Source: Malacoraja senta
Lineage: Eukaryota
Reading direction: 5' to 3'
Assembly (NCBI GenBank): GCA_038087875.1
Contig: CM075988.1
Coordinates: forward strand, 26,848,001 to 26,912,000
DNA length: 64,000 nucleotides
Positions 1 to 64,000 of the stretch are shown here, one piece after another. A program made the position numbers and the translations under genes. Below the pieces are notes generated by a model. That model did no database searches. It was not told where the DNA came from and was given only the letters and a program-made list of their open reading frames with translations. Numbering within the stretch: position 1 is the first letter of the stretch; each line of letters opens with the position of its first letter.

Positions 1-1105
1 TGTAAATTAATGGGCATTTAAATCATCTTGTGAGTGAGGATTTCTGGAACACGATCTTTTGGAACGTTCATTTGCGGTGAATTTAACCCCGTATTGGCAT
101 GAAAAATACTGCCGTTAGTTCGGGGAATAAAATCACTTTCGCAAGAAAAAATATGAATTAAAGGCTTCTTAAGAAGCACTTTTATACATTTAAATAAACC
201 ACTTTCGTTTACCTGTCCCGTGCGTGAAATCCGTCCCCGTTATCGGTGTTGACGGCTTCAGGAGCTGATTTTAAAGTGACTCCAGCGCTGACATTGTCGA
301 TTTAATAAAAATAAAAAATTCACAAAACGCCCCTAGGAACGATTTTTCAGCAAACGCTTGTACTCCAACGAAATATAATTCAGGACAAGGTAGGAGAAAC
401 CCGCGTTTTAAGCCCGCCCCCCCCTTAAAGGCGCCAAAATCGCGCACACGGCCAGTGGCAGAATTACAGCGCCATTGAAGGTAAGTATTGTAACATACCT
501 ACCTTATATGGGAGTTGCGTGCCTAATTTGTAGGGTAATATGTTAATATTAAGATTTATCTGTTATGCAAAAGCAGTCCTCTGTTAGGATTTGCTATATG
601 AGCAAAATTATTCTATGTAATGATTTGTAAGTTATGTTATTATAATATCATTTATTTAAAGTGTGCCTATTACAATTGTAACTTGCATCTGATTAAATCA
701 CACAGTATTAGATCTTGTATTTCGTATGTTCCTAAACTATGGAGCTGTCACATAAATCGTTCTGCCTTTTCATCTCTCTCTTGTACGTTTTTGTTAACCT
801 ACTCTAATATCTCCTAGTACTAGAAACAAAGAACTACAGATGCTAGTCAGTACACCAATGGACACAAAGTGCTGGAGTAACTGCAGGTCAGGCAGCATCC
901 TCGGTGAACATGTCCTAATATCTCCTGTGTGAATTGGTTTCAAAGTTTGTTCTTGTTATAATTTTGGACACAACTTGAAAATGGAGGGAGAATGTTCTCC
1001 AAAGATGCTGCCTGACCTGCTGAATTACTCCAACATTTTGTGTCTTTTAGAGTACAAAATAATTGCTGTAATTCTCAGATTTTCTACTTTATTCTTTACA
1101 CTTAG

Positions 1106-1305
1106 CCGATCTGGTTGAAGGAATTAGGTCTGATGACTCTGCAATACAAGACGAGGCTTTTCAGAAAGCAGATGAGAAGTTGCTGAAATGTTCTGAAGAA
1201 TCTGAGACAGTAGAAGGATGCAAAGTAAAGGTGAATCGGACATTGATTAACAAGAACCCTTCCTCTCGTGCTCCACCCCAGTATGCTAATCTTCAAGGAG
1301 AATAT
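1106..1305 (+). CDS. TTC12: TTC12 exon ([14 protein letters not shown]...[13 protein letters not shown]...QGEY)
   Basis: cttag acceptor after a pyrimidine tract, GTGAGT donor; resembles human NLIQEMNSDD..CRTTLNKTMI. Confidence 0.85.
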
Positions 1306-4300
1306 GTGAGTCTTCAGCTAAATTGGTCATCAGTAAATGATTTATTGTGTTTTATTTAATATTATAGTTTTTGTTCTAATATATTTAAGTTTGACAATTG
1401 TAATCGTTTTAAAATGTCTGCACTGACATTTCACCCAGAAACAGGCCCTTTGACCCAACTTTTGTATGCCATCCAAGATGCCCCATTGACGTTAGTCCCA
1501 TTTGTCTGTAGTTGGCCCATATCTTTCTCTCTCCCCTTAAACCTACAACCTCTAGTTCTTGATTCCCCTACCAAGGGTAAAAGACTGAGCATTCCTCCTA
1601 TTAATTTCCCTAATATTTTATAAACCTCTATAAGATCACCCCTTAGCCTCCTGAGCTCCAGGAAATAAAGTCCTCACCTGCCTAATCTCTCCCTATAGTT
1701 TAGACCCTCGACCAGTTAACATCCTCATAAATCTTCTCTACGTTCTTTCCGGCTTAATGACATTGTTCCTATGGCAGGGTGAAGTGAACACAGTACCCCA
1801 AATGCGGACTCAACAACGTCTTGTACAACTCTAACGGAATGTCCCAACGTCTATACACAAAACCATAACTGCTGAAGGCCAATGTACCAAAAGCCTTTTT
1901 ACCACCCTATCTACCTGTGCACCTGTACTAGATCCCTGCTGTACAACATCCCCAGAGCCCCACCATTCATTGTGAAGGTTGTGCCCTGATTTGATGTACC
2001 AAAATGCAACACCTCACACTTATTTGCATTAAACTCCATTAGCCATTCATCAGCGGTCGACCTCTTCACTGTCTACAAAACCACCTACTTTAGTATCATC
2101 TGCAAACTTACGAATCATATCTTGCACATTCTCAGCCAGCACATTTCCCTGAGACACGGTACTAGTCACAGGCCTCCAGTCTGAAAAGATCCTTCCACCA
2201 TAACCATGTGTTTCCTTCCATGAAACCTATTCTGTATCTGGTATATTCTGTGTCAGGTTGTTCCTCAGGCGAGGTGTTGCTGTTCCTAGCTCTATGCCTC
2301 CTGGGTGTTAGGAGTCAACTAGATGGGCTCCTGCTCCTGCCCAAGATGGTGTGGTTGGGCTGGGACTGCACATGGCTGGATGGAGTAACAGGCTAGATAC
2401 ATCATCATTTGATCTTGTGTCGGGTAGATGCGTAGAGACATCATTTAAAAGGGTGATGAAGGTGTGGTGAAACAGAGAATCTTACTGCAAATCATAACAG
2501 TGGAAGGAAGTAAATGTTATAATGGGGTGCCACAGATAAAGGCAGTGAACAGTTGCATCTAAGCATGCCTAATTCTGGGGTTGATGGAATGGATTGGTGT
2601 AGAGTATGGGAAGGGTACGGATAGGTTCTGAGAGGGTGTAGAGAATGTTCATTTGGTGGTTCCAAGACGTAGGGAGTGACTAAGTGGGAAAGGTGTTTAA
2701 GAAGGAACTGCAGATGCCGGAAAATCAAAGGTAGACAAAAATGCTGGAGAAACTCAGCGGGTTAGGCAGCATCTATGGAGCGAAGGAAATAGGCAACGTT
2801 TCGGGTCAAGTCTCTTCTTCAGACTGATGTGGGGGGGGGGGGGGCGGGAAGAAGAAAGGAAGAGGCGGAGACAGTGGGCTGAGGGAGAGCTGGGAAGGGG
2901 AGGAGAAAGCAGGGACTACCTGAAATTAGAGAAGTCAATGTTCATACCGCTGGGGTGTAAACTGCCCAAGCGAAATATGAGGTGGTGCTCTTCCAATTTA
3001 CGGTGGTTCTCACCCTGGCCATAAGTGGGAAAGGTGGTTCCGTGGGTGAGAGGGAGAAAACGATGGTACAGGGTTTTCTCAGGATACAACAAGGTGCCTG
3101 AGAACTGTTTGGAATCTGAACTGTTTGTAAGTTGCAAAATGAACGAAAGGTGTCGGACAAAGATGACAGATTTATATTATATCCAAAAAAACTTTAAGAT
3201 ATTGTTCTAAAGTGCAGTGTTGCATTCCTGATTGCTGATTTCAATTATAATAACTTTGCTTCATTATGGTTCATTTGAAGCAAAATAGTCTCTAGCTGCA
3301 GTGAGAAATCCCAACCTTCTCACTCTAGTACTAGGTTGCTGTCATTATCTGAATCATCAAGGTGCCCATCTGTTGGTGACAACTAACATTTTCAAAATCC
3401 TGTCTCTCACAGGAAATGCAGGGGAACAGTGAAATGAGACAAGGTAAGAACGTAATCAAAAAAGGCACAAATTCTGACAAGTTTGTGTGTACCTCTGACG
3501 TAGTCTTTTATTAAAATATCTAAATGAGTAACGTGGTCTCTTCCAAAGCAAATGTGTATATTTATTCTGGAAGCTAGATTGCAAAACACAGTTTATTATG
3601 TGGGATCAGATTTGGTCAAAAAAATGCTTAGAATTTGCAATTGAAAAATTGTAACATGCCTTGTACTATATAATGTGATACCATATGCCTTGCTTCCTGC
3701 AAATATTCTTTATTCAGCAGTGAAGCAATTGCTCTCAGCTGTGGGATAGCTACCCCAAGTAGATAGTGTGTTCAGAGTTGGGGAATGAGGCAAGTTGATG
3801 AGCTTTATCTATCCCTGTGCTATGTCATGTTGGCACTGTCCCCAAATAGGAAATGTCCATTCCCTCCGATGTGTCATACAATCTTGGTGCAAACTAGTAA
3901 AAGAGAGGGTTTAAAGATTTTCATTGCTGAATATTTTGTGTGGCATGTTTTTAGATAATTTCCTATCAATTCTCGAGAAAGATGCAAAGGAGAGAGGAAA
4001 AAGAAGACAAGAAAGTCGAAAGCTAGCCACTGGTGAGCAATTTGTCCATAAATCCTCTTGTGACTGTTATTTCCTACATTATCCCAGGCCCTATGTAATT
4101 TGCAGAAAACACTTTAAGAAATGTGGGGAGAAGACAGAAGGAAATGTAATGTAAACTTTTCATCAATTGCAGCAGTTTTTAAAAGTCAGTGGGTATATTT
4201 ATTTCGGGCTGAGGGTGGGGGAAATACAGCTACATAATGACTTTGGTGCTTTTTTAAATGTTTATATACCTTTGTGCTTTGTTGCTTTGTGGTTTGCATT

Positions 4301-7300
4301 GAGAACCAGCAGTTTAGTTGCCAGTCATCTGTGTGAAGTGAGGACAGGAGAGCAAGTTGGGCAGTACCTGTGATGTAGTACAAAGGGGAACTGCTTGGCC
4401 CCCTTTCACACCCTGTGGTCACGGCATTAATCCCCGAGAGCAGCTCTTCCCTCTTCCCTCTGTGTGGGTAGACGGAGAGGGAGAGGGAAGGAGTGAGCAG
4501 GTATGGATACTGAGACCACATCTCCCATTACTAGGGTTCAAAGACAGCAAAGCAGTTTTTCCTGCACCACTAATGCCTTGTGCTAAAATGTTATGTCAAA
4601 GGTTCAGTACTGAGATATCCATAATTGCTGCAAAATCATTATTTAGGTAGGCCTTACTTATTTGACCTTCTGATTTAAGGCAATATTCCTGTCCTATTTC
4701 TATATCATTATAACAAATGTTTTTATTCAAATCGAGTTCTAGGTTGCTCCTAATTTTGTAGCTTTGGTGTATCCTTGTTCATGTTCTCTCAAACTTTCAT
4801 CATGAATCTATGAAGTGGATGGTTTCATCAACAGCTCATTACTACAGCAAACCCCTTGACTACACCCTGTAAGAAAAATTACCTACCCCTCCATCACTCT
4901 TTCAGTGACTTTGAGCTGACTCATTTTCTCTCATTCCCTGTTCTGATGAAAGGTCTTCAGCCTAAAATGTTATCTCTTTCTCTTTCCACAAATACTACTC
5001 AATAACCTGTACTTTATTGTGTTATTATAGTGGAGAAACTTTGTTTGCTATCCGGACAAATCATATCATACACAAGTACAATGGTAGTGCAGAGAGTAAA
5101 ATGTCAACGTGTAGAATATAGTGTTTCAATTAAAGCATTACATTTACAGAGAAAGTGCAAATTAAGAAGAGAGTGTAAAGTCTGCAATGAGATAGATTGG
5201 GCCGACACCCTATGCATGTGGATGGACCAGTCAGTAAACTGACAGCAGTGGGGAACAAGCTGTTAGTGAATCAGGTGTTACGTGCTTTCAAGTTTAGCTA
5301 TCATCTACCCAACAGGAGAAACAACAATAGGAAAATGGTCCTTGATTTTGCTGGTTGCTTTTAGTTTAGTTTAATTTAGTTTAGAAATACAGCACGGATA
5401 CAGGCCCTTCGGCCCACCGAGTCCGCACCAACCAGCGATCCCCGCACAAGCCACACTAGGGACAATTTACACTAATACCAAGTATAGAAACCCAAGCCAA
5501 TTAACCTACAGACCTGTTTGTCTTTGGAGTGTGGGAGGAAACCGAAGATCTCGGAGAAAACCCAGGGATAACGTACAAACTCCGTACAGACAGCACCCGT
5601 AGTCAGGATTGAACCCGGGTCTCCGGCGTTGCAAGCGCTGTAAGACAACAACTCTAACGCTGCGCCACTGAGCCGCATTTTCCAGGGCAGCACAGGTGTC
5701 CATGGGGGAAGGCAATTTTGTGTGATGAATTGATGGAATTGATGGAGCCCATAATGGAGTGAAATGTTCCCACAGGTTTCTTAAGGCGAAGAATAAGATA
5801 TACAATAAAGGCATTGTTGAAGACGCACATTTTGAGGAGCTTTTCTGAAGAAACATGTAACAAGGGGATTTTTATATCATAGAAACATAGAAACATAGAA
5901 ATTAGGTGCAGGAGTAGGCCATTCGGCCCTTCGAGCCTGCACCGCCATTCAATATGATCATGGCTGATCATCCAACTCGGTATCCCGTACCTGCCTTCTC
6001 TCCATACCCTCTGATCCCTTTAGCCACAAGGGCCACATCTAACTCCCTCTTAAATATAGCCAATGAACTGGCCTCGACTACCCTCTGTGGCAGAGAGTTC
6101 CAGAGATTCACCACTCTCTGTGTGAAAAAAGTTCTTCTCATCTCGGTTTTAAACGATTTCCCCCTTATCCTTAAGCTGTGACCCCTTGTCCTGGACTTCC
6201 CCAACATCGGGAGCAATCTTCCTGCATCTAGCCTGTCCAACCCCTTAAGGATTTTGTAAGTTTCTATAAGATCCCCTCTCAATCTCCTAAATTCTAGAGA
6301 GTATAAACCAAGTCTATCCAGTCTTTCTTCATAAGACAGTCCTGACATCCCAGGAATCAGTCTGGTGAACCTTATCTGCACTCCCTCTATGGCAATAATG
6401 TCCTTCCTCAGATTTGGAGACCAAAACTGTACGCAATACTCCAGGTGTGGTCTCACCAAGACCCTGTACAACTGCAGTAGAACCTCCCTGCTCCTATACT
6501 CAAATCCTTTTGCTATGAAAGCTAACATACCATTCGCTTTCTTCACTGCCTGCTGCACCTGCATGCCTACTTTCAATGACTGGTGTACCATGACACCCAG
6601 GTCTCGCTGCATCTCCCCTTTTCCTAGTCGGCCACCATTTAGATAATAGTCTGCTTTCCTGTTTTTGCCACCAAAATGGATAACCTCACATTTATCCACA
6701 TTATACTGCATCTGCCAAACATTTGCCCACTCACCCAGCCTATCCAAGTCACCTTGCAGTCTCCTAGCATCCTCCTCACAGCTAACACTGCCCCCCAGCT
6801 TAGTGTCATCCGCAAACTTGGAGATATTGCCTTCCAGATATTGGAGATATTGCCTATCCTTTCAGATGGTGAATTCCAGAATATAAATCGCTGTGTAGAT
6901 GTAGTTCTCCCTCACTGTTACATGGTTTCTATTTCCATCTATCTTTACGCTTTTAATCTTTATATAATTTGCTGCAGCATTAAAAGAGAAGGGAAATGCT
7001 GCATTTCAGAAAGAGGACTATGCTACTGCTGTGCAGTACTACACCAAAGGCCTGGAAAAACTTAGAGACTATGAAGCCCTATACACCAATAGAGCACAGG
7101 TATGTACAAACATAAATAATGTTTATTAATGAAACAGTTCACAAAGTAGATGTTAATCGAGGTGAATGTCACATACAGGCTACATCATTTATTTCCTCCT
7201 CGAGGTCACAAGCTGACTCAGGATGATAAAATGAGCTCTAAAAGTCTCTTACTAGCGCCAGAATGTGGCGGTCAGAACAATGAGATTTAGATTTAAATGG

Positions 7301-10300
7301 TGTGGGTGTCTCAGATATGTTTTAAATCATACAATGAATTACTCTAAAGGGTATTTACCGTGGTTGTTCTGCCCGATGGAGGAATAACTAAATCTCACAA
7401 ATAGCAGTCAGTTTGCTTCAGGCAGTTTTAGTCTCGTGAAGTCAGTTCTCCAGGACGTTCACTGAATAATTCCAAAGATACTTAAGATTTATCTAAATTA
7501 TCCAAAAAGGATAATTGGGGTAATTGATATCAAAGGATCATTTAGGGATGAAATTTCCAATTGTGCAGAATGTCCTAGTATTTGCATATATTAATAGTTA
7601 TAATCCTAGTTCTGGACCTAATTCACTGAATCAAACAGACATATCTGGGTGGTTGTCAAAAATAATGGAAATGCTCCCGGATACAGCAGGAATTTATGGT
7701 CAAAGCATGTTTAGAGATAATGTGGAAAAATATAATGCTTTAAAATGTTTAACAAAACTCAGGCTTAACAAAATATCTCAGACAAGGCAAAAGAAAAATC
7801 CACATCTATACAAAATAAAAAGTCGCAGCATGAATTATAAATTATAATAGTTTGAAGATTATTTTTATTACAGCATCACTGTACATTGGAAATTACAACA
7901 TAATATATCTTTTGTCATTGGTATATTAGTTTCTTTAAAATATCCTGAGGTGGATGGTGGGTAGAATGCAAATGATCTGGAATATACTTAACATAAAATA
8001 GGGTCCACTGTGATGCTCCATCTTGGTTATCATAGTCCTAGAGCTATACAGTGTGGAGACAGACCCTTCCGCCCAATGTCCATGCTGACCAAGTAGCCTA
8101 ACTGAGCTAGTCCCACATGCTGAGCTTGGCCTTTTTTCCTCCAGATCCTTTCCTAATCCGTGTTCCTGTTCAAGTGTCTTTTAAATATCATAATTGTCAT
8201 GTGATAGTCGAATTAGGCCATTTGCCCCATCAAGTCTACTCTGCCATTCTATTTTCCTGCCTTCTCCCCATAACCTCTGACACCCATACTAATCAAGAAT
8301 TGTACCCCTACCTCTTCCACTGTTCCACTATGTGTGAAAAGAGTTACTCCTCCGGTCCCTTTTAAGTCTTGCCCTTCTGACCTTAAACCGAGAGCCCTCT
8401 AGTTTTAGACTCCAGAACCCTAGGGGAAAGCCTATAGCTGTTCACCTTATCTGTGCCTTTCATAATGTAATCATCTTCTGTAAGGTCATTCCTCAACCTC
8501 CCACGCTGCAGAGAAAAAAAGTCCTCCCTCGCCTCTCCTTCTAACACAGTACTCAGAATGTGGCCTTAGCAACATCTTGTCTAGCTGTTACATGACGTTC
8601 CAAAACCTGTGCTCAATATTCTGACTGATTGTGGCAAGAATGGCAAATGTTCTTCTTCACCACCCATTCCAAATGTGTCGGCACTTTCATAGAACTGCGC
8701 TCCTGTGCCTCTATGTCTCCCCTTTCTTCCACACTATTCAGGGCCCCACTTACTTTATGTCCTGCCCGAGGGTATGTGGTAGAACAGAGACACAGCTTAC
8801 TCCTCTCTCAAAAAACAATGAGTATTTTTGCATTTATTTAACTATCCATTTTATTGGTGATATATTTTGGAGTTTTATTCATTTAATGAAAATGTCTCCC
8901 TAGTTTTATTACAGTTAATTTGTATATTTGTGATTTTTTTTGTGGTATATGTTTATGACCACCAAATTTGTATTTCCAGGCTTATAATAAACTGGGAAAA
9001 CATGAGGAAGCAATCACTGATTGTGAATGGGCCTTAAAGGTGAGGATAATTCTATCTGAAGTTGGGTTATGATTCTTTGTGCTTCAAATGTCATAGTACT
9101 GACTAGATATTTTAATTTTAGCCACTTCTGTGACTTCTTGTCACAATTTGGCAATAATTTTGGTAAATGTACTTAGGATCCAGTATTCAGGTTCTTTCCG
9201 TTGCTAAGCCATGAGAGGGTGAAGGTTAACATTTAGAGATGTAAGAGACTGCAGATGCTGGAATCTGGAGCAACAAACAAACTGCTGCAGGAACTCAGTA
9301 GGTCGAGCATCATCTATGTGGAGATCCTGCATCTGAGCTCAGCACGGACAGAGACAATGGCCAGTATAAAGAGAAGAGTGGGAGGGTTCAGGAGGTGACA
9401 GATAGACAGAGGAGGGATACAGCCCATCCTCTTGAGATGGGCTTCGTGGTGGATGATGGGGGAGTGTAACTGGAAGATAATATTCAAGGACACAAAGGAT
9501 ACCAGTGCTGGAATCTGACAAATAAAGGTGACATGTCCCTTGGAATAAATATGGGACCTCTCCCCTGTCACTCACATCCTCTGTTCCCTACATGGACAGC
9601 CCTTGTCCAGTAATTATTTCTTGGTGTGAGGCAGCCAATGCTGTTACTCATTTTAATTCATCTAGTTTGTAATTCTTGTGCAGGTGACCTGATCAGGAGT
9701 TAGTGCTTAAATGGAACTATATTTTAGTGCACGATAAATAGTGCAATCCAATTTCTAAGCAGGGCAAGGAAAAATCATTTTGCCTTTTCAGTATTACCAT
9801 GGAAACTTGAATGTCTACTGCACCGTTTCAACGTGTGAATGAGGCTGTATTTGATAGAACCATAGACGGTGCAGGGCTCCCCATATGTTGCACTGGAATA
9901 TCAGTGTCATTTTGGCGTTTCAAAATATGCTGCAACCTATAAGCTAATGGATGACTAGCAACAAACTGATTCAAGTGGAGTACAGTTACATTATTTTTGG
10001 TCATTTAACTTGCTACTCTTTATGATTTCAGTGCAATGAGAATTGCGTGAAGGCCTATGTCCATATGGGAAAAGCCAACCTAGGTTTAAAGAAATATGAG
10101 GAGGTAAGATGGCATCAGTCAGTTACATTTTCAATTACATCTTTCTTTGATTTGATAGATTTGATATCAGTCATCTTTCAAATGTAAGTTGTTCAATCAA
10201 TTAAATGGAAAGTATGATGGCCAATACAAATAATTTGCTGCTGCTTTTGCCATTTTCCTCCTTTGGTCAAGTAGAGATTGAGTTTGTAATAGATTAAAAC

Positions 10301-13300
10301 CACTTAACCATTGTTTATTTATTTCCACTTTGGGGTATTCCATATGATATGTTAATTCCGTCTGATATGTTAATATTCAATAAACCTTTTTTGCTTAAAA
10401 TTATTTCACTGCCATTGCATTCATAATACTTTGCTGAAGTATAAAAGCCTAAACCAGAGGGGAAACAAAGTTTGTTTTTATGGCTGATTTTTAAAGGAAA
10501 TGTGCAGTGAAGCCGTAGGACAAATACATTTTTGATTAAAGTTACAGGTTTTTAATGATTCCAGACATAATTAAAACTGCACCAAAGCTCAGATGTTTTC
10601 ATCTTAATTTAAGTTAGCTTTTCATATCTGACCCCCTCCCCTCCCCCACATAAAACAGAGAACCTTAACACAAACTTTTTAAAACACACTAAAAATAACA
10701 AAAAATACGAAAAGACAGACTGTTGGCGAGGCTGCCATCGCTAACGGCGCCAACTGGTGGAATGCCTGGCTTTGTCAAACTTTCACCTCTTCTAGCTTTC
10801 TCTGCCCTACTACAATCAGTACAAGGTACCAGTACGGGGTTGGTATTGATGGCACTGCCCTGAGCTGGTTCATCTCCTACCTCAAAGGTAGGAGTTTCTC
10901 GACTAACATAGGCAACTCTTTCTCCTCCCCAGCTAATCTCTGCTGTGGGGTTCCACAAGGTTCCATCCTTGGCCCTATTCTCTTCTCCCTGTATATGCTC
11001 CCCTTAGGCCAAGTCATTGAAAGGCACGGCATTTCCTTCCATTGCTACGCAGACGATACACAACTCTATCTCCCCCTGAAGCCCAAAAACCAATCAAATC
11101 TGCTTAACCTTACCCACTGCCTCGAGGATATAAAGTGTTGGATGGCCCAGAACTTCCTCCAACTAAACGAGAGTAAGTCTGAGATCATCCTTCTCGGCCC
11201 CTCGGACTCAATCAAAATGATAGCAGGCAGCCTTGGAAGCCTTACCCCACTACTCAAACCTCACGTCAAAAACCTTGGCGTGATATTTGACTCAGCACTG
11301 AAATTTGACAAACAAGTCAATGCCGTGGTAAAAACAAGTTTCTTTCAGCTACGGACGATAGCTAAAATAAAACAATTGCTCCACTTTGATGACCTCGAAA
11401 AGATCATCCACACATTTATCTCCTCCCGCCTAGATTACTGCAACTTCCTTAACATTGGCATCAGCCAATCTTCCCTGTCCCGCCTGCAACTGGTGCAAAA
11501 CGCCGCAGTGAGACTCCTGACGGGCACCCGAAAAAGGGACCACATCACCCCGATCCTGGCCTCTCTCCACTGGCTCCCTGTGCGGTTCCGTATACATTTC
11601 AAGATCCTCTTCTATGTCTACAAAGCCCTCAATGGGCTTGCCCCCACCTACATTAAAATTCTTCTTACCCACCACTCCACCTCCAGGTCCCTCAGATCGT
11701 CCAACTTGGGGTTGCTGAATATCCCGCGGTCTAGGCATAAGCTCAGGGGCGACCGCGCCTTTGCGGTTGCAGCCCCTAGACTGTGGAACAGCATCCCCCT
11801 TTCCCATCAGAACTGCCCCCTCCATCGACTCCTTTAAGTCAAGACTAAAAACTTATCTATACTCCCAAGCCTTTCTTGACGTCCTCTGAGCGAGGGCTAT
11901 ATGTATATATGTATGTAGTTTGTTTGTTTATACTATTCTGATAACAAATGTAAAGCACTTTGGCCAACGAGAGCTGTTTTTTAAATGTGCTATATCAATT
12001 AATGTGACTTGACTTGAAGGGTCCTGACCTAAAATGTCACCTATCCACATTCTCCAGAGATGCTGCCTGACATGCTGAGTTACTCCAGCCATTGCATTTC
12101 CTTGTGTCTGCAGAATACTTTGTCTACAACATCATATAGTATTCCCATTCTTATAAAATAATGTTATTTTATTTGAGAAACAGCAGGCTGTTCAACTAAT
12201 TTCCGTACTTATAAGGAAGATGTTTCCAGGGCTGTTTTATTTTGAGGTACCGATAACTGTATCAACCTTGCTGTCACAGTTGCTGAGTTTCAATAATGTG
12301 TTTCACTGGAGTGATCAATGAAGTGATCAGGAGTAAGTAATTATGAGTGTTGCAGAAAATGTCTGATCCAAATGGGGTTCTGTTCCCTACCAGGCTCGAC
12401 AGTGTTATCAGAAGATAATCACAATTGATCCAAGTCGGGAGATGCTAGTGAGAGGTATGAGAAATATTGGCCGTAAGAAGGATCAAATAATCACTTTGGT
12501 CCAGTGAAGAGAATAGTGTGTGCCTATTTATGTATTAATCAAGCTGTGCTATTTAGACCTTTGGGTTAGAGTTAGTGGAGCTTTCCCATGATAAGATGCC
12601 TGAGGTCCTAATTCGGACTTGGTTGTTCCTAGGGAGGATAGCATTTGGGATGCTATGTTTGGACGGGATCTCAGACTATAGATGAGGAAATTAAGCTCTA
12701 ATCACTATCCAGTAATTTTTGTTATAATCTTCAATGACATTTTTTTAAATTCATGAATCCAGATATTCTGTAAGTGAGCCTTTTTAAGTTTAGTACATGG
12801 GATTTATTATATTCTTTAAAGAAACAGAAAACCCCTCAGTTTAATGTCTCATTAGAAAGACTCCATCTCCACTGAGCAGCACTACCTCACTACAGTACAG
12901 GTGAGCTTTGTTGTTTGTGTTCAGGTCTCTGGCATGAGACTTCAGATTCAGATTCAGATTCAGATTCAACTTTATTGTCATTGTGCAGTGTACAGTACAG
13001 AGACAACGAAATGCAGTTAGCATCTCCCTAGAAGAGCGACATAAATATGAGCAGTAAATAAATAAATCTAATAAATCCTGGTGGGAGGAGTGTCCGGGGG
13101 GGGGGGGTGTGATTGGCAGTCACCGAGGTACAGTGTTGAGTAGTGTAACCGCCGCAGGGAAGAAGCTGTTCCTGGACCTGCTGGTCCGGCAACGGAGAGA
13201 CCTGTAGCGCCTCCCGGATGGTAGGAGGGTAAACAGTCTGTGGTTGGGGTGAGAGCAGTCCTTGGCGATGCTGAGCGCCCTTCGCAGACAACGCTTGCTT

Positions 13301-16300
13301 TGGACAGACTCAATGGTGGGGAGTGAGGAACCGGTGATGCGTTGGGCAATTTTCACCACCCTCTGCAGTGCTTTCCGGTCGGAGACAGAGCAGTTGCCAT
13401 ACCATACTGTGATGCAGTTGGTAAGGATGCTCTCGATGGTGCAGCGGTAGAAGTTCACCAGAATCCGAGGAGACAGATGGACCTTCTTTAGTCTCCTCAG
13501 GAAGAAGAGACGCTGGTGAGCCTTCTTGACCAGAGTTGAGGTATTGTTGGTCCAAGAGAGGTCATCGGAGATGTTGACCCCCAGGAACCTGAAGCTGGAA
13601 ACACGTTCCACCTCCCTCCCGTTAATGTGGATGGGGGTGTGCATGCCGCCCCTAGACTTCCTGAAGTCTACAATGAGCTCCTTGGTCTTCTTGGAGTTAA
13701 GGGCCAGGTTGTTGTCAGCGCACCATGCTGCTAGGAGCTGGACCTCCTCCCTATAGGCCGACTCATCGTTGTTGCTGATGAGGCCAATCACCGTTGTATC
13801 ATCTGCATACTTGATGATGGTGTTAGTACCATGTACAGGTGTGCAGTCGTAGGTGAAGAGGGAGTAGAGGAGGGGGCTCAGCACACAGCCCTGTGGAACG
13901 CCGGTGTTCAGGGTGAGGGTTGAAGAGGTGTGCTTGTCTAACCTAACAGACTGGGGTCTGTTGGTTAGAAAGTCCAGTATCCAGTTGCAGAGGGAGGGGT
14001 CGATGCCCAGGTCACCGAGTTTGGTGATCAGTTTAGAGGGTATGATGGTGTTGAATGCTGAGCTGTAATCGATGAACAGCATTCTTACGTAAGTGTCTCT
14101 GTTGTCGAGGTGGGAGAGGGCGGAGTGAAGTGCCGTTGAGATGGCATCCTCCGTACTCCTGTTCTTGCGGTAGGCAAACTGATAGGGATCCAACGTGGGG
14201 GGTAGGCAGCCTTTGAGGTGTGCCAGGACCAGCCTCTCGAAGCACTTGGCGATGATGGGAGTAAGTGCAACTGGGCGGAAGTCGTTGAGGCTTGCCGCAG
14301 TGGAGTGTTTTGGCACCGGCACGATGGAGGTGGATTTAAGGCACGTGGGCACAACTGCTTGGGCAAGTGACAGGTTGAAGATGTCAGTCCAGACGTCTGT
14401 CAGCTGCGCAGCACAGGCCCTGAGGACGCGCCCGGGGATGCCGTCGGGGCCAGCAGCCTTACGTGCATTAGTCCTACTCAGTGCCACGTACACGTCGAAG
14501 GGGGTGAGTGAGAGGGGCTGGTGATCGGCAGGGAGCACCGCCTTGATGGCCAACTGCCGATTGTCCCTATCGAAACGGCCATAGAAGTGGTTGAGCTCCT
14601 CAAGGAAGGAGGCGTTACTGGATGTGGGGGTGGTGTTGGTGGGTCTAAAGTCCGTGATGGCCTGGATGCCTTGCCACATGCGTCGGGGGTCGGAGTTGTT
14701 GTTGAAGTGCTCCTCAATCCTGAGTTTATGGCAGTGCTTGGCCTTCTTTATGCCCTTCTTCAGGTTAGCCCTGGATGAACTATAGGCTCGGGCATCGCCT
14801 GACCTGAAAGCGGTGTCCCGTGCTTTCAGCAGTAGCCTGACCTCGCTGTTCATCCATGGCTTCTGATTCGGGAATATGGTCACCTGTTTGAGGGAGGTGA
14901 CACTGTTGATGGTGGAGTTTATAAAGTCCAGAACCGATGATGTATAGGAGTCAATGTCCGTGTGGGAGTCAAGGGTGGCCTGGGCTGCAAACGCCTTCCA
15001 GTCAGTGTTTCCAAAACACTGCTGAAGTGTGGAGTCCGCATCCTCAGACCAGACTTTAACTGTCCTCACAGTGGGTTTAACCCGTCTGATGAGTGGGGAG
15101 TACTTTGGGAGCAGGAACAATGAGAGGTGATCAGACTGTCCAAGGTGGGGGAGGGGGATGGCTTTGTAAGCTTCAGCCATGTTGGTGTAGACTTTGTCCA
15201 GTGTCTTGCCTTCTCTAGTGGCGAAGGAGACATGTTGGTGGAATTTGGGGAGTACAGTCTTCAGGTTGGAGTGATTGAAGTCACCCGCAACAATGAAGGC
15301 TGCCTCGGGGTTGTGAGTCTGTTGTTTGCTAATGGCAGAATGCAGATCTTTCATTGCAAGCTTGGCATTAGCATCAGGAGGAATATAGGCTGCAGTCACA
15401 ACAGTGGAGGTAAACTCTCTGGGCAGATAGAACGGTCTGCATCTAACCAAGAGGAACTCTAGGTTAGCTGAGCAGTGACTCTCGATGATGGTGGTGTCCG
15501 TGCACCATGCTTTGTTTACATAAATGCACAGACCTCCACCTCTGGTCTTACCAGAGTCAATTGTCCTGTCCGCTCGGAGTAAATGCCGCCCCGTTAGCTG
15601 GATGGCGCTGTCAGGAACGTCGGTGTTGAGACTTGAACCCACACTGAGTGAACAAATATTAAACTTATTGAGCCATAACTGTCATCATTTCCTTTTTCTC
15701 TTAATTTCTATTAATGATATATTAGTACTGAATCCAACTTTATTGCCACATAGAAAGAATAGATATCAAGCATAGAATTTTCTGGTCTATCAAAGCCAAT
15801 ATTATAATGCACGATAAATCTATATACTGAGCCACATGGGAAAGAGATACAGAAGTGTGAAATGCACACGTCCAGATTCAGTGACAGTTTCTTCCCAGCA
15901 GTTATCAGGCAACTGAATCATCCTACCAACAACTAGAGAGCAGTCCTGAGCTACTATCTACCTCATTGGAGACCCTCGGACTGTCTTTGATCGGACTTTA
16001 CTGGGCTTTATCTTGTTCACGTTAGTCCTTTTATCATGTATTTGTGACTGTGCATGGCTTGATTATAATCATGTATTGTCTTTCCACTGACACGTTAGCA
16101 CACAACAAAAGCTTTTCACTGGACCTCTGTACACATGACAATAAACTAAACTCAAACTCAAAATGAACTTAGCAGTTGTATTAAGATTCTAGTAATGTTT
16201 ATGATACTTATTTTTTAAATGCTGACAAATATGTCATTTAAATTTAGAATATATAAATTTACTGGAACTAGCCCAAAAAAAGGAAGAACAAGAGAAAAAA

Positions 16301-19300
16301 GTAATGGAAGAATTTGAACGAGGGAATTTGAATACTACAACTGCTCATGAAATGCTCAAGAAATTATCTAGTCCTAATAAGATTCCATTCTTCTATCTTG
16401 GTGGTGTGAGGTTTCTGACTGAACTGATGAAGGAGAGTAAGTAAATGAAAAAAGTAATGTTTTTAGTTGTCAGAGCTATCCAGAAGCATATGTTTTTGCA
16501 ATGTTGTTTTACTGCAGTTGTGCTTATGTTGAATAAATGATCTATGAACCTAACTGAACAATATAAGTTAGTGGTGTATGAGCAGAAAATACCTAAAATA
16601 CTCAACAAACCAGGCAACACTGGAGCCACAGGAGAGTTTAGGATGCGGAGCCTCTGTGTTAAACAAAGTACTGGAATCAGCATTTGGTGAACCAGACGTT
16701 GAACTATTCTGATATCCAAATAGTTGGATGGAGGAGCATTAGAACGGTGACACAAAATGCTGGAGTAACTCAGCGGGCAGGCTGCATCTCTGGAGAGAAG
16801 GAATGGGTGACATTTCGGGTCGAGACCCTTCTTCAGACTTATTCAGATTATCAGAATGTTATTGTATTACATAGAAACATAGCTAAATAGGACTAGAGGT
16901 TTGGGCCCTTTGAACCCACTCCATTTTTCAATATGATCAAGGCTGGTCCTATCCCATGAACATATTCCTGCATCTTCCCCACACTCCTGGATAATTTTAG
17001 TGTCCAGAAATTTATCTAACATCCTCTTAAATAGATTCGGTGCCTTGGCTTCCACAGCCTTTTGTGGAAGAAAACATTACAGATTCACCATTTTTGTAGA
17101 AATTGGATTAGAAAAGAATATTAGTTTTTTTACATTTGATGAACATACCAGCTGCAATTTTGGGAATAAATTTGAAATGTTTGTGCTCTTTCCTGTTGAA
17201 TCTCTCCTCCTTTAAATCAGGAATTTAACCTGGGTGCACACTTCCTCCTACAATTCATGTTGATACTGATGCAAAATTCACAGGAGATTGTAAATATGAT
17301 GGATTCATCGTCATGCGTGGCAGCGCTAAACACTTTCTGATAGAAATTAGATCAAAAGGTCAAGGCTAATGACTTTCAATATTAACTGACATTCAACAAA
17401 ATCTATCGTGTGTAGGTGGAGTGCAACTTGAATGATTTAAAGTATTCCCCACGATATTGCTCTTGTGGAACTGTGTGTGTATATTATGTCTGTGTTATGT
17501 ATTGCTAATGTTGTAAAGTCTATGTCATTTTGTTTATGAACAGTGGAACTGAGAGAATGTGTCTTTGTCTCAGTTGCATTTGCTCTGATGATGAGACCTA
17601 TCACGCAGGCCTCTGAACTGTCTCTGTGGATTTCACTTTCCACAGAGCTGCCTGATCAGCTGGGCTTTCCTGCATTTGATGTTTTTATTTCAGATTTCCA
17701 ACGCTTGCATTTTTTTCCTGATTTTCATTGTGAAATTAGTTTTATTTAGTGAATTAGCAACACTCTCACCACGGAATCTGAAGATAGGTACTTTAAGTCA
17801 CCTATCTTCCTACAGAAGTTTTTTAAAAGCTATTCAGTATTTATTTTATTAGCCCAATGGAACAAGTTACTTATCTCCTTGTATCAGGTGTTGGAAAATT
17901 TGAAACATTAATTCAACTTTTATTTACGCGCATTGATAGATCTCCTTAGTATTTCTTTATCAATCTGATCCGTTATAATTTGTAGTAAAAGCTGATAGGA
18001 TTAGTTTATTTTTAAACCAGTATAATTGACCTTTAACCATTGTTGCAGGTACTGAGCAGACATTATTCAGAACTAATGGTGGATTCAGTGTTGTCAATGA
18101 CAATGAGGTTATAAGAAGGTAAGCTTGTTAGCATCTACATCAGACAATACCAATACTGAAACCAGCTGAAGGTTTGGAAAATAATGATAAAATAGAAACA
18201 TATTGAAATACATTTGCATCCATTAACCTTTATGGCAGGCCCTTGAATAGGCACAGTAATTCCTGCTGTTTCATAAATCACGGCTCAAATATGCCATGAT
18301 AGTAATGTGTGTTTTGATTTGCAGCAGTAAAATAGGTATTTATTAGACGAAAGGTCACATTTTGGCAGACTACAGAGATTATCGTGAGGAGTTGGGCTCC
18401 ATACACCTGTTGTGCTCCATGAAAGGAAAGAAACTTCCAATCTCCACACATTAGATTCAGCTTGCAGTGAAAGATGTAAATCACCAAACATGAAACAGAA
18501 AATATCTCCTTACCAATGTGTATTTTACATTGTAAATGCATGTGGAGTCACTGCAGAAGTTGTATCTTAATGTGCAAAACTGCTGCCGTAGATTGCAAAC
18601 ATTTATATTTTTAATGGATAAGTGCGTGTGGCTGTATTCTTTATGACATTAAATATTCTTGGCCTTTTGAAAAGTGTGGAGTTTTATAATTTATATAATT
18701 TTGGAAGGGCCAGAAATATTATTTTTGATAGTTCATGTCTTTAACAGGAGTCTTGTGAGTTCAGAGAAGGAATCATGTGAGGTGGAACTTTGTGCTTCTG
18801 TCCTTGCACTGTGGAAGGCTGTCTGTCATGCAAATGGTAATTACATATACCTGTAATGATGGACGTAAAGGTTACTCTTTTATAACTATAACCTTGTTTC
18901 CTTTAATCAATGGAATTAGTGGGCTTGGCAGAGAGGAGGGACTGTGGATAAATAAAGTATTTAATTGCAACCATTAGATGACCTGGTCATTGGGGCCCTT
19001 GGGATACAGTCTATTAAACAAAGGTTGATCAACGTGGGACCCACGGGTGGGTTACCAGTTATCACATCAACCCAAAATAATATCTGGTAATTAAGTCAAA
19101 AAGTAGGGCCAGACGATATCATTTAAAAGTAAGGTTAAATTAAATTTGTGGAGTGAGAAAGGATTAATTAGAGATCTTGTGTTATTACCCCCGATGTAGT
19201 AGTGACCACTGGCAGTGAAGAAGGTCGAGGACAGAAAGGTGGTTATGGGAATGGGAAGGGGAGTTAAAATGATAAGCATCTGGGAGTACCATCAGGCCTT

Positions 19301-22300
19301 GGCGGATACAACAGCTGCTGAGCCTATGCTTGGTCTCACTGCTGAATCTCCCGGTTTCTATCCACTTCAACTCCCATTCACATTCACATGTCGATCTTTC
19401 TGTCCTTGGCCTTCTCTAGTGAGTGGGGTCAGGCTCAAAATGGAAGAACAGCACTCCATATTCTGCTTGGATAGCCTATAACCCAATACTGAATACAGAA
19501 CATTGAATTCTCCAATCTCACATAAACCCCCTGACTCCTCCCCACCATGGTTGGTTTCTTCCAGCCCCACTGCGCATACGTTTTTCCCACTCCGCCATCA
19601 CCCTATTTCTTTTTGCCGCTTCTGCTCATCTCCCACCTCTCACGAGTCCCTCATGTTTCTTTTAGCCTTCCCTCCCTTCTTCCCCCTTCTCTCCCCCTTC
19701 CCTTCCAGCTTTACATTTCACTCACCTCCTTAACCAGTATCCTATCCTCGTGATTCTAGCTTTGTTACAATCTGCACTCATCTCTTAATCACCCCCTCTC
19801 ATCTGAATCCTCCTGTCACAAGCCAGTTTTCACCCCACTCCCTCAACCCCCTCTCTACAGCTTCCACCCCTCTACTACATCAATCAGTGGAAGAATCCCA
19901 ACCTGAGACTGACCATTTCCCCCCACAGATTCTGCCTGACCCGCTGAGTTCCGCCAACATTATTCGTTGCTCGTGATTATCTCTTGTGACTCTTTAATAT
20001 CCCTAGCTCTTTCCTCATTATGTAATGAACAGAATATTCAAATTAAGGCCTCTGGGAACAAAATTTGATTACAAATTGATTCTTCCAATTAACAAAGTGT
20101 GAGAATAAAACATTGCAACTCCTTTCTGCAGAAAGAGGATGCCGATTATGTATAATAATGTATAGTTAATGCATAATAATGTAGTAATAATGTATAATAG
20201 TTTGTTAATACCTTATAGTGTGTAGTGATTATATATAATTCGGTATTCAGTTCAGTGGTTTCCATTTGGATTGATAACTACCAGGTTAATTTTGTTTCCT
20301 TTTTTAAACTTTGTTCTGTTCGTAGAGGAAAACCAGCGAATACTTATCACATCTTCTGATACAAATGAACTATTACTGAATCTGTTGTGCTGCAAGGAGA
20401 GTGAGATACATAACGAGTGCCTGGCTCTACTGTCCTTTTTCCTATTGACTGAATATGGCAGAGGTCTACTGCTATGCAATCTCAATTTAACAAGGTAATC
20501 CCTTTATCACACATGTGGGAATGTAAATAGAAGTTCTTTTGTGCTAAAGTTAAAAAGAAAAAGTGAAAAATCCACATGTGTGACCAGTGCAGAAAAAACT
20601 TAGTAGGAAATCAGCCATAAATTATCATAAAAAGAGATATATAATTTACATACACATCTACCATATGACAAATGAATAGATTGATGTTTACATTGGTTCT
20701 AGAATCCTCAGCACTGTACAACTAAAGTTACACATTGATAAAGTTAGTTGACCTTTAATGCTGATCAAGGTTTTTTTTTAATGGAATTTAATTAATATTA
20801 TTATTCTTTTCACTACCACTGAAAATAAACATGAATCTAGCCTGCCTTGAAGCAGAATGACAAGTGATGGGCATGGGATGTGGCCATTGCCACCTGCTTC
20901 TAAAGTCGCAGAAGATGAATTTGATCCTCTATTTTATCCATGGTGTCAACTCTTCAGCACTGCGATATTTCCCTAATTAATACATTCGATCTCTTTTTCC
21001 TTTCCCAAATTTTCTGAATGTATTGTATGCAGGCATATTCTGAGCCCGTTCCTGTCTTTTTTTATAATTCTGGTTTCTCACATTGTCAGAGCATCATAAT
21101 CACAGCTGATTCTTTGCACCTGAAGATCACCAACCTTAATTAATACACTTCCTTGCCTACGTACATGTACTGGAGGTGTGACATTAGCTGTGTGTTTTGT
21201 GTGGGTGGCGGGTGGCTGGAGGATTGATGAAGAAATACGCTCAAGTAGTTTATATAAAGGGAATATGCCTGAGTTGTATTCTCAGAACCAAACATGGACC
21301 TGCTCAAGGAGACCCCCTTTAAATCATGCTGCTACAGAGAATAAAATGCATTGAAAATATGGACTATCCCAAGACTTGCGCACACCTGGTGTGTGGCAAC
21401 TAAGTGAAATAATTTCTCCAGCAGTGCTGTACAGGGATGGCATAATTAGGTTGGAATCTGATCTAGAAATGAGTCGTGAGCACAAGGACTTTATGTGATT
21501 AGATGAACCTGGTCATACTGCGGAGTAGACCTGATGGGCCGAATGGCCTATCTACTACCATCACATAATTACTGGAGTGGTGTGGAATGATAGAGAAGTA
21601 ATTGTAGTCGGATTCCACTTGGAACAAATGTCGACACTTGTGTATGATGCCAAAAAGCTGCACATCTGCATTTCTTGTGTGCTATATCATTGAATTCACG
21701 AGTAGTTTTAGTTAACAGTAAAGCCACAGTGTATATGAAGTATGACTGCAACTTAAAAAGTATTCTTGGTTTTTAAAGCACATAAGGTTTCTGAGTTTCT
21801 TATCTAACATCAGTTCTTTTTGTATAGATTGATGAAGATCTTGATAGGATTTGTCAATTACTCTGATGAAACCAGTGGCCGCGCCATGAATATCCTCACC
21901 AACTTAATTTCAGAGCAAAAGTAATCTATTTGTTCACTTGATGCTTCACTTAGTCTTGTATTTTTCTGTACTATGTAGTGTAACTCAGCCATTTTCATCA
22001 ATTACATCAAAGAAGGAAACCATTACCCTTTCACCTCAGACATTAGAGGTACAGCGCGGAAACGGGCACCTTGGCCCATTGAGCCCGCGCTGACCAGCGA
22101 TTACCCCTGCACACTAACACTCTGACACACTAGCACTATCCTACACACATGGGACAATTTACAATTTTACCAAAGCCAATTAACCTACAAATCAGTATGC
22201 CTTTGGAATGTGGGAGGGAGCGTGTCACAGGGAGAACGTACAAATTCCGTACGGACACCACCCATAGTCAGGATCGAACCGGGTCTCTGGCGCTGTAAGG

Positions 22301-25300
22301 CAGCAGATCTTCCTTTGCGCCACCGTGCCGCCCCAAAGGGACTCCCCCATCAAGTCTCTTGTGTTTTACACCGTCTACAAACAGATAATTCATCCCTTGT
22401 GATACATCTTCCTGAAATAAACATGAGACCTGTTATTCCAAGCAATCAGAGCCAGACTCACTATCAACAGCACTACAGGAATCATTCCAGCATTCATTTG
22501 GGTTATTTTACAAGAGAACAAGAAAGGAAGGGAATTCCTATACAGTGCAGTTTTCTAATACTACCCTGTCAGTAATACTACCCTGTCAATCATTGGCTAT
22601 ATTTAAGAGGGAGTTAGATGTGGTCCTTGTGGCAAAAGGGATTAGGGGGTATGGAGAGAAGGCAGGTACAGGATACTGAGTTGGATGATCAGCCATGATC
22701 ATATTGAATGGCGGTGCAGGCTCGAAGGGCCGAATGGCCTACTTCTGCACCTATTTTCTATGTTTCTATGTAGGAAAAGCAACATAAAGCATATGAAACT
22801 AATTTGACTAAAGTCTGCAAGACAGAAGAAAATGGGATACAAAATGGTTAAACAGGATGAAGGAATGGGTGATAGTTTGAAGAAGGGTCTCGACCTGAAA
22901 CATCACCCATTCCTTCTATCCTGAGATGCTGCCTGTTCCACTGAATTACTCCAGCATTTTCATGTGATAGGAGTAGAGCCATTCGGCCCACGAAGTCTAC
23001 TCCGCCATTCAATCATGGCTAATCTATCTCTCCTTCCTAACCCCATTCTCCTGCCTTCTCCCCATAACCTCTGACACCCGTGTTATGTCTATTCTGGGTC
23101 TATCTTCAGTGTAAACCAGCATCTGCAGTTCCTTCTTAAACAAAATGGTTAAACGAGGTATACGCTGACAGTTTATAAAGACAGTTGGCTATTTGCTCCT
23201 TTATTGAAAATAGTAAGAATGTGGAAAAAGATCTGAAGGTTCTTTCTAAGGTGGTCGTTCCTGATTCCTCAAATTTTGATCATTAAAAGTGTGCCTAGAG
23301 TATAATCCTGATCTGACAGGTTGTTATTGGCATAGACATTGAACTTTGTGTACTAAGATGATAATAATGTTTTTAGTTTTTATGACAATAACATCTCAAC
23401 TTTCCTCCCTATTAGGTTTAGAAAATATTGTCAGAATGATTTTGCAATTCACGTAATACCATCATTTGAAATCCTCCTGGTAAGGAATGAATTAGTACTG
23501 AGGTTTCCTCTGCACATGTAGGTGGGTGGGTGTGTTGAAGGGGACATATGAGTTTTGCTTTTTATATTCTTGCATGCTCTGCATGTTATCATTAAATCTT
23601 AGCAGAAAAGCATTTTCTATACTTTTACTTTAAATGTTTGGTTTGATAATGCTAATGCATGTTTTAACTTTGCAGAAAAACTTGAAATTGGTGAATAAAC
23701 AGATCCTTCCACAATGTATTTCAATCATAGGGAACTTAGCAACTGACAAGACAACTTCAAGGCAAATTGCAGGGCGAGAGGAATTTTGGGAGTCATGCCT
23801 AATTTGCATGGTAAGTTTTTTTAGAATATGTAAATGTGCTTGTTTACCTTTAAATCTACTGATTTCCTATGTCAGAGTATGAATTGTGAGATTAATGAGT
23901 ATACTTGCTGCATCAAGATCCATTACACACTCATCAGTGTGGGATACTGAATATTCTGAAATACTGAGTGTCAGATTAATGAGAATTGATTAAATATGTA
24001 TTCTTATTTTAGGAGCATTTTAATTTATTTGCTGCAACTCAAAGCCTCTGGAATAAATTTGGGATGGGGTCTGGTGCTGATCTCGCAGACTGCAAATTAA
24101 GGATAGATAACGATGAGTGATTGTTCATATAATATCAAATGAACAACAGGTGGCTTGTTAGTTTATTGGCATTATGCAATGAATGTCAGCTTTGTCTCCG
24201 TGCTGAATTCTTTGTTCTGACACAGGTGACTTTCCTATGATGCAGGTGAAAAAATGAGCATGGCAGAACCCAGGCCAATAGTTACCATGTGTGACTGGCT
24301 GGGTATTGTATGGTTATCCAGGGTGGTGACATGTAATCGTGGCGAGGCTCCCAAAGTATGTAAGAAAAACGAGTCCAGTGTGGCAGATCACCGAATCAAG
24401 TTTGCATTTCTCGGATTTTGCTCTTGGGCATAGACCAGCCAAATCAAAGTTCTTCAACGAGAATGCTGGAGATTGCAACGTTCATCGTAATGTATAATAC
24501 CCAGCTGCTCTCAATTGCTTCTATGCAAAGTCTTAACTGCCTAATCCTACTGCCCCACCCCCCCCCATCTTCCCCTTTTGACTTTAATACACGACCCTGT
24601 GAGTTGCCTCTTCTGAAATAACTCCCATCTTTTCTGACACATGCAAATTGCAAGAATGTTATTAATCAGTGTTTTCATGGAATTATGACAGGAAAACCCT
24701 GATAAACCATAATACAATTTGTCCAGAAATCCTGATGGTTTGGCCTGTGGTTCAATGGTTGCAGGTTCCCATGTGGGTCTCACAAACACGAGCCACCGTT
24801 CTACACTCACTTTTCAGCTCGCTGGGTTTGCTGGAAAATTATACTCAGTGTAACATCTTAAACATGTACTGGGATATAAATTACAATATCATCCATCAGT
24901 CTGTGCAATCTGCTCGTCCGGCACCACAAGTCCTGAGCGTGCCAGATGAACAGTTGCACTGTAGTTAGTTGTAGTGTGCACCAATGTCTAGCCTAGATCA
25001 AGACCAACATCATGAAAGTCTACAATGCTTGGATTCACTTTGAGTTTTGTTGGATGAGTTGTTGGAGGCTATAACAGGATTATATTTTGATGTGGGCTTT
25101 ACAATTAAGGTAAATTGGTGTCACTGTATTTTATAAATTTTCTGATTGCTACATCTTAAATATTTGATGAGCCCCATCATTCAGTAGGAAGGAGATTTAG
25201 AACCTTGAGTCACGGTGTCAGGACAACAACATAACCCATGACACCAGCAAAATTAAAGAGTTAGTTGTTGATCTAAGGAAGCAAGGGAGTGAACACAACC

Positions 25301-28300
25301 CCGTCCTCATCAATGGAGTTACTGTAGAGATGGTCAACAGCTTCAAGTTCTGAAGCTACCAAGTTACCAGCAACGTAACCTGGACTCTTCAGAATGAAGC
25401 GATAATCAAGAAAGTACATCTGCATATTTGCTTTCTTAGTTATCCAAGAAGATTTAGTTTGTCCATGAAGATTCTCTGGAACTTCTGCAGATCTGCCACA
25501 GAAAGTATTCTCTTGGGATACATCTCAACATGGTATGGCAACTGCTCCACTCTTGACCTCCTGAACCTGCAGAGCGAGTGTGGACACTCTTTCCGTTCCG
25601 CTGTTTCCGTCCAGTCCATCGTCATGGTGCTCTGCATCAGGAAGGCTGAAGGTATCGTCAAGGAAGCCTGCCACTCCATCCATTTCCTTTTCTCTTCTCT
25701 ACCTTCTGGGAGAAGATACTGGAGCTTGAAGACTTAAGAAAAGCTTCTTCATCAGAAGAAGGAGCTGCAGATTCTAGTTCACACCGAAGATAGACACAAA
25801 ATGCTGGAGTAACTCAGCGTGTCAGGCAGCATCTCTGGAGAGAAAAAATGAGTGACATTTCGGGTCAAGACCCTTCATCAGACTGATGAAGGGTCTTGAC
25901 CCGAAATGTCACTTGTTCCTTTTCTCCAATGATGCTGTCTGACCCGCTGAGATCTTTCCCATATTCAGATTCCTGAAGCAAATATCTCTTTCACAACCCC
26001 TTCCTAGAGGTGCTGCCATGCATTCTTACTATTAATTCTGCCTTATTCAGTTACACTTTTTTGCGGTAGTTGCGATTACGTTACAGTCTTGCACCATTGT
26101 GCTGTTTTGCACTAGTAGTCATTGTATTGTTGTATTTATCATTACTCTATGAGTACCCTGGTGTATTTGACAGTAAATTAACCCTGAGTATGCAACAACA
26201 TCTTTCAATTTACACAGGATGACACTATGATACCAAGCACCATGGCAGAGTTCAGAGATGTCCTGTACACCCTTCTGGGCCTGATGGTAAACCTATCCAT
26301 AGAACAATGCAGCAGCATCCAGGTAGGAGGTTAATGACAGGAACAGCAAGAGTTCAACTTTAAGTAATATTTGTGATTTTCATTTTCGTTCTAATTATAG
26401 AAAGAGGCCATTCAGCCCTTCAAGTCCATGCCTGCCCTTAGACCAATCCCACGGCCCCATTTTATTTATTTGTAACCTATTCTCTCGCACGCCCGCTAAC
26501 AGCCCCTTGATGATCCTGCCACCCACCTATGCAAGGTGTAATGTACGGTAGTCAATTAACCTTGGAGGAACACAAAGGTAACCTAAGTGCCTGTGGAAGA
26601 AGATGCACCTTTACTATACATAGCAGCAGAGATCTGCATTGAAGCCGTGTCACCAGAGCGGAGTTAGCAGCCTTACTAGCTGTGCCTTCATGTAGCTCCT
26701 CTCTGCTGCCCTGTAGCACCGCCAACTTGTCTCTAAAGGCAGCAGCTGTATGACTCCTGTTATGGCTCCGTGCTGTTATGCGGGTCGTCTTGACTAACAT
26801 TGCAATGCAAGGAAGTGGAGAGTGGCTTAGATGATATCCGCGCCTCATATCCACTCATGTACTTGGAGCTAGTTTCATCAGACAACTATATGATGAGAAC
26901 ATGCTGAGATCATCGCATACATCATTTATTGGAATTTGAATAGACATTCATTTCTCAGGATAATTGGAGTTCTTTAAAGTTCTAGGCAAGGCTGTTCCCT
27001 GCAGCCGACTGTTGCATCTCCCATTGCATGATTACATTTTGCCAGCAAACTTTAACTATAATTACCACTATGGAAAATCTGTAAACACATGGGAGAATCT
27101 GTACAACTTTATCGATAATCTGTCCATATACTGACAGAGACACTAATTATGGAGCTACAGCCTGATTGAATTAATATATAAACAAGCAATGCTGGAAAAA
27201 GTCAATGTCTAGCAGCATCAGTGTAGAGAAAACCGAGTTATCATTGCAGTTTCAAACATTTTTTTAACGTTTTTTTTTCAATTTAATGATCTAAATTATG
27301 GAAAAAGTAGAGCAATTATTTATTCTGTTTAAGAAGGAACTGCAGATGCTGGAAAATCGAAGGTAGACAAAAATGCTGGAGAAACTCAGTGGGTGAGGCA
27401 GCATCTATTATTTATTCACAAGGTTAGACTGTTACCACAGCTCAAGATAGAAGGGATCTTGAATTTTGGGTAAAGCTATGTTAATAGTATCTAGATTTTC
27501 CAAACTTATTGTCGGTTTATGTATTTTAAGGTAAAAACTCCAGCTATTACAGAAAGATGCATCTCTCTACTTGCCAGCACGGATGGTGGGATCCTAACAG
27601 TAAGTATGACCAACTCAAACTAGCTAATTAAATAGGGATTCATGTTGGTGAGGTCAAGGTGATTTAAGTGGCTTAATGAATCGGTTGTTTCATGTTGCTT
27701 TTACATTTTACAGAGAACAGCGGGGCTTCTGAGTCATGTGCTCCCGCAGTCTGAGGAAGCTGTGGAAAAGGCAGTGGAAGCCGGAATGGTGAAAACAATG
27801 CTCAGATTTATAAAAGTAAGAAGCACAGATATCCAATGTTTAGTATACTGTACGTAGTCTTCAATGCCCTACAAAAGGGATGAGGGTAGAAATGCAGACG
27901 GCTGCTTGTTCTAATTGCACAACAGTGCGGTACAGTACTGACGGCACAGCGACTCTGCAGACTTCAATTTGCAGTTAACCTGAGAGGAATGTGCATGATG
28001 GTAGCATCTGTGCAGTCTGCTGTTATTGCAATCACAGCAAAACACACAGCTGCTGCTATAATGCACATTCACTACATGCAATTGAGCACTAATTACTGCT
28101 ATATTAGCTTGTAGTCTGTGTTCCTCCTGACAATGTGAGACATATTAAAACAATTTTAAATTAAGCAACACAAAGGAGAATTCACAATTTTGCTGTTTCT
28201 ACTAAATAATTGATCTAAACCAGAACAATGAAAATTCCAGTCTGTGGTATTCCTGCTTTGCTCCCCTGTTACCCATGGCCAAAATGTGTGTGCTTGGGCA

Positions 28301-31300
28301 TTGATGGGAATTAATGTCGGGTTTGCTGCTGTTGCCTCTGCTTCGTACACAAGCTGCGTACACAGAGTGCTGGCGCCAGTAAAATTATACCTGAACATGA
28401 AGGACAATTTTTCTAGGAAGTGGATAATTAGGAAATGAGAAAATGATGACTTCATAAGTGATGGGAGCAGAATTGGGCCATTCGGCCCATCAAGCCTACT
28501 CTGCCATTCAATCATGGCTGATCTATCTCTCCCTCCTGACCCCATTCTCCTGCCTTCTCCCATAACCCCTGACACCGTACTAATCAAGAACGTACCTATC
28601 TCCGCCTTAAAAATATCCATTGACGGCCTCCACAGCCTTCTTGGGCTTGTTGAAACTTTCAACCACCTTATGCGATCCCCATTGCATGTACGTTTATATT
28701 TGTTTCAGGCAGATGGGAAGACAACCACACGATATGCAGCAAAGACCTTGGCAATCTGTAGCAGTAGAAGTGAAGAAGCTCGAGAGCAGATTGTCAGATG
28801 TGATAAAAGTATGTGATAATTAGCTTCTGAATTAAGCAATCATTTAGAATTAACTTGTCATTGATCATGAACACCAGTGCAGGCGTCACTCAGCAGAGTG
28901 CCAATGCTGCGCAATCTAATTCAATTCATTAATAATTACACAGTGTAGTTGGAAAAATTTCCATCAATGATAGCAAATAATTCTTGATTATTTAATAAAT
29001 AAATATATATATATATAGTGCCATTATTAATGAGTTATTGCCTAATTATGATTTAAAAATAAACTCTGAAGAAATTAGAAATAAAAACATTATGAAGGAG
29101 GAAGAAAAGTACCACCTAAACGATAAAGATAGCTTGCATGTAGCATAATCTTATTTGTTGTGGTTGGAACTGGTAAAATTTACAGATACTCATTCCTTGT
29201 GCCCTTGGCAATGATGGCTTTGCAGGCACGGCCATTATGGCTGCATTCCATGTAGCAGCGATGCTGCATCAATTTTGAATCGGTTATGATGAAATAATGG
29301 CCAATGTTGTCCCAGCAGAATAGTGTGTGACTGGTAGGTTAATATTTTAGTTGTGTTTCAATTATTTTCTCATGGTGCTGACGCACCTGATATGCATTTG
29401 ATGTGTTTTATGCATTTTGTAGCACAGCATGTACTCGAAAGTAATAACGACATATATTTAAGCTAACTCCCAACATTTTGTAACAAAAGCTACATCCACA
29501 ATTGTTGTCAAAGGCTCAGGATGGTGCTGAGAAACTTCTTGATGTCATATTTCTCACCTTCACTTTGATCGATGTTCATGTCCCCCTGTTGGTGTGCGCT
29601 TCAAAAAGTGCTGCTCAGTAGTTTCCTGTGTATTATGATGTGTAATCAGCAGTTTTCCTTATCTTGCCTTGACTTTCGAAATGATTTTTAATCTACTCAC
29701 CTGTGCTATTATAAATCTGTTAATTTAGGACTGGTGCTGATGGAAAAAAATCTTTGTTTTATCTGACTAATTTGTTGGTAAATTTTGTAAATTCACGTGC
29801 TATTTTTTTTGTTTTTGTGCATTATTCCCTGGCCAGAGTTCAGTGTTCTCAGGAAGCTGCTATCTCTAGATGATGAACAAGTGGTGGGCAATGCTGCTCT
29901 TTGCCTTTCACACTGTGTTGAGATCCCAGGAGCTGCTGCATCTCTGCTCAAAACTGACATTGTCAGAATATTGTTGAAGCATGCTGGTGGTGATGCAAAG
30001 GAAAACTCCCTTCAACAGAATGCAGCAATTGCTCTGGGTAAACTCTGCTTGGCAGAACCCAGGTAAGACCTCATTTTAATTCCCAACAGAACAAGATTAT
30101 TGGATTCTGCAGCTTATTGCAGCCTGTAGAATATATGGAATTGATAGGTTGTGACTTGAGAAAATTCTCAGGTACAGGACCTACCTGAACCTTGTATAAT
30201 ATCTGAGATTTTAAACTGCTGCTTTACCTGCAAATATTAATATCAACTATCCTTTAACCAGAAGGTGAAATTCTGCAGCTGCTTCACTTTGTTTTAATAA
30301 ATGCAGGAATATGTCATTGAGCCAAAATAGTCTCTGCAGATGTTTATTGCCAACAGGTATTTCCTCCCATCTTGATCTATATAATAGTGACATCTTTAGT
30401 GCTAGCCCTCAGAGCATTGACTCATTATCACCATGGCCCTCCAGCCTGAACACTTACAGGTATATGCTGTGTACTATAACTGTTCTCTGCTGTTCTGGTA
30501 ACTTGGTGAGAATCCGTGCTCTCAGAGCAGTAAATTGGATCAGTAAGGAGAGGCTTATGTGAGGGATGGCCTTGGGCGGGCTGGAGCAAGAGATGCAGCT
30601 ACTAGGGCTGAGACGTGGAGCTCGGAGCTGCAGCCTGACTAACAGAGATAGTGTAGGCCAGGGCAGGGACTGGCAGCATCAGCTCCGTGTGTTCTACATT
30701 GCCCATTGCATGATGTTTGTAGCTGCTGTCGCTCCTGTTCTTTGTTTGGTCACATGGCTTCCCCCAGTCCAGAGCTTTAATTACGGCGGTGGCTGAATGG
30801 TGATCGCTGGCCACCATTTCAAATGTTGGATGACGTTCCTTGGTTAGGAAGAGCTGTGAAGCCAAAGAAAGAGGGGTTGAGGTAACTGCTTCTATCACCC
30901 CTTTGATTCCATTACAATTAATCTACAATTTGAGAGGGAGAAGGAGAAATCAGGTGTCAGTATTACAGTTGAGCAAAGGGGACTATGGAGCCATGAGGGA
31001 GGAGCTGGCCAAAGTTGACTGGAAAGAGACCCTAGCAGGGATGACAGTGGAACAGCAATGGCAGGTGTTTCTGCGAATAATACAGATGGTGCAGGATCAG
31101 TTCATTCCAAAGAGGAAGAAAGATTCTTAGGGGAGTAAGAGGTGACCGTGGCTGACAAGGGAAGTCAAGGACAGTATAAAAATAAAAGAGAAGAAGTATA
31201 ACAGCAAAGATGAGTGGGAAGCCAGAGGATTGGGAAACTTTTAAAGAGCAACAGAAGATAATTAAAAAGGCATTACGGGGAGAAATGATGAGGTGCAAAG

Positions 31301-31933
31301 GTGAGCTAGCCAAGAATATAAAGGAGGATAGTAAAAGCTTATTTTGGTATGTGAAGAGGAAAAAAATTGTTAAGACAAACATGGGTCCCTTGATGACAGA
31401 AACAGGTGAATGTATTATGGGGAACAAGGAAATGGCAGACGGGTTGAATATGTACTTTGGTTCTGTATTCACTAAGGAAGACACAAACAATCTCCCAGAT
31501 GGGGGTACTGATTGTGGATGATCAGCCATGATCACAGTGAATGGTGGTGCTGCCTTGAAGGGCCGAATGGCCTACTACTGCACCTATTGTCTATTGTGCT
31601 GCTGTTCCTGGGGTTGAATCCTGAGTTTTCAATGAGGTGTCCATGTATATGAAGAGAGTACAGATGTTTATGTGTCTGCATTGCTCGAATCATGCATCAT
31701 CCCAAAGCCTAGAGGTTCATCTGACCTCTCATAGAGTGTAAAAGTCCTGAAGTCTGATTTTGTTTAAAGTTGTTAACTTCTCATGAGAATTAACACTCGT
31801 TAAAAATGGCCAAGTGAGCTCTCTTTCTGAATGTGTTTGTAACATTTCTCGTACTGTACTCAGGCATAAGACTGAACTCCGTGAACTCCATGGATTGGAA
31901 ATTCTGTCGTCCTGCATGAAGTACATCAAGTGA
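1106..31933 (+). CDS. TTC12: TTC12 (TPR + armadillo-like repeat protein), multi-exon gene span, 5'-partial; 20 coding exons totalling 2105 nt including stop
   Basis: The hand-spliced AG/GT exons keep one open frame. The peptides match recalled vertebrate TTC12 motifs ([63 protein letters not shown]). Most exon sizes equal the recalled human ones. Confidence 0.96.
1430..2220 (-). mobile_element. Degenerate CR1-clade LINE 3' fragment
   Basis: Similar to the cleaner CR1 copy at 5878-6826 (e.g. tcatctgcaaact = reverse-complement KFADD); boundaries approximate. Confidence 0.7.
2694..3022 (-). mobile_element. Penelope-like element 3' end: GIY-YIG C-terminus, pyrimidine tract, hammerhead-motif terminal repeat
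   Basis: Minus-strand peptide [28 protein letters not shown] followed by CTGAAGA..GACCCGAAACGTT and the common repeat tail. Confidence 0.8.
3413..3443 (+). CDS. TTC12: TTC12 31-nt micro-exon ([10 protein letters not shown])
   Basis: ACTAAC branch point, tctctcacag acceptor, AAG|GTAAGA donor; its 3n+1 length is needed to join the phase-0 and phase-1 neighbours. Confidence 0.8.
3955..4032 (+). CDS. TTC12: TTC12 exon ([25 protein letters not shown]), 78 nt
   Basis: ttag/GTGAGC; EKDAKER motif. Confidence 0.95.
5362..5670 (-). mobile_element. tRNA-derived V-SINE (HE1-like)
   Basis: Minus strand reads box A-like TGGCGCAGCGTTAG, box B GGTTCAATCC, V-domain (ggtttcctcccacactccaaagac), CR1-like tail and (AAACT)n end. 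Confidence 0.8.
5878..6826 (-). mobile_element. CR1-clade LINE, 5'-truncated; C-terminal RT region with an open frame
   Basis: ORF 5968..6747 ([40 protein letters not shown]), KFADD upstream, (TTTCTATG)n tail. Confidence 0.93.
6978..7099 (+). CDS. TTC12: TTC12 exon, TPR1 ([15 protein letters not shown]...LYTNRAQ), 122 nt
   Basis: gcag/GTATGT; TPR consensus. Confidence 0.96.
8030..8770 (-). mobile_element. Degenerate CR1 3' fragment(s)
   Basis: Similarity to the 5878-6826 copy; boundaries approximate. Confidence 0.6.
8980..9039 (+). CDS. TTC12: TTC12 exon, TPR2 ([20 protein letters not shown]), 60 nt
   Basis: ccag/GTGAGG; in frame. Confidence 0.96.
10032..10103 (+). CDS. TTC12: TTC12 exon, TPR3 ([24 protein letters not shown]), 72 nt
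   Basis: tcag/GTAAGA; in frame. Confidence 0.96.
10826..12015 (+). mobile_element. L2-clade LINE, 5'-truncated
   Basis: [41 protein letters not shown] and [14 protein letters not shown] motifs; frameshift near 11800; (GACTT)n tail. Confidence 0.92.
12394..12454 (+). CDS. TTC12: TTC12 exon ([20 protein letters not shown]), 61 nt
   Basis: ccag/GTATGA; in frame. Confidence 0.93.
12943..15626 (-). mobile_element. Rex1/Babar-clade LINE, 5'-truncated, uninterrupted APE-RT-C-terminal frame, 8-bp TSD
   Basis: ORF 13120..15642 ([38 protein letters not shown]); (CTGAAT)n tail; TGAGACTT at 12935-12942 and 15627-15634. Confidence 0.95.
15830..16162 (+). mobile_element. LINE 3' tail, probably Rex1-related
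   Basis: RF.DSFFP-like end (agattcagtgacagtttcttccca), ...gacaataaactaaactcaaactc tail; a similar tail lies at about 59710-59856. Confidence 0.55.
16248..16436 (+). CDS. TTC12: TTC12 exon ([16 protein letters not shown]...[17 protein letters not shown]), 189 nt
   Basis: ttag/GTAAGT; in frame. Confidence 0.94.
16749..16839 (-). mobile_element. Penelope-like terminal repeat with hammerhead motif
   Basis: Reverse complement reads CTGAAGAAGGGTCTCGACCCGAAATGTC followed by the shared tail. Confidence 0.75.
18049..18118 (+). CDS. TTC12: TTC12 exon ([22 protein letters not shown]), 70 nt
   Basis: gcag/GTAAGC; conserved motif. Confidence 0.96.
18748..18836 (+). CDS. TTC12: TTC12 exon ([29 protein letters not shown]), 89 nt
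   Basis: acag/GTAATT; in frame. Confidence 0.94.
19205..19965. mobile_element. Degenerate Penelope-like element: divergent GIY-YIG fragments (minus ~19205-19345, plus ~19345-19965)
   Basis: Minus: [28 protein letters not shown]. Plus: [38 protein letters not shown], then a pyrimidine tract and a decayed terminal repeat. Confidence 0.7.
20326..20494 (+). CDS. TTC12: TTC12 exon (EENQRILIT...[13 protein letters not shown]), 169 nt
   Basis: gtag/GTAATC; in frame. Confidence 0.95.
21828..21920 (+). CDS. TTC12: TTC12 exon ([30 protein letters not shown]), 93 nt
   Basis: atag/GTAATC; in frame. Confidence 0.92.
22045..22332 (-). mobile_element. V-SINE (HE1-like) copy
   Basis: Same family as 5362-5670; box B GGTTCGATCC. 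Confidence 0.78.
22588..22771 (+). mobile_element. CR1 3' tail fragment
   Basis: Near-identical to the reverse complement of 5880-6065. Confidence 0.85.
22854..23139 (+). mobile_element. Penelope-like terminal repeat with a nested antisense CR1 tail; 15-bp flanking duplication
   Basis: ACAAAATGGTTAAAC at 22839-22853 and 23140-23154; CR1 tail at about 22963-23080. Confidence 0.7.
23416..23479 (+). CDS. TTC12: TTC12 exon ([21 protein letters not shown]), 64 nt
   Basis: ttag/GTAAGG; restores phase 2 to phase 0. Confidence 0.88.
23676..23810 (+). CDS. TTC12: TTC12 exon ([21 protein letters not shown]...[11 protein letters not shown]), 135 nt
   Basis: gcag/GTAAGT; in frame. Confidence 0.94.
25210..25750 (+). 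mobile_element. Old degenerate Rex1 fragment
   Basis: [26 protein letters not shown] and LPSGRRY motifs with stops and frameshifts. Confidence 0.8.
25766..25951. repeat. Fold-back (inverted) pair of Penelope-like terminal repeats
   Basis: Perfect 31-bp inverted repeat at 25851-25881 / 25883-25913, with extended imperfect arms. Confidence 0.85.
26218..26322 (+). CDS. TTC12: TTC12 exon ([35 protein letters not shown]), 105 nt
   Basis: acag/GTAGGA; YTLLGLM.NL motif. Confidence 0.93.
27531..27599 (+). CDS. TTC12: TTC12 exon ([23 protein letters not shown]), 69 nt
   Basis: taag/GTAAGT; DGGILT motif. Confidence 0.94.
27714..27815 (+). CDS. TTC12: TTC12 exon ([34 protein letters not shown]), 102 nt
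   Basis: acag/GTAAGA; follows a 114-nt intron. Confidence 0.95.
28452..28640 (-). mobile_element. CR1 3' tail fragment
   Basis: Matches the CR1 tail family (ggccattcggcccatc...ccgccttaaaaatatccattgac). Confidence 0.75.
28709..28808 (+). CDS. TTC12: TTC12 exon ([33 protein letters not shown]), 100 nt
   Basis: tcag/GTATGT; in frame. Confidence 0.95.
29837..30062 (+). CDS. TTC12: TTC12 exon ([23 protein letters not shown]...LGKLCLAEP), 226 nt
   Basis: ccag/GTAAGA; strongly conserved. Confidence 0.96.
30902..31597 (+). mobile_element. CR1 ORF2 inter-domain fragment joined directly to a CR1 3' tail (internally deleted)
   Basis: [29 protein letters not shown] and [10 protein letters not shown] motifs, then gatcagccatgatc..ggcctactactgcacctattgtctattg. 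Confidence 0.8.
31864..31933 (+). CDS. TTC12: TTC12 last coding exon ([22 protein letters not shown])
   Basis: tcag acceptor; TGA at 31931-31933. Confidence 0.95.
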
Positions 31934-32104
31934 GGGTGTAATGCTGCCTGGAGCAAGAGGTGCCAGACCCTGGGATCTGGAACAAACAACAAATCACTCA
32001 AAGAACTCAGCAGGTCAAGCAGCATTTGCGGAGACAAAGGGATGGTCGACATTTTGAGTCGTGACCCTGCATCAGGAATGTAGAGAGGAGATAACCAATA
32101 AGTC

Positions 32105-32196
32105 TGAAGAAGTGTTTCGGCCCGAAACGTTGCCTATTTCCTTCGCTCCATAGATGCTGCTGCACCCGCTGAGTTTCTCCAGCATTTTTGTGTACC
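32105..32196 (+). mobile_element. About 92-bp hammerhead-motif unit in the TTC12 3'UTR, 13-bp TSD
   Basis: TAACCAATAAGTC at 32092-32104 and 32197-32209. Confidence 0.8.
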
Positions 32197-33122
32197 TAAC
32201 CAATAAGTCGCCTGTCTCACTCCTTCCTCTCACTTCTACATACTCACTATCTTTCCTCTACACTCTTCAGTCTTCATGCAGTGTCTCAATCCGAAAGGTC
32301 AACCATTCCGTGTAATGCTACCAGCTGTGGCTCAGGGATTATACTGTCAACAGTAATGCCTCAGTTGAAATTATCTAGAGACCGATAGTTTTACAGATGT
32401 TTACATGTAATTTTTTACAATTTAAAAACAATACGTCAATGAAACAAATTTAAAGAAGACAATTAAGCTTTATAATCTTCCTTATTTTTAATATGTTATC
32501 TCATTTATTATTTTCTGGCCTTGTCCTTCATTCCCCTCTCTGTAGAAATGAGTTGAATTATTCATTGAATTATTTGTGCTGTTCATTTCAATGACCTTTT
32601 CTTGTAATTTAATTCCGCAAGTCTGGCTAAATGCTTAATGCTATTTTACTATAAAAGTTAATCCCTTTAAAAGAAGATTTACGGTTCCATCAAAAAGAGA
32701 ATGATAAAAAGATGATGCGTTCAGAGTCAGTATGCTTGGATTTGCAACAGTGTTTAATAAAATATGACCAAGTACTGAAGTGCAGATTAGTACAAACTAG
32801 CATTAGGTGGTCTGCCCTCAGGATTAATACAGGATATTTTAATGTTATAAAATTACTGTAAGCTTCCATCAGTCATGTACCTCAGTTGAGAAATGTAATT
32901 TCTGCAGTTCCTTGCATTTTCTCTTTGGAACATTTTAATAAACTTAATATTTTCAATATTAACTATTAGTATTTTTACAACCTGTTAATGTTTATTATTT
33001 TATGGTGGTTTTCATCTCAATTCAACTCAAGACAAAGGACATTCTCCATTTAACCAGCTAACTCAATAAATATTTTGGAACAAATTTTATTTTGACTATT
33101 TTAAGATAATTTGTATTTGCAA

Positions 33123-33132
33123 AATAAATAAA
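33123..33132 (+). terminator. Candidate TTC12 polyadenylation signal (overlapping AATAAATAAA); further AATAAA hexamers lie near 32.76, 32.94 and 33.07 kb
   Basis: AATAAA cluster in an AT-rich 3'UTR-like stretch, followed by T/GT-rich sequence; the site actually used is unknown. Confidence 0.45.
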
Positions 33133-33309
33133 GCCTATTGTTTATTTTTCAAATTACCACAGGTGATTGAAGTGTTCCACTGTCATGGTTATTTAAAAAA
33201 AAGTAATTAGTGTTTGTACACAATGAGTTCCAATAAATCACACATATTATTGAATGTCCAATTATTGTTGGTGATGCTGTTTACGTCATCGGGTGGCGCC
33301 CTCCTCGCG

Positions 33310-33800
33310 GCCTAATGACTGGATTGGTGCGGCCTTTCTCGGAGACTGGCCCAGAGCTTCAACAGCAGGCATGGCAGGACTTTAACATTGTGGAGCAGGG
33401 CGATCCCTTGCCGGGGATTACCCGAAGAAGTGCTCCCACCGCCAGCCAGCGGCCTATAACATCGTGAAGCCACGGTCTCCGGTAAGAAAGTGGCCGATAC
33501 GGGAAAGTGGCCGATCCATCCCGACGTCGGAGTTTCGATCATCCCCACGAGAGGGCTTGTACATCGGGCCGTCCGTTGCGGTGACTGCGGAGGGTTCATG
33601 GTCCTGACCACGGTGAACAAAGGAGGAAGACTGAACGTTATTGCCTTCCACCACAGTGAAGAATGTTGATTCCGCTGTGGTGGATGTTTATGTTGTATTC
33701 TATTGTGTATTGTGCTCTTTTTGATTGTGTGGCTGCATGGTAACTCAAATTGCACTGTACCTTAATTGATGCATGTGACAATAAATGTGAACTTGAACTT
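33310..33800 (+). mobile_element. Unclassified SINE/LINE-like repeat with CpG-rich head and Rex-type tail
   Basis: CpG-rich 5' half; ends ...gtgacaataaatgtgaacttgaactt. Confidence 0.45.
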
Positions 33801-34759
33801 AAAGGAGCATAGTTGGATAGGGCCACAATATCACATTACTATTCTCAAATCATGTATTGGAGGTTTTTCCCCCCAGCTGGGCAACCTGGGCAAATACTTC
33901 CGTAGCATCACTCCCCCCCCCCCCCCCCCCCGAGGCAAGTGGGCACAGAGCTTTAAGCAAAACAGCTCAAAATAGATGAGCTGGATTGTTTGGCTCAGTG
34001 GGCTGTTCGTGTAACTAAGTGAGCTGGAGGGGGTGGTGTGTATGGTGTGTACACAACAGAAGGATCAGAAACAAACATTAGAATTCCAAAGGTCAGTCTG
34101 TCCTTCATAGTAAAGAACAATCTGCTAAATTAAAGCAAATCATTTGTTGATTGTCTGCTGCTGTTGAATATGAGCCCAACACTGATTGCTGCAATCATCA
34201 TATCAATTTATTCTCAGCAAAACCGAATATGCAATTATGGAATTATATGTTGGCTAGTTTCACTGAGTTATATAAAACTCTGGAAATTTTTCAAATTCAA
34301 AATGCATTTTGCATTACAATTATTACATATTATGGCTTTATCAAGTTGCAGAGCAGTTTATGTTGGTAAATAACATACTGGAATTTGCATCAGAATTGGA
34401 GACTACATCTTGCCTGTCACACCCCATTCCCTGACAGATGAGGTTGTCATTTCTTTGACAGATCGATTGGGTTGGGAAAGCTGTGGCCAAATAGTTAGCT
34501 CAAAAGTTATCACTTTTCACAATGAAGCACATGAAACTGCATCTCTAACCGATGAGAAATTAATTGCTCCTAACTTGAATGTAAAAGTTAAAGAAAAACC
34601 TTGACTTCTCTTTAAATTGATTTCCCTTTCATTTATTTTCATTGTGGCTCTTTTTCACTCATCTACCTGCCCGGTTCTGTATGCATTGGGAGTAACAGGC
34701 ATTTAAAATGTTCCTCAGGAAGAAATGCCGTTCACAGTCATCGATTTGCAGTTATGCAG

Positions 34760-35230
34760 CACAGAAATGGGTCTTCCTGTCCATGTCCATGCTGACCATC
34801 AAGTAACATCTACACTAAACCCATTTCCCAGTACTTGGTCTGTAGGTCTGTCTGCACACTGTGAGAGTGCATATCTCCACCACTGCTTCGGTAGGGAATT
34901 CCAAATCCCAGCTACCTCTGAATAAAATAATAATCCCCCTGCATTTCCTCTAATCCTCTTACTCCTTACCCTAAATAGTCCTTACCCTAACGTCCTGTGG
35001 TTTGAGGAGCCTCTGTTATGGGGAACGGTTTCCTATTATCTACCCTATCCATGCTCCTCATTATTGTACATATCACTATTTGGTCACTGCTAAGCTGTTT
35101 CCATTCGTGGGAATGCCAATGGTTTCTGTAAGTCTCTCATAACGGAAACACTCTTCCAGCAAATCTCCTCTGCACACTCCAATGTAATCACATCCTTCCT
35201 ATAATGTGTTCACCATAATTGCACATACGC
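34760..35230 (-). mobile_element. Degenerate CR1 3' fragment
   Basis: Similarity to the other CR1 copies; boundaries approximate. Confidence 0.55.
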
Positions 35231-37149
35231 TATCTTTCTGTAATATGGTGACGAGAAGTTTAGTGGAGCTGAGTCCAAGATCAGATCAGCCAAATTCTTA
35301 GTGAATACGGAAGTAGGCTCAAGAAACAGAATTAAGCCATTTATTCCTCTCACTTATATTCTTGTTCATTGCTGCAGTGAATACACCTTTGAAAAAGTAC
35401 TTTGTGATTTCCTTTCGTGGAGATGTGAAGATCACCATACCAATGGGAATGTTCAGATTGGGCAAAAAGTGCTGCAAGTTTCTGAGGGGTGTACTGATGA
35501 CAGATTGCCACAACTTCGTTTTGCACCCTGATAACTTGGGTGGGTAGGCTGCAGCAAGTGAGGGGCCTTGTGATAACTTGTGATCTGTCAGCTGAAATCA
35601 TTGCCACTGGTTTATTTCCCTGTTACGCTGTTCCTGATCTTTAATTGTTTTAGGTGATTGGTAATGGTATATACTGAAGAGAGTTATCCTGAAGAGAGAA
35701 CATAGGCTCTGTTGTATTACCTGGTGCAGGAGGAAATGGATGCTGTGATACTCATTAATATAAAGCATTTTCTTCAGACACAAGTACTTCTGGTATTAAA
35801 AGAAATCAATTGATATTGTGAGGCTTCAGGCATGACAGTATATTGGCAGAAGGACAGCATGCCTCATTAGACTCAGGAACCCACATCAACTCTGCATTAG
35901 CTTTCAGCAGTCCCTGCCCTCTGCAGACCCTGTTAATGAAGCCTGCAACAGTTAGGTGATAGAACCACCTTTCAGATCAGCTAACAACACAGCTTCATCA
36001 TCTGACCCCAGGCACGCTTGGGAAGAGAGAAAAGCATCGCACACTCCTTCCTTGAAAAGGATGTTTTCAAAGGACAAAGCACTGTATTTAACTCTTTACC
36101 TGCAAATTTGAATGGAACTATTTTCAAATGTCTACATCTGAAGCGAAACAAAGTAAATGACTAGGAAATTGCCAAGATATTTGATGGGATTTAAAAGAAA
36201 TAACATACTGCCAGTTTCAGGTAGCACATTTACGTAAAAGAAAGTGTAGAATAATCTGTGAAAAATGTAAAAGCTAGTTCTTAAACCTTTTCAATTCATC
36301 TTTCACAAATGTTTTTTGTTCAGCAACACTCGAACAACAAATTTTGTTTCAGTACTTCCCCAAATGGAACACTTGAACTGGCTAAAGTATTTCTGACAGA
36401 TGAAGGCTCCAGCAACTCAGCACAAATATATTTAATCAGGATAGGGAATAATTAACATTCATGTAACTATCGCTTGCAAATCCCATGCGTTTTAGGAAGA
36501 AGAGTCAGGTAGTGAATGAGGTAATATAATTCTTCACCATTGAAATGCACTATCTGTAGCAAAATAATAAATACACAATCCAACATCCCTTGGAACTGAA
36601 TGAAAACATTCCATTATTACAGACAATAATATAATTTGGAAAGTGGAAGTTAAAGAGTTAATATTCAGTTATCCAGTTATGTTTTATTCCCTTTAACAAA
36701 ACCGACCGGAGTTTCTTCAGAATCAACATCTATATCCTTATCCATCATTGAAACCTGAACATCATGTGATTATAAATAAGAATAAGGTTGACCTTCTTGA
36801 AAATTACAGCTTTTCATTTTGCTGTAAAAAGTTGAGCCTGAAAGTCGGTTACTTTCCTTCCTCTGAAAGCAATAGTATGTCCACCAAGAGAAAGAAAGAA
36901 GTATGAGTCTTTACCTCAGTCAGTGATAAAACGTTACCACAATTCCTGTCCAGAGTTTAACGGCTAAATCAGCTTTTATTAAATTTATCAAGAGTTGCGT
37001 GTTTAGAGGACATGTGCACCAGATAAAATTCTGGTTATTTGGAAAATTCGAAACAAGACAATGGCCATTTTGTTCTGCTGGTTCTCCAGCTGCAAATGTT
37101 TAACCTTCAGTGCCCAAGCAATATCCAAAATGAATATTAGAAATTCAGT

Positions 37150-37267
37150 GTGTAGGAAGGAACTGCAGATGCTGGCTTACAGCGAAGATGGACACAAACC
37201 CAGCGGGACAGGCAGCATTTCTGGAGGGAAGGAATGGGTGACGTTTCGGGTCGAGACCCTTCTTCAG
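37150..37267 (-). mobile_element. Hammerhead-motif Penelope-like unit, 11-bp TSD
   Basis: Reverse complement has the consensus core CTGAAGAAGGGTCTCGACCCGAAACGTC; AGAAATTCAGT at 37139-37149 and 37266-37276. Confidence 0.8.
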
Positions 37268-40200
37268 AAATTCAGTAATAGCACCAACTGAAAGAACTTC
37301 AGACAAGCACACTCAAAACTTTGGCACAGAGCAAGCAATTGGATATGTCAACCTTGAAAGCTCTGCATTGTTGAACATGGCAGGAAGAACCACTGTTCAT
37401 CTAAACAGTCTGACAACAGAGTAAATGGAACATTTTGCTACATTGCATACATTCACCACATAAACTCCAACAGAAAAAATGCACAAGGTGTTGCCAATGA
37501 CAAAACCATCTATATCCTGGTATCCAGTGCTGACTTAAGTAACAGTACACATTCACCTAACTGTGCCACCATGGAAGAGAACTTGCCAGACCAATAACTG
37601 TATTACCAGCTGTGCCACTAACAAAGAAATGGTTCAACCACTTTGTTAAAAATGCGAAATTGCCTCCAATTTTCTCACTTCTATCTGCCTGGTTTAGAAG
37701 TCTGACTAAAGTGAACCAATTTCAAGCAGAAGTGATTACATCCTCGCACAAAACCATGACTTGAGTCTTGGCCTCTTCCATTTATTATGGGCCATTCTGT
37801 ACCAACAGTCATTGTATTTTTCAAGGGAAAACTCTTGATCTAAGAATGTGCAACTGACATTAACTTGGTTTCCTCTTGACTCGGGTACATTGATACTCAG
37901 AAAACCAAGTGTAGCATCTCCTGAAGCAGCAAAAGTAATCAAGCTGCAGTTAGTGTATTGTAACAACTTACTACTATTAACAGAACATATTACCAAAGAT
38001 TTAATATGATCAGTAACGTTTCCCATTAATTCAAGATCTCTATGAAATCAGATATTGTAGTATTGTCAAAACTAGGATAGTTTCTAACTATACTTTTGAA
38101 AGAATTGGAGACATAAATCACAGAACAAATATCAAACACACCAACAACAAAAACACCTTTGGCAGGGCTCAACATTCCCTGATTTCAGAACCGTCTTCAT
38201 AGGACCAATAAACAAGACCATAAATTGTCGGTGGTTGATATTTGTACAACACAAAGAAAATATTTAAGTGAACTCCAGTTTGTTCAACACTTGCAGCATT
38301 GGATGACAATTAATCAGATGTTGCTGTTGTGCCAATCTCATTACATTGTTGCTCAATAAGCCTTTAATACATCAATTGTCCTTTGACAGTCCAAGGTGAA
38401 GATGTTTCACTCAAAGACAAAGTTACCATATTCATAAAATCAGCCAGATCTCAATGAGCAACTGTCTCACACTGCATTTATCAATTAATGAAACTGAAAA
38501 TATTCAGATGCCCTAATCCCAAGATAGAGATACCTTCCTTCCTCGAATCTCACACTGTCGATCTACATTTCATAGGTGGAAGGCATGTAAAGAAAACTAT
38601 CGCTCTTTCGATTGCTCAAGATGTTAAAGATATTAAAGAGACCCTTTTTTCTCAAAGAACAGACAAACTTACACCACAGTAATCTATTGAATAATTCAAC
38701 ATGTGGCAGCAACTTCTTTGCAAACATCTTCAAAATTTGACAGTGCATGATTCCAAAGTTAAGCCTATTTGTAAAAGAGGTCCAATGAGGTATTTTACAA
38801 CAGTATAGATATTATTAACATCATTGTTAAATATAAGAATTGTCTGCATCTAATAATTCTTTCCCCTTAGTTGCCACGTTGCTTAATTCTTAATTAGAGA
38901 ACAGCTCACTTACTGTCACAACCATTGGTCCTATGTTATTTTAACAATGGCAGAACGAGTTGAGAACTTGGAAGAGATTTTTCAAGGCAATTGTCTTCCA
39001 TTTTCAGACCTGCTTCTTCTCTAAATGCATTTCTGTTGATAAATCATTTTTGCACCATTCTGCTATTTAAATTCATTGTTGTATCTATCACTACAGTCTG
39101 TTCACTCTGAGCTTCATGTGGTCAAGGAATTCCATTGCACTCTGGTGCATATGATGATAAGCTAAGCTGAATCACTGGACAGATCTTTGTGCTTTGTAGC
39201 ATTTGTTTATTTCTCTTTATCAAGCAGTAGCTCGTGTGACACGAGGCCCACTTTCAGCGCCAGGATTATTTCCAACAGATAGAAGGTCCCTGTATGAAAG
39301 TTCCAATTTGGAAAACACTATCTAAAACGCTTTGTTGAAAGGTGATGTGATCCAGTTTTATGCAACTTCTTATTTCTCACTAAATAACCTCCAAAGTGGA
39401 TCTGGAACTAAAACACCGCACAGACGATTGCAGCATTTAAGGTGAATGAGACTGAAGAGGCAAGTATTACAAGCAGAGGCACATCTGATAGTATTTTATC
39501 ATGAATTTGAGCAGTGAGAAAAGCAGAAAAAGTCACAATGACCTTCAGGGACCTGTTTTTCAAGGGAGGTTGTGTAAATAATAATGTTACAGCAAAAGAG
39601 ATTTGAAGATAAAAACCCAATCTGTAGCTATGATATAAGACAGTCAATCTCTTGGCTGCCTGAGCAGAGAATAGCTTTTCTTAAAATTCATAGAAAAGCA
39701 TGAGTATATTTTCTGCTTGAAACTGTATTTGATGGAGCTTCTCAAATTGATCGAATAATTTTCAAGCATTGTGAAATGCTGGACTATTCAGGGTCAAAAA
39801 AACATACTGGAATCACTGCTGTAAATGCACAGTGGGCTCAAAGAGACGTGCAGACAGATGAACTCACAAAGTGTTTGGGTTTTCGTACATACAGATACGG
39901 ATGTCCAAGACAAAACAGTGAAGCAATGAAGCCACTTGGAGCTTCCTCGATTCAAACGGCTACACCCACTAATCTGCAAATGACCTTCCAGGAATAATGA
40001 ATTGGTTAGATTTGCAATTTCTCATTATCAACTCTAAATGTGAACCATTTTGCTTTATTTGCAACTTTGAGACCTCCCAAGTGCCTATGTTTTTGGACCC
40101 ATTCAACGCCATTAATCAATCAGTTAGAGAGATGTATGGGAGCTGACTAGTCTATGGCTTCATGGCAATTGTTTCTTCAGAAGCTAATTCAGTGATTCCA

Positions 40201-40329
40201 AGAGGCTAGAAGTATTCATGTTAACTTTCAGTGCAGCTTTTGATGTTTGATTTATTTTGTTAACAGAAACAATGTTAGGGGAAGGTGGAGGATAACAAAA
40301 TACTCTTGATTTTGACATCCACCATAATG

Positions 40330-40820
40330 CAATGTTTTGAGAGGCTAGTTATGGAACGCAGTAAATCCAGTCTACCCAGCAGCCTTGTTCCATAGCAGAG
40401 ATGGTCTGAAGAAGGGTTTCGGCCCGAAACGTTGCCTATTTCCTTCGCTCCATAGATGCTGCTGCACCCGCTGAGTTTCTCCAGCATTTTTGTGTACCTT
40501 GTTCCATAGCAGTTTGCCTACCGCCACAACAGGTCCATGGATGAAGCCATTGCTCTTGCCCTACACTCATCCCTGGAACACCTGGATAAGAGAGACACCT
40601 ACAGTGCATCAGACTCCTATTCATAGACTACAGCTCTGCCTTTAATACCATTATACCATCCAAGCTGATCTCCAAACTCGCGGGACTTGGTGTCAGTACT
40701 CATCCGGATCCTCAAACTCCTGACCAACAGACCCTGAACAGTGAGGGTAAGCAAAGGCAGCCCCTTTCTTTACTCCTTGTACACCCACGACTGTGTAGTC
40801 ATGTACAAATCTAATTCAAT
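40330..40820 (+). mobile_element. Degenerate Rex1 RT fragment, interrupted by a hammerhead-motif unit (40399-40496, 16-bp TSD)
   Basis: QFAYRHNRS..AIALALH and [18 protein letters not shown] motifs; CCTTGTTCCATAGCAG at 40383-40398 and 40497-40512. Confidence 0.8.
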
Positions 40821-40827
40821 TTGCACA

Positions 40828-41005
40828 CAACCAATTAACCTACAAGCCTGCACTTGGGAATGTGGGAGGAAATTTGGAACATGCGGAGAAAGCCCACATG
40901 GTCACAGGGAGAACGTACAAACTCCGCACAGACAGCACCCATAGTCAGGATCAAACCCGTGACTCTGGCAATGTGAGGCAGCAACTTTACTGCTGTGCCA
41001 CCTTG
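40828..41005 (-). mobile_element. V-SINE (HE1-like), head and V-domain portion
   Basis: Same family as 5362-5670. Confidence 0.72.
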
Positions 41006-42044
41006 TCGCCCCCAATCCCTTAGGCCTTTGAATTCAACCATATCAAATACCATTTTTATTACCCTATCTATCTTTGTCATCACTTTCAATGAGCTATGGA
41101 CCTGAACATCAAGGTCCTACTGTACATCAAGGCACCTAACCATTTACTCTATATCTTCCACCAGAATTTGCCCCTCCAAAGAGCATAACAGCCTGAAAAT
41201 AATAGAGACACAAAGGGATTTAGTCATCCCCTATTGTTACGTAAGGGGAGGAGATGGAAACATCAGTGATCTCCACCTGTGTGGGTAGGTAATCACCCTT
41301 CCCTGACACTTAGACCAACAAAGCAGGCCTTCCCTCTGAGTAAGGCACATTCCTTCAACAGTTCAATAACTCCATCATTTATTCGATCACCCCCACACTA
41401 TGCTCTTGAGAAGGATTATTGCACTGAATGCTGAAATGAAGCTCCCCAAGTAATGGTAATAATCGAACAGAAATCCAAAAATGTTTCTGAGGGAAAACAA
41501 ATATTCTGTGAAATGTAGTGTGCTGGTGAGCAGTAACTTGAATGACTGGATTACCACACAGGGATGTGGCTCAGCAGTAAAGAGTGAATGACAGCAGCTC
41601 TCTCGACCTGCTGCCAGCTGCTGTTATGTGAATCCTGCACAGCCAGATTGATTCTGCTTTGAACTTGCCTGAAAAGAGAGAGAATTTTCAAAGAACTGGT
41701 TACTCATGTGTTTGACACGGTGAATCGAGGGTGGGGCCAAATGAAATTTAAATTTATTCATAAGTTGGAGCAGAGTTTGCAGCAAACTTCAGCGTGCAGA
41801 GAAACTATCTGCCTGTGACAAACAGGGAGGAGGTTAGTTATGGCTTTTTAATTGTGTAGAAACAATCCCAGTCAATTATTATCATCGTCATCCGTCAAGA
41901 TTGATGTTGAAATAACCCAATTATTTCCATTCTGCCTGGATATATATGTGTCAGTACAGTATAGAACTTTAACCAGTAGTAGTACAGAGAAGCCAAGGTA
42001 CATGCCAGTGTACAGACTGGAGGAACTCGTCTTTTCAAAAGTTC

Positions 42045-42420
42045 AGAAGTTGTAGGCGCAGAATTAGGGCATTCGGCCCATCGTGTCTACTCCGCCATTT
42101 AATCACGGCTGATCTATCTTTCCCTCTCAACCCAATTCTCCTGCCTTCCTGTAACCCCTGACACCCGTACTAATCAAGAATCTACCAATCTCCACCTTAA
42201 AACTATCCATAGACTTTGCCTCTACAGCCCTCCATGGCAATGAATTCCACAGATTCACCACCCTCTGAGTAAAATAAATTCCTCCTCATCTCCTTTCCAA
42301 AGGTACGTCCTTTAATTCTGAGGCTACGGCCTCTGGTCCTCGACTCTCCCACTGGTGGAAACATCCTCTCCACATCCACTCTATCCAGGCCTTTCACTAT
42401 TCAGTAAGTTTCAGTGAGTT
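42045..42420 (-). mobile_element. CR1 3' fragment
   Basis: Peptide [27 protein letters not shown] plus CR1 tail. Confidence 0.85.
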
Positions 42421-43674
42421 TACAAAGGAGATGTTAAGATAGTCAAAGAGAGAGAAGGGTAAATCTGCAACACAGATTAAACCATAGAAACTGAAGTCCC
42501 ACTCAGCTCAATGCTCTTACACAGGCACTTTGATGAAACTAGATTCAAATTAACAAAATGAAAACTAGAACTCTTCTTCATAATTTCTTTTCACAAGGCA
42601 TGGAATGGAGTGGAATTTGGAACAGCCCAATCTCCAACCTTCCTTCGAAGATACACACAAAAAGCTAGAGTAACTCAACGGGTCAGACAACATCCCTGGA
42701 GAAAAGGAATAGGTAACGTTTTGGGTTGAAACTTCACCTATTCCTTCTCTCCAGAGATGCTGTCTGACCTGCTGAGTTACTCCAGCTTTTTGTGTTTATC
42801 TTTGATTTAAACCAGCATCTGCAGTTCCAACCTTCCTTCTCTCTATGTATTCCTAAAAAATATTTCAGCTTTCTAAATTTATGCCTATCGTTATTTTTGA
42901 ATCGTTCCACTGAATGAACTTCTTTATGAATCATTGTACCCGTAGTGATTGTGGCAAATGCCATCTATCCCTACCTTTACACAGCCATTGATGTGGATGG
43001 CAACATGGCCCTCTTCTAAAGCTCTCCATTGACATTCAGTTGGGAATAACCGTCTTTGCCTGCGTGTATTTTTTATCTATCTCTTCCTAGTCGCTTCTCC
43101 TTCCCTGACTACAGCATTACTCCCCTATCACTGGCTTTTTCCCCCTTCAACATTGTCATCTAAATGTAGACTATTATTTCCCATGCATATACTGATGACA
43201 ACCAGCTCAATTTAACCAAGTATTTTTCTCTCTCAATGTTGTCTGCTTGTATGCTTCACATTCAGAACTGGATAGTCAAAGGTTTCTCTGACTACAATCT
43301 CTCTCCCTGATATCTGAAAATAAACTAGATGATTTGAGTTCTATATTTGATACCTGAGGTGAATTTAAGATTGTATATCCATAACATTATCTGAACTCCC
43401 CTGGTTCCAAAATAAAGATGAATGCTGAGAATACTAAGCAGGCTGGGCAGCATCAGTGGAGAGCGGTCCAGAGATGATTTCGCAGATGAGCATCAATTGC
43501 GAAAATGGTGAAAGCATGTTAACTAAAACTGAGCTGTCAGGAAGAGGTATAAATGGAGGGAATACTGAGGAAAACCAAACAATATTTCTCTCCATTAATG
43601 CTACCTGGCCCATTGAGTATTTCCAGCATTTTCTGTGTTGGTTTTTAATCTTTCAACATCTGCAGTTACTTTGG

Positions 43675-43815
43675 TACCACCGCCCCTCACTCTGGCAATG
43701 GAGGAGGCCCAGGACAGAAAAACCAGCATGGGAGTTAAAATGGTTGACAACTAGGACTGAGCACAAGTGTTCAGCGAAAAAGTCGCCAAGTCTACACTTG
43801 GTCTCACTGATGTTC
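43675..43815 (-). mobile_element. Penelope-like GIY-YIG fragment
   Basis: Minus strand reads ISETKCRLGDFFAEHLCSV..NHFNSHAGFSVLGLLHCQSE. Confidence 0.7.
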
Positions 43816-43854
43816 TTGACTGATGTCCTATTAGCCCTGTTCTCATATACTGGA

Positions 43855-43957
43855 GAATATCTGAAGAAGGGTCTCGACCCGAAACGTCACCCGTTTGTTC
43901 CTTCTCTCCAGAAATGCTGCCTGTCCCGTTGAGTTTACTCCAACACTTTGTGTCTAA
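43855..43957 (+). mobile_element. Hammerhead-motif unit, 13-bp TSD
   Basis: Consensus core at 43861-43888; CTCATATACTGGA at 43842-43854 and 43958-43970. Confidence 0.8.
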
Positions 43958-46292
43958 CTCATATACTGGATGCTCACTCATCCCAAAAACTCTCAAATTC
44001 CTTCTATAAACTTCTTACCTCTCTGATAAAGCATTTGATTATCTGCCTTGAAATTGTTTGTGCATTGTTGTTCGATTTTGTGTGATAACATAACATGCCT
44101 GAGTAGCAGCTTGCAATGTTAAAAATGGAAATTTAGGGTGTGGTGGACAAGAGCAATGCAGTTGAAAAGCCTGCTACTTTGTAACACTGCAATATTGGGG
44201 ATTCATTCCAACTACTAGATGAATCAAGGTGTTCCCAACTATTCAGTTAGTAGCAACAGGCTGCCTGTGGTCTATCCAAATCCAGCAGATGGATCGAGAT
44301 GCCAGTCAATCTCCACGGTATGCTGAATCAGTTGATCTAGCTTTGGCAGTGACTGTTGGAAGGTTGACGTTAGCCTCAGTCCTTTCAATCCAGGGATATT
44401 TATTGACTGAGACAGGGCTCTGTTTTAACTTCATTGCACTATATTGATATGTGGATGCCAAGTGATCATGTGATCAGGCATTCTCTTCACATGTTGTCAG
44501 ACTGCTGGTACTTTCCAGGATCAACAGAAATAAACTTAGAGAACACACCCCAAAAAAAAAAAAACAGCCTCTTGAGCATTTAAAAACGAATCAGACGGGT
44601 GAAATTGGGACCCATTTCCGTGAAGAATAAAGAATGGTTGGCAAATTTTCAAACAATAATTTGTAAAATCTGTGAGTTTCTATGATTTATTGAATGTGCA
44701 CTTGTATGCTCACTTGCACTTCATTTCAACTGTAAAACAATATTTTTTCCGACACTATATTTAATATTTACTTTCCAGCTGCCCTTGTCCACCTGTTATA
44801 GAAGCAGATTTTAAACTAGATATTTTATCATTCACAGAGTTTCAGAATAAATTGTGCAATCCTCCTACAATGTTCCAAAAATGTCATTAATCTCACTGAA
44901 TGTATTCCAAAGACTACTGGAATACACTGCATTTTTCCTCCACAACCTTTGAAATGAATGATAAATGCATAATAGAAGTTCATTTGGTACTAAATAAAAT
45001 GTTCAAGCTCATAGATAGCGCTGGTTCTTATCTCCCCAACAGATGAGCTGGACTAATCAGCCTTACATGCTCCCTTTATTTGACTAACAAGCTCTGTTTG
45101 AATAGTTTGGATATTACTGATGGATGGAAAGGATTGTTTTAAAGATTGGAGAAAAACTAGGCACTGTCTGGCCAGTTTTGCTCATTTTGCCCACATCACC
45201 GTTAGAAAGAATAAACCAGGCATTTGTTTATTGTATCTTGCTATACTTGAAGGTGAGTGTTACGTTTACCGACAAATGGTGTCAGGATTTTAAATTGTAC
45301 GTAAAACTAAAATGCAGGACATTTTTCCATCCTTGTAAAACACAAGTGAAGTCAGTGGGTTTTTATGACAATTGGTAGTTTTGAAGCAATTTTGATTTCT
45401 GTTTCAGTTAATTAAAACTCTAGTTGATTAAAAGGCGAGGTGGTGTGTAAAAACAAGGGTCTTTTCCTAAATGGTGTACAGGTGAGCAGCATGATTTGAA
45501 TATATTCATTTTGTGAAGAAGGTCAAAGTGCTTCATTACCACAGGCCAACAGGTGAATCTTTCCACTTGCTTATACTAGTAATGTCCATATAATCTGGGT
45601 GGAATCAGAAGAACCAGTGCAAAGAATCAGGGAATTTAAAACAAAATTAAATCACTAATAAAACCGTGATTATCCACAGTCTTTTATTGGCTCACAGTTC
45701 AATTAATCAATTTGCATCCCAAACTTGTTTCCATGTTTCCATTTCAAAATGACCAGATCTCGCCCAGAGCTGATCTACAACAATAATCCTGCTGCTTGTC
45801 TCTCTGGAACAGAAATTAAATAACATTGAACCAAAAGAGTATGTGTTTATTTCATTTGCTGCATCTGCATCAAGTGCCCATATTGTACTTGATACCGTAC
45901 TTGATCCAAGTGCCCAGAATGTACCTGATTCTGTAGGTGAGTAATTTAAACTGGAAGGCTTTAGACTTGAACAATTTCAGGTCAGAAATGCCAGGGAGGA
46001 ATGTTGGGTTCATGTAGCAATATGACTGGACCATTGATGCTCACCAGGTCAACTGAGGAAGTTTAATTAACCAAAACTGAAATAGTAGTTGCTACAAAAC
46101 CACTGGATTGTCATCAAAATCCACTCACCGGTTGGGTTCATCAAGGAAGGAAATCTGTCACCCTTACCTGGTTTCATAGATGCCTCCAGCCCTACCAATA
46201 CCATAGACTCTTAACTTTCTCTTCAGTTCAGGGAAAATTAAGGAAGGTCAATAAATGCTGGTCACAAGTCATGATTTGTTAAGCACTGGGAA

Positions 46293-46510
46293 GTGTAGGA
46301 AGGAACTGCAGATGCTGATTTAAATCGAAGGTAGATACAAAATGCTGGAGTAACTCAGCGGCACAGGCAGCATCTCTGGAGAGAAGGAATGGGTGACGTT
46401 TCGGGTCGATCAGTCTGAAGAAGGGTCTCGACCCGAAACGTCACCCATTCCTTCTCTCCAGAGATGCTGCTTGTCCCGCTGAGTTACTGCAGCATTTTGT
46501 GTCTACCTTC
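46293..46510. repeat. Fold-back pair of Penelope-like terminal repeats (83-bp arms, 18-nt spacer)
   Basis: 46327-46409 is the reverse complement of 46428-46510 with about 4 mismatches; consensus hammerhead core at 46415-46442. Confidence 0.85.
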
Positions 46511-47500
46511 ATATAACAGTGCCCTGGAGTGGAGCAACCTGCTTCCTTTTAACCAGCCAAGGCAACCTGAGGCAAGGCGCAGTCCCCAAACCTAGTGGTG
46601 GCAGAGTTTGTTGATGCTTGACAAACTAATGCTTCCACCAGAAACACTCTGTAGATATCTGGAGTTCAGGTAGCTGAGAACTGTTCTGCATTCATTATGT
46701 TCTTGGAGTATTCAACATCATGTTCCATCTTACAATTACGTCCTTGTACGTCCTCACTGCCCTGAAGGGGTTACGTATCATTGAACCCTTGTGGTTGTAA
46801 AATTCAGATGCTTGACTTGCAGATTGTACAGTATGTTCAGCTCATGAAGTCAGATGAAGGCCCTATTACCATGCATTCCACGGTTTCACGTTACACCATG
46901 TAGCCTTGGGCCAGCAGAATTTCATCCTGCATCTTTATAATTATTATTTTCAAGAGATACTACCATAGGACATAATTTTATATCCCAAACCTTCCTGTTT
47001 TTTTTGTTACCTCCAGCATTGCTCTTGTATTGAGTCAGAAAGCTGTGGGTATGAGTCTCTGAATATTTCAGAAATAATGAAGATTGTACAGTAGTTAATT
47101 TAGTGTCAGCCTTTAACAGTGAGCTGTCTTCATTGTTACGATGGGTCATACTACTCTGCATTGCTGCTTGGTTTACAGGGTGATGTGTATTCAAAGCCAC
47201 TGTAACTGCATTAGTAGTGTGACATTATAACATTAGGATACCCAGCATGGTCTGAAGAAGGATCCTGACCTGAAACATGGCCTGTCCATTCCCTACACAG
47301 ATACCCGACTCGCTGAGTTCCTGCAGCACTTTATGTTTTGCTCCAGATTGCTTGCATTAGCATAGTAATAGTTGGTGACAGCACTCCTGTTTTGAAAGTG
47401 TGCAGTTTCGATTTGCACTCGACTCTCCGCCCCTGAGTTTGAGCAGGAAGTACAGTGCCAGTGGATTCTCCTTTCCCCAAAGCTGTCTTCTCCTTGTGCC

Positions 47501-47703
47501 ATGGCAGGTGAACCAAAGGGGTTTCTCCGTCAGCAGTCAGCCATCACCCCAGGTGTGTTTACCGAGGCTGACTTTGTGTCTTTCAACAAGATCGCTTCAG
47601 GAAAGTTTGCAAATGTCTTCAAAATAAAACACAAAGTGTGGAGGGTGAACTTGGCCCTAAAGTGCTGCCATTTGTTACGTGAAGAATCCTCATCATTTGA
47701 AAG
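47501..47703 (+). CDS. ANKK1: ANKK1 exon 1 (MAGEPKG...IASGKFANVFKIKHKVWRVNLALKCC...)
   Basis: gccATGG Kozak context; G-loop and ALK (VAIK-equivalent) lysine; AAG|GTGGGT donor. Confidence 0.92.
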
Positions 47704-50700
47704 GTGGGTGTTAGACATTATAGTTACAGTTAGAGATGCATTCACTTTTAAACTAAATACAAATTGATAATTAAAACTGCAGTAAGCAATTTATATAGGA
47801 ACTAAACGTGGATGATATTATTTATATCCAGCAGTCAATTACTGTGTGATGGAAATTGCTGCAGGCTAGCTTTTGCTTTTTCCTATAATTAGCAAGATTT
47901 ATCATTTGGATGGCACTCCAAACTAAACTAAATGTTATTTTAAATTTAGTGTCCTCATCAATAGATGAAAGGATGTGGGTGAAGTGGGTGCATCCGCACT
48001 GAGGATTGTAGCTGTGCCCATCTGAACCATTTAGGCTTGTCACGAATCATGAATTTATAGGCCAGTGGCATCTCCCTGTATGAGACTGTAGATGTTGGAG
48101 TCATAGTCTCAGGATAAGGGGCGGGTATTTTAGACGGGAGCAAGGGGAATTTTCTGCAATTAGAGGGCTGTGAATCTTTGGAATTCTCTACTCTGTTAGG
48201 CTGTGGATGCTCATATACTGTGTACAATTATATCTGGGCAATAGATTCTTGGGTGCAAGAACCACAAAGTGATATCGGGCAAAGTAGTAAAAATGGAAGT
48301 GACATCAATGTTCAGCTGATCTTATTGAAAAGTGGGAAAGAATGGGAATTAAAAGGATCGGTGATATGTATGAAATGGGAAATCTATTATCATTCCAACA
48401 ATTATAATTAAAATTTAAACTGAAAAATAACCAATATTTTAAATATCTTCAGATTTGTGATTTCATGAAGAAATACATACAAGGATATCAAAAAATAACT
48501 TTTGATTTACTGGAAGAAACAATGAATATTAAGGCTGACTCACAGAAATTAATATCATATTTATATAATAGTATTTTAAATGTAGACCTACCATCGACAG
48601 AGGCACTTAGAGAAGAGTGGGAATGGGAATTAATGATAAAAATTACAACGGTTACATGGGAAAAGTATTTGATATATATACACAAATGTTCGATTAATGC
48701 AAGACATAATTTAATTCAATTTAAAATTTTACATAGATTATATTATTCAAAAACTAGATTGAATAAATTTTACCCAAATACTTCCCCCATTTGTGATAAA
48801 TGTCTATCCCAAAACGCAACCATAACACACTCTTTCGTTTCCTGCATAAAACTTTATAAATTTTGGAGTGATATTTTTGAAATATTTACAAAATTATTCA
48901 AGATAAGAATGGAACCTAATACTGAAATGATTATATTTGGAGTAATGGAAGATGGGAATAAATTGAACTCATCTCAAAATTTATTTTTTAATTATGGTTT
49001 AATAATAGCAAAAAAACTAATACTTAAATTCTGGAAAAATACACCAATACCAACGCTTAAAATGTGATTTCAAGCAGGTTGGACACTGCACATCTTGAGG
49101 AAATGCTAATAGATAAATCAGACCAATTCTTAACGAGTTGGTCTCCATTTGTCGTCTTTTTGGAATCATATGGTGCAACACAATTGTAGAAGCTAACTGT
49201 TCCAGGACTGGGTGAGGGATGGTCAAGATTATAAATAATGAGCTCCTTACTTTTATTTTTTTATTTTCAACTCTCTTTTTTCTATTTTCTTTTCTTCAAT
49301 TTTCTTCTTTCACTCTTTTTTTCCTTTTTCACACACTATATATTTCACGTTTTTCTATCTTTTATTAAAATAAAAAATAAAAAAATAACAAAAATAAACA
49401 AATAAATAAAATAATAATGAAAAGTGGAGAATATAAGGTGTCAGAGTTTACTCCTGAGTCTATTTCTTATGTTCTTAAGTATATATATATATATAGTGGC
49501 TTGCAAACGTTTTCATACCCCTTGAACTTTTCCACATTTTGTCACGTTACAACCACAAACGTAAATGTATTTTATTGGGATTTTATGTGATAGACCAACA
49601 CAAAGTGGTGCATAATTGTGAAGTGGAAGGAAAATGATACATGGTTTTCAAATTTTGTTACAAATAAAAAACTGAAAAGTGTGGTGTGCAAAAGTATTCA
49701 GCCCCCCTGAGTCAATACTTTGTAGAACCACCTTTCGCTGCAATTACAGCTGCAAGTCTTTTGGGGGTATGTCTCTACCAGCTTTGCACATCTAGAGACT
49801 GAAATTTTTGCCCATTCTTCTTTGCAAAATAACTCAAGCTCAGTCAGATTGGATGGAGAGCATCTGTGAACAGCAATTTTCAAGTCTTGCCAGAGTTTCT
49901 CAATTGGATTTAGGTCTAGATTCACGCCATTCTGACACATGAATATGCTTTGATCTAAACCATTCCATTGTAGCTCTGGCTGTATGTTTAGGGTCGTTGT
50001 CCTGCTGGAAGGTGAACCTCCGCCCCAGTCTCAAGTCTTTTGCAGACTCCAAGATTGCCCTGTATTTGGCTCCATCCATCTTCCCATCAACTCTGACCAG
50101 CTTCCCTGTCCCTGCTGAAGAAAAGCATCCCCATAGCATGATGCTGCCACCACCATGTTTCACAGTGGGGATGGTGTGTTCAGGGTGATGTGCAGTGTTA
50201 GGTTTCCGCCACACATAGCGTTTTGCATTTAGGCCAAAAACTTCAATTTTGGTCTCATCTGACCAGAGCACCTTCCTCCACATGTTTGCTGTGTCCCCCA
50301 CATGGCTTGTGGCAAACTGCAAACGGGACTTCTTATGGCTTTTTTTCAACAATGGCTTTCTTCTTGCCACTCTTCCATAAAGGCCCGATTTGTGGAGTGC
50401 ACGACTAATAGTTGTCCTGTGGACAGATTCTCCCACCTGTGCTGTGGATCTCTGCAGCTCCTCCAGAGTTACCATGGGCCACTTGGCTGCTTCTCTGATC
50501 AATGCTCTCCTTGCCCGGCCTGTCAGTTTAGGTGGACGGCCATGTCTTGGTAGGTTTGCAGTTGTGCCATACTCTTTCCATTTTCGGATGATGGATTGAA
50601 CAGTGCTCCGTGAGATGTTCAAAGCTTGGGATATTTGTTTATAACCTAACCCTGCTTTAAACTTCTCCACAACTTTATCCCTGACCTGTCTGGTGTGTTC

Positions 50701-51088
50701 CTTGGGCTTCATGATGCTGTTTGTTCACTAATGTTCTCTAACAAACCTCTGAGGCCTTCACAGAACAGCTGTATTTATACTGAGATTAGATTACACACAA
50801 GTGGACTCTATTTACTAATTAGGTGACTTCTGAAGGCAATTGGTTGCACTGGATTTTATTTAGGGGTATCAGAGTAAAGGGGGCTGAATACTTTTGCACG
50901 CGACAATTTTCAGTTTTTTATTTGTAAAAAAATGTGAAAACCATGTATCATTTTCCTTCCACTTCACAATTATGCGCCACTTTGTGTTGGTCTATCACAT
51001 AAAATCCCAATAAAATACATTTACGTTTGTGGTTGTAACGTGACAAAATGTGGAAAAGTTCAAGGGGTATGAATACTTTTGCAAGCCA

Positions 51089-51146
<58 letters not shown>

Positions 51147-54100
51147 AATGTAATATATCTATACATATATATCTGTAGAGAATGTGCAGATAAAAATTGT
51201 GTAAGTACTGTAAAAAGATAGATAAGTCTAAGGATAGTAGGAGATAAAAACTAAAACTGCAAAAAAATGGTAGAGGGCGGTAGTTTGGGACATTACTTTT
51301 CTTCTTTAACATTACAGGGACATGAAATATCTGATGGAGGTGGCAGGGAAGACGCTGAGAGTAAAGTTCAAGCACATTTTGCCAATATATGGGATTTGTA
51401 CGCGGCCGGCGGGAATTGTAATGGAATACTTGGAAAACGGATCTCTGGATAAATTGCTCCTCAAAGATACATTACCTTGGCCAATGAAATTCCAGATTAT
51501 TCATGAGACGTCTTTGGGAATGAACTTCTTACACAGTATGAAGCCACCACTACTTCACTTGGAGTTGAAAGCTAGAAACATACTCCTGGATGAAAACCTC
51601 CACGTCAAGGTTGCTGTGTTGATTGTCTGACCGGAACTCTCATACCTGACAGGTTTAAGGCAGCTAGTGTGAGATCAATTAGGTTCCAGCCTTGGTTCAG
51701 TGATAGCTCTCATCTCTGCATAGGCTATTTGCGGTTTCAACTTTCATTTCAACGTACAATGCAGTCTGACACCCCAGTGAAGTGTTGAGGGAGTGCACCA
51801 TCATCAAGATTTTAAAACTAAATCCCATTTTCCTTTGCTAATGTCCAAAAGATAGATTGCATTACAGATTAAACCAGTATAATTATATTAATTCAATTTA
51901 TCATAAGAGATAAGCTACAGAATATCAATGCAGCATTATGCTAAATCAATCAGTTAACAGCACAATCTTGGGCAAGTGGTGTGAGTTCATTAGTTGTCCC
52001 AGCTGGTGAACCTGTTCATTGTCACTCTGGTGGGGGTTCATTCGTTGTCACATGACTTCTCTATCCCACTCCACAGCAGGTCAGGCTACATCTGTGGAAA
52101 GAGAAATAGAGTGCAAGTTTCATGTCACTGGCTCTTCATTTGAGCGGACAAAGAGAGAGTATATGCAGTCAAATGCAGAGGACATAGGGGGAGGATTATT
52201 GGGAAGGACCAAGACCGAGTGCAAGGTAGTTGAGATAAATTGAGCAAAATGGTGATAATGTGAGGTGAAAGTGTGTGACAGTCAAACAAGTAGATATGGT
52301 TGGGAAGATGTACAAATGAGATTAGACACGATCATTAGCCCAAACTTTTGAAGTTTGGTGCAATGTGCCCAGTAAAAAGACGAGAAGATAGATTTCTATT
52401 GTGTAGTACTTTTCAAAGCAGAAGATTGATTGAAAAGTATTTGGTGAAAATAAGGCAGATGCTGTGAAATTCATTGTGTGGTGTGCTATGGAGGCCATTT
52501 AGTGTGTGATGTGCCATGAAGGCCATTTTGCAACAGTTATCACACGTATGCATCAAAGTGAAGTGGAAAAAAACAAGTCTCAGCAGGAAGGAGTCTTGTC
52601 CAAAGTAAGTTAGAGAGTAATTCCTCGTGGCACCATGATCACAGTGTCTGCTGCTGTAGGCAGCTGAGGAATCTCCTGCAACCTTGAGTCTCCAACACTG
52701 CAGGTTAGACAGGCAATCGGTGAGTTGTCTGTGCGGTGTTGGGCACCATTCCAGTGTTTGTCCTCCACATTGACCTCCAGCACAATGTCAAAGATGTGGG
52801 AGCCCACTCCTGCTTCCTGCCTGCCAATGCCACAGAAGGCAAGGCTGGCATTTGGCCATATGACTTGAGACAGTGCCATCTGCTGAGGATTGCTAGCATT
52901 ACTCAATAAGGTGCAAGGGCACTCTTGCTACTTCACCTTCCTGCATATAATTTGAAATGCCACGCAGTTACCATGTGTAAATGTATTGAAGGTCTGAGAA
53001 TGCCACAGCTTATGTACACAATGTTTTGTGTGTCAGGCATGTCTCTCTGCCTCTGCCCTGGAATAAACTTACCATGTCCATTATATGTTCCCATTTCTAA
53101 GGTCCAGGTGGTGGCCTTTAACGACTTGCATTGAACGTCATTGGACCATTACTGGAGTCTGACAACCAAATGGGGTGGGATAGAGAAGTAATGTGGCAGA
53201 ATCTCTCTCTAAATGGCATTCAGCAAAATCGTTTGCCCAGTGGAGTGTGGACCGGCACTTCTGCCTTTGTGCTGCCCTTAATTGTTAAACCAATACAGGC
53301 ACATAACACCATAATGATTTTATTCATCAAAGGGACACTTGCTTGAAAGAAAATGTTTGTGGTCACTAACAAGCATATTTGTATTTTATATAGATAGCAG
53401 ATTTCGGATTATCAAAATGGGAAGATAGCATGAGTAATATGGAACAAATTGAAAGGTCTGCTATGAGAGGAACCATCATCTATATGCCACCAGAATTGTC
53501 AAATAAACCTTCTGGAGTCAAGCATGATGTTTACAGGTCAGATTTCATTGAGTTACAGGATCTGGTTAAGTCTTCAAGTTTAATTTTTAGTAGCAGTCTT
53601 ACCGGTATTATTGGAATTCAGCATAGTCAGAATTGTTGCGATTAGGTGTGAAGTTAAAGGAGCCTCTTTGTTAAAGGTTGCTGCATTCATTACTTGCTAT
53701 GATTTATACATAACAATGATAACTGAATTCAAAAGAGCCTCATTGACTATAAATTGCTTCTGTAAACACTGGGATGGCAAGAGGTGCCACATGGATGCTC
53801 TGACGAAACATCAACAACCTGAACTGTTGCCTAGTTTCCCGTTCATGCTGGGTGGTGCCTGTCCTGAGAGGTTCCACATTTTGTTTTTGTTTCAGATTTC
53901 CAGCATTCACATTCATTTTGTAATTCTCCTTTACTGTATGGGTGTGCAATGTTTGCCTTTGTTCTTTCCATTTTCTTCCAAATGTGCAGTTTGTGGCTGT
54001 TTGCTTTATGCTGCTTCATTGGGCCCTTGCTCTTTGTTTGATCACCCCTCCATGAACACAGCACTGTCTCTGAATAGAAACCTAATCTTAGGAAATCATC

Positions 54101-57100
54101 AGCATGCTGCTATGCTGAAAGTTACGTTCTCATGCACTACCTTCTCTGAGATCTGTCAACAGCTTGTAGCTGATGTGATGAGGTGAATGCCAAATGGTCC
54201 CTAAGTTCTGAAAACAAAGTTACTTCCTGAAGCAATAGTTTTTCACATCACACTAAAATAAACTGCTGGTAGAACTCAGTAGGCCAGGCAGCATCTGCTG
54301 AGGGAAATGATAGCTTAAGACAATTTGGGACCTGGGCCTTCTTCAGAAGAAGGGTCGCAACCCAATACTGTCTCCAAAGATGCTGCCTGGCCTACTGAGT
54401 TCTTGCAACAGTTTGTTTTTTGCTCTAGATTCCAGCATCTGCAGTACCACATGTCTCTAGTTATACCTCTTGGATTGTTTACTGAATCAAGCCATGTCTT
54501 TGAGATGTTTTATATTGCTTTATATCTAAATGTTATTATTACATTGAAAATGATTTGTGCTGGAGATGATTGAAGCATTTGACCTCATTGATTACATTTG
54601 AATGAAAGTAGATAATAGGAAATCTGCAATGTTCTCAGCATTTTGACTAGTAACACCTTTACCATTAGTAACTGCGGGACAGATTTCATATTCAATCTTG
54701 AATAAATTGTTTATTTCATTTTATAACAACCCTTAAACCTTCTATATAGTTCCTGAACTGCATTCCACTTACTTATCCACCAAGAGGAAAGAAATATAGT
54801 TATTCCAACATCTGTGACGTTTTGATGTGACAGAACATTTCTGGGACTAAAGTGATGTGACATAAATTCAATGGAAATTCATATATTTTTTTATTACTCT
54901 ATTCCACAAGGATAACAAAATCTATAGCTCCCATATGTCAAGGTGTCTCAATGTACCTTTCACTGAAGTACCACCTTTGAGGCACAGCCATGTAGGTATT
55001 GTGTCAGACACTTTGTAGCCATGAAGATCAAACAAACAGCCATATGATCAACCATTTAAGTTTTGGTTGTGTTAATTGAATGTTAAATGCTGACTAGGAC
55101 ATAAGGAGGGATTCCTCTACTCTGTAGGTTAATCTTTGAGAAGATTCAATGAAAGGGAACTGCAGATGCTGGTTTATACCAAAGATAGACAAAAAGTGCT
55201 GGATTACCTCAGCAGGTCAGGCAGCATCTTTGGAGAAAATGGATAGGTGACGTTGCGGGTCGGGGCCTTTCAGACTGAAGAAAGGTCCCGACCTGAAACT
55301 TCACTGATCCATTTTCTCCAGAGATGCTGCCTGATCCGCTGAGTTAATCCAGCACTCTGGAAGAAGGCACCTTCAACGTTGCAGAATCCCTAAAATACTG
55401 CAGTGGAGTTCCTGGCCGTTTATACACAAGCCTATGGATTTCCCTGTCTTCCAACTCAGGGTCGAGAGAGCTCCTCACTAACCACAGAGAATATACCAAG
55501 GAGTACCTGAATAAATCAGCACCTGAGGGAAGGAAGCATATGAAGGAGAAAGGAAAAAAAGAAAAGATTAATAAAGTTGGATGAAATCAGATTGGGCAAT
55601 TGGAAACACCCAACCTCATGCTGAAGGACAGAGCTAGTGGGAATAAATACCAATCTTCTCGTGATTCTTTGCTACACGTTCCATGTTTGTTAAACTCCAT
55701 GCTGGGAGCAATAACACTGCCACTACACTCATTTACATAACATTATTATTTGGGTGAAACAAATCTTAAAAACCTACAAGCAAACGGATTTTGTCACTAA
55801 TATTCATAGAAGCTATTCATATTTCAGTGAATTAGAGCAGCTGTATCATTTACCAGTCAGAATTTATGCACTTATTATGCAAATTAATATTAAAGCTTTC
55901 AGTGCCCTCTAACCATTCAACGTGACACAAAGATATGGAACTTGCATCAATACTTGTTTACCCAACATCTCTCTGCTCAGCCACCTTCATTACCCACTAG
56001 TCTGACAACAGTTTTATTTTAAAATCTTAAATCTTTTATACAATTTTTTTTTCCAAAATGGTTCTTCCACAGTCCCACTCTTCCCTACATCTGTAATCTT
56101 TAGCCGCTGAGATCATTGCTTCTCTCCCGTTCCGTTGTGAATCGATTCATCATTGGTTGTTATTCCTTCAGCCCCCATAGGTATAAAGGTTTAGAATTCC
56201 CTTCTTGCACTGCATACTCCACCCTCTCTCCTACTCAATATTCCCCACAAAGCCTACTGTACTTCTAAGATATGATAGTGACATTTGAGAGACTTTTGGA
56301 TAGGCAAATGGAAATGCAGGAATGGAGGGATATGGATTATGTACAGGCAGGTAAGATAAGGTCTTAGCATCATGTTCGGCACAGACTTTGTGGTCTGATG
56401 GGCCTGCTCTAGTGTACTATGTTCTATAACCAAGATTTTGAATCTCTTTTAAGATCTCATGTGGTTCAATGTGAACTTTTGTTTCAGAATACTCTTGTAA
56501 AGTATACTGGGAGATTTCCGTATAATACAATTAACAGTTGATGCTTTCGTTGAATTGTACTAGTGTCATTTCTTTGTCCGGTTAAAGGAGACTAGCATTT
56601 GATTTGCGCTGGACATGAAGAAACTTACAGTGAATGTTTTTTCCAGCTTCTCCATTGTGACGTGGGAGGTCATGACTCAGCAGAAGCCCTATGCTGGTAA
56701 GACCATCACTAGCTCTCCCTGCAAGAACATCCCTACAGTCATCATGGCAACAGCTAATCCCTGTATCAATGGGATTTATGATTTACTTTAAGAAGGATCA
56801 TTTACATTAAGAAGGATGCATTATTATTATTACAACATTTAATTATGAGCACTAACATTAATTTTGTTTGAGTTTTGTGGTCGATGTAGATAAATGTGTT
56901 GAATACAATTAAGTTATCTGCTTGATTTTCAACTTCATTACAGAGGTACTTGGTGATCCCTGTAGAAATCATAGTGTTGCTCCTCAGAAAATAATTCAGT
57001 TGTTTACCTGATTCATCATGGCATTAAATCATTTTACTTCCTCTGAGACTGCACTGGTGAACATGTTTATTTGATCTGTTTAGGAAAAGTAGTTTAGCAG

Positions 57101-60100
57101 CTGCATCTTATATTAATGCAAAAGAAACATTGACACAAATTATACCTGAGCAGTGAAAGCTATTTCATGTTAAATGAAACGCAAGCATACACTTCTGAAT
57201 GCATTCTAAATGATTCTGGCGAACACGTCAACTGTTTATTCCTTCTTATTTTTCTCAAATTACTGGGAGGTAATGTATTTATAATTAATTCTGCCTTTGT
57301 TTATGAAGAGCAGATTTGATATGTGATTGAAGTCATGTTGTGCTTTGGCAGGTTAAAGAGAGTGAAGCAGTTCCCATTAGATATGATTCAGGGACCAAGA
57401 GATGGTGGTGATGATCTAGACTGTCTCTAGGGATAGTTTAGTTCAGTTTAGTTTAGTTTAGAGATACAGCGTTGAAACAGGTCTTTCGTCCCACCGAGTC
57501 CGCGCCGACCTGCGATCCTCGCAGACTAACACTATCCTACACACGCTAGGGACAATTTACAATTTTACCAAGCCAATTAGCCTACCATCTTTGGAGTTTG
57601 GGAGGAAACCGGAACTCCCAGAGAAAACCCACGCAAGTCACGGGGAGGTTGTACAAACTCCGTACAGACAGCACCCGTAGTCAGGATCGATCCTGGGTCT
57701 CTGGCGCTGTCAGGCAGCAACTCTACCGCTGAGCGGGTAGTGGAAACAAGGAGTGCTTGAGCTTCCAAAAGGGGAATGGATGGGTCGAAGAGAAATAATG
57801 TGCAAGGCTGTGGAGAAAGACGAGGGAATGGAACTAAATAGATTGCTCTACAGTGAGCAGGCATGGACTCGGTGAGATGAACACTTTCCTTCTCTTCTGT
57901 AACAGCTCTATGATTCTCATTTAACAACACAGGTTGTGTGTGTGTGTGTACATTTGCATAATATCTGCTCTTGGGAATGTTATATTTGTATACTTAAGCA
58001 ACAGGACTCCATCTTGGGTCCGTACACAGTTTTTTATTAAGACAAGAGCTGGTGTATTTCAGTATCCATTTGCCGTTCTACATTTCAGGAACTGACGTAC
58101 TGGCTGTATTTGTGAAAGTCGTGGCAGGAGAGAGACCGTGCCTGAAAATAATTCCAGAAGACGCCCCTCCAGGATGCGCACAGGTGGTTGAACTGATGCA
58201 AAGATGTTGGAATCAGGAACCAAAGAGAAGACCTGCGTTCTCCGGCAAGCTGTTTATTGATGATGGGGCCAACTCTTTACAGGGAACTGCAGCATTTGTT
58301 TACAAATCGTTCTAAACTAGGTGTTGGCAAAAAGTCTGAAGAAGGGTCCTGACCTGAAGCAACACCTTGGTTGGAGAGAGTTAATGTTTCGGTTTATGGT
58401 CTTTCATCAGAGCACCTTAATGAAAGATCACCAACCTAAAATATTAGAGAGCAGAAACAAGGAACTGCAGATGCTGGTTTACAAAAAAAGACTAAAAGTG
58501 GTGGACTAACTCAGTGGTTCAGGCAGCATCTCTGGAGAACATGAATAGGTGACGTTTAGGATCGGGACCCTTCTTTAGACTGATCAGTCTGAGTTACTCC
58601 AGAACGTATTAACTGTGTACCTCCATCCAATGCTGCCTGGCCTGCTGAGTATTTACAGTATTCTCTGCTTTAATTAAAACCAGTAAATCAATCATAATTT
58701 TTATCATTTTCTTTTCTAGAAATCGTTGTGGAAACTGAAATGCTGTGCAGCCTTTTACAATTCCCAGATATTGACGGCAGGAAGACAACTGAGAAAGCAC
58801 GGATGTGTCTGCGTTCACCACACAGTAGCCTTCACGTACGCCGATCTCCTGTGGGAGCCTTTATCTTTGCAAAATAACTGTGTTCAATAGAAAAAGAAGT
58901 AAAATAACAAAGTGATGAATCTAGAGAAGCTGCAGAACAAGGATGGATAGAGTAGAGAATTGCAGCCTGCTTCCAAGGCTACAAGGGTCAGCCACTAGAG
59001 GGCATAGGTTTAAGGGAAGAGGGAAAAGATTTAAATGGGATCTGAGGGTCAAGTTCTTTCACACGGAGGTAAAGAACTGCAGGAGGAAGTGGTCGAGGTG
59101 GGTACGACCGAAGGGTCTGTTTCCATGCTGTGTCACTCTATGAATCTAACAGTAGTTTCGCAACTCAGATTAAGCCATAGTAATTTATAGTAAATTAAAT
59201 AATTTTAAACAGCAGTTTCTCTTTTAATAGATGAAAATGGGCAGTTAATTTGTATACAATATGACCCCCAAAACATAAGAGGGCAGTCATTTTTTTGATA
59301 TGTTGAATTTGGATAAATGTAGGCCCAGTAATGACAAGATGAACCTCAAAATAGTGCAGTAGTAATTTCCATATGTGCCTGAGGGAGTATTAAAGAAGTT
59401 TTGAAAAACCTCTTGTGAATGGTGGCATCTTTAACATTGCAGTGCTCCTTATTACTACAATGAAGTATTCATCAATATGTTTGCGCTCAATTATTCACAA
59501 TGATGTGATTTAGAATCTCGAGTGCCAGCCACAATAATGCAGCTGAGGCATGGATAGGTTGTTTTTACATCTGCAGGTAGGAAGTGCTGACAGTCAGATG
59601 AAATAAAGTAAGAAATTCATGGCTAATTCACTCATGAATGTTCAAAACATGCGTGTTCCTGGCAAGGCAAGAACTTGTTGACCATCTTTAACAGCCCTTG
59701 AGGAGGTGGTTTTATCTTGCACTAAATGTTATTCCCTTATCATGTATCTGCACTGTAAATGACTCGATTGTAATCATGTATCATCTTTCCGCTGACTGGA
59801 TAGTCACAACAAAAGCTATTCACTGTACCTTGGTACACGTGTCAACAAACTAAACTGGACACGAGCTCTTCTGGCGGACATATTCTGAGTCCTACTTTTG
59901 TAGGGAGTTTCAGGATTTACGCTAGCTAAATACTCACAGTACTAATGTGCTGCAAAACCTGTTTGTGCTGTAAATTCTGTCCAAATCTGTGCCATTGTTT
60001 TTACCTAAATGAACTTCAGGAATTTAAAAGAGACATTGTTTCTCCTGGTTTATTTTGTGCTGTGTTATGCCATTGCAGCATCTCAAGGGAGAAACAATTA

Positions 60101-63100
60101 AAGTTCCCAGCCACTAAAATTAAAAACATAAAAGTTAAATAAATAACTATAAGTTTTATTGACACCAGTGCAATGATGCTGTATTAAACAGTATATTTAC
60201 TGCCTTCAGTGTTTTTAGCATGCAGTAACAAAAATAAACTTATGGCCATTAAATGTTATTAAAGAGATCTTTAATTCTGTTCTACTTATGGGAAATTGAC
60301 CAGGTACAGATTGCAGATAGTGGACAGTGTGAATTAGATGATTGCACACATCAACATTGACGTGTAACTGATGTGCAACTTAGACAGCAAACATTCATCA
60401 CTTACAAAATGACACTGACTTACTAAGTTGCCACAGAAGGCTGTGGAGGCCAAGTCAACAGATATATTTAAGGCAGAGATAGATAGATTCTTAATTAGTA
60501 TGGGTGTCAGAGGTTATGGGGAGAAGGCAAGAGAATGGGGTTGGAGGGAGAGATAGATCAGCCATGATTGAATGGCGGAGTAGTTTTGATGGGCCGAATG
60601 GGCTAATTCTGCTCCTATCACTTATGACCTTATGACTAAGTAGTTTCTGAGAAAATCAAATGAACAAAGATTTAGAATTTCCTGACAACAATCAGCATTC
60701 TTATTTTTTCCTTTCCGCTAGAATGGAACAATAATTTCAGAGATTGCAAGTTATGAATTGCAGACGTTGAGTCTGTTGCCGGGGACTGAAACCGATGGTG
60801 AGTATGTACGTGTTCCCCAGAGTAAGACTGGACCATATTCAGTGGTGTTTTGAAGCATTAGAGATACAGGTCCGCCCTGGGTTTCAAACACCTGATTTGT
60901 TTTTTATCTCCAGGGGCTGTGCATGCCGAGTTGTTCAATCATTTAAGGCTGAGGTTAATGTATTTTAAGGTGCTAACAAAGTTATTGAGATCAGATTGGA
61001 AAGTGGATGAGATAGTAATTAGTTATGATATTACTGAGTGGTGGAGCCTGCAGCAGACGTTCATGGTCAACTCCTCCGTCAGGCACTCTCACTCCATTCA
61101 TTTCTTCTCTGTATTATAAATCATTGTGGGCCAATCCACTCTGCAATAGCTGCAATAATAATTGGAATCATATCTTCATGAACCTATCAAAAAGCAAAAG
61201 GATTCTGCAGATTCTGGAAATCTGAGAAAAAAAACAGAAATGGTTCAGCAGGTCAGGCAGCATCTGGAGAGAGAAGCAGAGATAAATGTTGCAACTAATC
61301 CCTGCAACTAATTACCACTGTGTATTTCATGGGTTTATCATTGGTTACAGTAAAGCTGAGTTGAGTTCTGCTTGACAGATTATCACAAGAACCTGTGTGC
61401 TGGAACCTTCAGCAAAACACAAACTGTTGGAGGAACTCAGTGGGTCTGGGGAAGAAATGGACATTTTGGGTCGGGAACCTTCTCAAGCGGGTCCCAACCC
61501 AAAACATTGCCTGCCCATATTCTACATCGATGTTGCCTCACCTGAGTTCCTCCAACACTCCTTCTGATTTAAAATATCGAGTTTTAGTTTCTTATTCACA
61601 ATCTTGTTAACAGCAAGAACTGTGGGAAATGATGGAAAATGAAATAAAAATACAAAATGCTGTAAATACTCAGCCAGCCAAGCTGCTTCTCTAAAGGGAC
61701 CTACGCATGTTCTCCAGAGATGCTGCCTGACCTACTGAGTTACTCTGCACTTTGTGTCATGCCTTGCCAGTAAGACTTGGTCTTGGTTTTCTGTGTTTTG
61801 CTTGTCATCTCTGATACTCTGGCGAGATTTGATACAAAATGGTTCGTGGATTAATGTTCGAAAAATCAGGTCAGTCACTGTTCTCTCATGAAGGGTCATT
61901 GACCAGAAATGTTGATTCTATTTCCCTCCACAGATGCTGTCTGACCTGCTAACTATCCTCAGCAGTTGACATCTTTGTACAGAATCATATTGAATGACAG
62001 AGTGGTATTGCACCGTCCTATCCCTGTTTCTGCTCATGGCTTTCTCTACTTATTGCAGGTGAAATCTCCATTGATTCTAGAAGGGAACTGTTGCACTCTC
62101 TACTAGAAAGTGACCTCAGTCATTTGAAGAGAATATTCAGAAAAGAGCATGTTGGCTGGAACTTTGTGGAAGACTACACTTTGATGCACTTGTCCGTTCT
62201 GACTGGAGATGTGGAGTTTGTTCAGCTGGTTCTGGAGTCTGGGGGATGTGTAAATGATCAGACATCCCGAGGGGCCACACCTCTGATACTGGCTGTGCAG
62301 TACAGGTTTGTGCAACTGTGTAACTTACTGATCCAAGAGGGAGCCATTGTCAATCTAGTGGATGAAGACAAATGGGCACCTCTGCATTTTGCATCTCAGA
62401 ATGGGGATGACCACATTGCCCGGCTGCTCTTGGACAAGGATGCCCAGGTCAATGTGAAGGAGGCCGATGGATGGACACCACTCCACCTGGCCTCCCAGAA
62501 CAGCCATGAGAACGTGATGCGAGTGCTCTTCACTCGAGGTGCAGACACCAGCTCACTGGACCATGAACATTGCACATGCCTCCACCTTGCTGCATATTAT
62601 GGTTACTACAGCATCACCAAGCTACTGATTGCTCAAGGAGCCAATTTAAATCAAGCACAGAATGGCCTGAAGACACCACTCCATCTAGCAGCTGCAAGGG
62701 GTTTCTTCAGAGTGGCGAGGTTACTGGTGAACAGTGGAGCTGATATCAATAGTCTAGATTACTCTCATTACACCCCTCTGCATTTGGCAGCATTGAATGG
62801 CCACACTGGCATCTGCCGGCATCTCTTGAAGCATGGGGCTGATGTCCAGCAAAAGTCCTTGCAGAATTGGACCCCCTTGCACCTTGCTGCTCTGAAGGGT
62901 TACACATCAACTGTGCATCTTCTGATTGAACATTTTTCTGATCTTAATGTTGGTGGGGACCTTGAATGGACTTCACTGCACCTGGCAACGTGCTACAGCC
63001 AAGAGGATGTTGTCTCCGAGCTCCTTGAGAGAGGTGCCAATCCCAATGCCACTGAAGTTTCAGGATGGACACCGCTGCACCTGGCTGCCCACGGGGGAAG

Positions 63101-63353
63101 ATTCCGCTGCCTTGTCAAACTGCTTGACCACCAAGCCAATGTGAATGCTGTCAGTCACACCGGATGGACATCGCTGCATCTGGCAGCCATGAGTGGGGGT
63201 GTGAACATCGTAAGGATGTTGATCATGCAGGGAGCTGACCTGAAGGCCCGAGACCAGTATTTCAACACTGCCCTGCAGTTGGCTACCAAGCACCGGAACC
63301 ACAACGTGGCCAGCTTACTCTCAGCTGAAGAAACAGCAAAGCATGATTCATGA
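47501..63353 (+). CDS. ANKK1: ANKK1 (ankyrin repeat and kinase domain containing 1; RIPK family), complete 8-exon CDS, 2331 nt / 776 aa
   Basis: RIPK-type kinase exons plus a large terminal ankyrin exon. ANKK1-like motifs DEDKWAPLHFASQNGDD and DFGLSKW. Lies directly downstream of TTC12, as in other vertebrates, and all exon phases are consistent. Confidence 0.93.
48336..49417 (+). mobile_element. L1-clade LINE 3' fragment with 10-bp TSD, inserted in an older CR1 tail
   Basis: ORF 48465..49067 (QFKILHRLYYS..CDKC..THSF..C, ORF2 C-terminal Cys-rich region), T-rich 3'UTR, A-rich tail; TGAAAAGTGG at 48326-48335 and 49418-49427. Confidence 0.88.
49494..51091 (-). mobile_element. Tc1/mariner DNA transposon, Passport-like, full length (about 1.6 kb), disrupted DD34E transposase
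   Basis: About 210-bp IR/DR-type TIRs (CAGTGGCTTGCAAA..; inner repeat GCAAAAGTATTCA); TA flanks. Transposase runs from 50712 to about 49710 with GRPPK, WSDETK, QQDNDPKH and LNPIE; it has frameshifts near 49925 and 49765 and a 5-codon deletion. Confidence 0.95.
51092..51142. repeat. (TA)n microsatellite flanking the Tc1 insertion (also 49480-49493)
   Basis: Direct reading of the sequence. Confidence 0.95.
51318..51609 (+). CDS. ANKK1: ANKK1 exon 2 (DMKYLMEVAGK...[30 protein letters not shown])
   Basis: acag acceptor; kinase subdomains III-VIb; weak donor AAG|GTTGCT at the conserved HVK position. Confidence 0.93.
53394..53536 (+). CDS. ANKK1: ANKK1 exon 3 (IADFGLSKWEDS...RGTIIYMPPELSNKPSGVKHDVY)
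   Basis: ACTAAC branch point, atag/GTCAGA; DFG, PPE and DVYS motifs. Confidence 0.94.
55153..55358. repeat. Fold-back pair of Penelope-like terminal repeats in ANKK1 intron 3
   Basis: Inverted arms around the core CTGAAGAAAGGTCCCGACCTGAAAC at 55275-55299. Confidence 0.8.
56647..56696 (+). CDS. ANKK1: ANKK1 exon 4 (FSIVTWEVMTQQKPYA), 50 nt
   Basis: ccag/GTAAGA; subdomain IX. Confidence 0.94.
57436..57730 (-). mobile_element. V-SINE (HE1-like) copy
   Basis: Same family as 5362-5670, with (AAACT)n tail. Confidence 0.8.
58089..58244 (+). CDS. ANKK1: ANKK1 exon 5 (TDVLAVFVKVVAGERP...LMQRCWNQEPKRRPAFS), 156 nt, GC donor
   Basis: tcag acceptor; subdomains X-XI; the only nearby in-frame donor is CCG|GCAAGC. 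Confidence 0.88.
58720..58835 (+). CDS. ANKK1: ANKK1 exon 6 (IVVETEMLCSLLQFPD...SSLH), 116 nt
   Basis: ctag acceptor; resembles recalled human DITIETDILLSLLQ; donor CAC|GTACGC (3' boundary less certain). Confidence 0.78.
60425..60636 (+). mobile_element. CR1 3' tail fragment
   Basis: ttgccacagaaggctgtggaggcc...cagccatgattgaatggcggag...cttatgaccttatgac. Confidence 0.8.
60722..60797 (+). CDS. ANKK1: ANKK1 exon 7 (NGTIISEIASYELQTLSLLPGTETD), 76-nt linker
   Basis: Strong pyrimidine tract, ctag/GTGAGT; phase 0 to phase 1 as required. Confidence 0.75.
62059..63353 (+). CDS. ANKK1: ANKK1 exon 8, about 12 ankyrin repeats, stop TGA
   Basis: gcag acceptor in frame with ORF 62091..63353; repeated TPLHLA motifs at 33-aa spacing. 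Confidence 0.96.
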
Positions 63354-63664
63354 CTTACCTTGTCATGGGCTGTTCACAAACTCAAAACACTTGATGTTGG
63401 GGATTTAAAATCTGCTAAGGGATAGACCTTCCATATCTGAATCTCTGCTTGAATTGAGACCAGTGTTGAATGTAAACTTCCTCAGAATGACAGGGTGCCC
63501 AGAGGAAGAACAATGGAGGACCCGGCATTGGGGGGGGGGGGGGGGGGGGGGGGTTGGTGTTGGGGGCAATACAGGATCACATTTAAAATTCTTTAAAAAA
63601 TATATAAAATCTAACATTTTCCATTTTATCACAGTGTTTTACTAAATTATTTTATATGCTTGAT

Positions 63665-63878
63665 AAACACAAGGTACTGGAGTAACTCAGCAGAGTGCAT
63701 CACTGGAGAACATGGTTAGGAGATGTTTTGGATCGGGACTCTTCAGACTTCAGTTTGAATAAAGATCCCGGCCCAAAATTTCACCCATCCATGTTCTCCA
63801 GAGATGCTGACTGACCTGCCGAGTTACTCCAGCATTTTGTGTCTATCTTCGGTGTAAACCAGCATCTGTAGTTCCTTG
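63665..63878. repeat. Diverged fold-back pair of Penelope-like terminal repeats downstream of the ANKK1 stop
   Basis: ctggagtaactc..ctggagaacatgg versus ccatgttctccag..gagttactccag. Confidence 0.7.
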
Positions 63879-64000
63879 TTATTCCATCTTCTGTGTGCTT
63901 AGTTGATGCAGTAATTAGCCCCAAAACATTGAGCAATGTGAAATTTGTCATAGAGTGATACAGCGTGGATACAGGCCTTTCAGCCCATGCTCCCACCAGC

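Follow-up and report, generated by a model that had tools for sequence, protein, structure and literature searches.

The insertion at positions 43855-43957 carries a short motif resembling the catalytic core of a hammerhead ribozyme, which raises the questions of what kind of repeat it represents, how the copies of this repeat originated, and whether the motif is likely to cut RNA. All positions refer to the window, that is, the whole 64,000-nt stretch of Malacoraja senta DNA analysed in this study. The repeat is a very abundant stub, 90-130 bases long, of a Penelope-like element (PLE), with the core letters of a minimal hammerhead. We consider it highly probable that this stub consists of the pLTR and tail of a PLE, likely of Neptune type, and opens with the core letters of a minimal type I hammerhead, that it was inserted by what is likely target-primed reverse transcription of uncut RNA, and that its motif would be a poor cutter at best unless a partner copy and protein assist. 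The features at the focal site are as follows.

43855-43957 (+): whole focal insertion, bounded by a 13-nt direct repeat
43842-43854 (+): left copy of the focal target-site duplication (TSD); right copy at 43958-43970
43861-43888 (+): focal hammerhead motif; core letters 11/11, stem II pairs 4/4
43686-43811 (-): older GIY-YIG endonuclease fragment from the same kind of element (tblastn E 1e-10 with protein P0006)

Within the focal insertion, 5 nt of filler and U2.1 precede the hammerhead motif, which is followed by the downstream part and a short, tail-less end. The motif is composed of CUGAAGA (43861-43867), an extra A (43868), GGGU (43869-72), the loop CUCG, ACCC (43877-80), GAAA (43881-84), ACGU (43884-87) and C17 (43888), and the predicted cut falls between 43888 and 43889. 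Since this copy lacks G2.2, its stem I is reduced to 1 bp. The neighbouring endonuclease fragment, overlooked by the initial sequence-only reading, lies 30-40 nt away from the insertion and passes into an older tail copy (43585-43672, +) at the latter's 3' end.

A relaxed pattern (CTGANGAN{10,25}GAAA) matched the 64-kb window 15 times compared to 3.85 expected matches, and 0 of 100 shuffles reached 15. All ten copies that the sequence-only reading had listed as intact (six on the plus and four on the minus strand) are among these matches, as is the decayed copy at 47252; the other decayed copies that it named, at 4943, 22877 and 58336, are also present. A family HMM built from the best copies recovered 41 fragments that total 3243 nt (approximately 5% of the window), with no match when the window was reversed, in agreement with the earlier description of a high-copy repeat. 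That description had also placed the repeat at the 3' end of a Penelope-like retroelement; it is indeed a terminal part of such an element, but most copies are solo stubs or inverted pairs rather than the 3' ends of long truncated copies. Representative copies are listed here.

32105-32196 (+): solo stub, UUCG-loop subfamily; 13-nt TSD; possibly missing in two other species
37150-37267 (-): solo stub with long tail; 11-nt TSD
40399-40496 (+): solo stub of the UUCG-loop subfamily, flanked by a 16-nt TSD; its hammerhead fold, with a 3-bp stem I, is the best
16743-16841 (-): solo stub; core intact
22876-22963 (+): solo stub with C3 changed; 7-nt direct repeat, within the chance range
25755-25951 (unstranded): head-to-head pair; centre U2.1 (25882); tail on the minus arm only
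46292-46510 (unstranded): head-to-head pair; arms 95% complementary; best family-A copy on the plus arm (C3 46415)
55150-55361 (unstranded): head-to-head pair joined at position 2.1 (55274)
42647-42825 (unstranded): head-to-head pair; joint inside the hammerhead head; 14-nt TSD
63659-63880 (unstranded): older head-to-head pair; joint just before the cores

Exact direct repeats of 11-16 nt occur at 6 of 20 insertions compared to 4 of 400 random sites. Measured from C3, copies end either near +90 (short) or near +125 (with a tail of 30-40 nt). Wherever copies are closely spaced, all pairs are inverted, and the 15 TRF rows of the window include no same-strand (head-to-tail) tandem units. Among 11 head-to-head pairs, nine carry the tail on exactly one arm, two on neither and none on both (p ~0.03), a count that includes one borderline long call, at 899. 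The TSDs, head-to-head pairs, one-sided tail and endonuclease are published Penelope hallmarks. Summed contig depth ranged from 1e5 to 8e6 in repeat bins versus ~35-75 in unique bins (X1), although these sums include other repeats and do not represent copy number.

The window also contains kinase exons (PF07714) and an ankyrin-repeat exon at about 47400-63353 (+), belonging to what we take to be a RIPK4/ANKK1-like gene; its introns hold several head-to-head pairs, which would form long hairpins in the pre-mRNA. Other mobile elements in the window include a LINE, not a Penelope element, with an 853-codon open frame and an RT domain (PF00078) at 13120-15681 (-), a Tc1/Sleeping Beauty-like transposase fragment of 274 open codons at 49900-50724 (-), and LINE-like ORF fragments at 5968-6861 (-), 10683-11837 (+), 31186-31521 (+) and 48408-49067 (+), with the RT domain confirmed for the fragment at 10683.

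Because copies should not be chosen by their core, conservation was assessed on 36 copies gathered with a profile of the downstream part only, of which 24 with non-core head letters were kept and 12 headless copies were dropped. All 11 core letters are present in 11 of the 36 copies, ten of them with C or U at H17. In line with the earlier expectation that the core would stand out from the rest of the repeat, non-CpG core columns are better conserved than base-matched downstream columns (0.947 versus 0.845; 24 copies, p 0.001), a figure that leans in favour of the core because the alignment was made to an intact-core copy and 12 of 36 copies were left out. Two downstream blocks, picked after the fact, are as conserved as the core (0.951). 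CpG-type decay is seen at G12, C11.1 and the central CG of ACGU. The extra A between A9 and 10.1, previously interpreted as a natural variant, occurs in 22/22 copies, and 10.1-11.1 is G-C in 14/22 and pairable in 19/22. The minimal type I layout with a loopless palindromic stem III (ACGU), as originally described, is also borne out: for the palindrome, A-U is seen in 20/23 copies, C-G in 7/23 and U-G in 8/23, with losses that fit CpG decay. Most copies have no ATG in the core (N7 is A in 15/21). The Rfam search that had been proposed as a check gave weak microRNA-like matches and no hammerhead family, whether across the window (E<=1) or in two 160-200 nt stretches (E<=10).

The stems require some revision of the original description. 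Stem II had been drawn as GGGTC/GACCC; with its 2-nt loop this cannot fold, and the stem is 4 bp closed by a 4-nt loop, which is CUCG, UUCG or CCCG depending on the subfamily. Across 23 copies, 85.9% of the 92 cells of this stem are paired compared to 4-65% in slid controls. Two-sided changes, however, occur in 2 of 92 cells versus 1.8 by shuffling, and 140 of 500 shuffles reach the observed score, in a test with little power on 23 dead copies of few masters. The stem II covariation suggested earlier is thus no better than in shuffles and not usable as evidence, and the A-U pair at 55283/55294 that had been called compensatory is what CpG decay plus one G>A change would produce. Stem I comprises two pairs beside the core, U2.1-A/G1.1 and G2.2-C1.2, followed by an A.C mismatch in 11 of 18 copies; the 4-5 bp helix I of PLE minimal hammerheads is absent in this family. 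At 55275-55310 (+), ACUGAU after the cut site is the perfect partner of AUCAGU upstream in the copy with C3 at 2822, a match that may reflect an older, full 6-bp stem I.

Under a nearest-neighbour model that ignores tertiary contacts and that was applied without an active-hammerhead reference, the double-hammerhead fold lies 17-30 kcal/mol above the best co-fold in 8/8 copies, including the best family-A copy (-1.7 versus -25.3 kcal/mol), the focal copy (+6.9 versus -22.9) and the copy at 40406 (-6.1 versus -26.4). The predicted folds of individual copies are no more stable than those of shuffles (z -0.7 to +0.5), and head-to-head pairs are predicted to fold as single long hairpins (-112 to -164 kcal/mol). 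Together with the short stem I and the lack of a tandem partner, these models suggest that the motif would likely cut poorly, if at all, unless helped by a partner copy and protein; ribozyme activity of the focal copy is doubtful. A conserved hairpin in the downstream part was considered and rejected, with only a weak 4-bp consensus (-3.5 kcal/mol).

The link between the repeat and an endonuclease is provided by two copies.

2696-3021 (-): 5'-truncated copy; 15-nt TSD around the endonuclease end, spacer, motif and tail
19209-19970 (+): older copy; inverted endonuclease piece at 19346-19209 (-) and broken endonuclease end at 19351-19525 (+)

In the 5'-truncated copy, the endonuclease C-terminus (3017-2919) is followed by a stop (2918-2916), an 88-nt pyrimidine spacer, TCAGT, the motif, with C3 at 2822 and a damaged stem II, and the long tail. 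The older copy is more eroded, with a hammerhead head near 19889 that retains 17 of 28 letters and an endonuclease (within 19345-19965) that is broken into two weak matches (E 0.007); the piece at 19209-19346 (-) is a further GIY-YIG endonuclease remnant from an element of this kind. The repeat had been reported to lie directly downstream of a GIY-YIG C-terminus, and the association stands in both copies, but a spacer intervenes, leaving 93 nt between the C-terminus and C3 at 2822 and ~365 nt of spacer at 19.3-20.0 kb.

Over 32 aa, the endonuclease piece at 2919-3017 (-) shares 75% identity with the C-terminal end of the Leucoraja protein P0006 (E 4e-12 in the window), whose matching region starts with the GIY-YIG motif, and its closest proteins are from Rhinoraja (81% over 32 aa) and Leucoraja. 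It is also 50-57% identical to a whale-shark protein with RT, a C-x4-C-x2-C linker and GIY-YIG, and in the shark proteins P0014-P0016 this endonuclease is joined to RT via the same linker. Ninety-six proteins of at least 822 aa match the whale-shark protein at E<=1e-20. A C-x2-5-C-x2-C linker, which is the mark of Neptune and Nematis elements (PMC8557442), occurs under a strict pattern in P0014 and 55 of 99 relatives, and the pieces in the window stop short of it. The element is likely of Neptune type, a clade assignment drawn from the shark homologues. With 99 query proteins, no Penelope RT fragment was found in the window; the proposed connection to a PLE ORF with RT and GIY-YIG holds for the GIY-YIG C-terminus upstream of the motif and, within the window, does not extend to an RT piece. 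Neither the shark RT-EN protein nor DNA patterns of the repeat had a match in viral, metagenome or prokaryote collections.

One frame is open across the motif and downstream part at 46412-46510 (+), and the open frame through motif and tail had no N-terminus match among the related proteins compared. A 48-aa peptide had no match in a word-index search and no Pfam family; HMMER gave 12 matches, of which P0002 and P0004 look like chance. In public gene models, the zebra-shark RT-EN model P0015 reads through its own spacer into a hammerhead-like stretch, and two host gene models, P0003 and P0012, have a piece of Penelope endonuclease at their end.

The 5' boundary of the stubs is sharp. Both endonuclease-linked copies keep all five letters of the native upstream TCAGT, and 10 of 10 solo copies examined keep 1-3 nt of it. 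In five copies with a direct repeat (one of only 7 nt), at most 7 nt separate the repeat from C3. Head-to-head joints fall within ~6 nt of C3 in 6 of 8 pairs examined, with 25882 and 55274 exactly at 2.1 and 46410, 54345, 58582 and 63750 also in this range; the joints at 42725 and 61484 are inside the head. Public contigs from three species have loose ends with unrelated flanks that are strongest at 46412/46413 in 3 of 4 runs (at least 547-1058 contigs per row), and a neighbouring contig class continues into a shared pyrimidine-rich upstream in 4 of 4 runs (at least 593-1255 contigs per row). No loose ends at the cut site were found among the best 24 of 14,092 rows, and 61698-61765 (+) is the sole fragment of 41 that starts at about the predicted cleavage site. 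Since stub 5' ends lie before the core and not at the cut site, the template was probably uncut RNA, and it is likely that the stubs were copied from such RNA as for the green anole Poseidon element PAc (Frangieh et al. 2024, PMC11167929), for which two internal RT starts have been demonstrated in vitro.

A possible mechanism can be outlined from these boundaries. The element's protein may begin reverse transcription within its own RNA, using either of two sites that lie 30-40 nt from each other; the two copy ends (+90 and +125) correspond to the pair of internal RT starts demonstrated for the anole element. The first base of the RNA would be the A in TCAGT, an initiator-like sequence immediately ahead of the core. 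If the start site is then used in its 5'-proximal copy, reverse transcription would run off the RNA 5' end after ~100 nt and yield a solo stub; use of the 3' copy would give the longer endonuclease-bearing copies. Inserted copies would then be dead, with decay hitting CpG positions first. TCAGT fits the polymerase II initiator consensus; it also forms a YAG/U acceptor and half of a palindrome. An RNA start at this A is the candidate origin of the solo-stub boundary that we favour, with not quite an even chance. Our more general proposal is made tentatively: the solo minimal hammerheads of Penelope elements may be run-off products that span, in full, the first 90-130 nt of an uncut RNA that starts three bases before the core, primed at an internal start site near its own 5' end, rather than random truncations.

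There are several potential alternatives to an RNA start at TCAGT. The palindrome TCAG-T-CTGA is centred on U2.1, and a cDNA end could snap back there and prime the second strand, with opening at the loop giving solo stubs and opening farther off giving head-to-head pairs. Self-priming has been proposed for Penelope palindromes (PMC3846280), and both the exact centring of the pairs at 25882 and 55274 and the 6 of 8 joints at or near C3 are consistent with fold-back; however, 0 of 10 solo copies have more than three native upstream letters, the joints at 42725 and 61484 are inside the head, and a stem of 3-4 bp is weak, making fold-back an unlikely origin overall. The boundary could also be a spliceosomal acceptor, in which case a short 5' exon would complete stem I and the stubs would copy spliced RNA. 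Both endonuclease-linked copies and the contig consensus have YAG/U behind a pyrimidine tract, the 5' strand of helix I is where an intron of D. virilis Penelope ends (PMC4209133), and AUGG before U2.1, common to two solo copies, extends stem I. Yet the other eight solo copies share no upstream exon, and the upstream letters at 32104 and 37267 belong to the target duplication, so that splicing appears distinctly improbable, as does any cause other than an RNA start, fold-back or splicing.

A different question is whether the hammerhead, acting as a dimer, efficiently cuts and thereby processes the RNA of a recently mobile Penelope family. The core is kept across three subfamilies with different loops (CUCG, UUCG, CCCG), changes from U-A to U.G preserve pairs in stems I and II, ACGU is self-complementary, and recent mobility is suggested by two UUCG copies that are 99% alike and by contigs of two other species that hint at an empty site at 32104. 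Nevertheless, stem I is 2 bp, double-hammerhead folds lie far above the best folds (in a model that ignores tertiary contacts), same-strand tandems are absent and head-to-head pairs would give one long hairpin, and the copies begin elsewhere than at the cut site. According to published work, minimal hammerheads are also weak or protein-dependent (PMC4209133, PMC11167929), with 1 of 9 Xenopus dimers cut (bioRxiv 10.64898/2026.07.22.740005), and efficient self-cleavage is, in our assessment, improbable. It is harder still to credit that an ordinary SINE or MITE-like inverted repeat resembles a hammerhead by chance. Such a resemblance would agree with the lack of an Rfam match in the window, the lack of covariation and the hairpin-like form of many copies, but eleven core letters plus the extra A, G10.1-C11.1 and the palindrome stand in the exact published layout, and the link to an endonuclease, the TSDs of variable length (11-16 nt) and the tail on one side only speak against it as well.

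The age of the copies bears on how recently the family moved. The two UUCG copies are 99% alike, family-A copies 82-95% and others 62-85%. Contigs of a second species (organism B, with unique flanks ~4% different) enter the insertions at 37267, 42825, 43861 and 46510 by 22-50 nt, and these insertions therefore appear older than the split. Contigs of organisms B and C that match the right flank of the 32104 copy do not end within the repeat but continue for 94 and ~121 unaligned letters, which hints at an empty site in both. From these comparisons only the UUCG-loop subfamily looks young; the earlier suggestion of recent mobility remains plausible for this subfamily, but the focal insertion and three others appear to be shared with the second species.

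The pairing of hammerheads with Penelope elements is already described, and the skate family is an ordinary further case. Minimal hammerheads were reported in the pLTRs of metazoan PLEs (Cervera and de la Pena 2014, PMC4209133), including fish Xena, Poseidon and Neptune and also coelacanth and Xenopus, with weak cleavage. The skate copies share with them the type I layout, the missing loop III, the palindromic 15.1-16.1, the extra nucleotide after A9 and G10.1-C11.1, as well as solo copies (thousands there) and opposite-strand pairs. They differ in helix II (4 bp here versus 7-8 bp in Schistosoma) and in helix I (2 bp versus a typical 4-5 bp), although D. virilis also has 2 bp. No shark or skate is named among the hosts in the main-text portion and supplement file 2 of that paper. 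As in PAc, the hammerhead sits where pLTR and ORF meet, two 3' ends that differ by the length of a tail follow ~90-130 nt behind it, targets are AT-rich, and uncut RNA serves (here, likely) as template; however, PAc belongs to the Penelope/Poseidon clade and its full ORF was tested in vitro, whereas the relatives of the skate family have the Neptune/Nematis linker and most skate copies are without a core ATG.

Compared to Neptune-clade EN+ PLEs (Craig et al. 2021, PMC8557442; Arkhipova et al. 2013, PMC3846280), the family has the same C-terminal GIY-YIG, an inverted 5'-truncated copy, a 30-40 bp tail at one end, TSDs and solo pLTRs, but RT and linker were not found in the window, and copies with an ORF are far fewer than stubs. 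Non-LTR retrozymes (Li et al. 2026, bioRxiv 10.64898/2026.07.22.740005), reported as hammerhead repeats alongside PLEs in one chondrichthyan, are likewise non-coding, hammerhead-bearing, pLTR-related and often monomers. Retrozymes are, however, defined by head-to-tail tandem units; the skate copies lack these in the window, have TSDs, and start at the core instead of the cut site, and the absence of tandem units led us to reject this reading. The literature compared also takes in PMC6765202, PMC2377424 and PMC8969392. A literature search, with Repbase/Dfam and most subscription journals outside its scope, returned no paper on this skate family or on core-starting stubs; the family may well be catalogued already in a repeat database.

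The family adds a cartilaginous-fish example to the hammerhead-Penelope pairing, which is of modest value, and it accounts for ~5% of the window and many of its apparent hairpins, seen as weak microRNA-like Rfam matches. If the run-off proposal is true, the element would turn out SINE-like stubs of itself in large numbers. The presence of no more than three bases ahead of the core would then explain why stem I is limited to 2 bp, and the end of the template would not be set by the hammerhead. The sharp 5' boundary would carry more weight than the added example; it bears on what the Penelope hammerhead does and where its solo copies originate.

Follow-up and report, generated by a model that had tools for sequence, protein, structure and literature searches.

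The window analysed here, a stretch of 64,000 nucleotides from the skate Malacoraja senta, contains an ANKK1 gene whose eight coding exons span positions 47501–63353 of the forward strand and encode 776 amino acids with zero internal stop codons (Table 1). The exon model is colinear with the Amblyraja radiata RefSeq protein XP_032905360.1, from which it differs at 41 of 776 residues with no gap, and it agrees with the intact, stop-free 776-amino-acid frame described in an earlier note on this DNA. Identity is 94.7% to Amblyraja radiata ANKK1 and 94.3% to that of Leucoraja erinacea. All introns are GT–AG except intron 5, which has a GC donor at 58245–58246. The protein consists of an N-terminal RIP-type kinase domain and C-terminal ankyrin repeats, as assigned by Pfam on a 94.7%-identical sequence (P0001) and by the fold match to RIPK4; human ANKK1 (also RIPK5 or SgK288; NP_848605.1) has the same layout and likewise eight coding exons. 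Annotations already exist for the gene and for the skate proteins. In a quick IQ-TREE search with a RIPK2-like outgroup, the window sequence grouped with ANKK1 (31 rows, SH-aLRT 99), the RIPK4 clade being supported at 100. In a 42-row tree, Amblyraja plus Leucoraja form the sister group of the window sequence, followed outwards by Rhinoraja and then Narcine.

Upstream on the same strand lies a multi-exon gene that is presumably TTC12; this would fit the known cluster, in which ANKK1 is located between TTC12 and DRD2 and from which DRD2 would fall beyond the window. Reverse-transcriptase frames lie among the exons of the upstream gene, and ANKK1 intron 1 contains a LINE fragment and a Tc1-type element, the latter apparently lying between one TA run near 49480 and another near 51094.

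Table 1 Features of the Malacoraja senta window
Feature	Position	Strand	Description
Upstream multi-exon gene, exon candidates	1106–31929	+	Ends near 31.9 kb; one exon scores as ARM repeat
Reverse-transcriptase frame, 384 aa	10683–11837	+	Among exons of upstream gene
Reverse-transcriptase frame, 853 aa	13120–15681	−	Among exons of upstream gene
ANKK1 exon 1 (coding)	47501–47703	+	Gly-loop IASGKFANV; β3 Lys54 at 47660–47662
LINE 3′ fragment	48408–49067	+	ANKK1 intron 1; weak zf-RVT match, under the Pfam cut-off
Tc1/Sleeping Beauty-type transposase frame, 274 aa	49900–50724	−	ANKK1 intron 1
ANKK1 exon 2	51318–51609	+	αC helix through catalytic loop; 3′ end is a splice joint in relatives' contigs (two runs)
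Glu75	51337–51339	+	Remaining Glu; one position N-terminal of the conserved αC Glu column (76)
Val76 (GTG)	51340–51342	+	Replaces αC Glu; common to 7/7 skate rows; motif Y-L-M-E-V-A-G-K
Thr80	51352–51354	+	αC Glu+4; Rajidae only
Glu150 (GAG)	51562–51564	+	Replaces catalytic Asp; motif H-L-E-L-K-A-R-N
Ala153-Arg154-Asn155	51571–51579	+	Pro to Ala in all skates; Gly to Arg in Rajidae; Asn retained
ANKK1 exon 3	53394–53536	+	DFG 53400, PPE 53487, αF Asp210; loop 3 codons shorter
ANKK1 exon 4	56647–56696	+	Exon model
ANKK1 exon 5	58089–58244	+	Followed by GC donor; colinear with Amblyraja protein
ANKK1 exon 6	58720–58835	+	End of kinase domain, linker
ANKK1 exon 7	60722–60797	+	Linker
ANKK1 exon 8	62059–63353	+	Ankyrin repeat domain; stop codon 63351–63353

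Altered and retained residues of the kinase domain

Two residues of the catalytic apparatus are replaced in the window, as the earlier note had proposed. In the catalytic loop, a GAG codon places Glu150 in the column of the catalytic Asp, which aligns with the engineered D143N site of the RIPK4 crystal chain 5WNI (titled RIPK4 D143N in complex with ATP). In the αC helix, a GTG codon places Val76 at the invariant Glu, which in protein kinases is known to pair with the β3 Lys (PMC4718504). The second assignment depends on register, and the objection raised alongside the original claim was that the neighbouring Glu75 might itself be the αC Glu. The alignment to 5WNI, in which LMEVAGKT pairs with LLEEAKKM, puts the αC Glu at column 76 instead. 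This column is Glu in 11 of 11 sharks, in 110 of 110 sarcopterygians (tetrapod rows from the best 120 of 1,459 hits) and in 124 of 124 RIPK4 sequences (the best 120 of 568 hits plus four cluster members). Column 75, by comparison, is variable, with Glu in 107/110 sarcopterygians (tetrapods again from the best 120 of 1,459) and 7/11 sharks. In the predicted Amblyraja structure, residues 66–81 form a single helix. Four positions beyond the αC Glu, at what we take to be a regulatory-spine residue, Thr80 occupies a site that is Met in all 124 RIPK4 sequences (best 120 of 568 hits plus four) and mostly Met, Ile or Val in ANKK1.

The rest of the catalytic apparatus is largely in place: Lys54, Lys152, Asn155, Asp168 of the DFG motif, PPE and the fold-holding residues are all retained, in line with the earlier report of a preserved β3 Lys, DFG and PPE. 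The K-A-R-N segment resembles the AARN loop of tyrosine kinases, a comparison that we dropped because Rhinoraja has KAGN.

A pseudokinase is defined by sequence as lacking at least one of the β3 Lys, catalytic Asp and DFG Asp, and Glu150 places skate ANKK1 within this definition. The original designation as a pseudokinase encoded by an intact gene thus holds as a reading of sequence. The combination of catalytic Asp and αC Glu that marks an active RIP kinase is absent, and the residue pattern is of the HER3/JAK JH2 type, with the Lys, Asn and DFG Asp kept and the αC Glu and catalytic Asp gone. By prediction, the kinase fold is preserved: the modelled Amblyraja protein (mean pLDDT 84.4) reaches a TMt of 0.89–0.90 to RIPK4 structures, including 0.89 to ATP-bound RIPK4 D143N.

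Exon 3 had also been described as three codons shorter after PPE and counted among the clustered skate changes. The shortening is confirmed relative to bony vertebrates, the loop from PPE to DVYS being 10 residues long in all skate and shark rows, 9 in Narcine and 13 in each of the 26 rows from bony vertebrates in the set of 42. It is not a skate lesion, however, because sharks with an intact Asp also have it; we rejected this part of the claim, as the deletion is found in all cartilaginous fish rows and predates the skate kinase changes.

Catalytic residues of ANKK1 and RIPK4 across vertebrates

We tallied 150 ANKK1 rows, comprising the window and 149 of 154 proteins (five fragments, mis-models and unrelated hits were excluded); the tetrapod rows are the best 120 of 1,459 hits ranked by likeness, so that tetrapod losses may be undercounted. 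At the catalytic Asp site, 7/7 skates have Glu and Narcine has Lys, whereas 10 of 11 sharks have Asp, the exception being Asn in the horn shark Heterodontus. Among ray-finned fishes, reedfish and sturgeons have Asp (3/3), and gar and all 17 teleost rows (two species represented twice) have Asn. Sarcopterygians keep the Asp in 108/110 rows (tetrapods from the best 120 of 1,459 hits), with Asn in Lacerta agilis and Elgaria and Asp in Podarcis and Zootoca. Parsimony requires at least five losses of the Asp (batoids, Heterodontus, gar plus teleosts, Lacerta agilis and Elgaria), or six changes counted by residue, although a loss known from one species depends on a single genome and might be an error or a rare allele. 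On a species tree of 42 rows, six changes fall at the catalytic Asp and none at Lys54, His148, Asn155, Glu199, Asp210 or Arg277. A further route is seen in bamboo sharks, in which three rows (P0010, P0046 and P0047) have NFG for DFG; in Hemiscyllium, the catalytic-loop Lys is lost as well. Judged by residues, then, ANKK1 has turned into a putative pseudokinase at least six times, through five losses of the catalytic Asp and one of the DFG Asp.

These comparisons carry out the alignment check suggested in the earlier note, with Glu plus Val in 7/7 skates and the αC Glu in 11/11 sharks, and they refine its description of the loss as lineage-specific. The pairing of Glu150 with Val76 is specific to skates, but loss of the Asp is probably older, dating from the batoid stem, as the Lys of Narcine suggests, and recurs at least five times. 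By the same sequence-based measure, gar and teleosts form a pseudokinase clade far larger than that of skates. In gar and all teleost rows (for example, P0152, P0037 and P0186), HLN is accompanied by a degraded Gly-loop such as AECRFGQV. Among sarcopterygians, the 108/110 Asp count (tetrapods from the best 120 of 1,459 hits) makes the residue, or catalysis, seem important.

Some models are doubtful. The ANKK1-like models of sea turtles (P0213 and P0307–P0311) are short, at 334–545 amino acids, with DFR at the DFG site of P0213, and might represent either disrupted genes or faulty models. Loss of ANKK1 from sawfish, stingrays, mantas, lamniforms, whale shark and chimaera, which gave RIPK4 but no ANKK1 hits, was considered and dropped, since a RefSeq sawfish model exists. 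This model, XP_051895676.1, is labelled LOW QUALITY PROTEIN (PMC12119088, supplement file 26, row 242), a label that a faulty assembly or a genuine break could explain.

The paralogue RIPK4 served as a control. HLDLKPAN, the αC Glu and DFG are kept in 124 of 124 RIPK4 sequences, and the β3 Lys in 123 of 124, the one without it being a model with only 84% coverage of the query; these are the best 120 of 568 hits plus four cluster members, with the same likeness-ranking bias as the tetrapod ANKK1 rows. RIPK4 is intact in the very species in which ANKK1 is altered, namely Amblyraja, Leucoraja, Rhinoraja, Narcine, Heterodontus, Hemiscyllium, gar and Elgaria. The kinase domain of ANKK1 diverges 4 to 15 times as much as that of RIPK4 in 6/6 species pairs. 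This holds even for sharks that keep the Asp and therefore points to scaffold-like constraint across cartilaginous fishes.

Splicing and constraint in skates

The HLE motif and the αC Val are present in all seven skate rows, three of them from RefSeq genomes, and both residues recur in six independent sequences besides the window (three genera and three contigs). Three skate rows are 726-amino-acid proteins on contigs of 2.3–2.6 kb, and these derive from spliced templates because such contigs are too short for the unspliced 15.9-kb gene. Narcine and four skate genomes have open frames of 776–780 amino acids; in Rhinoraja, DFG is also changed, to DVG. Exons 2 and 3 are joined exactly in relatives' contigs, from two runs belonging to different studies, skipping 1,784 bases with GT..AG ends, whereas a DNA run from another relative reads through the intron; the RNA status of runs X17 and X19 is a guess, and X17 is flagged as probably DNA. 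The spliced X19 contig spans both codons, and no difference is listed at either (6 of the 8 exon-2 differences are listed). Seven of its ten listed exon differences from the window are silent, giving a rough pN/pS of 0.09–0.19 (P = 0.001–0.006 against neutrality) for a sample of 12 differences in two exons of one relative's contig, with 2 unplaced differences tried either way. The corresponding pS of 0.076 is close to the intron divergence of 0.056. ANKK1 is thus a gene that relatives splice and that purifying selection constrains; the broken frame, lack of splicing and neutral evolution of a pseudogene, the alternative named in the earlier note, are not what we find.

The dead kinase domain has not decayed relative to the ankyrin repeats, and its fold is just as well conserved as they are. 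Identity to Amblyraja or Leucoraja is 97% for the window's kinase domain and 93% for its ankyrin domain. On a fixed species tree, the ratio of kinase to ankyrin branch lengths comes to 0.91 for crown skates and 0.67 for Rajidae; sharks give 0.91, mammals 0.65 and teleosts 0.73. The ratio is raised on the batoid stem, at 1.75, but none of these values has an error bar, and individual branches range from 0.5 to 1.8. The proposal that scaffold and ankyrin function is retained is therefore supported at the level of sequence, and needs amending in that the kinase fold is retained too.

A probable pseudokinase scaffold and its alternatives

We consider it likely that skate ANKK1 is a functional pseudokinase scaffold that is dead as an enzyme, folded and probably able to bind ATP. 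Without the Lys–Glu pair and the catalytic Asp, phosphate transfer at a useful rate would be impossible. ATP would probably still be bound, with one Mg, through Lys54, Asn155 and Asp168, in the manner of HER3, which binds ATP with one Mg (PMC4718504). The ankyrin repeats, together with a kinase domain that remains stably folded, would then offer binding surfaces, as proposed for human ANKK1 and RhoGEFs in Wnt/PCP signalling. This history would have begun with Asp to Glu, probably on the batoid stem, continued with Glu to Lys in electric rays, each step at the Asp site being a single base change, and added αC Glu to Val together with Pro153Ala on the skate stem. Catalysis appears dispensable, and the protein not, in several lineages, because the Asp has been lost at least five times independently with the gene kept.

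Work on related proteins is in keeping with a scaffold. Human ANKK1 has been proposed as a Wnt/PCP scaffold for FARP1 and WGEF, and its K51R mutant still promotes migration (PMC11477271); the role that we suggest for the skate protein is transferred from these human cell lines. In mouse RIPK3, D143N abolishes activity and leaves stability and partner binding intact, unlike Lys or DFG mutants (PMC13434183), which fits the Asp being the site most changed in ANKK1 evolution.

The change from Asp to Glu nevertheless preserves a carboxylate, which counts against a fully dead enzyme. Some low, useful activity could have been kept, with Glu150 as a poor base or with Glu75 pairing with Lys54 after a helix shift: the replacement is conservative and present in all skates sampled, Lys54, Lys152, Asn155 and DFG remain, and weak activity is described for HER3 in vitro, despite the same two losses (PMC4718504), and for JAK2 JH2 (PMC9988210). 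We find this improbable. Persistence of the gene does not need an acid at the site, given Lys in Narcine and Asn in five other tips or clades; column 75 varies elsewhere; a one-residue helix shift would place Lys79 at a conserved hydrophobic site; and in Rhinoraja, DFG has become DVG as well. Errors of assembly or sequencing are hardly credible as the source of the two codons. The best run from the window's own organism gave no coverage of exon 2 or 3, but all seven skate sequences carry both changes, six of them independent of the window, and no difference is listed at either codon for the X19 contig; the earlier argument against sequencing error is borne out.

A very unlikely reading is that ANKK1 is decaying under relaxed selection and heading for loss. 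Its kinase domain does evolve many times faster than that of RIPK4, the gene is lost in monotremes and lagomorphs (PMC12119088), and the sawfish model is tagged as low quality; yet skates and Narcine keep full-length frames, pN/pS is far below 1, the kinase domain is better conserved than the ankyrin repeats between skates, and teleosts retain the gene with HLN throughout, its loss in zebrafish giving a phenotype (PMC8861280). Less improbable, though still unlikely, is a role mainly in dimers: using the RIP-kinase dimer face, the dead kinase domain would pair with RIPK4 (or with another copy of itself) and regulate it allosterically or inhibit it, much as HER3 pairs with EGFR. Dimerization is required for RIPK4 activity, according to a review (PMC10492769), and the predicted pair of Amblyraja RIPK4 and ANKK1 kinase domains scored 0.65 against 0.00 for the best of three controls, with runs agreeing on at least 81% of contacts and a partner pLDDT of at least 82. 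The score mark is reached by 51/78 solved and 2/108 mismatched microbial pairs, and by 71/105 solved and 2/126 unrelated eukaryotic pairs. The predicted core contacts Trp47, Arg48, Phe85, Asn137 and Phe138 change 0–3 times on the tree. Against this, RIPK4 and RIPK2 kinase domains are already solved, and the score may reflect structures already familiar to the predictor; nor does it tell which family member binds. As a set, the 21 interface sites show no greater conservation than other positions in the domain (mean 5.4 versus 5.1 changes, P = 0.61), and we do not regard the predicted face as specially conserved.

As a pseudokinase scaffold, skate ANKK1 would resemble several known proteins. HER3 likewise lacks the αC Glu and catalytic Asp and keeps the β3 Lys, catalytic-loop Asn and DFG Asp (PMC4718504), but it belongs among the relatives of receptor tyrosine kinases and has His and Asn where skate ANKK1 has Val and Glu; ATP binding and allosteric action, established for HER3, would be predictions for the skate protein. 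PSKH2 is also a kinase or a pseudokinase depending on lineage, with an intact paralogue alongside; its switch, from HRD to HRN, was a single event in primates, in contrast to at least five in ANKK1, to Glu, Lys or Asn, and both PSKH2 forms are inactive in assays, a caution for ANKK1 revertants (PMC9988210). Feline RIPK3 is a RIP kinase with natural lineage-specific loss of a catalytic residue and a retained non-catalytic function, although in one clade and one paralogue (PMC12119088). Lineage-specific pseudokinases have therefore been described before; the loss of catalytic residues in ANKK1 probably has not. In the open-access literature, we found no report of catalytically dead ANKK1 orthologues in skates or fishes. 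The main text of PMC12119088 treats RIPK5 in terms of gene presence and loss only, and the paper describes it as lacking any known function or interactor. In the zebrafish knockout study, ANKK1 is called a serine/threonine kinase, and the word 'catalytic' does not occur (PMC8861280). A fugu kinome study set aside 15 sequences without the Asp, among which fugu ANKK1 may be included. Human ANKK1 keeps HLDLKPGN and the αC Glu, neither of which is present in skates.

ANKK1 carries the much-studied TaqIA variant, and the human protein is linked to addiction. Repeated loss of the catalytic Asp with the gene kept provides independent evidence for a non-catalytic role and, as read from the sequences, suggests that ANKK1 is often a scaffold rather than an enzyme. 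Whether this extends to a conserved, non-catalytic job across vertebrates, with the human protein serving chiefly as a scaffold or modulating RIPK4 as its dimer partner, is a more doubtful proposition that we offer tentatively. In zebrafish, which is used to model human ANKK1, the protein would be a natural pseudokinase, as bracketed by the common ancestor of gar and teleosts, and fish ANKK1 knockouts may thus report scaffold function only. Skate and shark, gar and reedfish, and Lacerta and Podarcis provide natural pairs of dead and intact orthologues.
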